A stretch of 64,000 bases of DNA, taken from NCBI GenBank assembly GCA_002269645.1, contig NIVC01000673.1, forward strand, positions 124,001-188,000. Direction: 5' to 3'. The translations under genes were made by a program, and so were the position numbers. Source of the stretch: Macrostomum lignano. Its lineage: Eukaryota. Below, in pieces: positions 1 to 64,000 of this stretch (its first letter is position 1; each line of letters starts with the position of its first letter). The notes beneath the pieces were generated by a model. The model saw nothing but the letters and a program-made list of their open reading frames with translations, did not search any database and was not told the DNA's origin.

Positions 1-62
1 GATCCCTACAGCACCCCACCCAGATCCTTACAGCCCCCCACCCAGATCCCTACAGCACCCAC
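1..62. repeat. ~22-bp intronic minisatellite (GATCCCTACAGCACCCCACCCA)
   Basis: About 3 tandem units visible at the window start. Confidence 0.8.
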
Positions 63-69
63 CCATGAG

Positions 70-3000
70 CCGCCTGTACCAAAAGTCCCACCAAACGTCC
101 CATCACCCAGGGAGCGGACGCGATCAACTCCACTCTGTGGCCGACCGCCGATTCCGCATTTCCGCTTGTCTACCCGACGGCCGCGGCCGCCCCGGCGGCA
201 ACACCGAACGGCACCGGCCGACCGCCCGGCTATCACTACGTGTACACCTACGGCGGCTCGGTGCACGGCCGAGTGAACGGCAGGCTGGGCCGATTGCGGG
301 TGCCAGCATCGCCGTGCGAAGCCACTCGCGGCAGCGGAGCCTGGTGCCTGGCGTTCGGCTGTCAGGTGGGTTCGGGTGTTCTGTTGAAGTCTGTGTTTCT
401 TGGTGGATTTTGGTGCTAAAATGCTAGCAAAACCGAGGGCCCTGGTACGCCGTATAAATGATCAAACTCAATATGCCACAATACCCCAGAAGCCATTATA
501 ATAGTACCGAAATTTAAGAGCCACAAAATACCCCTAAATTTAACTAGCTTAATACCCCCAATCCAAGCGCCAAAATACCCCCCAAAACCAAGCGCCAAAA
601 TACCCCCCCCCAATCCAAGCGCCAAAATACCCCCCCTCCAAATCCAAGCGCCAAAATACCCCCCCAAAACCATGCGCCATAATACCCCCCAAAACCAAGT
701 GCTATAATACCCCCAATCCAAGCGCCAAAATACCCCCCAAATCCAAGCGCCAAAATACCCCCCAAAACCAAGCGCCATAATACCCCTAAAACCAAGCGCC
801 ATAATACCCCTAAAACCAAGCGCCATAATACCCCTAAAACCAAGCGCCATAATACCCCTAAAACCAAGCGCCATAATACCCCTAAAACCAAGCGCCATAA
901 TACCCCCAAACCGCGCAGATCTGCTCAGGCGAGTGCAGACCGCCAGGCTTCGCCCCCGCATCCCCCTCGGAGCCGTGCTCAGACATCTCAGCCTGCTCCG
1001 GCAATTCCTCTCGAGCTCCGGCGTGCGACACCCTGCTCACCAGCTGCTCCATCTGTACAGAGAAGAGTCTGCGCAATGCCCCGGATCACCTGTCATCCAC
1101 TGCGTTAGTTAATTGCGTCTACTGCAATGGCACGTGCAGATTAGCGCCCAATCCCAGCGTTAATCCTTGCGGCAGTAACTACAGCGCGCTAGCTCCGGTG
1201 CAGTGCGCCAGCTGCCCTGCCGGCACCTGTCAGAGATGCTCTCAGCAGCCCCAGTGCCTGTACGCCGATGCCAGCTCCGGCGGCGACGGGCATTTGAAGT
1301 GTCGACAGAGGAAGCTGGACGGCTCGGAGTCTGACGTTGGGGTACGTTTAGGGATAAACTGCTTGTGATCATCTGTGAGACTGAATGTCATGATTGAGAT
1401 ACCGGTGATCGGAATTGAGATACCGGTGATCTGGATTGAGATACCGGTGATCGCAATTAAGATACCGGTAATCTGGATTGAAATACCGGTGATAGGGATT
1501 GAGATACCGGTGATCGGAATTGAGATACCGGTGATATGGATTGAGATACCGGTGATCGCAATTAAGATACCGGTAATCTGGATTGAAATACCGGTGATAG
1601 GGATTGAGATACCGGTGATCGGAATTAAGATACCGGTAATCTGGATTGAAATACCGGTGATAGGGATTGAGATACCGGTGATCGCAATTAAGATACCGGT
1701 AATCTGGATTGAAATACCGGTGATAGGGATTGAGATACCGGTGATCGGAATTAAGATACCGGTAATCTGGATTGAAATACCGGTGATAGGGATTGAGATA
1801 CCGGTGATCGCAATTCGAAGCGTCCCGGAGTCACTTATTTTTCAATGTTATCGTTTAAAAAATAGAGTGCAAAGAGTGGCGAGAGCGCAAAGACTGCGCG
1901 GCGGCATAAATAGGCAGGCCTCCCCCCTCACAGTTTAAACCCCAGTACTCCGCCCCGCGTACATGTACATTGGCAAGCCGCTGAACGCGGCAGAGTAATG
2001 GACACATGCAAGTCGCCAAAAAGTTGCAGAAGAAGCGCTTTAGTCACTGTAAAATCGTTAGTGCATCACTTCTGAGTCGATGAGCATGCATTTTGTATTT
2101 GCCCAGAAATAAAGATCCAACAGTCTGTTTAATGCCGGTAGTACCGACTCTGTAACGCGTCCAGAGCGCCTCAGAAGTGACGCACTAACAATTCTACAGT
2201 GACGCTGAAGCGCATCTTCTGCGACTTTTTAGCGACTGCAGAACGCCGGAAATGACTCAAATTCCTCAAGCGACGCAAATGCGCTTCAAACACAACTCAG
2301 ATGACTCTAATGCGGCTTTGGAACGCCTTAAATACGATTCTACGACCCCAGAATCGTTATACCGTCGCCCCAGAGTCACTAGAGTCGCGCCAGAATCACT
2401 TGCGTCGCCCCAGAGTCACTAGATTCGCGCCAGAATCACTTGCGTCGCCCCCAGAGTCATTAGATTCGCGCCAGAATCACTTGCGTCGCCCCCAGAGTCA
2501 TTAGAGTCGCGCCAGAGTCACTTGCGTCGCCCCCAGAGTCATTAGATTCGCGCCAGAATCACTTGCGTCGCCCCCAGAGTCATTAGAGTCGCGCCAGAAT
2601 CACTTGCGTCGCCCCCAGAGTCATTAGATTCGCGCCAGAATCACTTGCGTCGCCCCCAGAGTCATTAGAGTCGCGCCAGAATCACTTGCGTCGCCTCCAG
2701 AGTCATTAGAGTCGCGCCAGAATCACTTGCGTCGCCTCCAGAGTCATTAGAGTCGCGCCAGAATCACTTGCGTCGCCCCAGAGTCATTAGATTCGCGCCA
2801 GAATCACTTGCGTCGCCCCAGAATCACTTGCGTCGCCCCAGAATCACTTGCGTCGCCCCAGAGTCACTTGCGTCGCCCCAGAATCACTTGCGTCGCGCCA
2901 GAATCACTTGCGTCGCCCCAGAGTCATTAGAGTCGCGCCAGAATCACTTGCGTCGCCCCAGAGTCACTAGAGTCGCCCCAGAATCACTTGCGTCGCGCCA

Positions 3001-6000
3001 GAATCACTTGCGTCGCCCCAGAATCGTTTCAGAGTCGCAGACAATAAAACGCTTCAAAGTGATTCTGGGGCTACTCTTTGACGACTTTTTGGCGACTTGT
3101 ACCGTGACATCTCGTCACTTTAGAGGCCGGTGATAGAGATTGAGATTCCGGTGATTGGAATTGAGATACTGGTGATAGAGATGGAAATACCTATGATGGA
3201 GACTAAGCCATCTATGATAGGGTTTTAAGGGCCAATGCCGATCACATGGAAAACATGCTGTGCTACTTAGCACTAAAACTCGCCAGCTCAATAATCCCCA
3301 TTATAAATGCGCCATTACCCAACCTCAGGCCTGCTCAATACTGAGCAGACGCAGCCCATGCGGCAGATCATCAGCCGGCGGCTGCACCGAGTGCGCCAGC
3401 TCAGTTGGCGGCTTCGAGTCCGGCAGTCTGGGCTGCGCCTGGCTCCAGTCTGGGCAGCAGAGCGGCGGCTTCTGCCTGCCAGCCGCCTTCATCGAGCCGC
3501 TGTGTCCAGACGGAGCTTGCGGCAAATTCGCATTGAAGTCTTCGCCGCCTCTGATTGGCTCGGCCGCCTGTCCGGCTTTGAACGGCACCGGTTGCGACAA
3601 TCAGACCTACTGCAAATCCTGCCTGGCCCGCTGCCGCGGCCGCGGCTGGTGCGCCGACTCTCCGGCAGGCAGCGGCGCCGGCCGGTGTCTTGTCGGTGGC
3701 TTCGCCAAGCCGTCGGCGGGAGAGGCTGCCTGCGCCTCGCCATCCAGCTGGCATTTCGACGCCTGTCCGCCTGAGAACGAGTGCGAGAATGAGCATCATA
3801 ATTGCGATCTGGAGCGGCAGGTTTGCGTTGACCAGATTGACGGGTTCAGGTGCGAATGTCGGCCTGGTTACAATTGGAATAATGCGACTCGAATCTGCGA
3901 GCCTGTGTGCACCAGGGGGTGCAATGCGACTCAAGTGAGCTGGATTGGCAATATTATTATTCCTTATCTCACCTGTTTTTTAGCTAGGCCCTTGTCTCAC
4001 CATTCCTAATTATCTCACCTGTTTTAGCTGGGCCCTTATCTCACCATTCCTAATTATCTCACCTGTGTTTAACTGGGCCTTTATCTCACCATTCCTAATT
4101 ATCTCACCTGTGTTTTAGCTGGGCCCTTATCTCACCATTCCTAATTATCTCACCTGTGTTTTAGCTGGGCCTTTGTCTCACCATTCCTAACTATCTCACT
4201 TGTGTTTTAGCTGGGCCCTTATCTCACCATTCCTAATTATCTCACCTGTGTTTTAGCTGGACCCTTATCTCACCATTCCTAATTATCTTACATGTGTTTT
4301 AGCTGGGCCCTTATCTCACCATTCCTAATTATCTCACCTGTGTTTTAGCTGGGCCCTTATCTCACCATTCCTAATTATCTCACTTGTGCCTTAACTATCG
4401 GTCCTTATCTTACCTGTTTTTGGCTGGGCTTTATGGTTCTTATCTCCCAATTATCCTTATCTCACCTGCACTTCCATTCAGATTCAAACACACTGGGGTC
4501 ATTATCTTCCAATTAACCTTATCTCACCTGCACTTCCATTTAGATTTAAACACGCTGGGGTCATTATCTCCCAATTAACCTTATCTCACCTGCACTTCCA
4601 TTTAGATTTAAACACGCTGGGGTCATTATCTTCCAATTAACCTTATCTCACCTGCACTTCCATTTAGATTTAAACACACTGGGGTCATTATCTCCCAATT
4701 AACCTTATCTCACCTGCAATCCATTTAGATTTATACACAGTGGTGGTCATTATCTCCCAATTAACCTTATCTCACCATATCTCACCATAAAGCGATCCAT
4801 TTAGATTTAAACACAGTTATCTCCCATTATCTCCCTTATCAATCGCAGGGCCGTTGCACCAAGCCGGACGTTTGCACCTGCCTATTCGGTTTCACCGGCG
4901 ACACCTGCGACGTTGCCTGCGACTGCAACGGTCACTCCAACTGCGCCGGTCCGTCGCCCGCCGACCGAGCCACCTGCCTGTCCTGCCACAACAACACCCG
5001 CGGCAGCCACTGCCAGTTCTGCTCTCCGCTGCACGCCGGGGACGCCGCCTCCGGCCAGGCGTGCCTGCCCTGCAGCCAGGTGTGCAACGGGCACTCGCGG
5101 GTGTGCCTGAATGAAACTGACAGATTGAAGCACGCGAATTGGCCTGATAGATTTCCTATTGATGGTAGCAACTTCAGCTGGATCCAACAGGGACCGTCTA
5201 TTGACGATGCCGTCTGCATGAACTGCGATGGTAATGAGCTTTGAAATTTTTGTGTCTATCTGCCCATCTTATCGTGTCTATCTACCTACGCTCGTACTAA
5301 TCTACCGTATCTACTTAGCAATCTGCCATATCTACCTACTAATCTAGCTTATCTACCATATCTACCTAATAATCTATCGGATGTACTGTTTTTTCTTAAT
5401 AATCCACCGTATCTACGTCAACCGTATCTACCTACTAATCTTCCACATCTGCCTACTAATCTACCGTACCTAGCTACTTATATACTATATCTACTTACTA
5501 ATCGATTATAACTACTAGCTCGTAATCTACCGTATCTACCTAATAATCTACCCTGTCTACCTATTTATCTACCATATCTTCTTACTTAGTCTACCGTGTC
5601 TACCTGCTAATCTACCCTATTCGACTACTTATTTACCATATCTACCTACCAATCTACCACATCTACATGTACCTACTCCACCTCCGAAATCCGCAGGCAA
5701 CACTGAGGGCAGCCGCTGCGAGCAGTGCAGCCGGGGCAACTACCGGCTCGGCTTTAACCGCCTGCTGCCCTGCAAGCCCTGCCAGTGCAACGGGCACTCG
5801 GATTTCTGCCTGCCGGACACGGGGCAGGGCTGCGACTGCCAGAACAACACCAGAACCAGCTGCACAGATCGCGACCAGCGCTGCCGCGAGCAGCAGTGCG
5901 CCGTGTGCGCGGATTTCTATTCGGGCAAGCCTACGGACGGCCGGCAGTGCTACCACAAGATGGGCGTCAACAACTACTTCTGCCTGGACTACCGGCACAG

Positions 6001-6075
6001 CCAGAAGGCCTGCGGAGTGCCCGACCCACCCGCCACTCTGCCTACTGGGCGGACCCTCTTCTTCCAGGTTGGGGC

Positions 6076-6132
<57 letters not shown>

Positions 6133-6148
6133 GCCTGTCTGTCTGTCG

Positions 6149-6208
<60 letters not shown>

Positions 6209-6235
6209 TAGTGTCTGTCTGTCTGTCTGTCTTAG

Positions 6236-6267
<32 letters not shown>

Positions 6268-7355
6268 AGCAGACAGCTAAGCCAACTGCCCCCCCCCTTT
6301 CCCAGGTGAACCCCGGCTTCCTCAACATCGACGTCCGCCTATTCGTAGACATCATTCGCGGCGCCGCCGACCTCTACCTGGCGCTGTCGGACCGCACATT
6401 CGTGGTGAACAACACCGTAGACGCCAATGGCTTCTGGTCCAATCTGGTCAGCATCGATTATCAAGCGGCGGCAATGTTGCCAAGGCAACCAGACGGTCGA
6501 AGGCGCCGTCGCAGCGTCGTCAGCGACCCGCCGGTCCTGTCGGATCGAGTCCTGGAAGTGAGCGCCAACCCCTACCTGACGTACGTGAGCCTGCCGGTGT
6601 CGGGCAGCATCCTGATTGTGAGAAATGCCACCAGGCGCGTCCTCATCACCATTCCGTGCCAGAGCTACGAGTTCTCGCTGAACAAATTCTACCTGGTAGT
6701 GCAGGGAGTCTCCACAGACGTCAACGTGTCGGGCATTGTGTTCTTCCGTCAGGACCAGAACCACATCAACCTGCTGGTGTTCTTCTCCATGTTCTTCTCC
6801 TGCTTCTTCCTCCTGTTCGGCCTGGTTGTGCTGGCTTGGAAGGCCCGCCAGGCGCACAGCCGGCGGGTTGCTAGGCAACGCAGGGAACGCGAGCGACAGT
6901 CAATGGCGGCAAGGCCGTTCGGTAGGGTGAGACTGATTCTGCCGTGTGCTACTACTGACAGTAGCCATGCGGGGCTGGTGAACCCGGTGTGCCTGGAGCC
7001 GCTGGTGACCGGAGCTGCTGGCAAAGCTGGCCAGGCCGCAGCCCTGTGCACTGTGCTCATCCAGCTGCCCCATCCCCAGCCTGGCGGCTCCTTCTGCCTC
7101 GGATCGGCGCTCGTGTTGACCCGCGGTCTGGCACCGTTTTTGCACGGCAGAGCGCCGCCTCATCATCAGCCTCAGCAGCCTCACCAGCGGCCCGGCCTCC
7201 CCCGGGTTGTCATCGCCGACAACGCCGAAGCTTCCGAGGCCGCCGCCAACGCCGAGATTGTTGTTGAAGATGGCGAGCGCGACGAGGCTGTCGAGCTTGC
7301 GACACCAAGCGGCGATGTCCATCGAAGGACTGGACAGGCCACATCCAATTGTTGA
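70..7355 (+). CDS. MEGF8: Multiple EGF-like domains protein 8 (MEGF8), 3' portion; 5' end lies upstream of the window
   Basis: Phase-consistent GT-AG exons ~70-365 (start uncertain), 919-1341, 3329-3934, 4849-5230, 5697-6067, 6306-7355. Translation shows a kelch-like YTYGGS, PSI-like Cys clusters, EGF ([14 protein letters not shown]...[16 protein letters not shown]), laminin-EGF repeats ([19 protein letters not shown]...CDCQNNT), GRTLFFQ|[24 protein letters not shown], a TM segment ([25 protein letters not shown]) and the tail motif MAARPF. All match MEGF8 as I recall it. Confidence 0.93.
530..910. repeat. ~24-bp intronic minisatellite (AATACCCCTAAAACCAAGCGCCAT)
   Basis: Tandem units in a MEGF8 intron; source of the spurious FRGIMALG ORFs. 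Confidence 0.9.
1385..1815. repeat. 21-bp minisatellite (GAGATACCGGTGATCGGAATT); degenerate units resume at ~3128-3215
   Basis: About 20 tandem units; IEIPVIW ORF periodicity of 7 aa. Confidence 0.9.
2011..2237. repeat. Inverted repeat (foldback) with ~66-bp arms
   Basis: 2011-2076 (AGTCGCCAAAAAGTTGCAGAAG...CACTTCTGAG) is the near reverse complement of 2170-2237 (CTCAGAAGTGACG...CTTCTGCGACTTTTTAGCGACT). Confidence 0.8.
2340..3030. repeat. ~40-bp minisatellite (CAGAATCACTTGCGTCGCCCCAGAGTCATTAGATTCGCGC) with 20-bp subunits
   Basis: Tandem units seen directly. Confidence 0.9.
3955..4820. repeat. 46-bp and ~61-bp related intronic minisatellites (core TTATCTCACCTG)
   Basis: Tandem units in the MEGF8 intron 3935-4848. 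Confidence 0.88.
6075..6270. repeat. (CTGT)n microsatellite in the last MEGF8 intron
   Basis: Seen directly; source of the SVCL ORFs. Confidence 0.97.
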
Positions 7356-8479
7356 GAAGACTGAGCTCGAGTTGTGTTTCTTTTCTGACTGTTTTGAGGG
7401 ACCTTAGGGGGTTTTGGTTTGGATTTACAGATCAGCGGAACACCAAATCCTAATCTCTAATACCTCCTGAGATTATCTATGTTTTCAAGATCCTAAATCC
7501 AATTATTCAGATATTAACTTCCCAAATTCCTAATCCAAAATCCTATCTTTCTGATCCCGAACCCCATCATCCCAATCCCAAATCCCATCATCCCGATCCC
7601 AAATCCCATCATCCCGATCCCAAATCCCATCAGTCAGGCTATCAAAAGCAAAGCTTTATTTTCGCTCAATTGCTCACCCAGTCCAGTCACATTTGCAAAG
7701 CAATAAGCCGCTGTAAAAGCAGTCATATTTTTGAATTTGCCAATTTTGTTAAAGTCTTGTCCTGTCTTTGCTACAAATCGCTTCGCTCGCTCTGCCGCCC
7801 GCCCACGCACCGCAATTTCAAATTTCAACTCAAATTCTAAGCAAACAAAATTCCTCACTTGATGGCCCAAATGTTTTGTTTTGATTGACTTTTGTTTATC
7901 CTGTGCACCTGCTTGTCTTTCAAATTTCAAACTCACAATTGAAAGTTGATCTCTCGCTATATTTTGATTTGTTATTTGGGGCAAACTCTGCTGTGGCATA
8001 TCAGCGTGGCGTCTTCTGCTTTTTGCTTTCCTGTGTTTTGTCTGAACTGAATCCGCCTGACTGCCTGCTTTCCCGTGTTTTGTCTGAACTGAATCCACCT
8101 GACTGCCTGCTTTCCTGTGTTTTGTCTGAACTGAATCCACCTGACTGCCTGCTTTCCTGTGTTTTGTCTGAACTGAATCCGCCTGACTGCCTGCTTTCCT
8201 GATCACAAAGCCAGAACTTATAAAATTGCAAGGCAAAACTTGTTATCTCACGATTCAAATATTGCTGCACCGATAATGTCAGACGATTTTTAAACGGGGT
8301 TTTAAGAGAAATGATTGATACTCGTAATTAGGCTGACAAATATTCTGCAGATCTGTATGGCACAAGCGTGTAAAATCATGTAAAATATGTTAATAAATTT
8401 ATTAACTTTTTATGCTTTTTGTTGCTGATTATAACATTTCTGGCTGTGTTGAGGTTTTTGATTAAGATATTTGTGTTGT

Positions 8480-9280
8480 TCCAGATCCTTCAGGAATAGT
8501 TCAGAATGGTTCCAGATCCTTCAGGAATAGTTCACAATGGTTCCAGATCCTTCAGGAATAGTTCACAATGGTTCCAGATCCTTCAGGAACAGTTCACAAT
8601 GGTTCCAGATCCTTCAGGAATAGTTCACAATGGTTCCAGATCCTTCAGGAATAGTTCACAATGGTTCCAGATCCTTCAGGAATAGTTCACAATGGTTCCA
8701 GATCCTTCAGGAACAGTTCACAATGGTTCCAGATCCTTCAGGAATAGTTCACAATGGTTCCAGATCCTTCAGGAATAGTTCACAATGGTTCCAGATCCTT
8801 CAGGAACAGTTCACAATGGTTCCAGATCCTTCAGGAACAGTTCACAATGGTTCCAGATCCTTCAGGAACAATTCACAATGGTTCCAGATCCTTCAGGAAC
8901 AATTCACAATGGTTCCAGATCCTTCAGGAACAGTTCACAATGGTTCCAGATCCTTCAGGAATAGTTCACAATGGTTCCAGATCCTTCAGGAATAGTTCAC
9001 AATGGTTCCAGATCCTTCAGGAACAGTTCACAATGGTTCCAGATCCTTCAGGAATAGTTCACAATGGTTCCAGATCCTTCAGGAACAGTTCACAATGGTT
9101 CCAGATCCTTCAGGAATAGTTCACAATGGTTCCAGATCCTTCAGGAACAGTTCACAATGGTTCCAGATCCTTCAGGAACAGTTAGAATGGTTCCACATCC
9201 TTTAGGAAAAGTTCACAATGGTTCCAGATCCTTCAGGAATAGTTCACAATGGTTCCAGATCCTTCAGGAATACTTCAGAA
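8480..9280. repeat. 31-bp minisatellite upstream of WRAP73 (GTTCCAGATCCTTCAGGAATAGTTCACAATG)
   Basis: About 25 tandem units; a second copy lies at ~59730-60630. Confidence 0.93.
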
Positions 9281-9380
9281 TGAATCAGAATGCCACAGCA
9301 ACCCCCGACCCCCTGTTGCTGCCAAACCTCAGCCAGTCTCCATGGCAACAGCGTCATCCTAACCCCAACCGGCGCATCCG

Positions 9381-11878
9381 ATGAACTTCTCCGAGCTCAT
9401 CCCTTTCTCAGGCGGCAGTCGCCTGGCCAGCTTCTCCCCAAGCGGATTTTACCTGGCCGAGGCGGCCCAATTTCGGGCGAACGTCCGCGACAGCAAATCC
9501 TTGGAGCTGCTGCAGTCCTTCGCCTGCGCCGATCAGATCACGGATTTGGCCTGGTCGCCTGACAGCCTGTTTCTGATGTGCGTCATGCGCAAGAGGGCTC
9601 TGGTGCAGGTGAGGGACTTTAGTTTTGTGTTATTCGCTACATATCGGCTGTTTGTTTCAAACTAATTCATTGTTTGTTTTCGATACATATCGGCTAATAG
9701 CTGCACTATAATGCAGATCTTTTACGGTTACCCAACCTTCACCGCTCGCCTTCCCAGGTGTGGTCCCTTGAGCACCCGGACTGGGCTTGCAAAATTGACG
9801 AAGGCGTCGCCGGTTTGGTCGCCGCCTGCTGGGCGCCGGACAGTCGGCGAGTGCTGACCACGGCCGACTTTAATCTGCGGGTGACTGTCTGGTCGCTGAC
9901 TGACAAGACGGTGGCTTATTTGAAGCACCCGAAGGCCTGCTCGAAGTATATAGCGTTCAGGTGAGCTCTGGAAAAAATGGCACTCGGGTCCTAAAAATGG
10001 CACTGGTTCTAAAAATGGCACTCGGGTCCTAAAAATGGCACTCGGGCCCTAAAAATGGCACTCGGGTCCTAAAAATAGCACTCGGGCCCTAAAAATGGCA
10101 CTCTGGTTCTAAAAATGGCACTCGGGTTCTAAAAATGGCACTCGGGCCCTAAAAATGACACTCTGGTTCTAAAAATGGCACTCGGGTTCTAAAAATGGCA
10201 CTCTGGTTCTAAAAATGGCACTCGGGTTCTAAAAATGGCACTCGGGCCCTAAAAATGGCACTCGGGTCCTAAAAATGGCACTCTGGTTCTAAAAATGGCA
10301 CTCTGGTTCTAGAAATGGCACTCGGGCCGTAAAAATGGCACTCTGGTTCTAAAAATGGCACTCGGGTCCTAAAAATGGCACTCAGGTCCTAAAATGGCAC
10401 TCGGGTTCTAAAAATGGCACTCGGGTCCTAAAAATGGCACTCGGGTCCTAAAAATGGCACTCTGGTTCTAAAAATGGCACTCTGGTTCTAGAAATGGCAC
10501 TCGGGCCGTAAAAATGGCACTCTGGTTCTAAAAATGGCACTCGGGTCCTAAAAATGGCACTCAGGTCCTAAAATGGCACTCGGGTTCTAAAAATGGCACT
10601 CGGGTTCTAAAAATGGCACTCGGGTTCTAAAAATGGCACTCGGGTTCTAAAAATGGCACTCGGGTTCTAAAAATGGCACTCGGGTCCTAAAAATGGCACT
10701 CGGGTCCTAAAAATCGCACTCGGGCCCTAAAAATGGCACTCGGGTCCTAAAAATGGCACTCGGGTCCTAAAAATGGCACTCGGGCCCTAAAAATGGCACT
10801 CGGGTTCTAAAATGGCACTCGGATACTAAAAATGGCACTCGGGGCCTAAAATAACACTCGGGTTTCTACTAAAAACTGGATTGCTGATTTCAGAAGTGGC
10901 ATCAATGATTTCAGAAATGGCATCACTGATTTCAGAAATGGTATCACTGATTTCAGAAATGGCATCACTGATTTCAGAAATGGAATCACTAATTTGAGAA
11001 ATGGCATCACTGATTTCAGAAATGGCATCTCGGATTTCATTCCGCCTTCCCCATCCCCAAATCCCCTCAGCTCGGACGGCTGCCTGCTGGCCCTGGCCGA
11101 GCGTCGCGGCCTCAAAGACTGCGTCTCCGTGTTCAACTGCGGCGGTGACACCGGCTGGCAGCTGGTCGCCCATTTCGATGCCGGCACCGAAGACCTGGAC
11201 GGCCTGGCCTGGTCGCCTGACGCCACTGCTCTGGCCTGCTGGGACGGCTGCCTGCGCAGTCGGGTGGCGATTTTCTCGCCGACAGGTTCGCGATTGTTAT
11301 GGTGATGTTGATGATGATGATGATGTTGATGATGATGATAATGATGATGATGGTTATAATGATGATAATAATGATGGTGATGATGGTGATGATAATGATG
11401 ATGATGATGATGGTGTTGATGATGTTGATGATGATGATGATGATTGTGATGATGATGATAATGATGATGATGATGGTGATGATAATGATGATGATGATGA
11501 TGGTGCTGATGATGTTGATGATGATGATGATGATTGTGATGATGATGATAATGATGATGATGATGATGATGATGATGTTGACGAAGTTGATGGTAATGAT
11601 GGCGATAATGATGATGATGATTGTGATGGTGATAATGGTGATGATGATGATGATGATGATGATGATGGTGATAATGATGGTGATTGTGATGATAATGATA
11701 ATGATGGTGATTATGGTGATGATGATGATGATGATGATGATGATGGTGATAATGATGGTGATTGTGATGATAATGATAATGATGGTGATTATGGTGATGA
11801 TGATGATGATAATGATGGTGATGATGATGATGATGATGTTGATGAAATAATGATGAAATGATAATGATGGTGATGATG

Positions 11879-11937
<59 letters not shown>

Positions 11938-13227
11938 AATGATGGTGATAATGGTGATGCTGATAATGGTGATGCTGATGATGATGGTTTCCATACTTAT
12001 GCTCAAATTCATTCCATTTCCATACTTATGCTCAAATTCATTCCATTTCCATACTTATGCTCAAACTCATCCCATTTCCATACTTATCCTCAAACTCATT
12101 CCATTTCCATACTTATGCTCAAACTCATTCCATTTCCATACTTATGCTCAAACTCATCCCATTTCCATACTTATCCTCAAATTCATCCCATTTCCATACT
12201 TATCCTCAAATTCATCCCATTTCCATACTTATCCTCAAACTCATTCCATTTCCATACTTATGCTCAAACTCATCCCATTTCCATACTTATCCTCAAATTC
12301 ATTCCATTTCCATACTTATGCTCAAACTCATCGCATTTACATACTTATCCTCAAACTCATCGCATTTCCATACTTATCCTCAAATTCATCCCATTTCCAT
12401 ACTTATGCTCAAACTCATCCCATTTCCATACTTATCCTCAAACTCATCGCATTTCCATACTTATCCTCAAACTCATCCCATCCCCGAACTCACCCCACGC
12501 AGGCACACAGCTGCACACATTCAGCGCTTACCCCCTGGAGCGCGGCCTGGGCACCAAGTGCGTGGAGTGGTCGCCGTCCTCCCAGTTCCTGGCAGTCGGC
12601 TGCTACGACGGCTCGCTGCGGCTGTTGAACAACATCACCTGGGAGCCGCTGGCCGAGATGCGCGGCCAGACCTGTGTGGAGCCGCCGCCATCCTCCTCAG
12701 CCTCTTCATCCGGGATCGTGGCTTATCGAGAGATCGAATCCCCATCCGGTTTGCCCAGATACGAAGCTTCATCACCCGGTGACCCTCCAATCCCGATCCC
12801 GGTGGTGAAGCCGGACCCCAGCAAGCCGAATCCCAAAGTGGGGATCGGAGCTGTGCACTTCTCGCCCTGCTCCCGGTACGTGGCATTTCGCGAGGACAGC
12901 CAGCCAGGGGCCCTGTGGCTGTGGGAGCTCAACAGGTTGAAGCCGAGCGCCCTGCTGCTGCACAGAAATCCCGTCCGATCGTTTGCTTGGGATCCGTCAG
13001 CTTTTAATCCTCCCAGACTGGCCATTGTGACCGGAACTCCGTGTGTGTACATGTGGTCAACCGCTGGCTGCTTGGCCGCTCAGGTGCCGCTCATGGACCG
13101 CTGCGGCGCATTCGTAATCACCAGCGTCAGCTGGCATCCTGACGGAGACGCCCTGCTGCTCACATCTGATGCCGACGCCTGCGTGTGCTTCCTGGAGTCT
13201 GGCGGAGCTGCGGGACAGGCTGGATGA
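9381..13227 (+). CDS. WRAP73: WD repeat protein WRAP73 (WDR8), complete, 4 exons
   Basis: Exons 9381-9608, 9758-9960, 11071-11285, 12503-13227 with consistent phases (0, 2, 1). The translation MNFSE...LVQ|[28 protein letters not shown]...LRVTVWSL...KHPKAC...[15 protein letters not shown]...KPNPKVGIG closely follows WRAP73 family sequence. Confidence 0.95.
9975..11030. repeat. 20-bp (CTAAAAATGGCACTCGGGTC) then 21-bp (TGATTTCAGAAATGGCATCAC) minisatellites in WRAP73 intron 2
   Basis: Tandem units; the counterpart lies at ~61450-62230. Confidence 0.92.
11298..11990. repeat. (GAT)n-type trinucleotide microsatellite in WRAP73 intron 3
   Basis: Seen directly; lies between the donor at 11286 and the acceptor at 12502. 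Confidence 0.95.
11988..12480. repeat. 29-bp minisatellite (CATTTCCATACTTATCCTCAAACTCATCC)
   Basis: About 17 units here; about 1 unit in the duplicate at ~63665-63695. Confidence 0.9.
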
Positions 13228-13231
13228 AGCA

Positions 13232-13800
13232 TCATTGCTGAGCTGTGATTGGCTGATGGCTGAGCGTAGCTTTATTGCATTGCTGAGCTGTGATTGGCTG
13301 ATGACTGAGTGTACCTTTATTGCATCGCTGAGCTCTGATTGGCTGATAGCTGAGTGTACCTTTATTGCATTGCTGAGCTGTGATTGGCTGATGACTGAGT
13401 GTACCTTTATTGCATTGCTGAGCTGTAATTGGCTGATGGCTGAGTGTACCTTTATTGCATTGCTGAGCTGTGATTGGCTGGTGGCTGAGTGTACCTTTAT
13501 TGCATTGCTGGGCTGTAATTGGCTGATGGCTGAGTGTACCTTTATTGCATTGCTGAGTTGTGATTGGCTGGTGGCTGAGTGTACCTTTATTGCATTGCTG
13601 AGCTGTGATTGGCTGATGACTGAGTGTACCTTTATTGCATTGCTGAGCTCTGATTGGCTGATGACTGAGTGTAGTTTTATTGCATTGCTGAGCTGTGATT
13701 GACTGATGGTTGAGCGTAGCTTTATTGCATTGCTGGGCTGTAATTAGCTGATGGCTGAGTGTAGCTTTATTGCATTGCTGAGCTCTGATTGGCTGATCCA
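13232..13800. repeat. 45-bp minisatellite directly after the WRAP73 stop
   Basis: Unit TGCTGAGCTGTGATTGGCTGATGGCTGAGTGTACCTTTATTGCAT. Confidence 0.92.
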
Positions 13801-14174
13801 CCGCATTACATTGCTGTGTCACCATTTCAAGGGTCTATTTTTAAAAGTCCTTCCTTCCGAATTCCAGTTACAATTCGATACTCATTAAGCTGCATATTTA
13901 TAAATAGATGCAGGTCATCTGTGGGTAGGCAATTTTTTATTTCTTTTATATTACGACTGCTTAGTAGGCTGTTTCGCGGTTTTTCTGTTAAATTGATTTC
14001 CTTCTTTGTGGCCACTTTGGTTAAAATCAATATTTTTAAATACGAAATCTGAATGTTTCCAATCAATATTGCATTGCGTTTAAGCGCTCGAGACATAAAA
14101 AACTTCTTATAACATGTCCTGTCTTTAAAGAAATTTTTCAGTTTTTTCAGACTAAGAGGTGGAGCAAGAATCAG

Positions 14175-14590
14175 GAGAGTAGACTGAGAGGTAGAGTGAG
14201 AATCAGGTTGGTAGAGTGAGAGGTAGAGCCAGAATCAGGATGGTAGAGTGAGAGGTAGAGCGAGAATCAGGAAGGTAGAGTGAGAAGTAGAGCGAAAATC
14301 AGGAAGGTAGAGTGACAGGTAGAGCGAGATTCAGGAAGGTAGAGTGAGAGGTAGAGCGAGAATCAGGAAGGTAGAGTGAGAGGTAGAGCGAGAATCAGGA
14401 AGGTAGAGTGAGAGGTAGAGCGAGAATCAGGAAGGTAGAGTGAGAGGTAGAGCGAGAATCAGGAAGGTAGAGTGAGAGGTAGAGCAAGAATCAGGAAGGT
14501 AGAGTGAGAGGTAGAGCGAGAATCAGGAAGGTAGAGTGAGAGGTAGAGCGAGAATCAGGAAGGTAGAGTGAGAGGTAGAGCGAGAGGTAG
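14175..14590. repeat. 32-bp purine-rich minisatellite
   Basis: Unit GAAGGTAGAGTGAGAGGTAGAGCGAGAATCAG. Confidence 0.92.
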
Positions 14591-14654
14591 AGCGAGCTCT
14601 CCCGTCCCCAACAGCTCAACCCAGTTCATCTCCTCGCACTTACTGCCCGTCGCC

Positions 14655-15853
14655 ATGGCAACAAATCTGCAACAGTCTCGCCGCTGCTCCCTCGCCATCA
14701 CAGTCCCAGACTCCAAGGATGAGGCGGTCTCTCCTTCATCGCCCTGCAGCTGGAGCATCTGTCGAATTTGTCGCGAGTCCGCGCCAGTGACAGGCTCGGG
14801 CACTGGCAGTGACAGTCAGCTGTGCCAGCCGTGCCAGTGCGCGGTACCGTGGCTCATGTGCACCTGGCCTGCCTCTTTAGATGGCTCCAACGAAGCGGCT
14901 ACGACAGGTGCGAACTGTGCCAGCAGCCGTTCTCCATCGGATTGTCTTCATCAAAGTCTCAGCCTCCCACAGTTGGCGGTTCCTCATCTGCAGTTTGGGG
15001 AGTCTCACTGAGACTCTGCTTGGCTGGGCTGGCTCTCCTGTGCTCAGGCAGGGTCACCAGGCACTTGTTGGGTCACAGCGGCAGTGGGGCTCAGCTGGCA
15101 TCTGTAAGCCAAGACATCCCACTTGGCTGCGCAGTCTCCATCATCAACTTGACTCTTATCTGGACATTTGCCAGTCGGTTCCGCATTCCAGCGCCAGTTG
15201 CTGAGCTGCTAGGAGTTCTAGTTCCGCTTGAGTCGGATTGTGATGAAGCTGAGCCAGGAGTCTGCTGGTATGGCAGGCTGCCAAGTCGTTTGATTGGCCT
15301 GGCTTTGGCCAACTCAATCTCTGTTTTACTCGGTTGCTATGCGCCTTGGAAACTGTGCGAGTTCTTCATCGGATTGATTGACAGCTCGGCTAGTGATGCT
15401 TCATCAACTAGTTGGATTCTGGCACTGCCGCTGCTGGTGGCCGGTGCCGTTGCCACCGAGCTCTGCTGGGGTTCGAAACTCCGACCGCTGCTGCTGCCGC
15501 CTGCGGTTTTCTTTGCCGCTCCGATCTTCTGTGGATTAGGGATTAGCGGCGCTGTGAACTACTGGAATCAGGAGGATTATCCCAGTGCAGGGATCGGTCT
15601 GGTGAACTGCTGGATCATCGGTGCCGTCTGTCTGTGCTCAGCTCGGCATCTGCTCGGCTGCTTGACCAACCAGGCTGAAAGCAGCAGCGATCCGGTCTTC
15701 TGCTTCTGCTTTTTTGACGCCTTTTTCAGTCTGGCCGATGCCAGCTGGACTGCTGCGGCTCGGGCCTTGGCTGAGGTGGCGCTTCTCGTAGCCCTTGGGG
15801 TGTCCGCCGGAGCGCCTGTTGCTTGCCTTCTTGTGTCCGCTTCTGAGGCCTAG
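14655..15853 (+). pseudogene. MARCHF6/Doa10-like RING-CH multi-pass E3 ubiquitin ligase; intronless, 1-nt frameshift at ~14840, truncated (pseudogene or sequencing error)
   Basis: ATG in GCCATGG context at 14655. The RING-CH is split over two frames: CRIC...PCQC in one, RGTVAHVHLACLFRW...CELC in the next; restoring one C (TGC[C]GCGGT) rebuilds the C4HC3 motif. About 7-8 hydrophobic segments follow, and DIPLGCAV, LANSISVLLGCYAPWKL, FAAPIFCG and GLVNCWIIG resemble MARCHF6 segments as I recall them. Confidence 0.72.
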
Positions 15854-15984
15854 CTGTCTTCTGCTTTTTTATTGCTGCTCTGCTGCTTTTGCTTGACAAG
15901 CGGCCTTTTTTATAGTTTTTTGCACTGTCTTCTTGCTTTGACTCCGTCTGAGAGAACAGACTGCTTATCTCGAATCTCTGTCTA

Positions 15985-16625
15985 TCTGCTCCTCTCTCCC
16001 TCTGACTCATCCTCTCTCCCTCTGACTCATCCGCTCTCCCTCTGGCTCATCCGCTCTCTCCCTCTGGCTCATCCGCTCTCCCTCGCCTCATCCGCTCTCC
16101 CTCTGACTCATCCGCTCTCCCTCTGACTCATCCGCTCTCTCTCTGACTCATCCGCTCTCCCTCTGACTCATCCGCTCTCCCTCTGACTCATCCGCTCTCC
16201 CTCTGACTCATCTGCTCTCCCTCTGACTCATCCGCTCTTTCTCTGACTCATCCGCTCTCCCTCTGACTCATCCGCTCTCCCTCTGACTCATCCGCTCTCC
16301 CTCTGACTCATCCTCTCTCCCTCTGACTCATCCTCTCTCCCTCTGACTCATCCTCTCTCCCTCTGACTCATCCGCTCTCTCCCTCTGGCTCATCCGCTCT
16401 CTCCCTCTGGCTCATCCGCTCTCTCCCTCTGACTCATCCGCTCTCTCCCTCTGGCTCATCCGCTCTCCCTCGCCTCATCCGCTCTCCCTCTGACTCATCC
16501 GCTCTCCCTCTGACTCATCCTCTCTCCCTCTGACTCATCCGCTCTCCCTCTGACTCATCCGCTCTCCCTCTGACTCATCCGCTCTCCCTCTGACTCACCC
16601 GCTCTCCCTCTGACTCATCCGCTCT
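15985..16625. repeat. 20-bp pyrimidine-rich minisatellite (CTCTGACTCATCCGCTCTCC); second copy 22555-22857
   Basis: Tandem units seen directly. Confidence 0.92.
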
Positions 16626-17155
16626 GCTACTTTAACGCATCCTACCTCTCTGAATATGTGCTTACTATTTTGCCTTTCAATAAAATAGCTCAGAGTGAGT
16701 ACTTTCATACTCATATGTCAGCTGGCTGTGTTATCCCGACTCAGCTGACGAGAGCCGGCCATGGACTGTTAATCTTCGTAGTCCATGCATCTCTGTGCTG
16801 TTGCTATTAGTCAGAATAGCTGAAATTTAAATTGGAGTTTCTTTTCACCGTGAGCCTAATTGGCACCCAACATTATTCATTCCATCACCTAGCATCTTCC
16901 ATCAAGGTTTATTTAATCAGCTCTTTTAAGTTTCTCCATTGCTTACTTAATTCATATCGCACATTTTTATACAGCATAATGAACAGCCATTCCATTTTTC
17001 AATGTTTTTTTATGTTCAGCATCGTTTTGCTGTCAGTAGCTTTCAGTAACTCTATGAAGTGCCTCTGTGTAATTTCTGAATATATATATATAATATAATA
17101 TATCGTTTGTTGGATAATGCCGACTAATGCTGACTTCATGAATTGATTTTTCTTC

Positions 17156-18360
17156 AGGGGTAGCATGAACCTACTGAAGGGTATTCACGGGGTAGCATGA
17201 AGCTGCTAAAGGGTTCTCAGGGTAGCATGAAGCTACTGAGGGGTTCTCAGGGTAGCATGAAGCTACTGAAGGGTATTCAGGGGTAGCATGAAGCTATTGA
17301 AATGTATTCAGGGATAGCGTGAAGCTGCTGAAGGGTATTCAGGGGTAGCATGAAGCTACTAAAGGGTTCTCAGGGTAGCATGAAGCTACTGAAGGGTCCT
17401 CAGGGGTAGCATGAAGCTACTGAAGGGTTCTAAGGGGTAGCATGAAGCTACTGAAGGGTATTCAGGGGGAGCAGGAAGCTACTGAAGGGTTCTCAGGGGT
17501 AGCATGAAGCTACTGAAGGGTATTCAGGGGTAGCATGAAGCTATTGAAATGTATTCAGGGATAGCGTGAAGCTGCTGAAGGGTATTCAGGGGTAGCATGA
17601 AGCTACTAAAGGGTTCTCAGGGTAGCATGAAGCTACTGAAGGGTCCTCAGGGGTAGCGTGAAGCTGCTGAAGGGTATTCAGGGGTAGCATGAAGCTACTA
17701 AAGGGTTCTCAGGGTAGCATGAAGCTACTGAAGGGTCCTCAGGGGTAGCATGAAGCTACTGAAGGGTTCTAAGGGGTAGCATGAAGCTACTGAAGGGTAT
17801 TCAGGGGGAGCAGGAAGCTACTGATGGGTCCTCAGGGGTAGCATGAAGCTACTGAAGGATATTCAGGGGGAGCAGGAAGCTACTGAAGGGTTCCCAAGGG
17901 TAGCATAAACCTACTGAAAGGCTTTCAGGGGTAGCATGAAGCTACTGAAGGGTTCTCAGGGGTAGCATGATCCTACTGAAAGGCTTTCAGGGGTAGCATG
18001 AACCTACTGAGGGGTTCTCAGGGGTAGCATGATCCTACTGAAGGGTTCTCAGGGGTAGCATGAAGCTACTGAAGGGTTCTCAGGGGCAGTATGAAGCTAC
18101 TGAAGGGTTTTCAGGGGTAGCATGAAGCTGCTGAAGGATTCTCAGGGGTAGCGTAAAGCTACTGGAGGATTCTCAGGGGTAGCGTGAAGCTACTAAAGGG
18201 TATTCAGGGTAGCGTGAAGCTACTGAAGGGTTCTCAGGGGTAGCATGAAGCTACTGAAGGATTCTCAGGGGTAGCATGAAGCTACTGAAGGGTTCTCAGG
18301 GGTAGCATGAAGCTACTAAAGGGTTCTCAGGGGTAGCATGAAGCTACTGAAGGGTCTTCA
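17156..18360. repeat. ~32-bp minisatellite (GGGGTAGCATGAAGCTACTGAAGGGTTCTCAG); second copy ~23386-24590
   Basis: Tandem units seen directly. Confidence 0.92.
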
Positions 18361-18491
18361 GGGTTTATTTGGTTCAGGGGTCTCTGAGTCGCCATCCAAC
18401 CAACCAAAACTCAGCATCCCAGCCCATCAATCAATTTCATGGTTGCCCCAGCGCCGCAGCCATTGCAGCGGCATCCCAGCAGACGGCAGCG

Positions 18492-18603
18492 ATGAACCTG
18501 CGGCTGCTTCTAGCGAGAACTCCGTGTCCCGGCTGCTATTATTCCCGGTTCGCCATCAGAGTTGGCTCAGCGGCTGCTGCAGTGCTCTGCCTCTTGTTTA
18601 TCG
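18492..18603 (+). other. Upstream duplicate of the hexosaminidase first coding exon (signal/anchor peptide)
   Basis: MNLRLLLARTPCPGCYYSRFAIRVGSAAAAVLCLLFI followed by G|GTGAG donor; the same peptide is encoded at 24723-24834. Confidence 0.65.
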
Positions 18604-18649
18604 GTGAGAAGCTGTGCTGCATCTGTCTGGCTCATGCAGATCCATAAAG

Positions 18650-21600
18650 CACCCTGTTGTATCTCAGTCAGCTGTGTGTACTGCAATAGGCCCCTGTTGT
18701 ATCTATACTCCATATTGCAGTCAGCTGTGTGTACTGCAATAGGCCCCTGTTGTATCTATACTGCATATTGCAGTCAGCTGTGTGTACTACAATAGGCCCC
18801 TGTTGTATCTATACTGCATATTGCAGGCAGCTCTGTGTGTACTGCAATAGGCTCCTGTTGTATCTATACTGCATATTGCAGTCAGCTGTGTGTACTACAA
18901 TGGGCCCCTGTTGTATCTATACTGCATATTGCAGTCAGCTGTGTGTACTACAATAGGCCCTGTTGTATCTATACTGCATATTGCAGTCAGCTCTGTGTAC
19001 TACAATAGGCCCCTGTTGTATCTATACTGCATATTGCAGTCAGCTCTGTGTACTACAATAGGCCCCTGTTGTATCTATACTGCATACGAGTATTGCAGTC
19101 AGCTGTGTGTACTACAATAGGCCCTGTTGTATCTATACTGCATATTGCAGTCAGCTGTGTGTACTACAATAGGCCCTGTTGTATCTATACTGCATATTGC
19201 AGTCAGCTGTGTGTACTGCAATAGGCCCCTGTTGTATCTATACTGCATATTGCAGTCAGCTGTGTGTACTGCAATAGGCCCCTGTTGTATCTATACTGCG
19301 TATTGCAGTCAGCTGTGTGTACTGCAATAGGCTCCTGTTGTATCTATACTGCATATTGCAGTCAGCTGTGTGTACTACAATAGGCCCCTGTTGTATCTAT
19401 ACTGCATATTGCAGTCAGCTCTGTGTGTATTACAATAGGCCCTGTTGTATCTATACTGCATATTGCAGTCAGCTGTGTGTACTACAATAGGCCCTGTTGT
19501 ATCTATACTGCATATTGCAGTCAGCTGTGTGTACTACAATAGGCTCCTGTTGTATCTATACTGCATATTGCAGTCAGCTGTGTGTACTGCAATAGGCTCC
19601 TGTTGTATCTATACTGCATATTGCAGTCAGCTGTGTGTACTGCAATAGGCCCCTGTTGTATCTATACTGCATATTGCAGTCAGCTGTGTGTACTGCAATA
19701 GGCCCCTGTTGTATCTATACTGCATATTGCAGTCAGCACTGTGTACTGCAATAGGCTCCTGTTGTATCTATACTGCATATTGCAGTCAGCTGTGTGTACT
19801 GCAATAGGCTCCTGTTGTATCTATACTGCATATTGCAGTCAGCTGTGTGTACTGCAATAGGCCCCTGTTGTATCTATACTGCGTATTGCAGTCAGCTGTG
19901 TGTACTGCAATAGGCTCCTGTTGTATCTATACTGCATATTGCAGTCAGCTGTGTGTACTACAATAGGCCCCTGTTGTATCTATACTGCATATTGCAGTCA
20001 GCTCTGTGTGTATTACAATAGGCCCTGTTGTATCTATACTGCATATTGCAGTCAGCTGTGTGTACTACAATAGGCCCTGTTGTATCTATACTGCATATTG
20101 CAGTCAGCTGTGTGTACTACAATAGGCCCCTGTTGTATCTATACTGCATATTGCAGTCAGCTGTGTGTACTGCAATAGGCTCCTGTTGTATCTATACTGC
20201 ATATTGCAGTCAGCTGTGTGTACTGCAATAGGCCCCTGTTGTATCTATACTGCATATTGCAGTCAGCTGTGTGTACTGCAATAGGCCCCTGTTGTATCTA
20301 TACTGCATATTGCAGTCAGCACTGTGTACTGCAATAGGCTCCTGTTGTATCTATACTGCATATTGCAGTCAGCTGTGTGTACTACAATAGGCCCCTGTTG
20401 TATCTATACTGCATATTGCAGTCAGCTCTGTGTGTACTACAATAGGCCCTGTTGTATCTATACTGCATATTGCAGTCAGCTGTGTGTACTACAATAGGCC
20501 CTGTTGTATCTATACTGCATATTGCAGTCAGCTGTGTGTACTACAATAGGCTCCTGTTGTATCTATACTGCATATTGCAGTCAGCTGTGTGTACTACAAT
20601 AGGCCCCTGTTGTATCTATACTGCATATTGCAGTCAGCTCTGTGTGTACTGCAATAGTCCCCTGTTGTATCTATACTGCATATTGCAGTCAGCTGTGTGT
20701 ACTACAATAGGCCCCTGTTGTATCTATACTGCATATTGCAGTCAGCTCTGTGTGTACTACAATAGGCCCTGTTGTATCTATACTGCATATTGCAGTCAGC
20801 TGTGTGTACTACAATAGGCCCTGTTGTATCTATACTGCATATTGCAGTCAGCTGTGTGTACTACAATAGGCTCCTGTTGTATCTATACTGCATATTGCAG
20901 TCAGCTGTGTGTACTACAATAGGCCCCTGTTGTATCTATACTGCATATTGCAGTCAGCTGTGTGTACTGCAATAGGCTCCTGTTGTATCTATACTGCATA
21001 TTGCAGTCAGCTGTGTGTACTACAATGGGCCCCTGTTGTATCTATACTGCATATTGCAGTCAGCTGTGTGTACTACAATAGGCCCTGTTGTATCTATACT
21101 GCATATTGCAGTCAGCTGTGTGTACTACAATAGGCCCTGTTGTATCTATACTGCATATTGCAGTCAGCTGTGTGTACTGCAATAGGCCCCTGTTGTATCT
21201 ATACTGCATATTGCAGTCAGCTGTGTGTACTGCAATAGGCCCCTGTTGTATCTATACTGCATATTGCAGTCAGCTCTGTGTGTACTACAATAGGCCCCTG
21301 TTGTATCAATACTGCATATTGCAGTCAGCTCTGTGTGTACTGCAATGGGCCCCTGTTGTATCTATACTGCATATTGCAGTCAGCTGTGTGTACTACAATA
21401 GGCCCCTGTTGTATCTATACTGCATATTGCAGTCAGCTGTGTGTACTACAATAGGCCCCTGTTGTATCTATACTGCATATTGCAGTCAGCTGTGTGTACT
21501 GCAATAGGCTCCTGTTGTATCTATACTGCATATTGCAGTCAGCTGTGTGTACTACAATAGGCCCTGTTGTATCTATACTGCATATTGCAGTCAGCTGTGT

Positions 21601-22555
21601 GTACTACAATAGGCCCTGTTGTATCTATACTGCATATTGCAGTCAGCTGTGTGTACTGCAATAGGCCCCTGTTGTATCTATACTGCATATTGCAGTCTGC
21701 TGTGTGTACTGCAATAGGCCCCTGTTGTATCTATACTGCATATTGCAGTCAGCTCTGTGTGTACTACAATAGGCCCCTGTTGTATCAATACTGCATATTG
21801 CAGTCAGCTCTGTGTGTACTACAATAGGCCCCTGTTGTATCTATACTGCATATTGCAGTCAGCTCTGTGTGTACTGCAATAGGCCCCTGTTGTATCTATA
21901 CTGCATATTGCAGTCAGCTCTGTGTGTACTGCAATAGTCCCCTGTTGTATCAATACTGCATATTGCAGTCAGCTGTGTGTACTACAATAGGCCCCTGTTG
22001 TATCTATACTGCATATTGCAGTCAGCTCTGTGTGTACTACAATAGGCCCTGTTGTATCTATACTGCATATTGCAGTCAGCTGTGTGTACTGCAATGGGCC
22101 CCTGTTGTATCTATACTGCATATTGCAGTCAGCTGTGTGTACTACAATAGGCCCCTGTTGTATCTATACTGCATATTGCAGTCAGCTGTGTGTACTGCAA
22201 TAGGCTCCTGTTGTATCTATACTGCATATTGCAGTCAGCTGTGTGTACTACAATGGGCCCTGTTGTATCTATACTGCATATTGCAGTCAGCTGTGTGTAC
22301 TACAATGGGCCCCTGTTGTATCTATACTGCATATTGCAGTCAGCTGTGTGTACTACAATAGGCCCTGTTGTATCTATACTGCATATTGCAGTCAGCTGTG
22401 TGTACTGCAATAGGCCCCTGTTGTATCTATACTGCATATTGCAGTCTGCTGTGTGTACTGCAATAGGCCCCTGTTGTATCTATACTGCATATTGCAGTCA
22501 GCTCTGTGTGTACTACAATAGGCCCCTGTTGTATCAATACTGCATATTGCAGTCA
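18650..22555. repeat. 53-bp satellite array, ~3.9 kb
   Basis: Unit TGTTGTATCTATACTGCATATTGCAGTCAGCTGTGTGTACTACAATAGGCCCC. Confidence 0.97.
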
Positions 22556-24722
22556 TCCTCTCTCCCTCTGACTCATCCTCTCTCCCTCTGACTCATCCGC
22601 TCTCTCCCTCTGGCTCATCCGCTCTCTCCCTCTGGCTCATCCGCTCTCTCCCTCTGACTCATCCGCTCTCTCCCTCTGGCTCATCCGCTCTCCCTCGCCT
22701 CATCCGCTCTCCCTCTGACTCATCCGCTCTCCCTCTGACTCATCCTCTCTCCCTCTGACTCATCCGCTCTCCCTCTGACTCACCTGCTCTCTCCCTCTGA
22801 CTCATCCGCTCTCCCTCTGACTCATCCGCTCTCTCCCTCTGACTCATCCGCTCTGCTACTTTCACCCATCCTACCTCTCTGAATATGTGCTTACTATTTT
22901 GCCTTTCAATAAAATAGCTCAGAGTGAGTACTTTCATACTCATATGTCAGCTGGCTGTGTTATCCCGACTCAGCTGACGAGAGCCGGCCATGGACTGTTA
23001 ATCTTCGTAGTCCATGCATCTCTGTGCTGTTGCTATTAGTCAGAATAGCTGAAATTTAAATTGGAGTTTCTTTTCACCGTGAGCCTAATTGGCACCCAAC
23101 ATTATTCATTCCATCACCTAGCATCTTCCATCAAGGTTTATTTAATCAGCTCTTTTAAGTTTCTCCATTGCTTACTTAATTCATATCGCACATTTTTATA
23201 CAGCATAATGAACAGCCATTCCATTTTTCAATGTTTTTTTATGTTCAGCATCGTTTTGCTGTCAGTAGCTTTCAGTAACTCTATGAAGTGCCTCTGTGTA
23301 ATTTCTGAATATATATATATAATATAATATATCGTTTGTTGGATAATGCCGACTAATGCTGACTTCATGAATTGATTTTTCTTCAGGGGTAGCATGAACC
23401 TACTGAAGGGTATTCACGGGGTAGCATGAAGCTGCTAAAGGGTTCTCAGGGTAGCATGAAGCTACTGAGGGGTTCTCAGGGGTAGCATGAAGCTACTGAA
23501 GGGTATTCAGGGGTAGCATGAAGCTATTGAAATGTATTCAGGGATAGCGTGAAGCTGCTGAAGGGTATTCAGGGGTAGCATGAAGCTACTAAAGGGTTCT
23601 CAGGGTAGCATGAAGCTACTGAAGGGTCCTCAGGGGTAGCATGAAGCTACTGAAGGGTTCTAAGGGGTAGCATGAAGCTACTGAAGGGTATTCAGGGGGA
23701 GCAGGAAGCTACTGAAGGGTTCTCAGGGGTAGCATGAAGCTACTGAAGGGTATTCAGGGGTAGCATGAAGCTATTGAAATGTATTCAGGGATAGCGTGAA
23801 GCTGCTGAAGGGTATTCAGGGGTAGCATGAAGCTACTAAAGGGTTCTCAGGGTAGCATGAAGCTACTGAAGGGTCCTCAGGGGTAGCGTGAAGCTGCTGA
23901 AGGGTATTCAGGGGTAGCATGAAGCTACTAAAGGGTTCTCAGGGTAGCATGAAGCTACTGAAGGGTCCTCAGGGGTAGCATGAAGCTACTGAAGGGTTCT
24001 AAGGGGTAGCATGAAGCTACTGAAGGGTATTCAGGGGGAGCAGGAAGCTACTGATGGGTCCTCAGGGGTAGCATGAAGCTACTGAAGGATATTCAGGGGG
24101 AGCAGGAAGCTACTGAAGGGTTCCCAAGGGTAGCATAAACCTACTGAAAGGCTTTCAGGGGTAGCATGAAGCTACTGAAGGGTTCTCAGGGGTAGCATGA
24201 TCCTACTGAAAGGCTTTCAGGGGTAGCATGAACCTACTGAGGGGTTCTCAGGGGTAGCATGATCCTACTGAAGGGTTCTCAGGGGTAGCATGAAGCTACT
24301 GAAGGGTTCTCAGGGGCAGTATGAAGCTACTGAAGGGTTTTCAGGGGTAGCATGAAGCTGCTGAAGGATTCTCAGGGGTAGCGTAAAGCTACTGGAGGAT
24401 TCTCAGGGGTAGCGTGAAGCTACTAAAGGGTATTCAGGGGTAGCGTGAAGCTACTGAAGGGTTCTCAGGGGTAGCATGAAGCTACTGAAGGATTCTCAGG
24501 GGTAGCATGAAGCTACTGAAGGGTTCTCAGGGGTAGCATGAAGCTACTAAAGGGTTCTCAGGGGTAGCATGAAGCTACTGAAGGGTCTTCAGGGTTTATT
24601 TGGTTCAGGGGTCTCTGAGTCGCCATCCAACCAACCAAAACTCAGCATCCCAGCCCATCAATCAATTTTCAGGTTGCCCCAGCGCCGCAGCCATTGCAGC
24701 GGCATCCCAGCAGACGGCAGCG

Positions 24723-27700
24723 ATGAACCTGCGGCTGCTTCTAGCGAGAACTCCGTGTCCCGGCTGCTATTATTCCCGGTTCGCCATCAGAGTTGGCTCA
24801 GCGGCTGCTGCAGTGCTCTGCCTCTTGTTTATCGGTGAGAAGCTGTGCTGCATCTGTCTGGCTCATGCAGATCCATAAAGCACCCTGTTGTATCTCAGTC
24901 AGCTGTGTGTACTGCAATAGGCCCCTGTTGTATCTATACTCCATATTGCAGTCAGCTGTGTGTACTGCAATAGGCCCCTGTTGTATCTATACTGCATATT
25001 GCAGTCAGCTGTGTGTACTACAATAGGCCCCTGTTGTATCTATACTGCATATTGCAGTCAGCTGTGTGTACTACAATAGGCCCCTGTTGTATCTATACTG
25101 CATATTGCAGTCAGCTGTGTGTACTACAATAGGCCCCTGTTGTATCTATACTGCATATTGCAGTCAGCTGTGTGTACTACAATAGGCCCTGTTGTATCTA
25201 TACTGCATATTGCAGTCAGCTGTGTGTACTACAATAGGCCCTGTTGTATCTATACTGCATATTGCAGTCAGCTGTGTGTACTGCAATAGGCCCCTGTTGT
25301 ATCTATACTGCGTATTGCAGTCAGCTGTGTGTACTACAATAGGCCCCTGTTGTATCTATACTGCATATTGCAGTCAGCTCTGTGTGTACTACAATAGGCC
25401 CTGTTGTATCTATACTGCATATTGCAGTCAGCTGTGTGTACTACAATAGGCCCTGTTGTATCTATACTGCATATTGCAGTCAGCTGTGTGTACTACAATA
25501 GGCTCCTGTTGTATCTATACTGCATATTGCAGTCAGCTGTGTGTACTACAATAGGCCCCTGTTGTATCTATACTGCATATTGCAGTCAGCTGTGTGTACT
25601 GCAATAGGCTCCTGTTGTATCTATACTGCATATTGCAGTCAGCTGTGTGTACTACAATGGGCCCCTGTTGTATCTATACTGCATATTGCAGTCAGCTGTG
25701 TGTACTACAATAGGCCCTGTTGTATCTATACTGCATATTGCAGTCAGCTGTGTGTACTACAATAGGCCCTGTTGTATCTATACTGCATATTGCAGTCAGC
25801 TGTGTGTACTGCAATAGGCCCCTGTTGTATCTATACTGCATATTGCAGTCAGCTGTGTGTACTGCAATAGGCCCCTGTTGTATCTATACTGCATATTGCA
25901 GTCAGCTCTGTGTGTACTACAATAGGCCCCTGTTGTATCAATACTGCATATTGCAGTCAGCTCTGTGTGTACTACAATAGGCCCCTGTTGTATCTATACT
26001 GCATATTGCAGTCAGCTCTGTGTGTACTGCAATAGGCTCCTGTTGTATCTATACTGCATATTGCAGTCAGCTCTGTGTACTACAATAGGCCCCTGTTGTA
26101 TCTATACTGCGTATTGCAGTCAGCTGTGTGTACTGCAATAGGCTCCTGTTGTATCTATACTGCATATTGCAGTCAGCTGTGTGTACTACAATAGGCCCCT
26201 GTTGTATCTATACTGCATATTGCAGTCAGCTGTGTGTACTACAATAGGCCCTGTTGTATCTATACTGCATATTGCAGTCAGCTGTGTGTACTGCAATGGG
26301 CCCCTGTTGTATCTATACTGCATATTGCAGTCAGCTGTGTGTACTACAATAGGCCCCTGTTGTATCTATACTGCATATTGCAGTCAGCTGTGTGTACTGC
26401 AATAGGCTCCTGTTGTATCTATACTGCATATTGCAGTCAGCTGTGTGTACTACAATGGGCCCTGTTGTATCTATACTGCATATTGCAGTCAGCTGTGTGT
26501 ACTACAATAGGCCCTGTTGTATCTATACTGCATATTGCAGTCAGCTGTGTGTACTACAATAGGCCCTGTTGTATCTATACTGCATATTGCAGTCAGCTGT
26601 GTGTACTGCAATAGGCCCCTGTTGTATCTATACTGCATATTGCAGTCTGCTGTGTGTACTGCAATAGGCCCCTGTTGTATCTATACTGCATATTGCAGTC
26701 AGCTCTGTGTGTACTACAATAGGCCCCTGTTGTATCAATACTGCATATTGCAGTCAGCTCTGTGTGTACTACAATAGGCCCCTGTTGTATCTATACTGCA
26801 TATTGCAGTCAGCTCTGTGTGTACTGCAATAGGCCCCTGTTGTATCTATACTGCATATTGCAGTCAGCTCTGTGTGTACTGCAATAGTCCCCTGTTGTAT
26901 CAATACTGCATATTGCAGTCAGCTGTGTGTACTGCAATAGGCTCCTGTTGTATCTATACTGCATATTGCAGTCTGCTGTGTGTACTACAATATGGGTGGC
27001 ATCTGTGTGTACTACAATAGGCCCCTGTTGTATCAATACTGCATATTGCAGTTAGCTCTGTGTGTACTACAATGGGCCCCTGTTGTATCCATACTGCATA
27101 TTGCAGTCAGCTCTGTGTACTACAATAGGCCTGCAGCCTACAGCAGCGGCGGAGGTAACAGTTTGAGTTTGCGAGATGACTGCAGCTGTGAAGCTAACTG
27201 ACCTCAGCTTAACTCTCTGATCTTGTAATTGCAGCTGCTGTTTATATGTTTGTCATCAATGACTCACTGCATAGCCGTATGACTCATTTAGAAAACACTT
27301 TGAGTCTCACAAATTCAAAAAATTCACCCAATGACTCTTTGTCAGTTAAGGACCATATGACTCACTCAATGACCATATGACTCACTCAATGACCATATGA
27401 CTCTTTCAATGACCATATGACTCACTCAATGACCATATGACCCACTCAATGACCATATGACCCACTCAATGACCATATGACTCACTCAATGATCATATGA
27501 CTCACGTAATGCCTATATGACTCCTTCAATGACCATATGACTCACTCAATGATCATATGACCCACTCAATGACCATATGACTCACTCAATGATCATATGA
27601 CTCACGTAATGACTATATGACTCATTCAATTACCATATGACTCACTCAATGATCATATGACTCATTCAATGACCCAATGACCCATTAAATAACCATGAAT

Positions 27701-30700
27701 GACTCACCCAATCATTACATAACTCAATAGCTCATTAACCCTAGCCATTTGATAACTCACTTGTAAAGTTTAAACCAGCTGACGCACCCAATGACTCACT
27801 CAACTGCTATCTAACTGTCTCAGTGTTTCACTGTCTCTGACTCACTTCAATGACTTGCTGACCCACTCACTGACTCATCGTGCAGCACTCCCCCCCATAC
27901 GCAGCCAACAGCATACTCAGGTCAGCGCTGCAGCCTGCTCAATTGGCAGACAAACTTCAGAATGCCCAATTCGACACGGGCAGCAGAGTCGGTGGCGACC
28001 GTCTGCCAGCAGTCGGTGGTGGCGCAGACGAGCTGCACAGACTAGCTCAGCACCTGCGGTTGGTGTACGCCGTCACGGCTAACACCGATTCGGGGGGCGG
28101 CTCGCACTCTGTTGTCATCCGGCTGGGAAATCCGTTTAAAACTCGGCTGGGAGCCGGAATCCGATGGAGAATGTACTTTTCATTGATGCACCCCGTTGTG
28201 CAGCACCAGACGGGTGGCGGCTGCGGCCGGAAGCTGCAGTTTTTATTCAAGCACGTCAATGGCTACCTGCACTACCTGGAGCCGACGGGTGAGGCGGCCG
28301 CTGACGGCCTGCCACCTGGGGACGACTGTCTGATTGAGTACACTGGCAATGGCCACATTATTGGCAGGTGAGTGCTTAGAGTAGCTTGAAAAATGGCATC
28401 GAATTCTGGCCATACTACTTACAGTAGAAATGCAAGAATATAGCACCGTATTTTAATTATCCTACTTACAGTAGAAATGCAAGAAAAAACATCGTATTTT
28501 AATTACCCTACTTACAGTAGAAATGCAAGACAATGGCATCGTATTTTAATTATCCTACTTACAGTAGAAATGCAAGACAATAGCACCGTATTTTAATTAT
28601 CCTACTTACAGTAGGAATGCTTGACAATAGCATCGTATTTTAATATCCTACTCACAGTAGAAATGCAAGTAAATCCACAAAAACCCCTCTCAGATACGAC
28701 GCCTTCCCCAACTGGTACCTGGTGCCTCTGATGCCGCCCAGTTACGAAGCCGAGTCGCCGCAGGCGGTTGTTGTCGAATGCACGGCCGGATTGGCCAATC
28801 AGTTCGTGGCGCCGCTCCTCACGCCGGCCCAGTTCAAACGAGGCCAGGCGGACGCGCACTCGCCTTGGACACCGGAGGAGAGAGAGCGGCGAAGGCTGGC
28901 CTACCTGGGCGGCAGGTGAGGCAGTCGGATTGGATGGGAGGCCTGCTGGCTTTGCAGTGGGGCACTGGTTACTCAATTATCCCCTGGTTACTGTGGTATT
29001 CGAACCCCGGACGTCCCGTGGGTTACCTTTGCTTGTCCATGACGGGATCTTTCACCTCCGCTCTCTCACCCTCGACTCTCACCCTCCCTGCTCTCTCACC
29101 CTCTACTCACCCTCTGCTCTCACCCTCTGCTCTTCCTCTCTCTCTACCCAACCTCAAGACTCGGACCCCCAACCGCACGACTCAAAACCCCCCACCGCAA
29201 GACTCAAACTCCCAACCGCGAGACTCGAATCCCCAACCGCAAGACTCGTACCCCAAACCGCAAGATTCGAACCCTCAACCGCAAGACTCGAACCCCCAAC
29301 CGCAAGACTCGAACCCCCAACCGCAGGACTCGAACTCCAACCGCAAGATTCGAACCCCCAACCGCAAGACTCGAACCCCCAACCGCAGAACTCGAACTCC
29401 CAACCGCAAGATTCAAACCCTCAACCGCAAGACTCGAACCCCCAACCGCAAGACTCGAACCCCCAAACGCAAGACTCGAACCCCCAACCGACTCCAGAGA
29501 GGCGCCGGCGCCCTCCAAGTCCGCGCCGCCGCCGCGCCTGGTCCCGGCGCCAATCCACGTGCAGCCGCTGCCGCCCGGACAGCTCGGGCTGCCCCTGGCC
29601 GGACTGCTGCTGGCCGCCAGAATTCGAAGCGAAGTCGGCTGCGACTCTGCCGAGCTCACCTTGGCCTACCTTGAGGAGCGGAGGAAGGCCCTGTCCCCAG
29701 CCTCATCAGCGGCAGCTGAGCCCATAGACATCTCGCTGTGCGCCAGGCCTGAGGAGGCGTCCCTGACGGCAGCGCTGGCCAGCACAAAGCAGCCGGCTCT
29801 GCTCCAGTTTCAGCGCAGGTGGGCCTATCTGCTCAGATTCCACCCGACAAGGCGGCGACTCGAGCTTCGAGCATTCGCTCCCGAAGGCCTGTTCGCCGCT
29901 GCCCAGACTCTGCTGGCCCTGCTGCACGATCCCGGGCCTCCGCTGAGCGTTCGCTCCGTGCTGGATTATCCGAGATTTGAGTACCGCGGACTCATGCTAG
30001 ACGTGGCCAGGAACATGCAGCCTCTGGCAGTGCTGCTCAAGATCCTTGACGTCATGGCCATGTACAAGCTCAACAAACTGCACCTGCACCTGTCCGATGA
30101 TGAGGGACTTCGGCTGCCCATCACCGACGCCTTCAAGCTGGCGAGCAGGCGGTGCCACGACCCCAGCGGGAAGCTGTGCCTGCCGCCTCAGCTGGGATCG
30201 CATCCCACCGATGGGAGACCGCCTGGGGTTGGGTACTACAGCTCTACTGAGTATGCCCAGCTGCTCAAGTATGCGGCCGACCGGTTCATTGAGGTCATTC
30301 CTGAGGTCAGTGCTCTCTGATCCCCATCACTATCCCTCTGATCCCCATTACTATCCTACTGATCCCCATCATTATCCCACTGATCCCCATCATTATCCCA
30401 CTGATCCCCATCATCATCCCACTGATCCTCATCATTATCCCACTGATCCCATCATTATCCCCTGATCCACATCATTATCTCACTGATCCCATCATTATCC
30501 CACTGATCCCCATCATTATCCCACTGATCCCTATCATTATCCCTCCGATCTCCATAATTATCCTCTGATCCCCATCCCCATCATTATCCCACTGATCCCC
30601 ATCATTATCCCTCTGATCCCCATCATTATCCCACTGATCCCCATCATATCCCACTGATCCCCATCATCATCCCACTGATCCTCATCATTATCCTCCTGAT

Positions 30701-33700
30701 CCCCATCATTATCCCACTGATCCCCATCATTAACTCACTGATGCTCATCATTATCATTATCCCACACCCAGCATCTCCCTCAACCGCACCCAGCATCCCC
30801 ATCAATCTCACACCCATCATCCCCATCTCCATCACCAGGTGGACATGCCAGCCCACGCCCACTCTCTGATCGCAGCCCACCGCCACCGAGCTCAGCTCAC
30901 GGACCCCGGAGACCCCAGCAGGCCCGTCAGCGTGCAGAACTACTTCAACAACAGCCTGAACCCCTGCATGCCGGACACCCAGCAGCTGGTGCGCAGAGTG
31001 GTGTCTGACCTGGTCCGCCTGCACTCCCTGGCCGGCGTCCCACTGAGCACCTTCAACTTTGGTGGCGACGAGCCCCCCGGAGACGCGTGGCAGGCCTCTC
31101 CAGCCTGCCAGCGACTGGGCCTGGGCAGCAGGGACTCCATCAACCGGCTGTTCTTGAGAACTGTGGCAGAGCAGGCCGGCAGGCACGGGCTGTCTCTGAT
31201 GGGCTGGGAAGACGGCTACGTTGTCAAGGACTCGGACAAGAGGCCGTACAACCTCACTGAAGTTCTTGCCACTGCGGACCGGCGGCCTAACGGGTCTCTG
31301 GTGCTGAGCTGGCTGAACCAGATGGCATGGGGCTCTGGGGACCTGGCGTACAAGTTTGCCAACCAGGGGTACAAGGTGAGCGGCATCTCTGTTTGGTGAC
31401 CGCCCTCCCAGATCCTCAGTTGCTGGGCCAGCCTCCCAGATCCTCAGTTGCTGGGCCAGCCTCCCAGATCCTCAGTTGCTGGGCCAGCCTCCCAGATCCT
31501 CAGTTGCTGGGCCAGCCTCCCAGATCCTCAGTTGCTGGGCCAGCCTCCCAGATCCTCAGTTGCTGGGCCAGCCTCCCAGATCCTCAGTTGCTGGGCCAGC
31601 CTCCCAGATCCTCAGTTGCTGGGCCAGCCTCCCAGATCCTCAGTTGCTGGGCCAGCCTCCCAGATCCTCAGTTGCTGTGCCAGCCTCCCAGATCCTCAGT
31701 TGCTAGGCCAGCCTCCCAGATGCTCAGTTGCTGGGCCAGCCTCCCAGATCCTCACTTGCTGTGCCAGCCTCCCAGATCCCCAGTTGCTGGGCCAGCCTCC
31801 CAGATCCTCAGTTGCTGTGCCAGCCTCCCAGATCCTCAGTTGCTAGGCCAGCCTCCCAGATGCTCAGTTGCTGGGCCAGCCTCCCAGATCCTCACTTGCT
31901 GGGTCACCCTCCCAGACCCTCAGCCAGCCGAAATCCCCAGCTCACGATCTCAGCTCACCACCCCTCCGCAGGTGGTGCTGGCGCACGCCACCCACCTGTA
32001 CCTGGACCACCAGCAGGAGCCGGATCCCGAGGAGCGCGGTCTCTACTGGGCCACGCGGTTCATCGACCTGCGCAAGGCGTTCTCGTATGACGCGGCCGAC
32101 ATCTACGCCAACATGCGGGAGGACATCATGGGGCAGCCGGTGAGCGGCCGAGGGACTGGGATTTTGGGACTGGGATTTCGGGACTGGGATTTCGGGACTG
32201 GGATTTCGGGACTGGGATTTTGGGACTGGGGTTTCGAGACTGGGATTTTGGGACTGGGATATCCGGACTGGAATTTCGGGACTCGGATATCTTGACTGGG
32301 ATTTCGGGACTGGGATTTCGGGACTGGGATTTCGAGACTGGGATATCTTGACTAGGATTTCGGGACTGGGATTTTGAGACTACGCTTCGAGACTCACACC
32401 AAGTGCCGCACCATCCCAGGTGGACGTGAAGGCCACCTGCTCGCAGCGCGGAGGCTGCGCCAGTCTCCATCAGCCCGGCAACATCATTGGCCTGAGCGGC
32501 GCTCTGTGGGGCGAGACTCTGCAGGCGGAGCAGCTGGCCCTCCCAATGCTGCTGCCGCGGCTGCTGGCTGTGGCCGAGCGGGCCTGGCACCGCGCCAGCT
32601 GGGAGGCCGCCAAGGACCCGCCGGCCCTAAGAGACGCGCTGCTGGCCGCTGACTGGGCCGCCTTCGTTGACGCGGTGAGCAGGCGGGAGCTGTCGCGGCT
32701 GTCCCGTCTGAGGATTCCGTTCAGCCTGCCGCCGCCTGCGGCTCTGCGCAGCCCGGCGTCCGGGAGGGTCCGCCTGAGCCACCAGATGCCGCACAATGTC
32801 CGCCTGCTGTACGCCTTTGCGGGCTCCGGCAGGGGCGAGCATTGGGAGGAGGCGGCGAGGCACGGGGACGAGGTTGCTGTGCCTGATGGAGCAGTGAGGA
32901 TGCTGCTGAAGGCTGGGTGAGTGATCTGCTGGTTGCTGTGCCTGATGGAGCAGTGAGGCTGGGTGAGCGATCTGCTGGTTTCTGTGCCTGATGGAGCAGT
33001 GAGGCTGGGTGAGTGATCTGCTGGTTGCTGTGCCTGATGGAGCAGTGAGGCTGGGTGAGCGATCTGCTGGTTGCTGTGCCTGATGGAGCAGTGAGGCTGG
33101 ATGCTGCTGAAGGCTGGATGCTGCTGAAGGCTGGGTGAGTGATCTGCTGGTTGCTGTGCCTGATGGAGCAGTGAGGCTGGATGCTGCTGAAGGCTGGGTG
33201 AGTGATCTGCTGGTTTCTGTGCCTGATGGAGCAGTGAGGCTGGATGCTGCTGAAGGCTGGGTGAGTGATCTGCTGGTTGCTGTGCCTGATGGAGCAGTGA
33301 GGCTGGATGCTGCTGAAGGCTGGGTGAGTGATCTGCTGGTTGCTGTGCCTGATGGAGCAGTGAGGCTGGGTGAGTGATCTGCTGGTTTCTGTGTCTGATG
33401 GAGCAGTGAGGCTGCTGCTGAAGGCTGGGTGAGTGATCTGCTGGTTTCTGTGCCTGATGGAGCGGTGATCGATTTCGGTTATTCATTATCGATTTCGGTT
33501 ATCCATTATCGATTTCGGTTATCAATTATGGATTTCGGATATCCATTATCGATTTCGGTCACTAATTATCGATTTCGGTTGTTAATTATCGATTTCGGTT
33601 GTTAATTATCGATTTCGGTCATCAATTATTGATTTAGTTGATCAATTATCGATCGGGATCACTAACGCTCTCTCCCGCTCCCTCCACGCCAGCTTCGGGG

Positions 33701-33942
33701 ACCCCGGCAACCGCCATGAGAGCTACATCGAGAGTCGCACCGTCCAGCTGCCGCTGACGGCTTCATCAGCCTCCGGCCAGCTTCTCCGCGAGCCCGGCCG
33801 GCCGCCATCGGCGAATGGCGTCGAAGGGGCGGCCAAGTCGACGGCCCTGCGCTGGCTGCTGCTGCTGCTGCTGGCAGCGGCTGCTGTCGGCCTCGCCTGC
33901 CTCGCCTGCTGCTGGGCCAGCCTGCCTCCGAAAGGCTCCTGA
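24723..33942 (+). CDS. Chitobiase-type beta-N-acetylhexosaminidase (CHB_HEX N-terminal domain + GH20b + GH20), ~1033 aa, hydrophobic N- and C-termini
   Basis: Exons 24723-24834, 27129-27154 (micro-exon, least certain), 27886-28367, 28694-28915, 29498-30305, 30839-31375, 31972-32139, 32420-32916, 33693-33942 total 3102 nt in one frame. Motifs: HVNGYLHYLEPT, YDAFPNWY, DYPRFEYRGLMLDVARN, MAMYKLNKLHLHLSDDEG, IEVIPE|VDMPAHA, NFGGDE, THLYLD...EPDPEERGLYWATR, GLSGALWGE, LLPRLLAVAERAWH. Confidence 0.9.
24890..27128. repeat. 53-bp satellite array, second copy, ~2.2 kb, in intron 1 of the hexosaminidase gene
   Basis: Same unit as 18650-22555. Confidence 0.97.
27355..27700. repeat. 20-bp intronic minisatellite (ATGACCATATGACTCACTCA)
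   Basis: Tandem units seen directly. Confidence 0.88.
28400..32390. repeat. Separate intronic minisatellites of the hexosaminidase gene: ~47 bp (28400-28670), 21 bp (29150-29490), 21 bp (30320-30760), 28 bp (31400-31900), 14 bp (32150-32385)
   Basis: Each intron carries its own unrelated tandem unit. Confidence 0.88.
32870..33470. repeat. Minisatellite built from the exon end plus splice donor (GTTGCTGTGCCTGATGGAGCAGTGAGG...GCTGG|GTGAGTGATCTGCTG)
   Basis: The first unit is coding sequence (VAVPDGAVRMLLKAG); later units repeat it together with GTGAGT. Confidence 0.88.
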
Positions 33943-33959
33943 CCTCATCTGACCTTTGC

Positions 33960-34505
33960 CTGGCTTTTGTTGGCCTCTGGGGCTCGTCTGTGACCTGGCA
34001 TGACCTTTGACTGGCGTGACTGACTGACTGATTGGTTGATTGGGCTTGACCTCATATGACCCTTGACTGGCTCATGTTAATTGGGCTTGACCTCATATGA
34101 CCCTTGACTGGCTCATGTTAATTGGGCTTGACCTCATATGACCCTTGACTGGCTCATGTTAATTGGGCTTGACCTCATATGACCCTTGACTGGCTCATGT
34201 TAATTGGGCTTGACCTCATATGACCCTTGACTGGCTCATGTTAATTGGGCTTGACCTTATATGACCCTTGACTGGCTCATGTTAATTGGGCTTGATCTCA
34301 TGACCTTTGACTGGCGTGACTGACTGACTGATTGGTTGATTGGGCTTGACCTCAATGACCTTTGACTGGCCCATGTTTATTGGGCTTGACCTCATATGAC
34401 CCTTGACTGGCTTATGTTAATTGGGCTTGACCTCATATGACCCTTGACTGGCGCATGTTAATTAGGCTTGACCTCATTTGACCTTTGACTGGCTCATGTT
34501 GATTG
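33960..34505. repeat. 41-bp minisatellite 3' of the hexosaminidase stop
   Basis: Unit TTGACCTCATATGACCCTTGACTGGCTCATGTTAATTGGGC. Confidence 0.9.
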
Positions 34506-36450
34506 AGCTCTGGAGCTCCCCCTCGACCTCAAATGACCTCTCCCTACCAACAGTAGTTCACATGCGAAGCTCATGATCTGAATTGATCTTGACCTGATTT
34601 GACCCTGTCTCTGTCCGACCCCTGACCATCTGAGACCCACCGCAGCCCCCACAGTGTATTCGAGACTGCAGCGACATTCCACTGCTTAACTTTGGTTGAA
34701 TTTCTGCAGAAATGTCGCTTTCGAACCAATGCGACAGGTTTTTATCTGTAAAAATTAATTATGATGCACTTTTTTAGAAATATTTTACTGACCTTATTGA
34801 TATTATTATTTCAATATTTCAAGCTTCTGTTCAAAGAGCCAGTTAAAATTATCAATCATATTTCTTTCATTCTCTTCGATTGGCTCCATTTCTGCTGAAA
34901 CAAATCATTTCATTCGCTTTTTGTCAGCAATTTCTGCTGTGCAAAAATTATTTCGGAAGCTAAAATGCGGTACATACTACTGCCTTGTTGTTTTTAATCC
35001 GAGTTTCTGACCGTGTTTTTAATTAGTAACTTTTTGTGTGCTTTTTGTTTAACCTTGCTAATCTCGATAAATAACACCGGAAGATTCAGTGCGCACACAT
35101 TCAAACAAAATTTTGATTTTTACGAAGTACTCGTAGTTGTAATGGATGTCCAAATCCCCAAGGATGTTGAGCTTCTCCATCACACACAAAATATACAGCC
35201 TCTCTGTTGCTATGGTAACTGAAGCCACAACGAACAAAAAATTTGCTTTTTCAGGCTTTGTTAGTTAGTTGCTATGGAAGTTACTGATTCAATAGGCTGG
35301 TTGCTAAGGTAACCAATAAAGTGTCTCTGCAGTGCTTCTGATTGACGAACTTGAAAGACTTACGGCACAAATTTTACCAAAGCTTGCAGTCACACACAAA
35401 CATGTCGTGCATTGGCGAGATGGGAAGTTTTCAGATTTTTAACACTGAGTGACTGAGTGTCGAGTGTCTGGAAATTCTGTCTTAAAATGTTTGTTCGTGT
35501 AATTCTCTATCGCCCTCGGCTGTTTTTCAGTCCCCTCCCTGAGCCTTGTTTTGTTTCTCCCTCTCTCTCTGTACGTACATAGCTAGCGTTCTTCTCTACC
35601 CTCAATTATCGATCGGTTAGCACCCCCTCCCCCCAGTCGGCCCTCCTTGGGCTCTTGCGTGTTGAACCCATTTGATTTCTTATCTCTTCCACTTCCCCTC
35701 CCGCCGCCTCTTAAATAAATAATATGCGCTGCACAGAGGTCTGAATCTTAAGTCTGGTCCTTTCCTTTTCTATACTAGCATCTTCAAATCGAGGTAAGAT
35801 AAGTATCTTAAGATAAGATAAGTATTTAAGATACTTAAGATAAGTAAGATTTCACAACAATCGAGATCAACCTCGTTCGCTGCACTATTAAAAAGCTTAG
35901 ATCGACTAGTTTATCAGCTCATTTTATCTGCATTCGTCTGCTCGTCTTCGGGGGTCCGCTGAGCTTATTCGCTTCGTCAGCTCTGAGTTTTGGTCATCCA
36001 TTTTCAGTCTTCTCAGCAGGATATGCGTCTGCTCGGATCTGGTCTCTTCATTTGTCTTGTTTCGCTTGATTTCGTGCTGGACGGTCTCTGCTTCTCTTCG
36101 TGGTCAAGGCTTCAGACTCCGCGTTCACTCAGGACTCAGGACTCAGGACGGACTGGGCAGCAACCTGAAGAAATTGATTCGTCCTGAAGCTAAGTTTTCG
36201 TTCGGAGCTGTTTTCATTTTACTGTGCTGTTCAAGTTTCAAATCATTTATTGATGCCTTTCTACTCATTGCATTTGCTAAATTACATTCGCTTTTGCTAA
36301 AACACCCGTATAGATGTTCACTCTGCCATTTTGCTTGCGGGTTCCTCATACAGATGAACTTCCCTTTGCTGTGCATGGGTCCTATTGCACTCCCCTCTGA
36401 ACTCTCTATTTCTTGCTGTGTGGTTGCTGCTCGTTGCTGCTCGTTGCTGC

Positions 36451-38633
36451 TAGGGAATACGAAATCCCGAGTTTTGCCAATCCCGGGATTCTTGGGATAT
36501 CCCGGACTTTGCCAATCCCCGGATCCCGGGATTAAAAAAGTTTCCAATCTTTGTTGGTGCAATTTTGGTTTACGAAGCCATCTAATCTGATTTTAAAGGG
36601 TAATTTCAGTAATAAAGTAAAACATAATATCAATAAAATATTTTGCTAACAAGAAACTGCCAGTGAGCTCTGAATTGGAGTGTGATGTATGGTCTACGGA
36701 CTGGCGTATTAGACGTGCTTTTTTACATGCCAGTATCAGCTCAGGAAAATCACACTTGATTGTGATTAGGGGTCCGGGATTTACCGGGATCCCGGCTTTT
36801 TGTTAGTGTTCGGGATCCCGGGATTAGGGGTCCAGGATTTACCGGGATCCCGGCTTTTTGTTAGTGTTCGGGATCCCGGGATTAGGGTCCGGGATTTACC
36901 GGGATCCCGGCTTTTTGTTAGTGTTCGGGATCCCGGGATTAGGGGTCCGGGATTTACCGGGATCCCGGCTTTTTGTTAGTGTTCGGGATCCCGGGATTAG
37001 GGGTCCGGGATTTACCGGGATCCCGGCTTTTTGTTAGTGTTCGGGATCCCGGGATTAGGGGTCCGGGATTTACCGGGATCCCGGCTTTTTGTTAGTGTTC
37101 GGGATCCCGGGATTAGGGGTCCGGGATTTACCGGGATCCCGGCTTTTTGTTAGTGTTCGGGATCCCGGGATTAGGGGTCCGGGATCCCGGTAAACACGGG
37201 ATTGGAATTTACACTTTGCAGAAGTGAATATTGTTCGTCTTGCAGTTAGCACTTAACAGTTTTGAGAGAATTTTTGCATCCAGAGAATGAAGTTATAGAA
37301 TGAAGAACAGTAGAAATATCAATCAACTGTATCAAGCACTACTAGTCACTAGACTAAGGGTCTAGTCTAGACTCTAACTGTCTAAGTGGCGATGGCTTAA
37401 CTGTCTAAGAAGCGATGGCCTGGACACTGGGCCCACTGGCCCGGGCCCCGCCGCAGGGCGCAGGCGCAGCTAAAGGAAAGGAAAGGGGGGTGGGGACTGA
37501 GTTCTAAGTCTGAGCCTCTGTGTATGTGAGGTGGTCTGTGTTGGGGGCAGAGAGAGGCACTAGTGCAGCGTATATACACACAACACAGTCCTTAATCCGA
37601 GGGGAGAGTGGTAGTAGTGGTAGTGGTATGTATAAGCTAGCTATAAGCCATGTATAATCAATGCAGTATAAGCTAGAAATAGAAAGTAGAAACCCAAATG
37701 ATGCTCAAAATAGTTGATAAATTTGTTTTGTGGATAATGGAAAGCTTCCCATAAATTTGTTTGTTCAATCCCGGGATTGGCCCGGGATCCCGGGATTGTA
37801 AAATGTCCGGGATTTGGGATCCCTAATTGTGATGTAACCTGGGGAATGATAGCTCACAGAGCTATGGCCCGATACTGATACCAGGGTAGAAGGGGATCAG
37901 ACCCCACCCTCCCAGGGGCTAGCTTGGGTTGTGGTCCGATAGCAAGGTCGCACTGTTCGAATCCCAACTACGGCCAATGAGTTTTGAAGGTATGGACTGC
38001 TTAAAGTACATGTAGTTCTGCCACCAACCCTATGCTGGACATCTAAAGGGTGTCCTGACAGGGCTGAGAATGACCGCATAGGGGGGCTTCTGATCTGCGC
38101 TTCTGATGAGTCGAGGCTCCATGATTTTAGCTGGGTTTGGGATAGAGAGAAAGTTCAAATGAACAATGACTTGACTCCCGTATGGCAAGCGCCAGCGCTG
38201 TGATAGGAAACAACGAGGAATTGGTTTCTATGGCTTTGGGCTCTGTGCACAGGTTTAAGAATAATAATTACATTAGTCTGCGAGTACTTTATGCATACAG
38301 TTGCACGACATTATTACACCTGAAATCTCCTTACGATCTGCCTCAGTTTTGCATCCCTGCAGTTCAAGCCTTCTCACTAGCCTGAATGCTTAAAAGATTA
38401 ATAAAACAAAGCAGGACAACTGGGCTGTAATTTTCACCTGACAGTACACAAGTAGCTCAGCTGCAGATACTACTACTCGAGAATGAATGAATTATTGAAA
38501 ACCCGGATCGGGATCCCGATGATCAATCTCGGGATTTTCGAATCCCGGAGAAGTGTGATCCCGGGATTCTAATCCTGGGATTCAGGCATAATCGAAATCC
38601 CGGGATTTCGGGATCCCGGGATTGTATTCCCTA
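36451..38633. mobile_element. Non-autonomous hAT-type DNA transposon, ~2.18 kb
   Basis: Termini TAGGGAATAC...GTATTCCCTA, an 8-bp TSD GTTGCTGC at 36443-36450 and 38634-38641, and subterminal CCCGGGAT motifs. No transposase ORF. Confidence 0.88.
36767..37825. mobile_element. Nested non-autonomous hAT-type element, ~1.06 kb
   Basis: Termini TAGGG(G)TCC...GGATCCCTA and an 8-bp TSD ATTGTGAT at 36759-36766 and 37826-37833. The left-terminal ~57 bp is tandemly amplified about 7 times. Confidence 0.82.
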
Positions 38634-39029
38634 GTTGCTGCTCGAGGTCGTAATGTCTGCGGAGGTCAAGAAGAACTCTGATTAGAACACCGGTCCCAAA
38701 GGTCCCAAAGGACTATCGCAAAGGTCGACGATCTCTTAATTGTCGCTTAGTTGTTGGAATGCCGAAGCCAACGCCGATGTAGAGGAGAAGCTGGAGGCTT
38801 TAAATGGCGCAGATGAGGTGATTCAGGTAGATCTTGATGTGATGCGAAAGTCAGGAACCGATTGTTGATTGAACGAGTGTAAATTCTTGCGATATATTTG
38901 TAGTAGAATAATCTAAGTTTCTTAACGAGACACAGGTCGAGAGCAATAGCTTAAATATTGTAAATATTGAATTCCACTGATGCACTGCATGGCTGAGTAA
39001 GTGGAGAGGCTTAAGGTGGCGAGGCAAGG

Positions 39030-39265
39030 CAAGCGCAATGATGCACACTGAATTGCACAGAGTACGCATTGGCTTACTGTGTGCATAGAACACGCTGACC
39101 GCAAGGGCAAGATGCACACTGAATTGCAGAGTACGCATCGGCTTACTGTGTGTATAGAACACGCTGATCGCAAGGGCAAGATGCACACTGAACTGCACAG
39201 AGTACGCATTGGCTGACTGAGTGCATAGAACACGCTGATCGCAAGGGAAAGATGCAAACTGAATA
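39030..39265. repeat. ~70-bp tandem repeat, about 3 units
   Basis: GCAAGGGCAAGATGCACACTGAATTGCACAGAGTACGCATTGG... repeated. Confidence 0.8.
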
Positions 39266-39599
39266 AAGTTAAGCGACTGAATAAGTTCAGTCAAGTTAAT
39301 AACTGAATAAAGTTTAATTGAATCAAGTTAAGCAACAAACCCCACACACACAGTTACCCAGCTAACAAACCAACGAACCGTCACTTCAGATCTATCCAAA
39401 GACAAGATGGAATCTGAGTTGGCTAAGAGCTATGAATATCATTTCGCTGCCAGAATGTGCAAGCTGCCTCGTATGAGAGACATTGTTGCCGCCAAATCTA
39501 CTCAAGCGCTGCCCAGATGCGTTTAGATTGGACATTCTAAAGTCAGACGCTTATTCAGAATGGCAGTGCGATTCAGTCAAGGGACTTTTTACATCTTTT

Positions 39600-39810
39600 A
39601 AGCCAGGAAATTGATGTTCGCAAGGCTATTTTAGTTTGCAAGAAGACAGAACACGATCGGATCAGTCTGGAGGCTCAACGAAGCCTTCACTTTCAACTCT
39701 CTGACAGTTCAATCTATCTCAAAGAACGCATCAAAGGAACCTGGTACAGTCTTCTGCACCTGCAATTCAGGACACAAGTCTGAAGATTGTCCAAAATTTG
39801 CAACAGCGGC
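39600..39810 (+). mobile_element. Possible degenerate retroelement gag remnant
   Basis: Frameshifted translation gives IDVRKAILVCKKTEH and a Cys/His knuckle-like FCTCNSGH...EDCPKF. Weak similarity only. Confidence 0.25.
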
Positions 39811-39814
39811 TAGC

Positions 39815-40400
39815 CGTTGTTATCAACCCTTGCCAGGGTCACGCTGAACGGGCAGCGCCAGGAACTCCGCGACTTCACGTGATCGGGAGGCTCCAGCCTC
39901 CAGGATGAGCAGGGCAGTTGAAACGTGCAGATTGTCGTGCAAGGCCGCGCCACAATCAGGGCAGCTGGGAGACGTCTCAGGGTTCATTCAGTCGGTGCTG
40001 GTAGCAACAAAGCAAGGGGCTGAAGCCTGAGCGCAGTTGGGCTAGCAGGCAGTTGGATATATCAGTGATAAGCTCACAGTGGTCAACGCAAGCAGAAGCA
40101 GCCTTCAGGTCAAGGGCTACTGCGCCGGTTCTTTCTGGGGGCTTAGCTTGGCAGAATCCAGCGCTAATCTGCTAGTCAGCATAGGTCAGCATAGGCAGCA
40201 GCAATTTCTCGAAGATTTTTGCTAGTGGGGAGAGGAACGAGATTAGGGCGATAGGAGGTTCCATCAGCTTGAGGTTTGCCGCTCTTAATGAGCTCTTGAA
40301 GTCGTACGGGGCTGCTTCAACTTGGCTGGCAAGCAAATAACCTCCCACTCGGCATGATGCATGTTCCAGTCCCCGCAGACGATGGTTGGCGTGTCGGTGA
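39815..40400 (-). mobile_element. Degenerate, internally deleted non-LTR retrotransposon (LINE) fragment
   Basis: The minus strand encodes RT-like PIALISFLSPLAKIFEKLL and GAVALDLKAASACVDH, then a C-terminal SPSCPDCG...H(V/L)FNCPAHP (one frameshift) and EVAEFLAL, ending in a short ACAAC tail. Stops and frameshifts are present. Confidence 0.7.
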
Positions 40401-41223
40401 GTAGCATACTCTGATGTCAGATATGAAACCGGCGGAGAAGAATGTTGAAGGTGTTCAACATTCAACCGGTGTTGAAGATCCGAATGGTGTGGTTGGTCGG
40501 GTATTCCTTTCCTTTTCTATTCTAAGCATCTTCAAATCATGCCACAAGTTGTCGAATAGTTATTTTTTCAACACTAAAACACCCGCTGGCTTCATTAGGA
40601 CTTCGGAAGTCCAGAAGATGAAATGCTTGAGATTTTTAGCTAATTCTTAATCTAATACCACCGGAGACGGGCCAGCAAAATCCGAACCTGCTGCTTCAAT
40701 TTATATTCTTTAAAATTTTCCGGCTTTGAACGCGTTTCTTGGAATGATTAAAACAAAACGATCAAGCTTTAGAACCGTTTTGATTCAAACAGAATTTTCG
40801 GTATCGATTTGATGACTTCAAAAAATGGAGAAAACTGTTTTTTAGTGAAAATTGTGTCCATCAGTGGTCTGGTTCACGTGACGCTCTGTTGCTGCATTTG
40901 CTATGGAGAGCAGCCTCCTTCTCTGCGGCTCTGTGCCATTATTCTCACGAAGCCCCCGAGCTGCGCCCCTCACCCTGTGCAGCCTCTGCTCGCACTGAGC
41001 CAGTTGAATAGAGAGCTTCTATAAGCACATCATTGTCGGCGTGGAAAGATGCAGAATGCTCAAACAAACTGAATTGCTACTAAGGGTGATGAAGCGTTTT
41101 TCAAAGTTCTGGCAAGTCTCGAATTATTGAGCTGCAGCAGAGTAATTACCGCTTTGCTCAGCCGGTGTTGCACGCACCGCAAGACATCATCAGCACCCGC
41201 AACACCAGCACACGGAAGGCCCG

Positions 41224-44200
41224 ATGGCTGAGGACGCCGAGCTGCAGGCAGCCACCGAGCTGACATGCAGCGGCTGGGACGTCAACGCGACCGACTCTGA
41301 CGGCTGCTCGGCCCTGCACAACGCAGTGCAGCTCGGGAACTGTCGGGCTGCCGAGCGCCTCATCCAAGCAGCTGCTGACGTCGACCTGCAGACAAGCGCC
41401 GGCTCCAGCCCACTGCACATGGCGGTTCAGCGAGACCATCTCCAGCTGGCGGAGCTGCTGCTGAGGTCGCAGGCCGATCCCAACCTGCTGGCTGGAGACG
41501 GCCAGACGGCCATTCAGATGGCCATCCGAGCTGGCAACGACGACCTGCTGCGGCTGCTGCTGGCGGCCGGTGCTGACGCGAACTGGCCGACCGGTGAGCC
41601 GCCGCTGCTCACCGCCATCTGTCTGGGACGGGCTGAGGCCGGGAGGCTGCTGGTCTCGGCCGGTGCCGACGCGAGCGTCCGAGCCCGGACAGTGTCCGAG
41701 GCCACTGCGCAGGCGCTTCAAGCTGGAGATGCGGAGAAGCTGAAGCAGAGTTTGCCGATGCCTGCGATTCTCGCTGCAGCGAGCCTGGGACAGCGGGAGA
41801 TTCTGGTCCACCTGCTGGCATCTGGAGCTGACTGCGACACGAGAGACGGGAAGGGGGCGACCGTTTTGCACCATGCGGCACGCAAGGACAAGGAGATGCT
41901 GGCGATCGCCTTGTCCCTTCAGCAGGAGATCGGCTGTCTGAGTGACGAAGGCTCATCTGCTCTCCACTTTGCTGAATCTGAAGAATCAGTAAGTCAGCTT
42001 CTTTTGCTAGGAGCAGACATTGACAGGAGAAACGTCTTCGGCAATTCGCCACTTTTTGTGGCTGCCAGCAATGGTTGCCGAAATGTGGTGGCCAAGCTGA
42101 TCGACTGTGGAGCAAATATCGATCTGCAGAACAATGATGGCGTCCCACCACTGGCCGCTGCATCTAACAAAGGGCATTTGCAATTAGTGGCCAAGCTGAT
42201 CGACTGTGGAGCAAGCATCGATCTGCAGCAAAATGAAGTCGCGTCACCATTGCTCCTTGCATCCTTTCAAGGTCACGTGCAAGTAGTGGCCAAGCTGATC
42301 GACTGTGGAGCAAGCATCGATCTGCAGAACAATGAAGGCGTGTCACCACTGTACATTGCCGCAGAGATTGGTCACTTGCAAGTTGTGGCCAAGCTGATTG
42401 ACTGTGGAGCAAGCATCGATCTGCAGAACAAGAATGGCGGGTCACCACTGAACAGTGCCGCATTGGCCGGCCACTTGCAAGTTGTGGCCAAGCTGATCGA
42501 CTGTGGAGCAAGCATCGATCTGCAGAACAATGATGGCTGGTCACCACTGTGCATTGCTGCATTGAAAGGCCACTTGGAAGTAGTGGCCAAGCTGATTGAC
42601 TGTGAAGCAAGCATCGATCTGCAGAACAATAATGGCGTAACACCGCTGTACATTGCTGCATTCAAAGGCCACTTGCAAGTTGTGGCCAAGCTTATTGACT
42701 GTGGAGCAATCACCGATCTACAGGACAATCATGGCGTAACACCGCTTTGCATTGCTGCAGTGAATGGCCACTTGCAAGTAGTGGCCAAGCTGATTGACTG
42801 TGGAGCAAGCATCGATCTGCAGAACAAGACTGGCGTAACACCGCTGTGCATTGCTGCAGTGAATGGCCACTTGCAAGTAGTGGCCAAGCTGATCGACTGT
42901 GGAGCAAGCACCGATCTACAGGACAATCATGGCGTAACACCGCTGTGCATTGCTGCAGTGAATGGCCACTTGCAAGTAGTGGCCAAGCTGATTGACTGTG
43001 GAGCAAGCATCGATCTGCAGAACAAGACTGGCGTAACACCGCTGTACATTGCCGCACAGATTGGTCACTTGGAATTAGTGGCTAAGCTGATCGATTGTGG
43101 AGCAAGCATTGATCTGCAGAACAATGATGGCGTGTCACCACTGTACATTGCCGCAGAGATTGGTCACTTGCCAGTAGTGGCCAAGCTGATCGACTGTGGA
43201 GCAAGCATCGATCTGCAGAGCAATAATGGCATGTCACCACTGTACGTTGCCGCACAGAATGGCCACTTGGAAGTAGTGGCCAAGCTGATCGACTGTGGAG
43301 CAAGCATCGATCTGCAGAGCAATAATGGCATGTCACCACTGTACATTGCCGCACAGAATGGCCACTTGGAAGTAGTGGCCAAGCTGATCGACTGTGGAGC
43401 AAGCATCTATCTGCAGAAAGTGAGTGGCGCGTCTCCACTGTACATTGCCGCACAGAATGGCCACTTGCATGTTGTGGCCAAGCTGATCGACTGCAGAGCA
43501 AATATCGATCCGCAAAGCAAGAATGACTGGTCACCACTGAACAGCGCCGCATTCAATGGTCACTTGCAAGTTGTGGCCAAGCTGATCGACTGTGGAGCAA
43601 GCATCGATCTGCAGAACAAGTATGGCTGGTCACCACTGAACAGTGCCGCATCAAATGGCCACTTGCAAGTTGTGGCCAAGCTGATGGACTGTGGAGCAAG
43701 CATCGATCTGCAGAACAAGTATGGCTGGTCACCACTGAACAGTGCCGCATTCAATGGCCACTTGCAAGTTGTGGCCAAGCTGATCGACTGTGGAGCAAGC
43801 ATCGATCTGCAGAACAAGTATGGATGGTCACCACTGAACAGTGCCGCATTCAATGGCCACTTGCAAGTTGTGGCCAAGCTGATCGACTGTGGAGCAAGCA
43901 TCGATCTGCAGAACAATAAAGGCTGGTCACCACTGTACAGTGCCGTAGTAAGAGGCCACTTGCAAGTTGTGGCCAAGCTGATCGACTGTGAAGCAAGCAT
44001 CGATCTGCAGAACAATAATGGCAACTCACCACTTAATGCGGCGGCCCAGAAGGGATATTTTGATGTTGCCAATAAGCTTATTTGCTGTGGAGCAAATACG
44101 CATTTGCAGGATAATTTTGGATTCGCACCACTACACAATGCGGTGCAAGAAGGACACTTGAAAGTGGTGACAATTCTAGTTAAAAGTGGTGGAGGCATCG

Positions 44201-44723
44201 GTCTGGAAATTGACATTTCTGGCGAGTTCATGCCCCAGTCAAAGAAAAATTTGTGTTTTCCTGATGCTTCAACTCAAGCAGCTCTCTCGGTGAACACTCC
44301 AGTGCACCTCGCCGCGGAATTCGACCATCCTGATGTTCTCCAATGTCTGATTAATAATTATGAGAACGTGAATAAACTAAGTCGTGTGACCCCACTGCAT
44401 GTTTCTTGCCTGTGCAATCTTGCTTATATTGCGAAGCAGCTGTTGCGTTCCAGAGCTGATGCAGAACTCCGTGATGAATACGGCTTAACAGCGGCAGACA
44501 TTGCTGCAATTCGTGGCTCACCGGAGCTTTATTCGGTATTTTGCGACTTATCAAATGATGAAAAACCGTCTGAACCTGTATCATTGCTGAATGTGGCTTC
44601 TCAGCAGTTACTGACGCACATTCACCTGGTTTGCTGCTTTGGAAATGCAGAGTTCGTGCAAGGCCTCTGCAGCAAAATGGTCGGAATTCGCGATCCAATT
44701 CGCGTGCCTGTTTTGGACTTCAA
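41224..44723 (+). CDS. Exon 1 of the ANK-cGLR gene: ankyrin repeat region (~30 repeats, 21 near-identical)
   Basis: 33-aa GxSPLxxAAxxGHLxVVAKLIDCGASIDLQxxx units. The apparent ORF stop at 44725-44727 lies inside a GTAAGT donor. Confidence 0.93.
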
Positions 44724-44752
44724 GTAAGTTTAGTAACCTACTCCAAACTTAG

Positions 44753-44821
<69 letters not shown>

Positions 44822-47800
44822 TTAGATTGATAGATTGATAAATAAATAAATTCAGTCAGTCAACTTCATTCCCACAGCGAGTCCGAGTTCTCAAAGCGGC
44901 TCCACAAGTCCCTCAGCAGCTCAGGATTCACCCGCATCAACGCGGCTGTTCAGAGCGGCACTGCGGCTGCCTTGGAGCAGATTCTGAGACAGAGTCTGGG
45001 CAGCCAATGCTTTTTGGTCGGCAGCTTCGCCGATGGCTGGGGCAACTGCCTCACAGGAATCTGCGGTCAGACTGATGCGGACTCCGACATGGATGTCACT
45101 GAGTTTGAGACGGGATTGCAGCTGCACATTGCGGGAAGTGGAGTACACGACGAAATAGAGAGAAAATTAACGTGCAAAGAAGTCGAGTTCAGTGACGGTC
45201 ACATCAAGCACCAAATAGACTGTGAGTTCTAGTCTGACTTCGGAAAATGTGCAACAGTAATCATTCGTACAAACCATGTGACAATCTTTAGTAGTGCTGA
45301 CTAGCAATCTTTGCCCCCCGATGGGGGACATCTGGATAGAATCTCTGTTCTCTACAAGTAACAAAAAGACAGCCAAAAAAAGCCTTCACAAAGACAACAG
45401 ACAAACTGCTAGAATGAAGTGCAATGCAAAAAAATCATACCCAGACCGCAAGCATTCCCCGGATAGCAAGCATCCCCCAGATAGCAAGCATCCCCCAAAT
45501 AGCAAGCATCCCCCAGATATCAAGCATCCCCCAAATAGCAAGCATCCCCCAGATAGCAAGCATCCCCTAGATAGCAAGCATCCCCCAGATAGCAAGCATC
45601 CCCCAAATAGCAGGTATCCCTCAGATAGCAAGCATCCCCTAGATAGCAAGCATCACCCAGATAGCAAGCATCCCCCAGATAGAAGCACCCCCAGATAGCA
45701 AGCATCCCTCAGATACTTAGATAGCAAGCATCCCCCAGATAGCAAGCATCCCCTACCAGATACCTACCAGACAAATCTACCAGACAATAAGTAGCTAGTG
45801 CAACAATTTCCTTAGCTTTATGGTGGCTCCTCTAAAATTGGCATGACGCTTACTTTTACATTTGAAATTGTGTATCTTTAATGTTTGATATGGAGTTATG
45901 TATATGTTTGACATGGTGGCTCTTTAATGTTTGAGATGGTTGGCTCTTTAATGTTTGACATTGTGGCTCTTTTATGTTTGACTTGGTGGCTCTTTAATGT
46001 TCCACATGGTGCTCTTTTATGTTTGGCAAGGTGGCTCTTTAATGTTTGACATGATGGCTCTTTAATGTTTGGTATGGAGTCACGTATATGTTTGACATGG
46101 TGGCTCTTTTATGTTTGACATGTTGGCTCTTTTATGCTTGACAAGGTAGCTCTTTAATGTTCGACATGGTGGCTCTATAATGTTTGACATGGAGTCACGT
46201 ATATGTTTGACATGGAGTCATGTATATGTTTGACATGGTGTCTCTTTTATGTTTGACATGTTGGCTCTTTTATGCTTGACATGGTAGCTCTTTAATGTTC
46301 GACATGGTGGCTCTTAAATGTTCGAAATTTTGATTTTTAGTATATTGGATTTCATTTTTAGTATATTGGATATTTTTTCTGAAATCTATCTCACACATAC
46401 ACACAGACAACTCATTTTTAGTATATTGGACTAGCCAATCCCAACCCCCGTTGGGGCTTTCCGTCCAAACTCCAACCACAGTTTTCACCATCCACAAAAT
46501 CCCCGATGCAAAGAATCTCACATGCAAAGAATCCCCCATCCAAAGAACCCCCATCGATAGAATCACCGATCCGAATAATTCCCCATTCAATGAATCCCCT
46601 ACTCAAGAAATCCCCGATCTACAGAAGCCCCCTATCTAAAGAATCCCCATCCAAAGAATCCCTCATCCACAGAATCCCCATCCAAAGAATCCCTCATCCA
46701 CAGAATCCAAATATAAAGAATCCTCCATCCATCCCTATCCAAAGAATTTCCTCATTCATTCCTATCCAAAGAATTTCCTCATTCATTCCTACCTAAAGAA
46801 TCCCCCATCCATCCATATCCAAAGAATCACCCCCAATGAATCCGCGTCCAAATAATTCACATCATAATCCCCATCTAAATAAACCATAGATCTCCCATAT
46901 AAATAATCCATAGATCTCCGATCTAAGAAATCCGCCATCAAAGAAATAATTGGCCAAAGAATTCCCTCATCTAAAGAACCCCGTCCGAATAATACCCATC
47001 CAACGAATCCAAAGAATCTCTCATCCAAATAATCCCCCTATTAATAGAATTCTTGGCCAAAGAATCCTTTCATCTAAAGAACCCCTGTCCAAAAAACCCC
47101 CCCATCTAACGAATCCTTCATCTAAAGAATCAACCATTCGAAAAACCCTCCATCGAAACAATGCCCCATCAAAGGAATTCCCTAATGAATCACCTATCCA
47201 AAGATATTCATTAGAAGCATCCCTCATCCAAAGAATCATCAATCCATAGAATTCCCCCAAAACTTAACATCTCAGCAATTCCCCGAGCCTCGACACCTCA
47301 TAAAATTCCCCCAAGCCTCGACATCTTACCAATTTCTCCCCGTCCAAAGCCTTGACATCTTACCAATTTCTCCCCGTCCAAAGCCTTGACATCTTACCAA
47401 TTTCTCCCCGTCCAAAGCCTTGACATCTACCAATTTCTCCCCGTCCAAAGCCTTGACATCTTACCAATTTCTCCCCGTCCGAAGCCTTGCCATTTCAGCA
47501 GTTCCCCGTTAAGCCTTGAAATCTCAGCAATTCTCCCCCACAAGTCTTGCATCTCAGCAAGTCCCTCTTAAGCCTTGCATCTCAGCAAGTCCCTCTTAAG
47601 CCTTCACATCTCATTAATTCCAATAGGTAAGATTTTATACATGCATTTCAATAATTCCCCCTGTAAATCTTGACATCTTAGAATTCTCTTCCGAGCAAGC
47701 ATCCCCTGATAGAAAGTACCCCCACCAAGATTAGTGAAACAATTTCCTCAGCTAGCCAATTCCAACCCCCGTTGGGGCTATTCGTCCAAACTCCAACCAC

Positions 47801-50800
47801 AGTTTTTCCACGCAATACTCGTAAAATTTCACCCAACTGAATCTCAAATTTAAAGAATCCCCCATCCAAAGAATCCACCACCCATAGAATCCACGATACA
47901 AAGAATCTCACATGCAGAGAATCCCCATCCAAAGAACCCCCATCGATAGAATCCCGATCCGAAGAATTCCCCTTCCAATGAATCCCCTATCGAGAATCCC
48001 CTATCCAAAGAATCCCCCATCCATCCCTATCCAAAGAATCCCCCCATCCATCCCTATCCAAAGAACCCCCCTTCCATCCCTATCCAAAGAACCCCCCATC
48101 CATCCCTATCCAAAGAATCCCCCATCCATCCCTATCCAAAGAATCCCCCATCCATCCCTATCCAAAGAATCCCCCATCCATCCCTATCCAAAGAATCTCC
48201 CCATCCATCCCTATCCAAAGAATCTCCCCATCCATCCCTATCCAAAGAACCCCCCTTCCATCCCTATCCAAAGAATCCCCCATCCATCCCTATCCAAAGA
48301 ATCCCCATCCATCCCTATCCAAAGAATCCCCCATCCATCCCTATCCAAAGAACCCCCCATCCATCCCTATCCAAAGAATCCCCCATCCATCCCTATCCAA
48401 AGAATCCCCCATCCATCCCTATCCAAATAATCCCCCATCCATCCCTATCCAAAGAATCCCCCCATCCATCCCTATCCAAAGAATCTCCCCATCCATCCCT
48501 ATCCAAAGAACCCCCCTTCCATCCCTATCCAAAGAATCCCCCATCCATCCCTATCCAAAGAATCTCCCCATCCATCCCTATCCAAAGAATCCCCCATCCA
48601 TTCCTATCCAAAGAATCCCCCCATCCATCCCTATCCAAAAAAATCCCCCATCCATCCCTATCCAAAGAATCCCCCATCCATCCCTATCCAAATAATCCCC
48701 CATCCATTCCTATCCAAAGAATCCCCCCATCCATCCCTATCCAAAAAAATCCCCCATCCATCCCTATCCAAAGAATCCCCCCATCCACAGAATCACGATC
48801 AAAATAATGCAAATATTCACTCATCCAAATAAACCTCCATCAAAAGAATCTGAAGAATCTGAAGAATCTGAATCTGAGTCCCCTCATCTGAAGAACCCCG
48901 TCCAAATAATCCAAAGAATCATACTCCAAATAATCTCCATCTAAAGAATGCAAAGATTCTCCCATCTAAATAATCCCCCATCATAAAAATCCTAGGCCAA
49001 AGAATCCTTCATCTAAAGAATCCCCCATTCAAAGAACCCTCCATCGAAAGAATCCCCCATCGATGGAATTTCCCAATGAATCACCTATCTAAAGATATCC
49101 ATTAGAAGCAGCCCTCATGGAAGGAATCCCCAATCCACAGAATTCCCCCCCAAGACTTGACATCTCAACAATTCCCCCCAAGCCTTGACACCTCAGTTCA
49201 TTCTCTCTTAAGCTTTGACATCTCAGCAGTCCTCCAAGTAAGCCTTTATATCTCAGTGATTCCCCCAGTAAGCCTTGACATCTCAGCAGTCCTCCAAGTA
49301 AGCCTTTATATCTCAGTGATTCCCCCACTAAGTCTTAACATCTCAGTGATTCCCCCAAGCCTTGATATTTTAGAAATTCCCCCCACGCCAGCAGTTCCCC
49401 CATTAAGCCTTTATATCTCAGAAATTCCCCCCAAGCCTTAACATCTCAGCAATCCCCCCACCAAGCCTTGGCGTCTCAGAAAGTCCCTCTTTAGCCTTGA
49501 GAGCGAATTGCTGAGATGTCAAAGCTTAAGAGAGAATGAACTGAGGTGTCAAGGCTCAGTGATTTCCTCAGTAGGTCTTCACAACTTAGCAATTTCTCCC
49601 CGTCCAAGGGCCTGACATCTCAGAAATTCCCCCACGCCTTGAAACCTCAGCAATTTCCTTTTGGCATCTCAGCAAGTCCCTTTAAGGCTTGACATCTCAG
49701 TAATTCCCCAGTAAGCCTGCATATCTGAATAATTCCCCAGTATGTCTTGACATCTTAGCGATCTCACCCGATCAAGCATACCCTAAGAGCAAGTGTCCTT
49801 TCGATAGCAAGCATCCCCTGATAGAAAGTAACCCAAGCAAGACAGTGAAACAATTTACTCAGCTAGTACAATAATTAGTTTCTTATCTAGTGCAAAAATC
49901 CTTTTCAAAATTCAAAGTTTAATAAAAAATTTTGAATATACTACATGAACGCTCGTAGCTTCTTCTTTTTTACCTGATTTACTGGACGTTTTTTTAAGTT
50001 AAAATTTTTAATAAAAAAACTTTTACTCTCTAAAAATTCGAACCCAAGTCGCTGCATTAGCAGTTCAGTCTGTTCACCTCTAGGCTAACTCATCGTTTTG
50101 ATAACATGAATTGTAGCACTTGTATAATTCAACACTGAAAACTCCAAGCATAGAGTAGAAATCACTCGAAGCAAGTTATGACATAATCAATTTCTCAGGC
50201 AGGCAATATCAGTTTCAATTATTAAAGTGAACAATATGGTTACGCAATCTAAATTTAAATACAATGGCGCTGGCTTGAATTGCGGAGTTGCGATAAAGTG
50301 GGGATTTGCGATATGGAAGAGCGTACAATGAGTATATAAAGTAAAAAGTATAAAAATCTTCTTTTTAATGCTGTGCTCTTAATTTTTCGAATCTCAGAAA
50401 ACAAATTATATTCCCGAACTCAGCGTACCTAGCTCTTTCCAGCAATACAAGGTTCTCTTCTGAAAGTGAAAAACTCGAAGCGCAAACAACGATTGAACAT
50501 TCCTGCTCTAAAGCATTGAAATTAAAAAGGTGTACATTCAGCGCCAGCTACAGTGAGAGGCTTTCAAGTTGATGCATTGAAATTAACAACCAAGCAATGC
50601 TCAGGACTAATTGAATGGCGAAACCCTCCCCCCAATTTCAATAACTTAAAGGTGTTGCGCAACCTTTCAACGCTTGTAGCTTTCCACGCGAGTGTAGAGA
50701 ACCAATGCTATAGTTGGCACTGAGTTATGATGCAATACAATTCCATCGGCAGTCAGAACGCTTCTTAATCGGAAAAAAAACTGTTTGAACTTAAAAAAAC

Positions 50801-52742
50801 AAGCAAAAATCGAGTTTTTCGAATATTTAATCCCTAAAAAATGAAGCAATTTCTTAGCAAAATTATGTGTACCAGCGCACCATCAATACGCATCGAATGC
50901 AGAAAACCCCACGAAATTCGGACCACGCAAAGTCAAGTTAAACGAAGGTTCCTATAGGTAGGTAGGTACATAGTTTTGATTTTTAGTATATTGGGGATGT
51001 GTACCAGCGCACCATCAATACGCATCGAATGCAGAAAACCCCACGAAATTCGGACCACGCAAAGTCAAGTTAAACGAAGGTTCCTATAGGTAGGTAGGTA
51101 CATAGTTTTGATTTTTAGTATATTGGATTTAATAGTAGTTGCATGCCACTCCCATCCAACTCATTCAACTGCAGCCTCCAAGCCGAACGTCGCCACCTCT
51201 GGCATGACTTTGAGGCCTTCAGTCGACATTGTGGGCGCCATTCCCTGCTGCTTTTATCCTGAATTCGAAATTTTCCGACCCGGCTACAAGTCGTGCATTC
51301 CCGAGGACATTTTATCGGCCATTCGATCTGACACCCAGTGCCACGCGGTCGCGGCAGCTCCTCCAGGTCTCGAGGGCCAGTGCATGCGATTTAGCACTAC
51401 ACTCTTGGAGAGGGCGCTCATGCACAGTCTCACTACACTTCAAGGTCAGCTCTTCGTCCTGCTCAAGTACATCATCAAGAGAGTGATTGCGAAGCGAGTC
51501 AAGGGTCTGAAGACCTACCACGCAAAGAACTTGCTCCTCTACATGCTGGACAGGACACCGGCTGACGAGTGGCGACCGCACAATCTGATCAAGCTGGTGA
51601 GACAGTCGCTGAAGCTGCTGCTCGACTCTCTCACTGACTCAAAAAGCAGTGAGCAGCAGTGCATGCAGCACTTCTTCATGAGAGACGCCGCCATCTACTT
51701 GCGCAAGGACCACGAGGGAAAGACGAAGATCAAAGAAGTTGTGAGTCAAGTGATGGATGAGCTGCCGCATCTGATGTTGGAGTTTGAGCAGACATTGATG
51801 AAGAACTCACCGAGTGTGATCGAATTTCACCCGTTTCTCATTATGCCGTTGGTTAATGAGCTCAGAATTCCTGAATCAGACACCGAGTTCGAGTATCACC
51901 AGATCTATGACGCAGTGAAGAGAGCTTTAGAGATGCTGAGCAAAGAGATTTCGAGCAGTGATGAAGCGAGTCACGTGCAGCAGCTCGGCTCGCTGCTCAA
52001 TCGGATTCCAGACTGCGCCAGAACTGCCAGAGAGAGTCTGAGAGCTCTGATGGGGCTCAGAGAGGGAAAACCGATAGACTCAGTTGTTGATGCTGTGAGC
52101 TCCACCGATGTGAGCAACGGAATCGCCTGTCCGCAAAGTGAGGCTGATTCCATGTTCCACTTTGGCGGTGAAGAAAGCAGTCAAAAATACCTCACAGCGA
52201 GGCGTGACTTCGTGTGGAAGAGTCTGCTGGAGTCGGACTCAGCATGGAAGTTCATGTTCGATCCCGACCGAAAGCTGAATTTCCCATTCCTGCCCGACCG
52301 CATGAGCCACATTAAACTGGCATTCCCATGGCGGGTGCCCTACAGGAGCTGTGACTGTGTCTTCATCAACTTTCACGCTCTGTACAAGGCGCTCCAACTC
52401 GAGGCGAGGAAGCTGAGCGGAGATGATGGAGTCAACACGTTGCTAGGAGACTTTGGTTCCACCAGACTGGACACTCAGGAGCTGCTGATGATGCTGCATT
52501 ACTGCAGTGATGAGGCGAAGCTGGTTGAGATCATTCACAACAACAGACAGATGATTGTGGACACTGGACTGGCTGGGCCCGTGCTGAGCTTCCTGAATGA
52601 GAGGGTGAGTTCTCGCGATTTTGTCCTGCTTGACTTTCTCGAATGTCGTCTTGCGCTGAGAAGCCGATGTGAAAATCGAAATTGCAGCCGGCACTGCGCC
52701 AGCGATGCGTTCGAGCGACTTGGGCGAAGGTGGAGGAGCTGA
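41224..52742 (+). CDS. Ankyrin-repeat / Mab-21 (cGAS-like receptor, cGLR) nucleotidyltransferase fusion, ~1803 aa, 3 coding exons
   Basis: Exon 41224-44723 ends AA|GTAAGT (phase 2). Exon 44878-45221 starts CCCACAG|C and ends T|GTGAGT (phase 1). Exon 51175-52742 starts ACTGCAG|CC. Total 5412 nt, one frame. NTase motifs: FLVGS...DADSDMD and SVDIVGAI. Mab-21 motifs: MRFSTTLLERALM, LLKYIIK, LKTYHAKNLLLYML, W.P.NL. The 3' end may instead use the donor at 52605. Confidence 0.85.
44752..44822. repeat. (GATA)n microsatellite in ANK-cGLR intron 1
   Basis: Seen directly. Confidence 0.95.
44878..45221 (+). CDS. Exon 2 of the ANK-cGLR gene: NTase GS...DxD catalytic segment
   Basis: ESEFSKRLHKSL...CFLVGSFADGWGNCLTGICGQTDADSDMDVTEF; splice phases match both neighbours. 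Confidence 0.82.
45440..49870. repeat. Composite minisatellite region in ANK-cGLR intron 2 (18-bp, ~23-bp and ~27-bp units; two diverged larger units 46431-47751 and 47752-49861)
   Basis: Units GATAGCAAGCATCCCCCA, TTTAATGTTTGACATGGTGGCTC and ATCCATCCCTATCCAAAGAATCCCC. CTAGCCAAT(C/T)CCAACCCCCGTTGGGGCT recurs at 46431 and 47752. Confidence 0.8.
50865..51126. repeat. 132-bp direct tandem duplication just upstream of the exon 3 acceptor
   Basis: ATGTGTACCAGCGCACC...TTTTTAGTATATTGG at 50865 and 50997. Confidence 0.9.
51175..52742 (+). CDS. Exon 3 of the ANK-cGLR gene: third acidic residue, Mab-21 C-lobe and helical extension
   Basis: SVDIVGAIPCCFYP, HAVAAAPPG, CMRFSTTLLERALM, KGLKTYHAKNLLLYML. 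Confidence 0.85.
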
Positions 52743-52842
52743 GCAGCCAGAGAGAGCTCTCATCGGCCGAGGAGCGGCTGCGGGTGGAGCTGAGGATGTG
52801 GAGAGCGAGGCATTTCCTGTGGGAGAAGGAGGGGATTGACTC

Positions 52843-53115
52843 TGATGATTGACAGGTGAGTGACTGAGGCTGGTGATTGACAGGTGAGTGACTGAGGCCG
52901 ATGATTAACAGGTGAGTGACTGAGGCTTATGATTGACAGGTGAGTGACTGAGGCTGATAATTGACAGGTGAGTGACCGAGGCTGATGATTGACAGGTGAG
53001 TGATTGAGGCTGATGATTGACAGGTGAGTGACTGAGGCTGATGACTGACAGGTGAGTGACTGAGGCTGATGACTGACAGGTGAGTGACTGAGGCTGATGA
53101 TTGACAGGTGAGTGA
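52843..53115. repeat. 28-bp minisatellite in which every unit contains CAG|GTGAGT
   Basis: Unit GATGATTGACAGGTGAGTGACTGAGGCT, about 9-10 copies, followed by the acceptor TTTTCCATTGCAG at 53154. Confidence 0.9.
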
Positions 53116-53989
53116 ATGAAGCAAATTTTTCAGCCTCCCCATTTTCCATTGCAGGCCCAGCCACACCGCAGCTCAAGGATGTCCGGCTTTGCAGAATTTT
53201 TATCGACTTTTGTGCACCGCGTCTTTTGCCCGTTTTGCCCAGCTGACTGACCCAGCTGACTGACCCCGCAGAGGAACTGCAGTGCAGCTTTGAGCCTCAG
53301 TGGAGCAGCTGCAGTGCTGCTAAGTTGAAATGCAGTGCAAAATGCAGTGTGCCATGGCTCAGCGATAAGATTCTGTGAGCCTCATCACTTGCTGGAGATG
53401 TCATTCCGCCTCCATGTCTGTCTTGTGAAGGCAGATCCCAAATCCCAGAAGCAGTCAGTTGAAACCCCAGCTTCAGTGCTGACGCTCCTCATGCCTTCTG
53501 CAATGCTGGCTCAGCAAGCTCTGACTTTATTTCGGTCAGTTCTGCTTTTGCTGACTTGATTTTCCTGTCAGTTGCTTCCCTGCTGCAAATGGCTGCTTTT
53601 TTTGAGCTGTGCTCAAAGTCTTCCTGTTTTCTCATGTGCCTCCGTTTTTAACTGCATTGTTTTACTTGTTGCAGTGTTTGTTTAAATGTCCATTTCAAAT
53701 TTGTTAAAATGCTGTGTCAGGCTCAGCCACTCCCATTGCTACTCAAAGTAGAGCAGCTGATTCTGTGCTGCCAATGACAGCTGCTCACGCGATCCCCATT
53801 TTACTGATTTCCCTTGGAGCCTCAGAGCTGCTCTGACCTGAGTCTCTGGTGGCTCAGGCATCTCCCTGACCTCAGGCCACGGCTGTCAGCATTTCATTGT
53901 TTAATGCTGAGCAGCTTGGGACTCAGGCTGGGTTCTCCCCAGATCCTCAGGGCTGGTGCAATCCACAGGGGTCCTCGTGATTCTTCCCA

Positions 53990-55556
53990 ACGTCTGTCTC
54001 TTTGGTTTCTGTGGTGTCCTCCCTGATCCCTGTGATCTCCCTGATCCCTGTGTTCTCCCTGATCCCTGTGCTCTCCCTGATCCCTGTGTTCTCCCTGATC
54101 CCTGTGTTCTCCCTGATCCCTGTGTTCTCCCTGATCCCTGTGATCCCCCTAATCCCTGTGCTCTCCCTGATCCCTGTGCACTGTGCTTTCCCTGATCCCA
54201 GTGTTTCCACTGATCCCTGTGTTCTCCCTGATCCCTATGTTCTCATTGATCCCTGTGTAGCTCCTTGGGTTCTCCCTGATCCCTATGATCTCCCTGACCC
54301 CCCTGACAATGCTGTCAGCTGTCCCTGACCCTCCTGACAATGCTGTCAGCTGTCCCTGACAATGTTGTCAGCTGTCCCTGACCCTCCTGACAATGCTGTC
54401 AGCTGTCCCTGACCCTCCTGACAATGCTGTCAGCTGTGTCCTGACCCCCCTGACAATACTGTCAGCTGTTCCTGACCCTCCTGACAAGGCTGTTAGCTGT
54501 CCCTGACCCTCCTGACAATGCTGTCAGCTGTCCCTGACCCTCCTGACAATGCTGTTAAGCCTGAGTTGCCATCACGCAGAGCTCCGATCCGAGCTCCTTG
54601 TGAATTCTGTGAGCCAATTGACCTTTTCTTTGCCGTGAGCCACCGCTGGTGACAACTGTTGAATTTGTACTTTTAACTTCTCTGCGATGCCCCCTTAGTT
54701 TTGCTCATTGCGCTCCGCATGGCAACCGACTCTATTGTCCCTGGAGACCGTTTTCAAGGCCTGCTGTGTATTTGCTGTCATTTCATCCATACCCATAGCC
54801 TGCACAACTCAATGCTGACTCACTGCTGCCAACATTGCTGCCTTGTATGCTTAAAACACCTCAATGCTGACTCACTGCTGCCAACATTGCTGCTTTGTAT
54901 GCTTAAAACACCTCAATGCTGACTCACTGCTGCCAACATTGCTGCCTTGTATGCTTAAAACATTTCACTTGTCACATTTGTCTCCGTGACCAGCATATCA
55001 ATAAAAGTGGATATTGAAGCCATCTCAGTGTTTCTAAACAAATTCAAATTAACCAAAAGCTGTTCAAGCCTTAATTTGTTTATTTTTTGTTAAACTTTGA
55101 GGAAACAACAGAAATTCAAACAGCAGGGTGCAAAATAAACCATAAAGATGTCAAATCTAAATTATTGATAATTAAATTAATTGGAGAGCAGCTGACAAAT
55201 CACCGATCAGTTCTCATGGTTTGGAATTTGGAGAATTGAAATAATGACAGTTTTGAGTCCTCAGTCTGAAAGCTTAAATATTCGATGGAATTCGAAATGG
55301 CGCTCAGGTGATACGGATTAATTGTTTAATTAATTCGTTCAAACTAATAAAACTACTTGATTAATATGCTGTCTAATTTCACTACTGCATAAATAGTTTT
55401 ATTCGGAACTGTAGAAAATAGAAAATATCCAACAACCTCAGTGACACCCCAGCTCAGTCAGTGACACTCCAGCTCAGTCAGTGACACCCCAGCTCAGTCA
55501 GTGACACCCCAGCTCAGTCAGTGACATCCCAGCTCAGTCAGTGACATCCCAGCTCA
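53990..55556. repeat. Separate minisatellites: 18 bp (53990-54300), 30 bp (54300-54560), ~47 bp x3 (54810-54960), 20 bp (55436-55556)
   Basis: Tandem units seen directly. Confidence 0.85.
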
Positions 55557-55559
55557 GGC

Positions 55560-57110
<1,551 letters not shown>

Positions 57111-57149
57111 CAGCAGACAGCTAAGCCAGTTGCCCCCCCCCTTTCCCAG

Positions 57150-58238
57150 GTGAACCCCGGCTTCCTCAACATCGACGTCCGCCTATTCGTAGACATCATT
57201 CGCGGCGCCGCCGACCTCTACCTGGCGCTGTCGGACCGCACATTCGTGGTGAACAACACCGTAGACGCCAATGGCTTCTGGTCCAATCTGGTCAGCATCG
57301 ATTATCAAGCGGCGGCAATGTTGCCAAGGCAACCAGACGGTCGAAGGCGCCGTCGCAGCGTCGTCAGCGACCCGCCGGTCCTGTCGGATCGAGTCCTGGA
57401 AGTGAGCGCCAACCCCTACCTGACGTACGTGAGCCTGCCGGTGTCGGGCAGCATCCTGATTGTGAGAAATGCCACCAGGCGCGTCCTCATCACCATTCCG
57501 TGCCAGAGCTACGAGTTCTCGCTGAACAAATTCTACCTGGTAGTGCAGGGAGTCTCCACAGACGTCAACGTGTCGGGCATTGTGTTCTTCCGTCAGGACC
57601 AGAACCACATCAACCTGCTGGTGTTCTTCTCCATGTTCTTCTCCTGCTTCTTCCTCCTGTTCGGCCTGGTTGTGCTGGCTTGGAAGGCTCGCCAGGCGCA
57701 CAGCCGGCGGGTTGCTAGGCAACGCAGGGAACGCGAGCGACAGTCAATGGCGGCAAGGCCGTTCGGTAGGGTGAGACTGATTCTACCGTGTGCCACTACT
57801 GACAGTAGCCATGCGGGGCTGGTGAACCCGGTGTGCCTGGAGCCGCTGGTGACCGGAGCTGCTGGCAAAGCTGGCCAGGCCGCGGCCCTGTGCACTGTGC
57901 TCATCCAGCTGCCCCATCCCCAGCCTGGCGGCTCCTTCTGCCTCGGATCGGCGCTCGTGTTGACCCGCGGTCTGGCGCCGTTTTTGCACGGCAGAGCGGC
58001 GCCGCCTCATCAGCAAACTCATCAGCAGCCTCATCATCAGCCTCATCAGCAGCCTCAGCAGCCTCACCAGCGGCCCGGCCTCCCGCGGGTTGTCATCGCC
58101 GACAATGCGGAAGCTGCCGAGGCCGCCGCCAACGCCGAGATTGTTGTTGAAGATGGCGAGCGCGACGAGGCTGTCGAGCTTGCGACACCAAGCGGCGATG
58201 TCCATCGAAGGACTGGACAGGCCACATCTAATTGTTGA
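57150..58238 (+). pseudogene. MEGF8: Orphan duplicate of the MEGF8 last exon (TM + cytoplasmic tail); no upstream MEGF8 exons in this copy
   Basis: Near-identical to 6306-7355, with a 39-nt longer in-frame His/Gln/Pro stretch. Acceptor TTTCCCAG|GTG is intact. Sequence upstream of the microsatellite is unrelated to 5697-6067. Confidence 0.8.
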
Positions 58239-60728
58239 GAAAATTGAGCTCGAGATGTGCTTTTTAGGGACCTTGGAGATATCATTTTGACTTTACAAAT
58301 TCCTAATCTAAAATCCTATCTCTGATCCCATCATCACGAACCCGAATCCCATCATCCCGATCCCAAAGCCCATTATCCCGATCCCAAATCCCATCATCCC
58401 GATCCCAAATCCCATCATATCGATCCCAAGTCCCATCATCCCGATCCCAAATCCCATCATCCCGATCCCAAATGCCATCATCCCGATCCCAAATCCCATC
58501 ATCATCCCGATCCCAAATGCCATCATCCCGATCCCAAATCCCATCATATCGATCCCAAATCTCATCATCCCGATCCCAAATCCCATCATATCGATCCCAA
58601 ATGCCATCATCCCGATCCCAAATCCCATCATATCGATCCCAAATCTCATCATCCCGATCCCAAATCCCATCATATCGATCCCAAATGCCATCATCCCGAT
58701 CCCAAATCCCATCATATCGATCCCAAATCTCATCATCCCGATCCCAAATCCCATCATCCCAATCCCAAATCCCATCATCCCGATCCCAAATCCCATCAGT
58801 CAGGCTTCAATTATCAAAAGCAAGGCTTTATTTTTACTCAATTGCTCACCCAGTCAAGTCACATTTGCAAAGCAATAAGCCGCTGTAAAAGCAGTCATAT
58901 TTTTGAATTTGCCAATTTTGTTAAAGTCTTGTCCTGTCTTTGCTACAAATCGCTTCGCTCGCTCTGCCGCCCGCCCACGCACCGCAATTTCAAATTTCAA
59001 CTCAAATTCTAAGCAAACAAAATTCCTCACTTGATGGCCCAAATGTTTTGTTTTGATTGACTTTTGTTTATCCTGTGCACCTGCTTGTCTTTCAAATTTC
59101 AAACTCACAATTGAAAGTTGATCTCACGCTATATTTTGATTTGTTATTTGGGGCAAATTCTGCTGTGGCATATCAGCGTGGCGTCTTCTGCTTTTTGCTT
59201 TCCTGTGTTCTGTCTGAACTGAATCCGCCTGACTGCCTGCTTTCCTGTGTTTTGTCTGAACTGAATCCGCCTGACTGCCTGCTTTCCTGTGTTTTGTCTG
59301 AACTGAATCCGCCTGACTGCCTGCTTTCCCGTGTTTTGTCTGAACTGAATCCGCCTGACTGCCTGCTTTCCTGTGTTTTGTCTGAACTGAATCCGCCTGA
59401 CTGCCTGCTTTCCTGTGTTTTGTCTGAACTGAATCCGCCTGACTGCCTGCTTTCCTGATCACAAAGCCAGAACTTATAAAATTGCAAAGCAAAACTTGTT
59501 ATCTCACGATTCAAATATTGCTGCACCGATAATGTCAGACGATTTTTAAACGGGGTTTCAAAAGAGATTATTGATACTCGTAATTAGGCTGACAAATATT
59601 CTGCAGATCTGAATGGCACAAGCCTGTAAAATCATGTAAAATATGTTAATAAATTTATTACTTTTTATTCTTTTTGTTGCTGATTATAACATTTCTGGCT
59701 GTGTTGAGGTTTTTGTTTAAGATATTTGTGTTGTTCCAGATCCTTCAGGAATAGTTCAGAATGGTTCCAGATCCTTCAGGAATAGTTCACAATGGTTCCA
59801 GATCCTTCAGGAACAGTTCACAATGGTTCCACATCCTTCAGGAACAGTTCACAATGGTTCTAGATCCTTCAGGAACAATTCACAATGGTTCCAGATCCTT
59901 CAGGAACAATTCACAATGGTTCCAGATCCTTCAGGAACAGTTCACAATGGTTCCAGATCCTTCAGGAATAGTTCACAATGGTTCCAGATCCTTCAGGAAT
60001 AGTTCACAATGGTTCCAGATCCTTCAGGAACAATTCACAATGGTTCCAGATCCTTCAGGAACAGTTCACAATGGTTCCAGATCCTTCAGGAACAATTCAC
60101 AATGGTTCCAGATCCTTCAGGAACAATTCACAATGGTTCCAGATCCTTCAGGAACAATTCACAATGGTTCCAGATCCTTCAGGAACAGTTCACAATGGTT
60201 CCAGATCCTTCAGGAACAATTCACAATGGTTCCAGATCCTTCAGGAACAATTCACAATGGTTCCAGATCCTTCAGGAACAGTTCACAATGGTTCCAGATC
60301 CTTCAGGAATAGTTCACAATGGTTCCAGATCCTTCAGGAATAGTTCACAATGGTTCCAGATCCTTCAGGAACAGTTCACAATGGTTCCAGATCCTTCAGG
60401 AACAGTTCACAATGGTTCCAGATCCTTCAGGAATAGTTCACAATGGTTCCAGATCCTTCAGGAACAGTTCACAATGGTTCCAGATGCTTCAGGAACAGTT
60501 AGAATGGTTCCACATCCTTTAGGAAAAGTTCACAATGGTTCCAGATCCTTCAGGAATAGTTCACAATGGTTCCAGATCCTTCAGGAATAGTTCACAATGG
60601 TTCCAGATCCTTCAGGAATACTTCAGAATGAATCAGAATGCCACAGCAACCCCCGACCCCCTGTTGCAGCCAAACCTCAGCCAGTCTCCATGGCAACAGC
60701 GTCATCCTAACCCCAACCGGCGCATCCA

Positions 60729-62672
60729 ATGAACTTCTCCGAGCTCATCCCTTTCTCAGGCGGCAGTCGCCTGGCCAGCTTCTCCCCAAGCGGATTTTAC
60801 CTGGCCGAGGCGGCCCAATTTCGGGCGAACGTGCGCGACAGCAAATCCTTGGAGCTGCTGCAGTCCTTCGCCTGCGCCGATCAGATCACGGATTTGGCCT
60901 GGTCGCCTGACAGCTTGTTTCTGATGTGCGTCATGCGCAAGAGGGCGCTGGTGCAGGTGAGGGACTTTATTCGATACATATCGGCTGTTTGTTTCAAACT
61001 AATTCACAAAGTTGTTTTCGATACATATCGGCTGCTTCTTTAAAACTAATTCATTGTTTGTTTCGATGCATATCGGCTATTTGTTTCAAACTAATTCACA
61101 AATTTGTTTTCGATACATATCGGCTGCTTCTTTAAAACTAATTCATTGTTTGTTTTCGATACATATCGGCTAATAGCTGCACTATAATGCAGATCTTTTA
61201 CGGTTACCCAACCTTCACCGCTCGCCTTCCCAGGTGTGGTCCCTTGAGCACCCGGACTGGGCTTGCAAAATTGACGAAGGCGTCGCCGGTTTGGTCGCCG
61301 CCTGCTGGGCGCCGGACAGTCGGCGAGTGCTGACCACGGCCGACTTTAATCTGCGGGTGACTGTCTGGTCGCTGACTGACAAGACGGTGGCTTATTTGAA
61401 GCACCCGAAGGCCTGCTCGAAGTATATAGCGTTCAGGTGAGCTCTGGAAAAAATGGCACTCGGGTCCTAAAAATGGCACTCTGGTTCTAAAAATGGCACT
61501 CGGGTCCTAAAAATGGCACTCTGGTTCTAAAAATGGCACTCGGGTCCTAAAAATGGCACTCGGGCCCTAAAAATGGCACTCTGGTTCTAAAAATGGCACT
61601 CGGGTCCTAAAAATGGCACTCTGGTTCTAAAAATGGCACTCGGGTCCTAAAAATGGCACTCTGGTTCTAAAAATGGCACTCTGGTTCTAAAAATGGCACT
61701 CGGGTCCTAAAAATGGCACTCGGGCCCTAAAAATGGCACTCTGGTTCTAAAAATGGCACTCGGGTCCTAAAAATGGCACTCGGGCCCTAAAAATGGCACT
61801 CTGGTTCTAAAAATGGCACTCGGGTCCTAAAAATAGCACTCGGGCCCTACAAATGGCACTCTGGTTCTAAAAATGGCACTCGGGTTCTAAAAATGGCACT
61901 CGAGCCCTAAAAATGGCACTCTGGTTCTAAAAATGGCACTCGGGTCCTAAAAATGGCACTCGGGCCCTAAAAATGGCACTCTGGTTCTAAAAATGGCACT
62001 CGGGTCCTAAAAATGGCACTCGGGTCCTAAAAATGGCACTCGGGCCCTAAAAATGGCACTCTGGTTCTAAAAATGGCACTCGGGGCCTAAAATAACACCC
62101 GGGTTTCTACTAAAAACTGGATTGCTGATTTCAGAAGTGGCATCAATGATTTCAGAAATGGCATCACTGATTTCAGAAATGGCATCACTGATTTCAGAAG
62201 TGGCATCACTGATTTCAGAAATGGCATCTCGGATTTCATTCCGCCTTCCCCATCCCCAAATCCCCTCAGCTCGGACGGCTGCCTGCTGGCCCTGGCCGAG
62301 CGTCGCGGCCTCAAAGACTGCGTCTCCGTGTTCAACTGCGGCGGTGACACCGGCTGGCAGCTGGTCGCCCATTTCGATGCCGGCACCGAAGACCTGGACG
62401 GCCTGGCCTGGTCGCCTGACGCCACTGCTCTGGCCTGCTGGGACGGCTGCCTGCGCAGTCGGGTGGCGATTTTCTCGCCGACAGGTTCGCGATTGTTATG
62501 GTGATGTTGATGATGATGATGATGATGGTGATGTTGATGATGATGATGATGATGATGATTGTGATGATGATGATTGTGATGATGATGATGATGATGATTA
62601 TGGTGATGATGATGATGATGATGATGATGATGGTGATGAAGATGATGATGACGATTGTGATGATGATGATGG

Positions 62673-62707
<35 letters not shown>

Positions 62708-62708
62708 G

Positions 62709-62746
<38 letters not shown>

Positions 62747-62750
62747 ATGG

Positions 62751-62782
<32 letters not shown>

Positions 62783-62819
62783 GTGATGAAGATGATGATG
62801 ACGATTGTGATGACGATTG

Positions 62820-62851
<32 letters not shown>

Positions 62852-62855
62852 ATGG

Positions 62856-62890
<35 letters not shown>

Positions 62891-62939
62891 GTGATGATGA
62901 TGATTGTGATGATGATGATGATGATGATGATGATTATGG

Positions 62940-62980
<41 letters not shown>

Positions 62981-63062
62981 GTGATGAAGATGATGATGAC
63001 GATTGTGATGACGATTGTGATGATGATGATGATGATGATGATGATTGTGATGATGATGATTG

Positions 63063-63100
<38 letters not shown>

Positions 63101-63176
63101 ATGGTGATGATGATGATGATGATGGTGATGAAGATGATGATGACGATTGTGATGACGATTGTGATGATGATGATGG

Positions 63177-63208
<32 letters not shown>

Positions 63209-63224
63209 GTGATGATGATGATTG

Positions 63225-63262
<38 letters not shown>

Positions 63263-63266
63263 ATGG

Positions 63267-63307
<41 letters not shown>

Positions 63308-63423
63308 GTGATGAAGATGATGATGACGATTGTGATGATGATTGTGATGATGATGATGATGATGGTGATGGTGATGATGATGATGGTGATATGGTGATGA
63401 TGATGATTGTGATGTTGATGATA

Positions 63424-63455
<32 letters not shown>

Positions 63456-64000
63456 GATGATGATTGTGATGATGATGATTGTGATGATGATGATAATGAT
63501 GATGATAACGGTGGTGGTGTTAATAGTGATGATAATGATGGTGATGATGATTGTGATGATGATGATGGTGATAATGGTGATGGTGATGATGGTGATGGTG
63601 ATGATGATGGTGATGGTAATGTTGCTGGTGATGGTGATGATAGTGATGATGCTGATGATGATAGTTTCCATACTTATCCTCAAATTCATCCCATCCCCGA
63701 ACTCACCCCACGCAGGCACACAGCTGCACACATTCAGCGCTTACCCCCTGGAGCGCGGCCTGGGCACCAAGTGCGTGGAGTGGTCGCCATCCTCCCAGTT
63801 CCTGGCAGTCGGCTGCTACGACGGCTCGCTGCGGCTGTTGAACAACATCACCTGGGAGCCGCTGGCCGAGATGCGCGGCCAGACCTGTGTGGAGCCGCCG
63901 CCATCCTCCTCAGCCTCATCATCGGGGATCGTCGCTTATCGAGAGATCGAATCCCCATCCGGTTTGCCCAGATACGAGGCTTCATCACCCGGTGACCCTC
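60729..64000 (+). CDS. WRAP73: WRAP73 second copy, runs off the window end
   Basis: Exons 60729-60956, 61234-61436, 62270-62484, 63716->64000, with intact splice sites and frame. The differences from copy 1 that I could see are synonymous. Confidence 0.92.
62498..63660. repeat. (GAT)n-type microsatellite in intron 3 of WRAP73 copy 2
   Basis: Seen directly; longer than in copy 1. Confidence 0.95.

What the first reader, a model, noticed from the sequence alone, without database searches (positions are those of the whole stretch)
41224..52742. Hidden ankyrin-array / cGAS-like receptor (cGLR) fusion: candidate variable-sensor nucleotide second-messenger immune gene
Seen: three separately listed ORFs join through canonical, phase-matched splice sites (44723/44878 and 45221/51175) into one 5412-nt frame. 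It encodes ~30 ankyrin repeats, then an NTase core with GS, DxD (DMD, 45086-45094) and a third Asp (VDIV, 51225), then Mab-21 C-lobe motifs (RFSTTLLE, KTYHAK) and a ~300-aa helical extension. Established: cGAS/cGLRs make cyclic dinucleotides using this acidic triad; some invertebrate cGLRs carry extra repeat domains; earlier surveys, as I recall, reported cGAS/STING missing from sampled flatworms. Inference: a probably active cGLR in which the ankyrin array senses a protein or pathogen ligand, as sensor repeats do in NLRs. If the host is a flatworm, the downstream receptor may not be STING. No effector gene is visible in the window.
Basis: partly seen in the sequence, partly recalled or inferred. 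Interest (0 to 1): 0.88.

Follow-up and report, generated by a model that had tools for sequence, protein, structure and literature searches.

The report
Flatworm ankyrin–cGAS-like receptor gene
This is a real four-exon gene of the flatworm Macrostomum lignano (or a very close relative) that joins about 28 ankyrin repeats to a cGAS-like enzyme with intact catalytic residues. It is an unannotated member of a large family that a 2023 survey already listed as ankyrin–cGLR fusions, so it is a useful candidate rather than a new kind of system.

Summary
The two splice joins are real, and both introns run GT..AG and keep the frame. The corrected CDS is 41224-44723, 44878-45221, 51175-52604 and 52688-52852, giving 1812 aa.

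The nearest proteins are all from Macrostomum lignano. Paralogue gene models join ANK repeats to the same enzyme, with introns at homologous places.

The enzyme part is cGAS-like. All 50 top Foldseek PDB hits are cGAS or cGLRs (prob 1.0). hhalign against cGAS/cGLRs gives 99.1% probability. G1215-S1216, D1237/D1239 and D1299 align with human cGAS GS, E225/D227 and D319.

The family is not new. Li et al. 2023 listed M. lignano ANK-cGLR fusions and cloned five paralogues, 28-40% identical to this one. None is flagged among their 15 active enzymes.

The new points are modest:
- The full-length locus is unannotated.
- The family is very large, with at least 80 clusters at 50% identity.
- The enzyme core is not basic (pI 6.5), unlike nucleic-acid sensors.
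- A conserved C-terminal domain of about 320 aa has no match among solved structures.

Enzyme activity, the ligand and the downstream receptor remain untested.

The parts
41224..44723 (+). Exon 1: start codon, about 28 ankyrin repeats and a non-repeat linker (residues 1-1166, plus two bases of codon 1167)
   Evidence: The ORF starts at the first ATG after an in-frame TAA at 41143. Pfam Ank gives 28 stretches, E 2e-164.
42031..44109 (+). Regular array of 21 ankyrin units of 99 bp (33 aa), in register, inside exon 1
   Evidence: TRF reports a 99-bp period, 19.7 copies and 87% matches over 42088-44033. KL[IM][DC]C anchors lie exactly 33 aa apart, 21 times. Between units, framework codons give dN/dS 0.25 (dS 0.33), DARPin-randomised positions 0.83, and the most variable positions (1, 2, 3, 5, 9, 10, 13, 14) 1.15.
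44724..44877 (+). Intron 1 (154 nt, GT..AG), holding a (GATA)24 microsatellite
44878..45221 (+). Exon 2: N-lobe of the nucleotidyltransferase, with G1215-S1216 (45020-45025) and D1237-M-D1239 (45086-45094)
   Evidence: P0001 and P0002 begin here at 95% and 90% identity. hhalign puts GS on cGAS GS and DMD on cGAS E225-F-D227. In the model, GS follows strand 44-47 and DMD opens strand 70-76.
45222..51174 (+). Intron 2 (5953 nt, GT..AG), almost entirely minisatellite arrays
   Evidence: P0001 and P0002 read straight across the join (HQID|SSKPN). The only long open stretches inside are repeat-encoded low-complexity sequence.
51175..52604 (+). Exon 3: third catalytic Asp D1299 (51225-51227), the Mab-21 C-lobe (Pfam PF20266 hit at about 51453-51698) and most of the C-terminal extension (from about 51800)
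   Evidence: Pfam Mab-21_C scores 30.9 bits against a cut-off of 24.1. hhalign puts VDI on cGAS SVD319I, RFSTT on WRLSFS and KTYHAK on SSYHVK. Invariant family residues are listed.
52605..52687 (+).
   Evidence: There is an intron at exactly the homologous place in paralogue P0038.
52688..52852 (+). Exon 4: last 54 residues (two long helices) and the stop TGA at 52850-52852
   Evidence: 52688-52837 is 100% identical to the last 50 aa of P0001. The last four residues and the stop are read from the window only.

Best explanation
This is an intact four-exon gene for an 1812-aa protein of the Macrostomum lignano ANK-cGLR family.

Shown here:
- An N-terminal solenoid of about 28 ankyrin repeats is joined to a cGAS-like nucleotidyltransferase whose GS motif, acidic triad and nucleotide-contact residues are all in place.
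- A family-specific domain of about 320 aa follows, with no solved structural relative.

Inferred:
- The protein rests inactive.
- A ligand, more likely a protein or other non-nucleic-acid molecule than dsDNA or dsRNA, binds the concave face of the ankyrin array.
- This binding frees or orders the catalytic site, which then makes a nucleotide second messenger.
- That messenger is read by a receptor not yet identified in this animal.
- The C-terminal domain may serve in oligomerisation, regulation or partner recruitment.
For: Gene model: canonical, phase-matched splice sites. P0001 and P0002 start at exon 2 and cross the later joins. Paralogue P0038 joins ANK to the enzyme with introns at homologous places. 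Long ANK-enzyme paralogues of up to 3379 aa exist.

Enzyme: the AF2 model of the 91%-identical P0002 has pLDDT 87.5 and pTM 0.87. The Foldseek PDB top 50 are all cGAS, Cv-cGLR1 or Sp-cGLR1, with prob 1.0 and about 370 aligned columns. hhalign against cGAS/cGLRs gives prob 99.1 and E 5e-19, and aligns the GS motif, the triad, the R/S of WRLSFS and the Y/K of SYHVK. These residues are invariant or nearly so across the aligned paralogues (17 and 40 rows).

Selection: codons outside the variable positions give dN/dS 0.25 between repeats at dS 0.33, and variation is concentrated at the canonical binding-surface positions.

Ligand type: the enzyme core has pI 6.5 and the whole protein 5.45. Li et al. 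report pI above 8.5 for dsDNA- and dsRNA-sensing cGLRs.

Family: the enzyme part is 28-40% identical (E 1e-46 to 1e-83) to the five M. lignano proteins that Li et al. classed and cloned as cGLRs.
Against: - I examined no transcript or read data.
- No enzyme activity is known for any family member. The five paralogues cloned by Li et al. carry no 'active' note in Table S3, and the 15 active enzymes are described as coming from insects, anemones, molluscs, hydras and corals.
- Pfam's Mab-21 NTase model PF03281 does not hit, even at E<=1.
- The concentration of variation at surface positions is typical of any ankyrin protein, and part of it was chosen after seeing the data.
- Core pI ranges from 5.4 to 9.2 among paralogues.
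- I did not test whether this genome has STING.
Confidence: 0.6

Rival explanations
1. The enzyme is active, but the protein is not a pathogen sensor. On this reading the ankyrin array is a scaffold or localisation module, as in ankyrins or ANKRD proteins, and the product serves an endogenous regulatory role.
For: Ankyrin arrays most often mediate constitutive protein-protein contacts. No infection or expression data were available. There is no immune effector or receptor gene among the ten longest ORFs outside the finding.
Against: At least 80 clusters at 50% identity in one species, with ANK arrays of very different lengths, is the pattern of immune receptor families rather than housekeeping genes. 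The closest structural relatives are innate immune sensors.
Confidence: 0.17
2. It is a silent or decaying duplicate. On this reading the gene is one of many copies in a duplicated, repeat-rich genome and is not expressed or not functional.
For: The gene lies inside a tandem segmental duplication of at least 50 kb. Intron 2 is 6 kb of minisatellite, against about 1 kb in P0038. Public models of its closest relatives are only 5'-partial, and no annotated protein covers its ANK half.
Against: The frame is open for 5439 nt across four exons with all splice sites canonical. The catalytic and family-invariant residues are all present. Framework codons of the repeats show purifying selection, with dN/dS 0.25.
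Confidence: 0.1
3. It is two genes: an ankyrin-only gene ending at TAA 44725-44727 and a separate Mab-21 gene starting in exon 2.
For: The ANK ORF does end in a stop just after the donor site. P0001 and P0002 are modelled without ANK.
Against: P0001 and P0002 have no start Met and begin exactly at the acceptor, which marks them as truncated models. The first in-frame start codon that the ORF listing finds in exon 2 is a TTG at 44972, only 16 codons before the GS motif, so a protein started there would lack the N-terminal helices of the fold. Many paralogue models join ANK to the enzyme, and P0038 has an intron at the homologous place.
Confidence: 0.05
4. It is a nucleic-acid sensor like cGAS or Drosophila cGLR1, with the ANK array only an accessory.
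For: All known ligands of animal cGLRs are dsDNA or dsRNA. Some paralogue cores are basic, with pI 8.7-9.2.
Against: This protein's core has pI 6.5 and the whole protein has a net charge of about -53. Five paralogues screened with poly I:C and dsDNA carry no 'active' note in Li et al. Table S3.
Confidence: 0.08

Closest known systems
Macrostomum lignano ANK-cGLR proteins listed and cloned by Li et al. 2023 (PAA86972.1, PAA45980.1, PAA57558.1, PAA93208.1, PAA68676.1; PMC9980059, Tables S2 and S3)
   Same: The same family: 28-40% identity over about 375-420 aa, E 1e-46 to 1e-83. They share the motifs GS[FY]x[DE]xWG, SD[IM]D, R[FV]ST, GLKTYH and HFF. They have N-terminal Ank_2 domains and the same C-terminal extension.
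   Different: This copy has a much longer and more regular ankyrin array (28 repeats, 21 of them near-consensus 33-mers).
Vertebrate cGAS and the structurally solved invertebrate cGLRs (Cv-cGLR1, PDB 8gjw; Sp-cGLR1, PDB 8gjy)
   Same: The same bilobal fold (Foldseek prob 1.0, TM 0.5-0.59 on the target). The GS motif, the acidic triad and the nucleotide-contact residues align.
   Different: Identity is only 12-16%. There is no zinc-thumb-like basic DNA platform visible in the sequence. The core is near-neutral rather than basic. About 1170 aa of ankyrin repeats are added in front and about 320 aa of unknown fold behind. Pfam PF03281 does not score.
[quoted passage not shown] 2023, Fig. 4C)
   Same: The same design idea: a cGLR core with an appended protein-interaction module.
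   Different: They come from another phylum and were not compared by sequence here. No death-fold or other known domain was found in the C-terminal extension of the flatworm protein.
NLR, STAND and other repeat-sensor immune receptors (LRR, ANK, TPR or WD40 sensor plus a signalling module)
   Same: They work alike in outline: a long, variable repeat array joined to a signalling enzyme, in a large species-specific expansion.
   Different: The protein has no NACHT or NB-ARC ATPase, and signalling would be by a nucleotidyltransferase. This is an analogy only, not membership.

Membership tests
cGAS-like receptors (Mab-21-type CD-NTases) | Bilobal cGAS/Mab-21 fold | tested here: met
   The AF2 model of P0002 (91% identical in the MAFFT alignment of the corrected C-part) has pLDDT 87.5. 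The Foldseek PDB top 50 are all cGAS or cGLR, E 1e-7 to 6e-6, prob 1.0.
cGAS-like receptors (Mab-21-type CD-NTases) | h[G]S motif plus the [DE]h[DE] and h[DE]h catalytic triad, at the positions of human cGAS G212/S213, E225/D227 and D319 | tested here: met
   hhalign of the family against a cGAS/cGLR alignment gives prob 99.1. G1215/S1216, D1237/D1239 and D1299 fall on those columns. These residues are nearly invariant in 40 aligned family members.
cGAS-like receptors (Mab-21-type CD-NTases) | The three acidic residues converge to bind two metal ions | not testable with these tools
   Model coordinates are not exposed. I can only say that the residues lie on neighbouring strands of the model (strands 70-76 and 130-139).
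cGAS-like receptors (Mab-21-type CD-NTases) | Pfam Mab-21 models | tested here: inconclusive
   PF20266 (Mab-21_C) scores 30.9 bits, above its cut-off of 24.1. PF03281 (the NTase part) gives no hit at E<=1.
cGAS-like receptors (Mab-21-type CD-NTases) | Ligand-dependent synthesis of a cyclic di- or oligonucleotide | not testable with these tools
   This needs biochemistry. Five paralogues were screened by Li et al., and none carries an 'active' note in Table S3.
cGAS-like receptors (Mab-21-type CD-NTases) | A cognate receptor (STING or another) in the same genome | not tested
   No flatworm genome or proteome can be searched here with a STING profile. Published surveys report no STING in Schistosoma or Schmidtea. 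No paper in the searched library holds both 'Macrostomum' and 'stimulator of interferon genes'.
Nucleic-acid-sensing cGLR subtype (cGAS, Dm-cGLR1, Cv-cGLR1, Sp-cGLR1) | Basic protein (pI above 8.5) with a long positive ligand groove | tested here: not met
   The core has pI 6.48 and the whole protein pI 5.45. The criterion comes from Li et al..
Mab21L1/2-type developmental proteins | The same fold, but no predicted functional active site | tested here: not met
   The active-site residues are intact and conserved, so it does not belong to this subgroup.
Ankyrin-repeat proteins | Tandem 33-residue ANK repeats | tested here: met
   Pfam Ank gives 28 stretches at E 2e-164, and Ank_2 gives E 5e-271. 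There are 21 units in exact 33-aa register.
Death-fold or other known signalling domain in the C-terminal extension | Recognisable domain by profile or by fold | tested here: not met
   There is no Pfam hit at E<=1 beyond Mab-21_C. The separate AF2 model (pLDDT 81, pTM 0.85) has a best Foldseek PDB E of 0.14 and prob 0.13.

The most novel reading that the evidence does not exclude
The Macrostomum ANK-cGLR family could be a lineage-specific, massively expanded set of receptors. Each would read a protein or other non-nucleic-acid ligand through its own ankyrin surface. It would signal through a nucleotide messenger to a receptor other than canonical STING. The conserved 320-aa C-terminal domain, which has no known fold relative, would act as a new regulatory or assembly module.
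Probability: 0.2. Interest if true: 0.75.

Novelty: new member of a known kind. Interest (0 to 1): 0.35.

Why it matters
Almost all animal cGLRs are orphans, because the only known ligands are dsDNA and dsRNA. A flatworm family combines intact catalytic sites, acidic or neutral cores and long, diverse ankyrin arrays. That makes it a practical place to look for a cGLR that reads a protein or another non-nucleic-acid ligand.

The family also bears on what reads the signal in a phylum where STING has been reported lost. M. lignano can be grown in the laboratory, which makes these questions testable there (own knowledge: it is also amenable to RNAi and transgenesis).

This particular locus adds three things: a corrected full-length gene model, the largest regular ankyrin array seen in the family here, and the observation that the conserved C-terminal domain has no known structural relative.

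Tried and rejected
I used P0002 instead.
- A profile search of the family against PDB sequences gave only weak hits, E about 0.2, though all the best ones were cGAS or cGLR1 C-lobes. Fold search and hhalign were needed.
- From the helix pattern I suspected a death-fold six-helix bundle in the C-terminal extension. Foldseek with a separate model found nothing, so I dropped the idea.
- I looked for a public full-length orthologue, or an ANK-only model of this locus, and found none.
- I looked for further coding exons in the 6-kb intron. It holds only repeat-encoded low-complexity frames.
- Rfam found nothing in the window.
- I began a six-frame Pfam scan of the whole window for a receptor or effector gene and abandoned it as too bulky. 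Only the ten longest ORFs outside the finding were scanned.
- I did not test for STING in this species. The word-based protein search would not reach a divergent flatworm STING, so a negative result would have meant nothing.


Full report
**Observation**

The window is eukaryotic DNA rich in micro- and minisatellites.

The two proposed joins are canonical: CAA|GTAAGT...cacag|C at 44723/44878 and CT|GTGAGT...tgcag|C at 45221/51175. Joined, they give an open 5412-nt frame. The motif coordinates are exact:
- DMD at 45086-45094;
- the third Asp at 51225-51227;
- RFSTTLLE and KTYHAK in exon 3.

The 3' end is wrong. The closest public protein, P0001 (Macrostomum lignano A0A1I8IHJ4), follows the window up to ...LNER. 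Its last 50 residues then match 52688-52837 at 100% in another frame. The sequence shows an 83-nt GT..AG intron at 52605-52687.

The corrected CDS is 41224-44723, 44878-45221, 51175-52604 and 52688-52852. That is 5439 nt, or 1812 aa. The last four residues and the stop rest on the window alone.

**Whose gene, and is the fusion real**

All close relatives are from M. lignano. In the MAFFT alignment of the corrected C-part they are 95% and 91% identical, and exon by exon they reach 90-100%. Both start, without a Met, exactly at the exon 2 acceptor and read straight across the exon 2/3 join. They are therefore 5'-truncated models, and they confirm that acceptor and the long intron.

Many paralogue models carry ANK repeats in front of the same enzyme part. 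Some reach 1756, 1915 and even 3379 aa.

I mapped the GenBank-annotated paralogue P0038 (1218 aa) onto its contig. Three of its introns lie at the homologous places: ANK to enzyme, inside the N-lobe before the third-Asp strand, and 54-65 residues from the end.

Exon 2 has no ATG start codon. The first in-frame start that the ORF listing finds is a TTG at 44972, only 16 codons before the GS motif, so a protein started there would lack the N-terminal helices of the fold. I take the fusion as established short of transcript data.

No public protein of 642-2042 aa carries the unique end of exon 1, and none of 997-3170 aa matches the whole protein closely. This locus is therefore unannotated at full length.

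**What the enzyme part is**

- Pfam sees Mab-21_C (PF20266) above its threshold, but not PF03281.
- An AlphaFold2 model of P0002, built with 39 family sequences, is confident (pLDDT 87.5, pTM 0.87).
- Foldseek against the PDB returns only cGAS and the invertebrate cGLRs Cv-cGLR1 and Sp-cGLR1 in the top 50. Probability is 1.0, with about 370 aligned columns and a target-normalised TM of 0.5-0.59.
- I built a cGAS/cGLR alignment from sequences in Table S3 of Li et al. 2023. Compared profile to profile with the family, it gives probability 99.1% and E 5e-19.

In that comparison the residues line up as follows:

| This protein | Human cGAS |
|---|---|
| G1215-S1216 | GS of NTGSYYE |
| D1237-M-D1239 | E225-F-D227 |
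| V-D1299-I | SVD319I |
| R/S of RFSTT | R/S of WRLSFS |
| Y/K of KTYHAK | Y/K of SSYHVK |

These residues are invariant or nearly so across the aligned paralogues (17 rows, 40 rows). In the model, GS sits between the first strand and a short helix, DMD opens the next strand, and the third Asp lies on a neighbouring strand. I could not measure distances, because the coordinates are not exposed.

**The ankyrin part**

Pfam counts 28 repeats. Twenty-one of them form a 99-bp tandem array in exact register.

The units are not recent copies. Mean pairwise DNA identity is 80%, and synonymous divergence at framework codons is 0.33. Framework codons are under purifying selection, with dN/dS 0.25.

Amino-acid variation sits at positions 1, 2, 3, 5, 9, 10, 13 and 14 of the repeat. 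These overlap the positions randomised in designed ankyrin binders. The set fixed beforehand (2, 3, 5, 13, 14, 33) gives dN/dS 0.83, and the set chosen after seeing the data gives 1.15. This fits a working binding surface, but it is also what most ankyrin proteins show.

**The C-terminal part**

Residues about 1491-1812 are conserved across the family. A separate model is confident (pLDDT 81, pTM 0.85) but has no PDB fold match; the best hit has E 0.14 and probability 0.13. Pfam finds nothing there.

In the 1.84-billion-protein library, the sampled hits that cover only this part are M. lignano fragments or merged models, apart from one unnamed JGI metagenome protein and one unnamed MetaClust entry.

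**Family size and range**

A profile of the enzyme plus extension finds 666 representatives at E<=1e-3 and 80 at E<=1e-30. All seven sampled strong hits are M. lignano. The three weaker hits sampled (E 1e-13 to 1e-19) are two bivalve proteins and one unnamed entry. They match the Mab-21 core (roughly profile positions 50-370) but not the C-terminal extension.

**Literature**

- Wu et al. 2014 reported cGAS and STING lost in nematodes and in the flatworm Schistosoma.
- A 2026 study found neither in Schmidtea.
- Li et al. [quoted passage not shown]

Table S2 of Li et al. lists M. lignano PAA proteins with Ank_2 domains. Their Table S3 shows five of them cloned for the screen as numbers 89-93. 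The window protein is 28-40% identical to all five (E 1e-46 to 1e-83), and my hit P0019 is their number 91.

None of the five carries the 'active' note that marks the selected enzymes. The 15 active enzymes are described as coming from insects, anemones, molluscs, hydras and corals. The screen used poly I:C and a 45-bp dsDNA.

Li et al. also note that nucleic-acid-sensing cGLRs have pI above 8.5. Here the core has pI 6.5 and the whole protein 5.45, while paralogue cores range from 5.4 to 9.2.

**Mechanism**

Shown: one gene, an ANK array, an intact cGAS-like catalytic core and a conserved extra domain.

Inferred: ligand binding to the ANK surface switches on synthesis of a nucleotide messenger that is read by an unidentified receptor. 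I put this at about 0.6 for 'active signalling cGLR', and lower (about 0.4) for 'ANK is the sensor'.

The rivals, in order of weight, are:
- an active enzyme without an immune-sensing role;
- a silent duplicate;
- a nucleic-acid sensor;
- two separate genes.

**Verdict**

This is a correct and careful piece of reading that rediscovers a catalogued class. The locus is a new, unannotated member of a known kind. The residual interest lies in the size of the family, its non-basic cores, the very long regular ANK array and the C-terminal domain of unknown fold.

Noticed in passing
window 6080-12000 and 56916-63500: These two blocks are 94-97% identical in the parts outside internal repeats, in the same order, and offset by about 50.8 kb. 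The ANK-cGLR gene therefore lies inside a tandem segmental duplication of at least 50 kb, and a sister copy may lie just outside the window.
   Followed up: partly
window 45222-51174 (intron 2): Nearly the whole 6-kb intron is minisatellite, with periods of 16 to 138 bp, and is strongly C-rich on the + strand (GC skew -0.42 to -0.58). A perfect 132-bp x2 repeat at 50865-51126 ends about 50 bp before the exon 3 acceptor. The homologous intron in paralogue P0038 is only about 1 kb.
   Followed up: partly
window 52842-53119: A 28-bp minisatellite (9.9 copies, 93% matches) begins at the last codons and the stop of the gene. Each unit contains CAG|GTGAGT, a donor-like site, so the exact C-terminus and possible alternative 3' splicing are uncertain.
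   Followed up: no
window 16300-27130: There are very long tandem arrays, with self-matches stepping by about 53 bp at 94-97% identity and a second array with a step of about 31 bp near 17150-18360 and 23380-24590. A 4.6-kb block at 16328-20925 is repeated at 22553-27131.
   Followed up: no
window 3260-4009, 12028-13227, 14822-15853: Neighbouring ORFs carry an EGF-like segment just below the Pfam cut-off, a WD40 repeat and a RING-variant domain. None of the ten longest ORFs outside the finding has a STING, TIR, death or other immune-signalling domain.
   Followed up: partly
P0001 versus window 51400-51440: Public model P0001 lacks six residues (LTTLQG) in a helix where Q-G-Q is nearly invariant in the family. 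This looks like a mis-called splice or a damaged copy rather than a normal variant.
   Followed up: no
P0020 and P0029 (JGI metagenome contigs of about 1.7 kb): Two family members, 41-43% identical, come from metagenome contigs rather than from the M. lignano genome. This suggests related flatworm DNA in environmental samples.
   Followed up: no
window 44753-44848 (intron 1): A (GATA)24 microsatellite fills most of the 154-nt first intron.
   Followed up: no
P0043, P0130, P0152 (M. lignano paralogues): Some family models are very long (1915-3379 aa), and one carries an extra PF13671 hit. They may be multi-domain variants or merged gene models.
   Followed up: no
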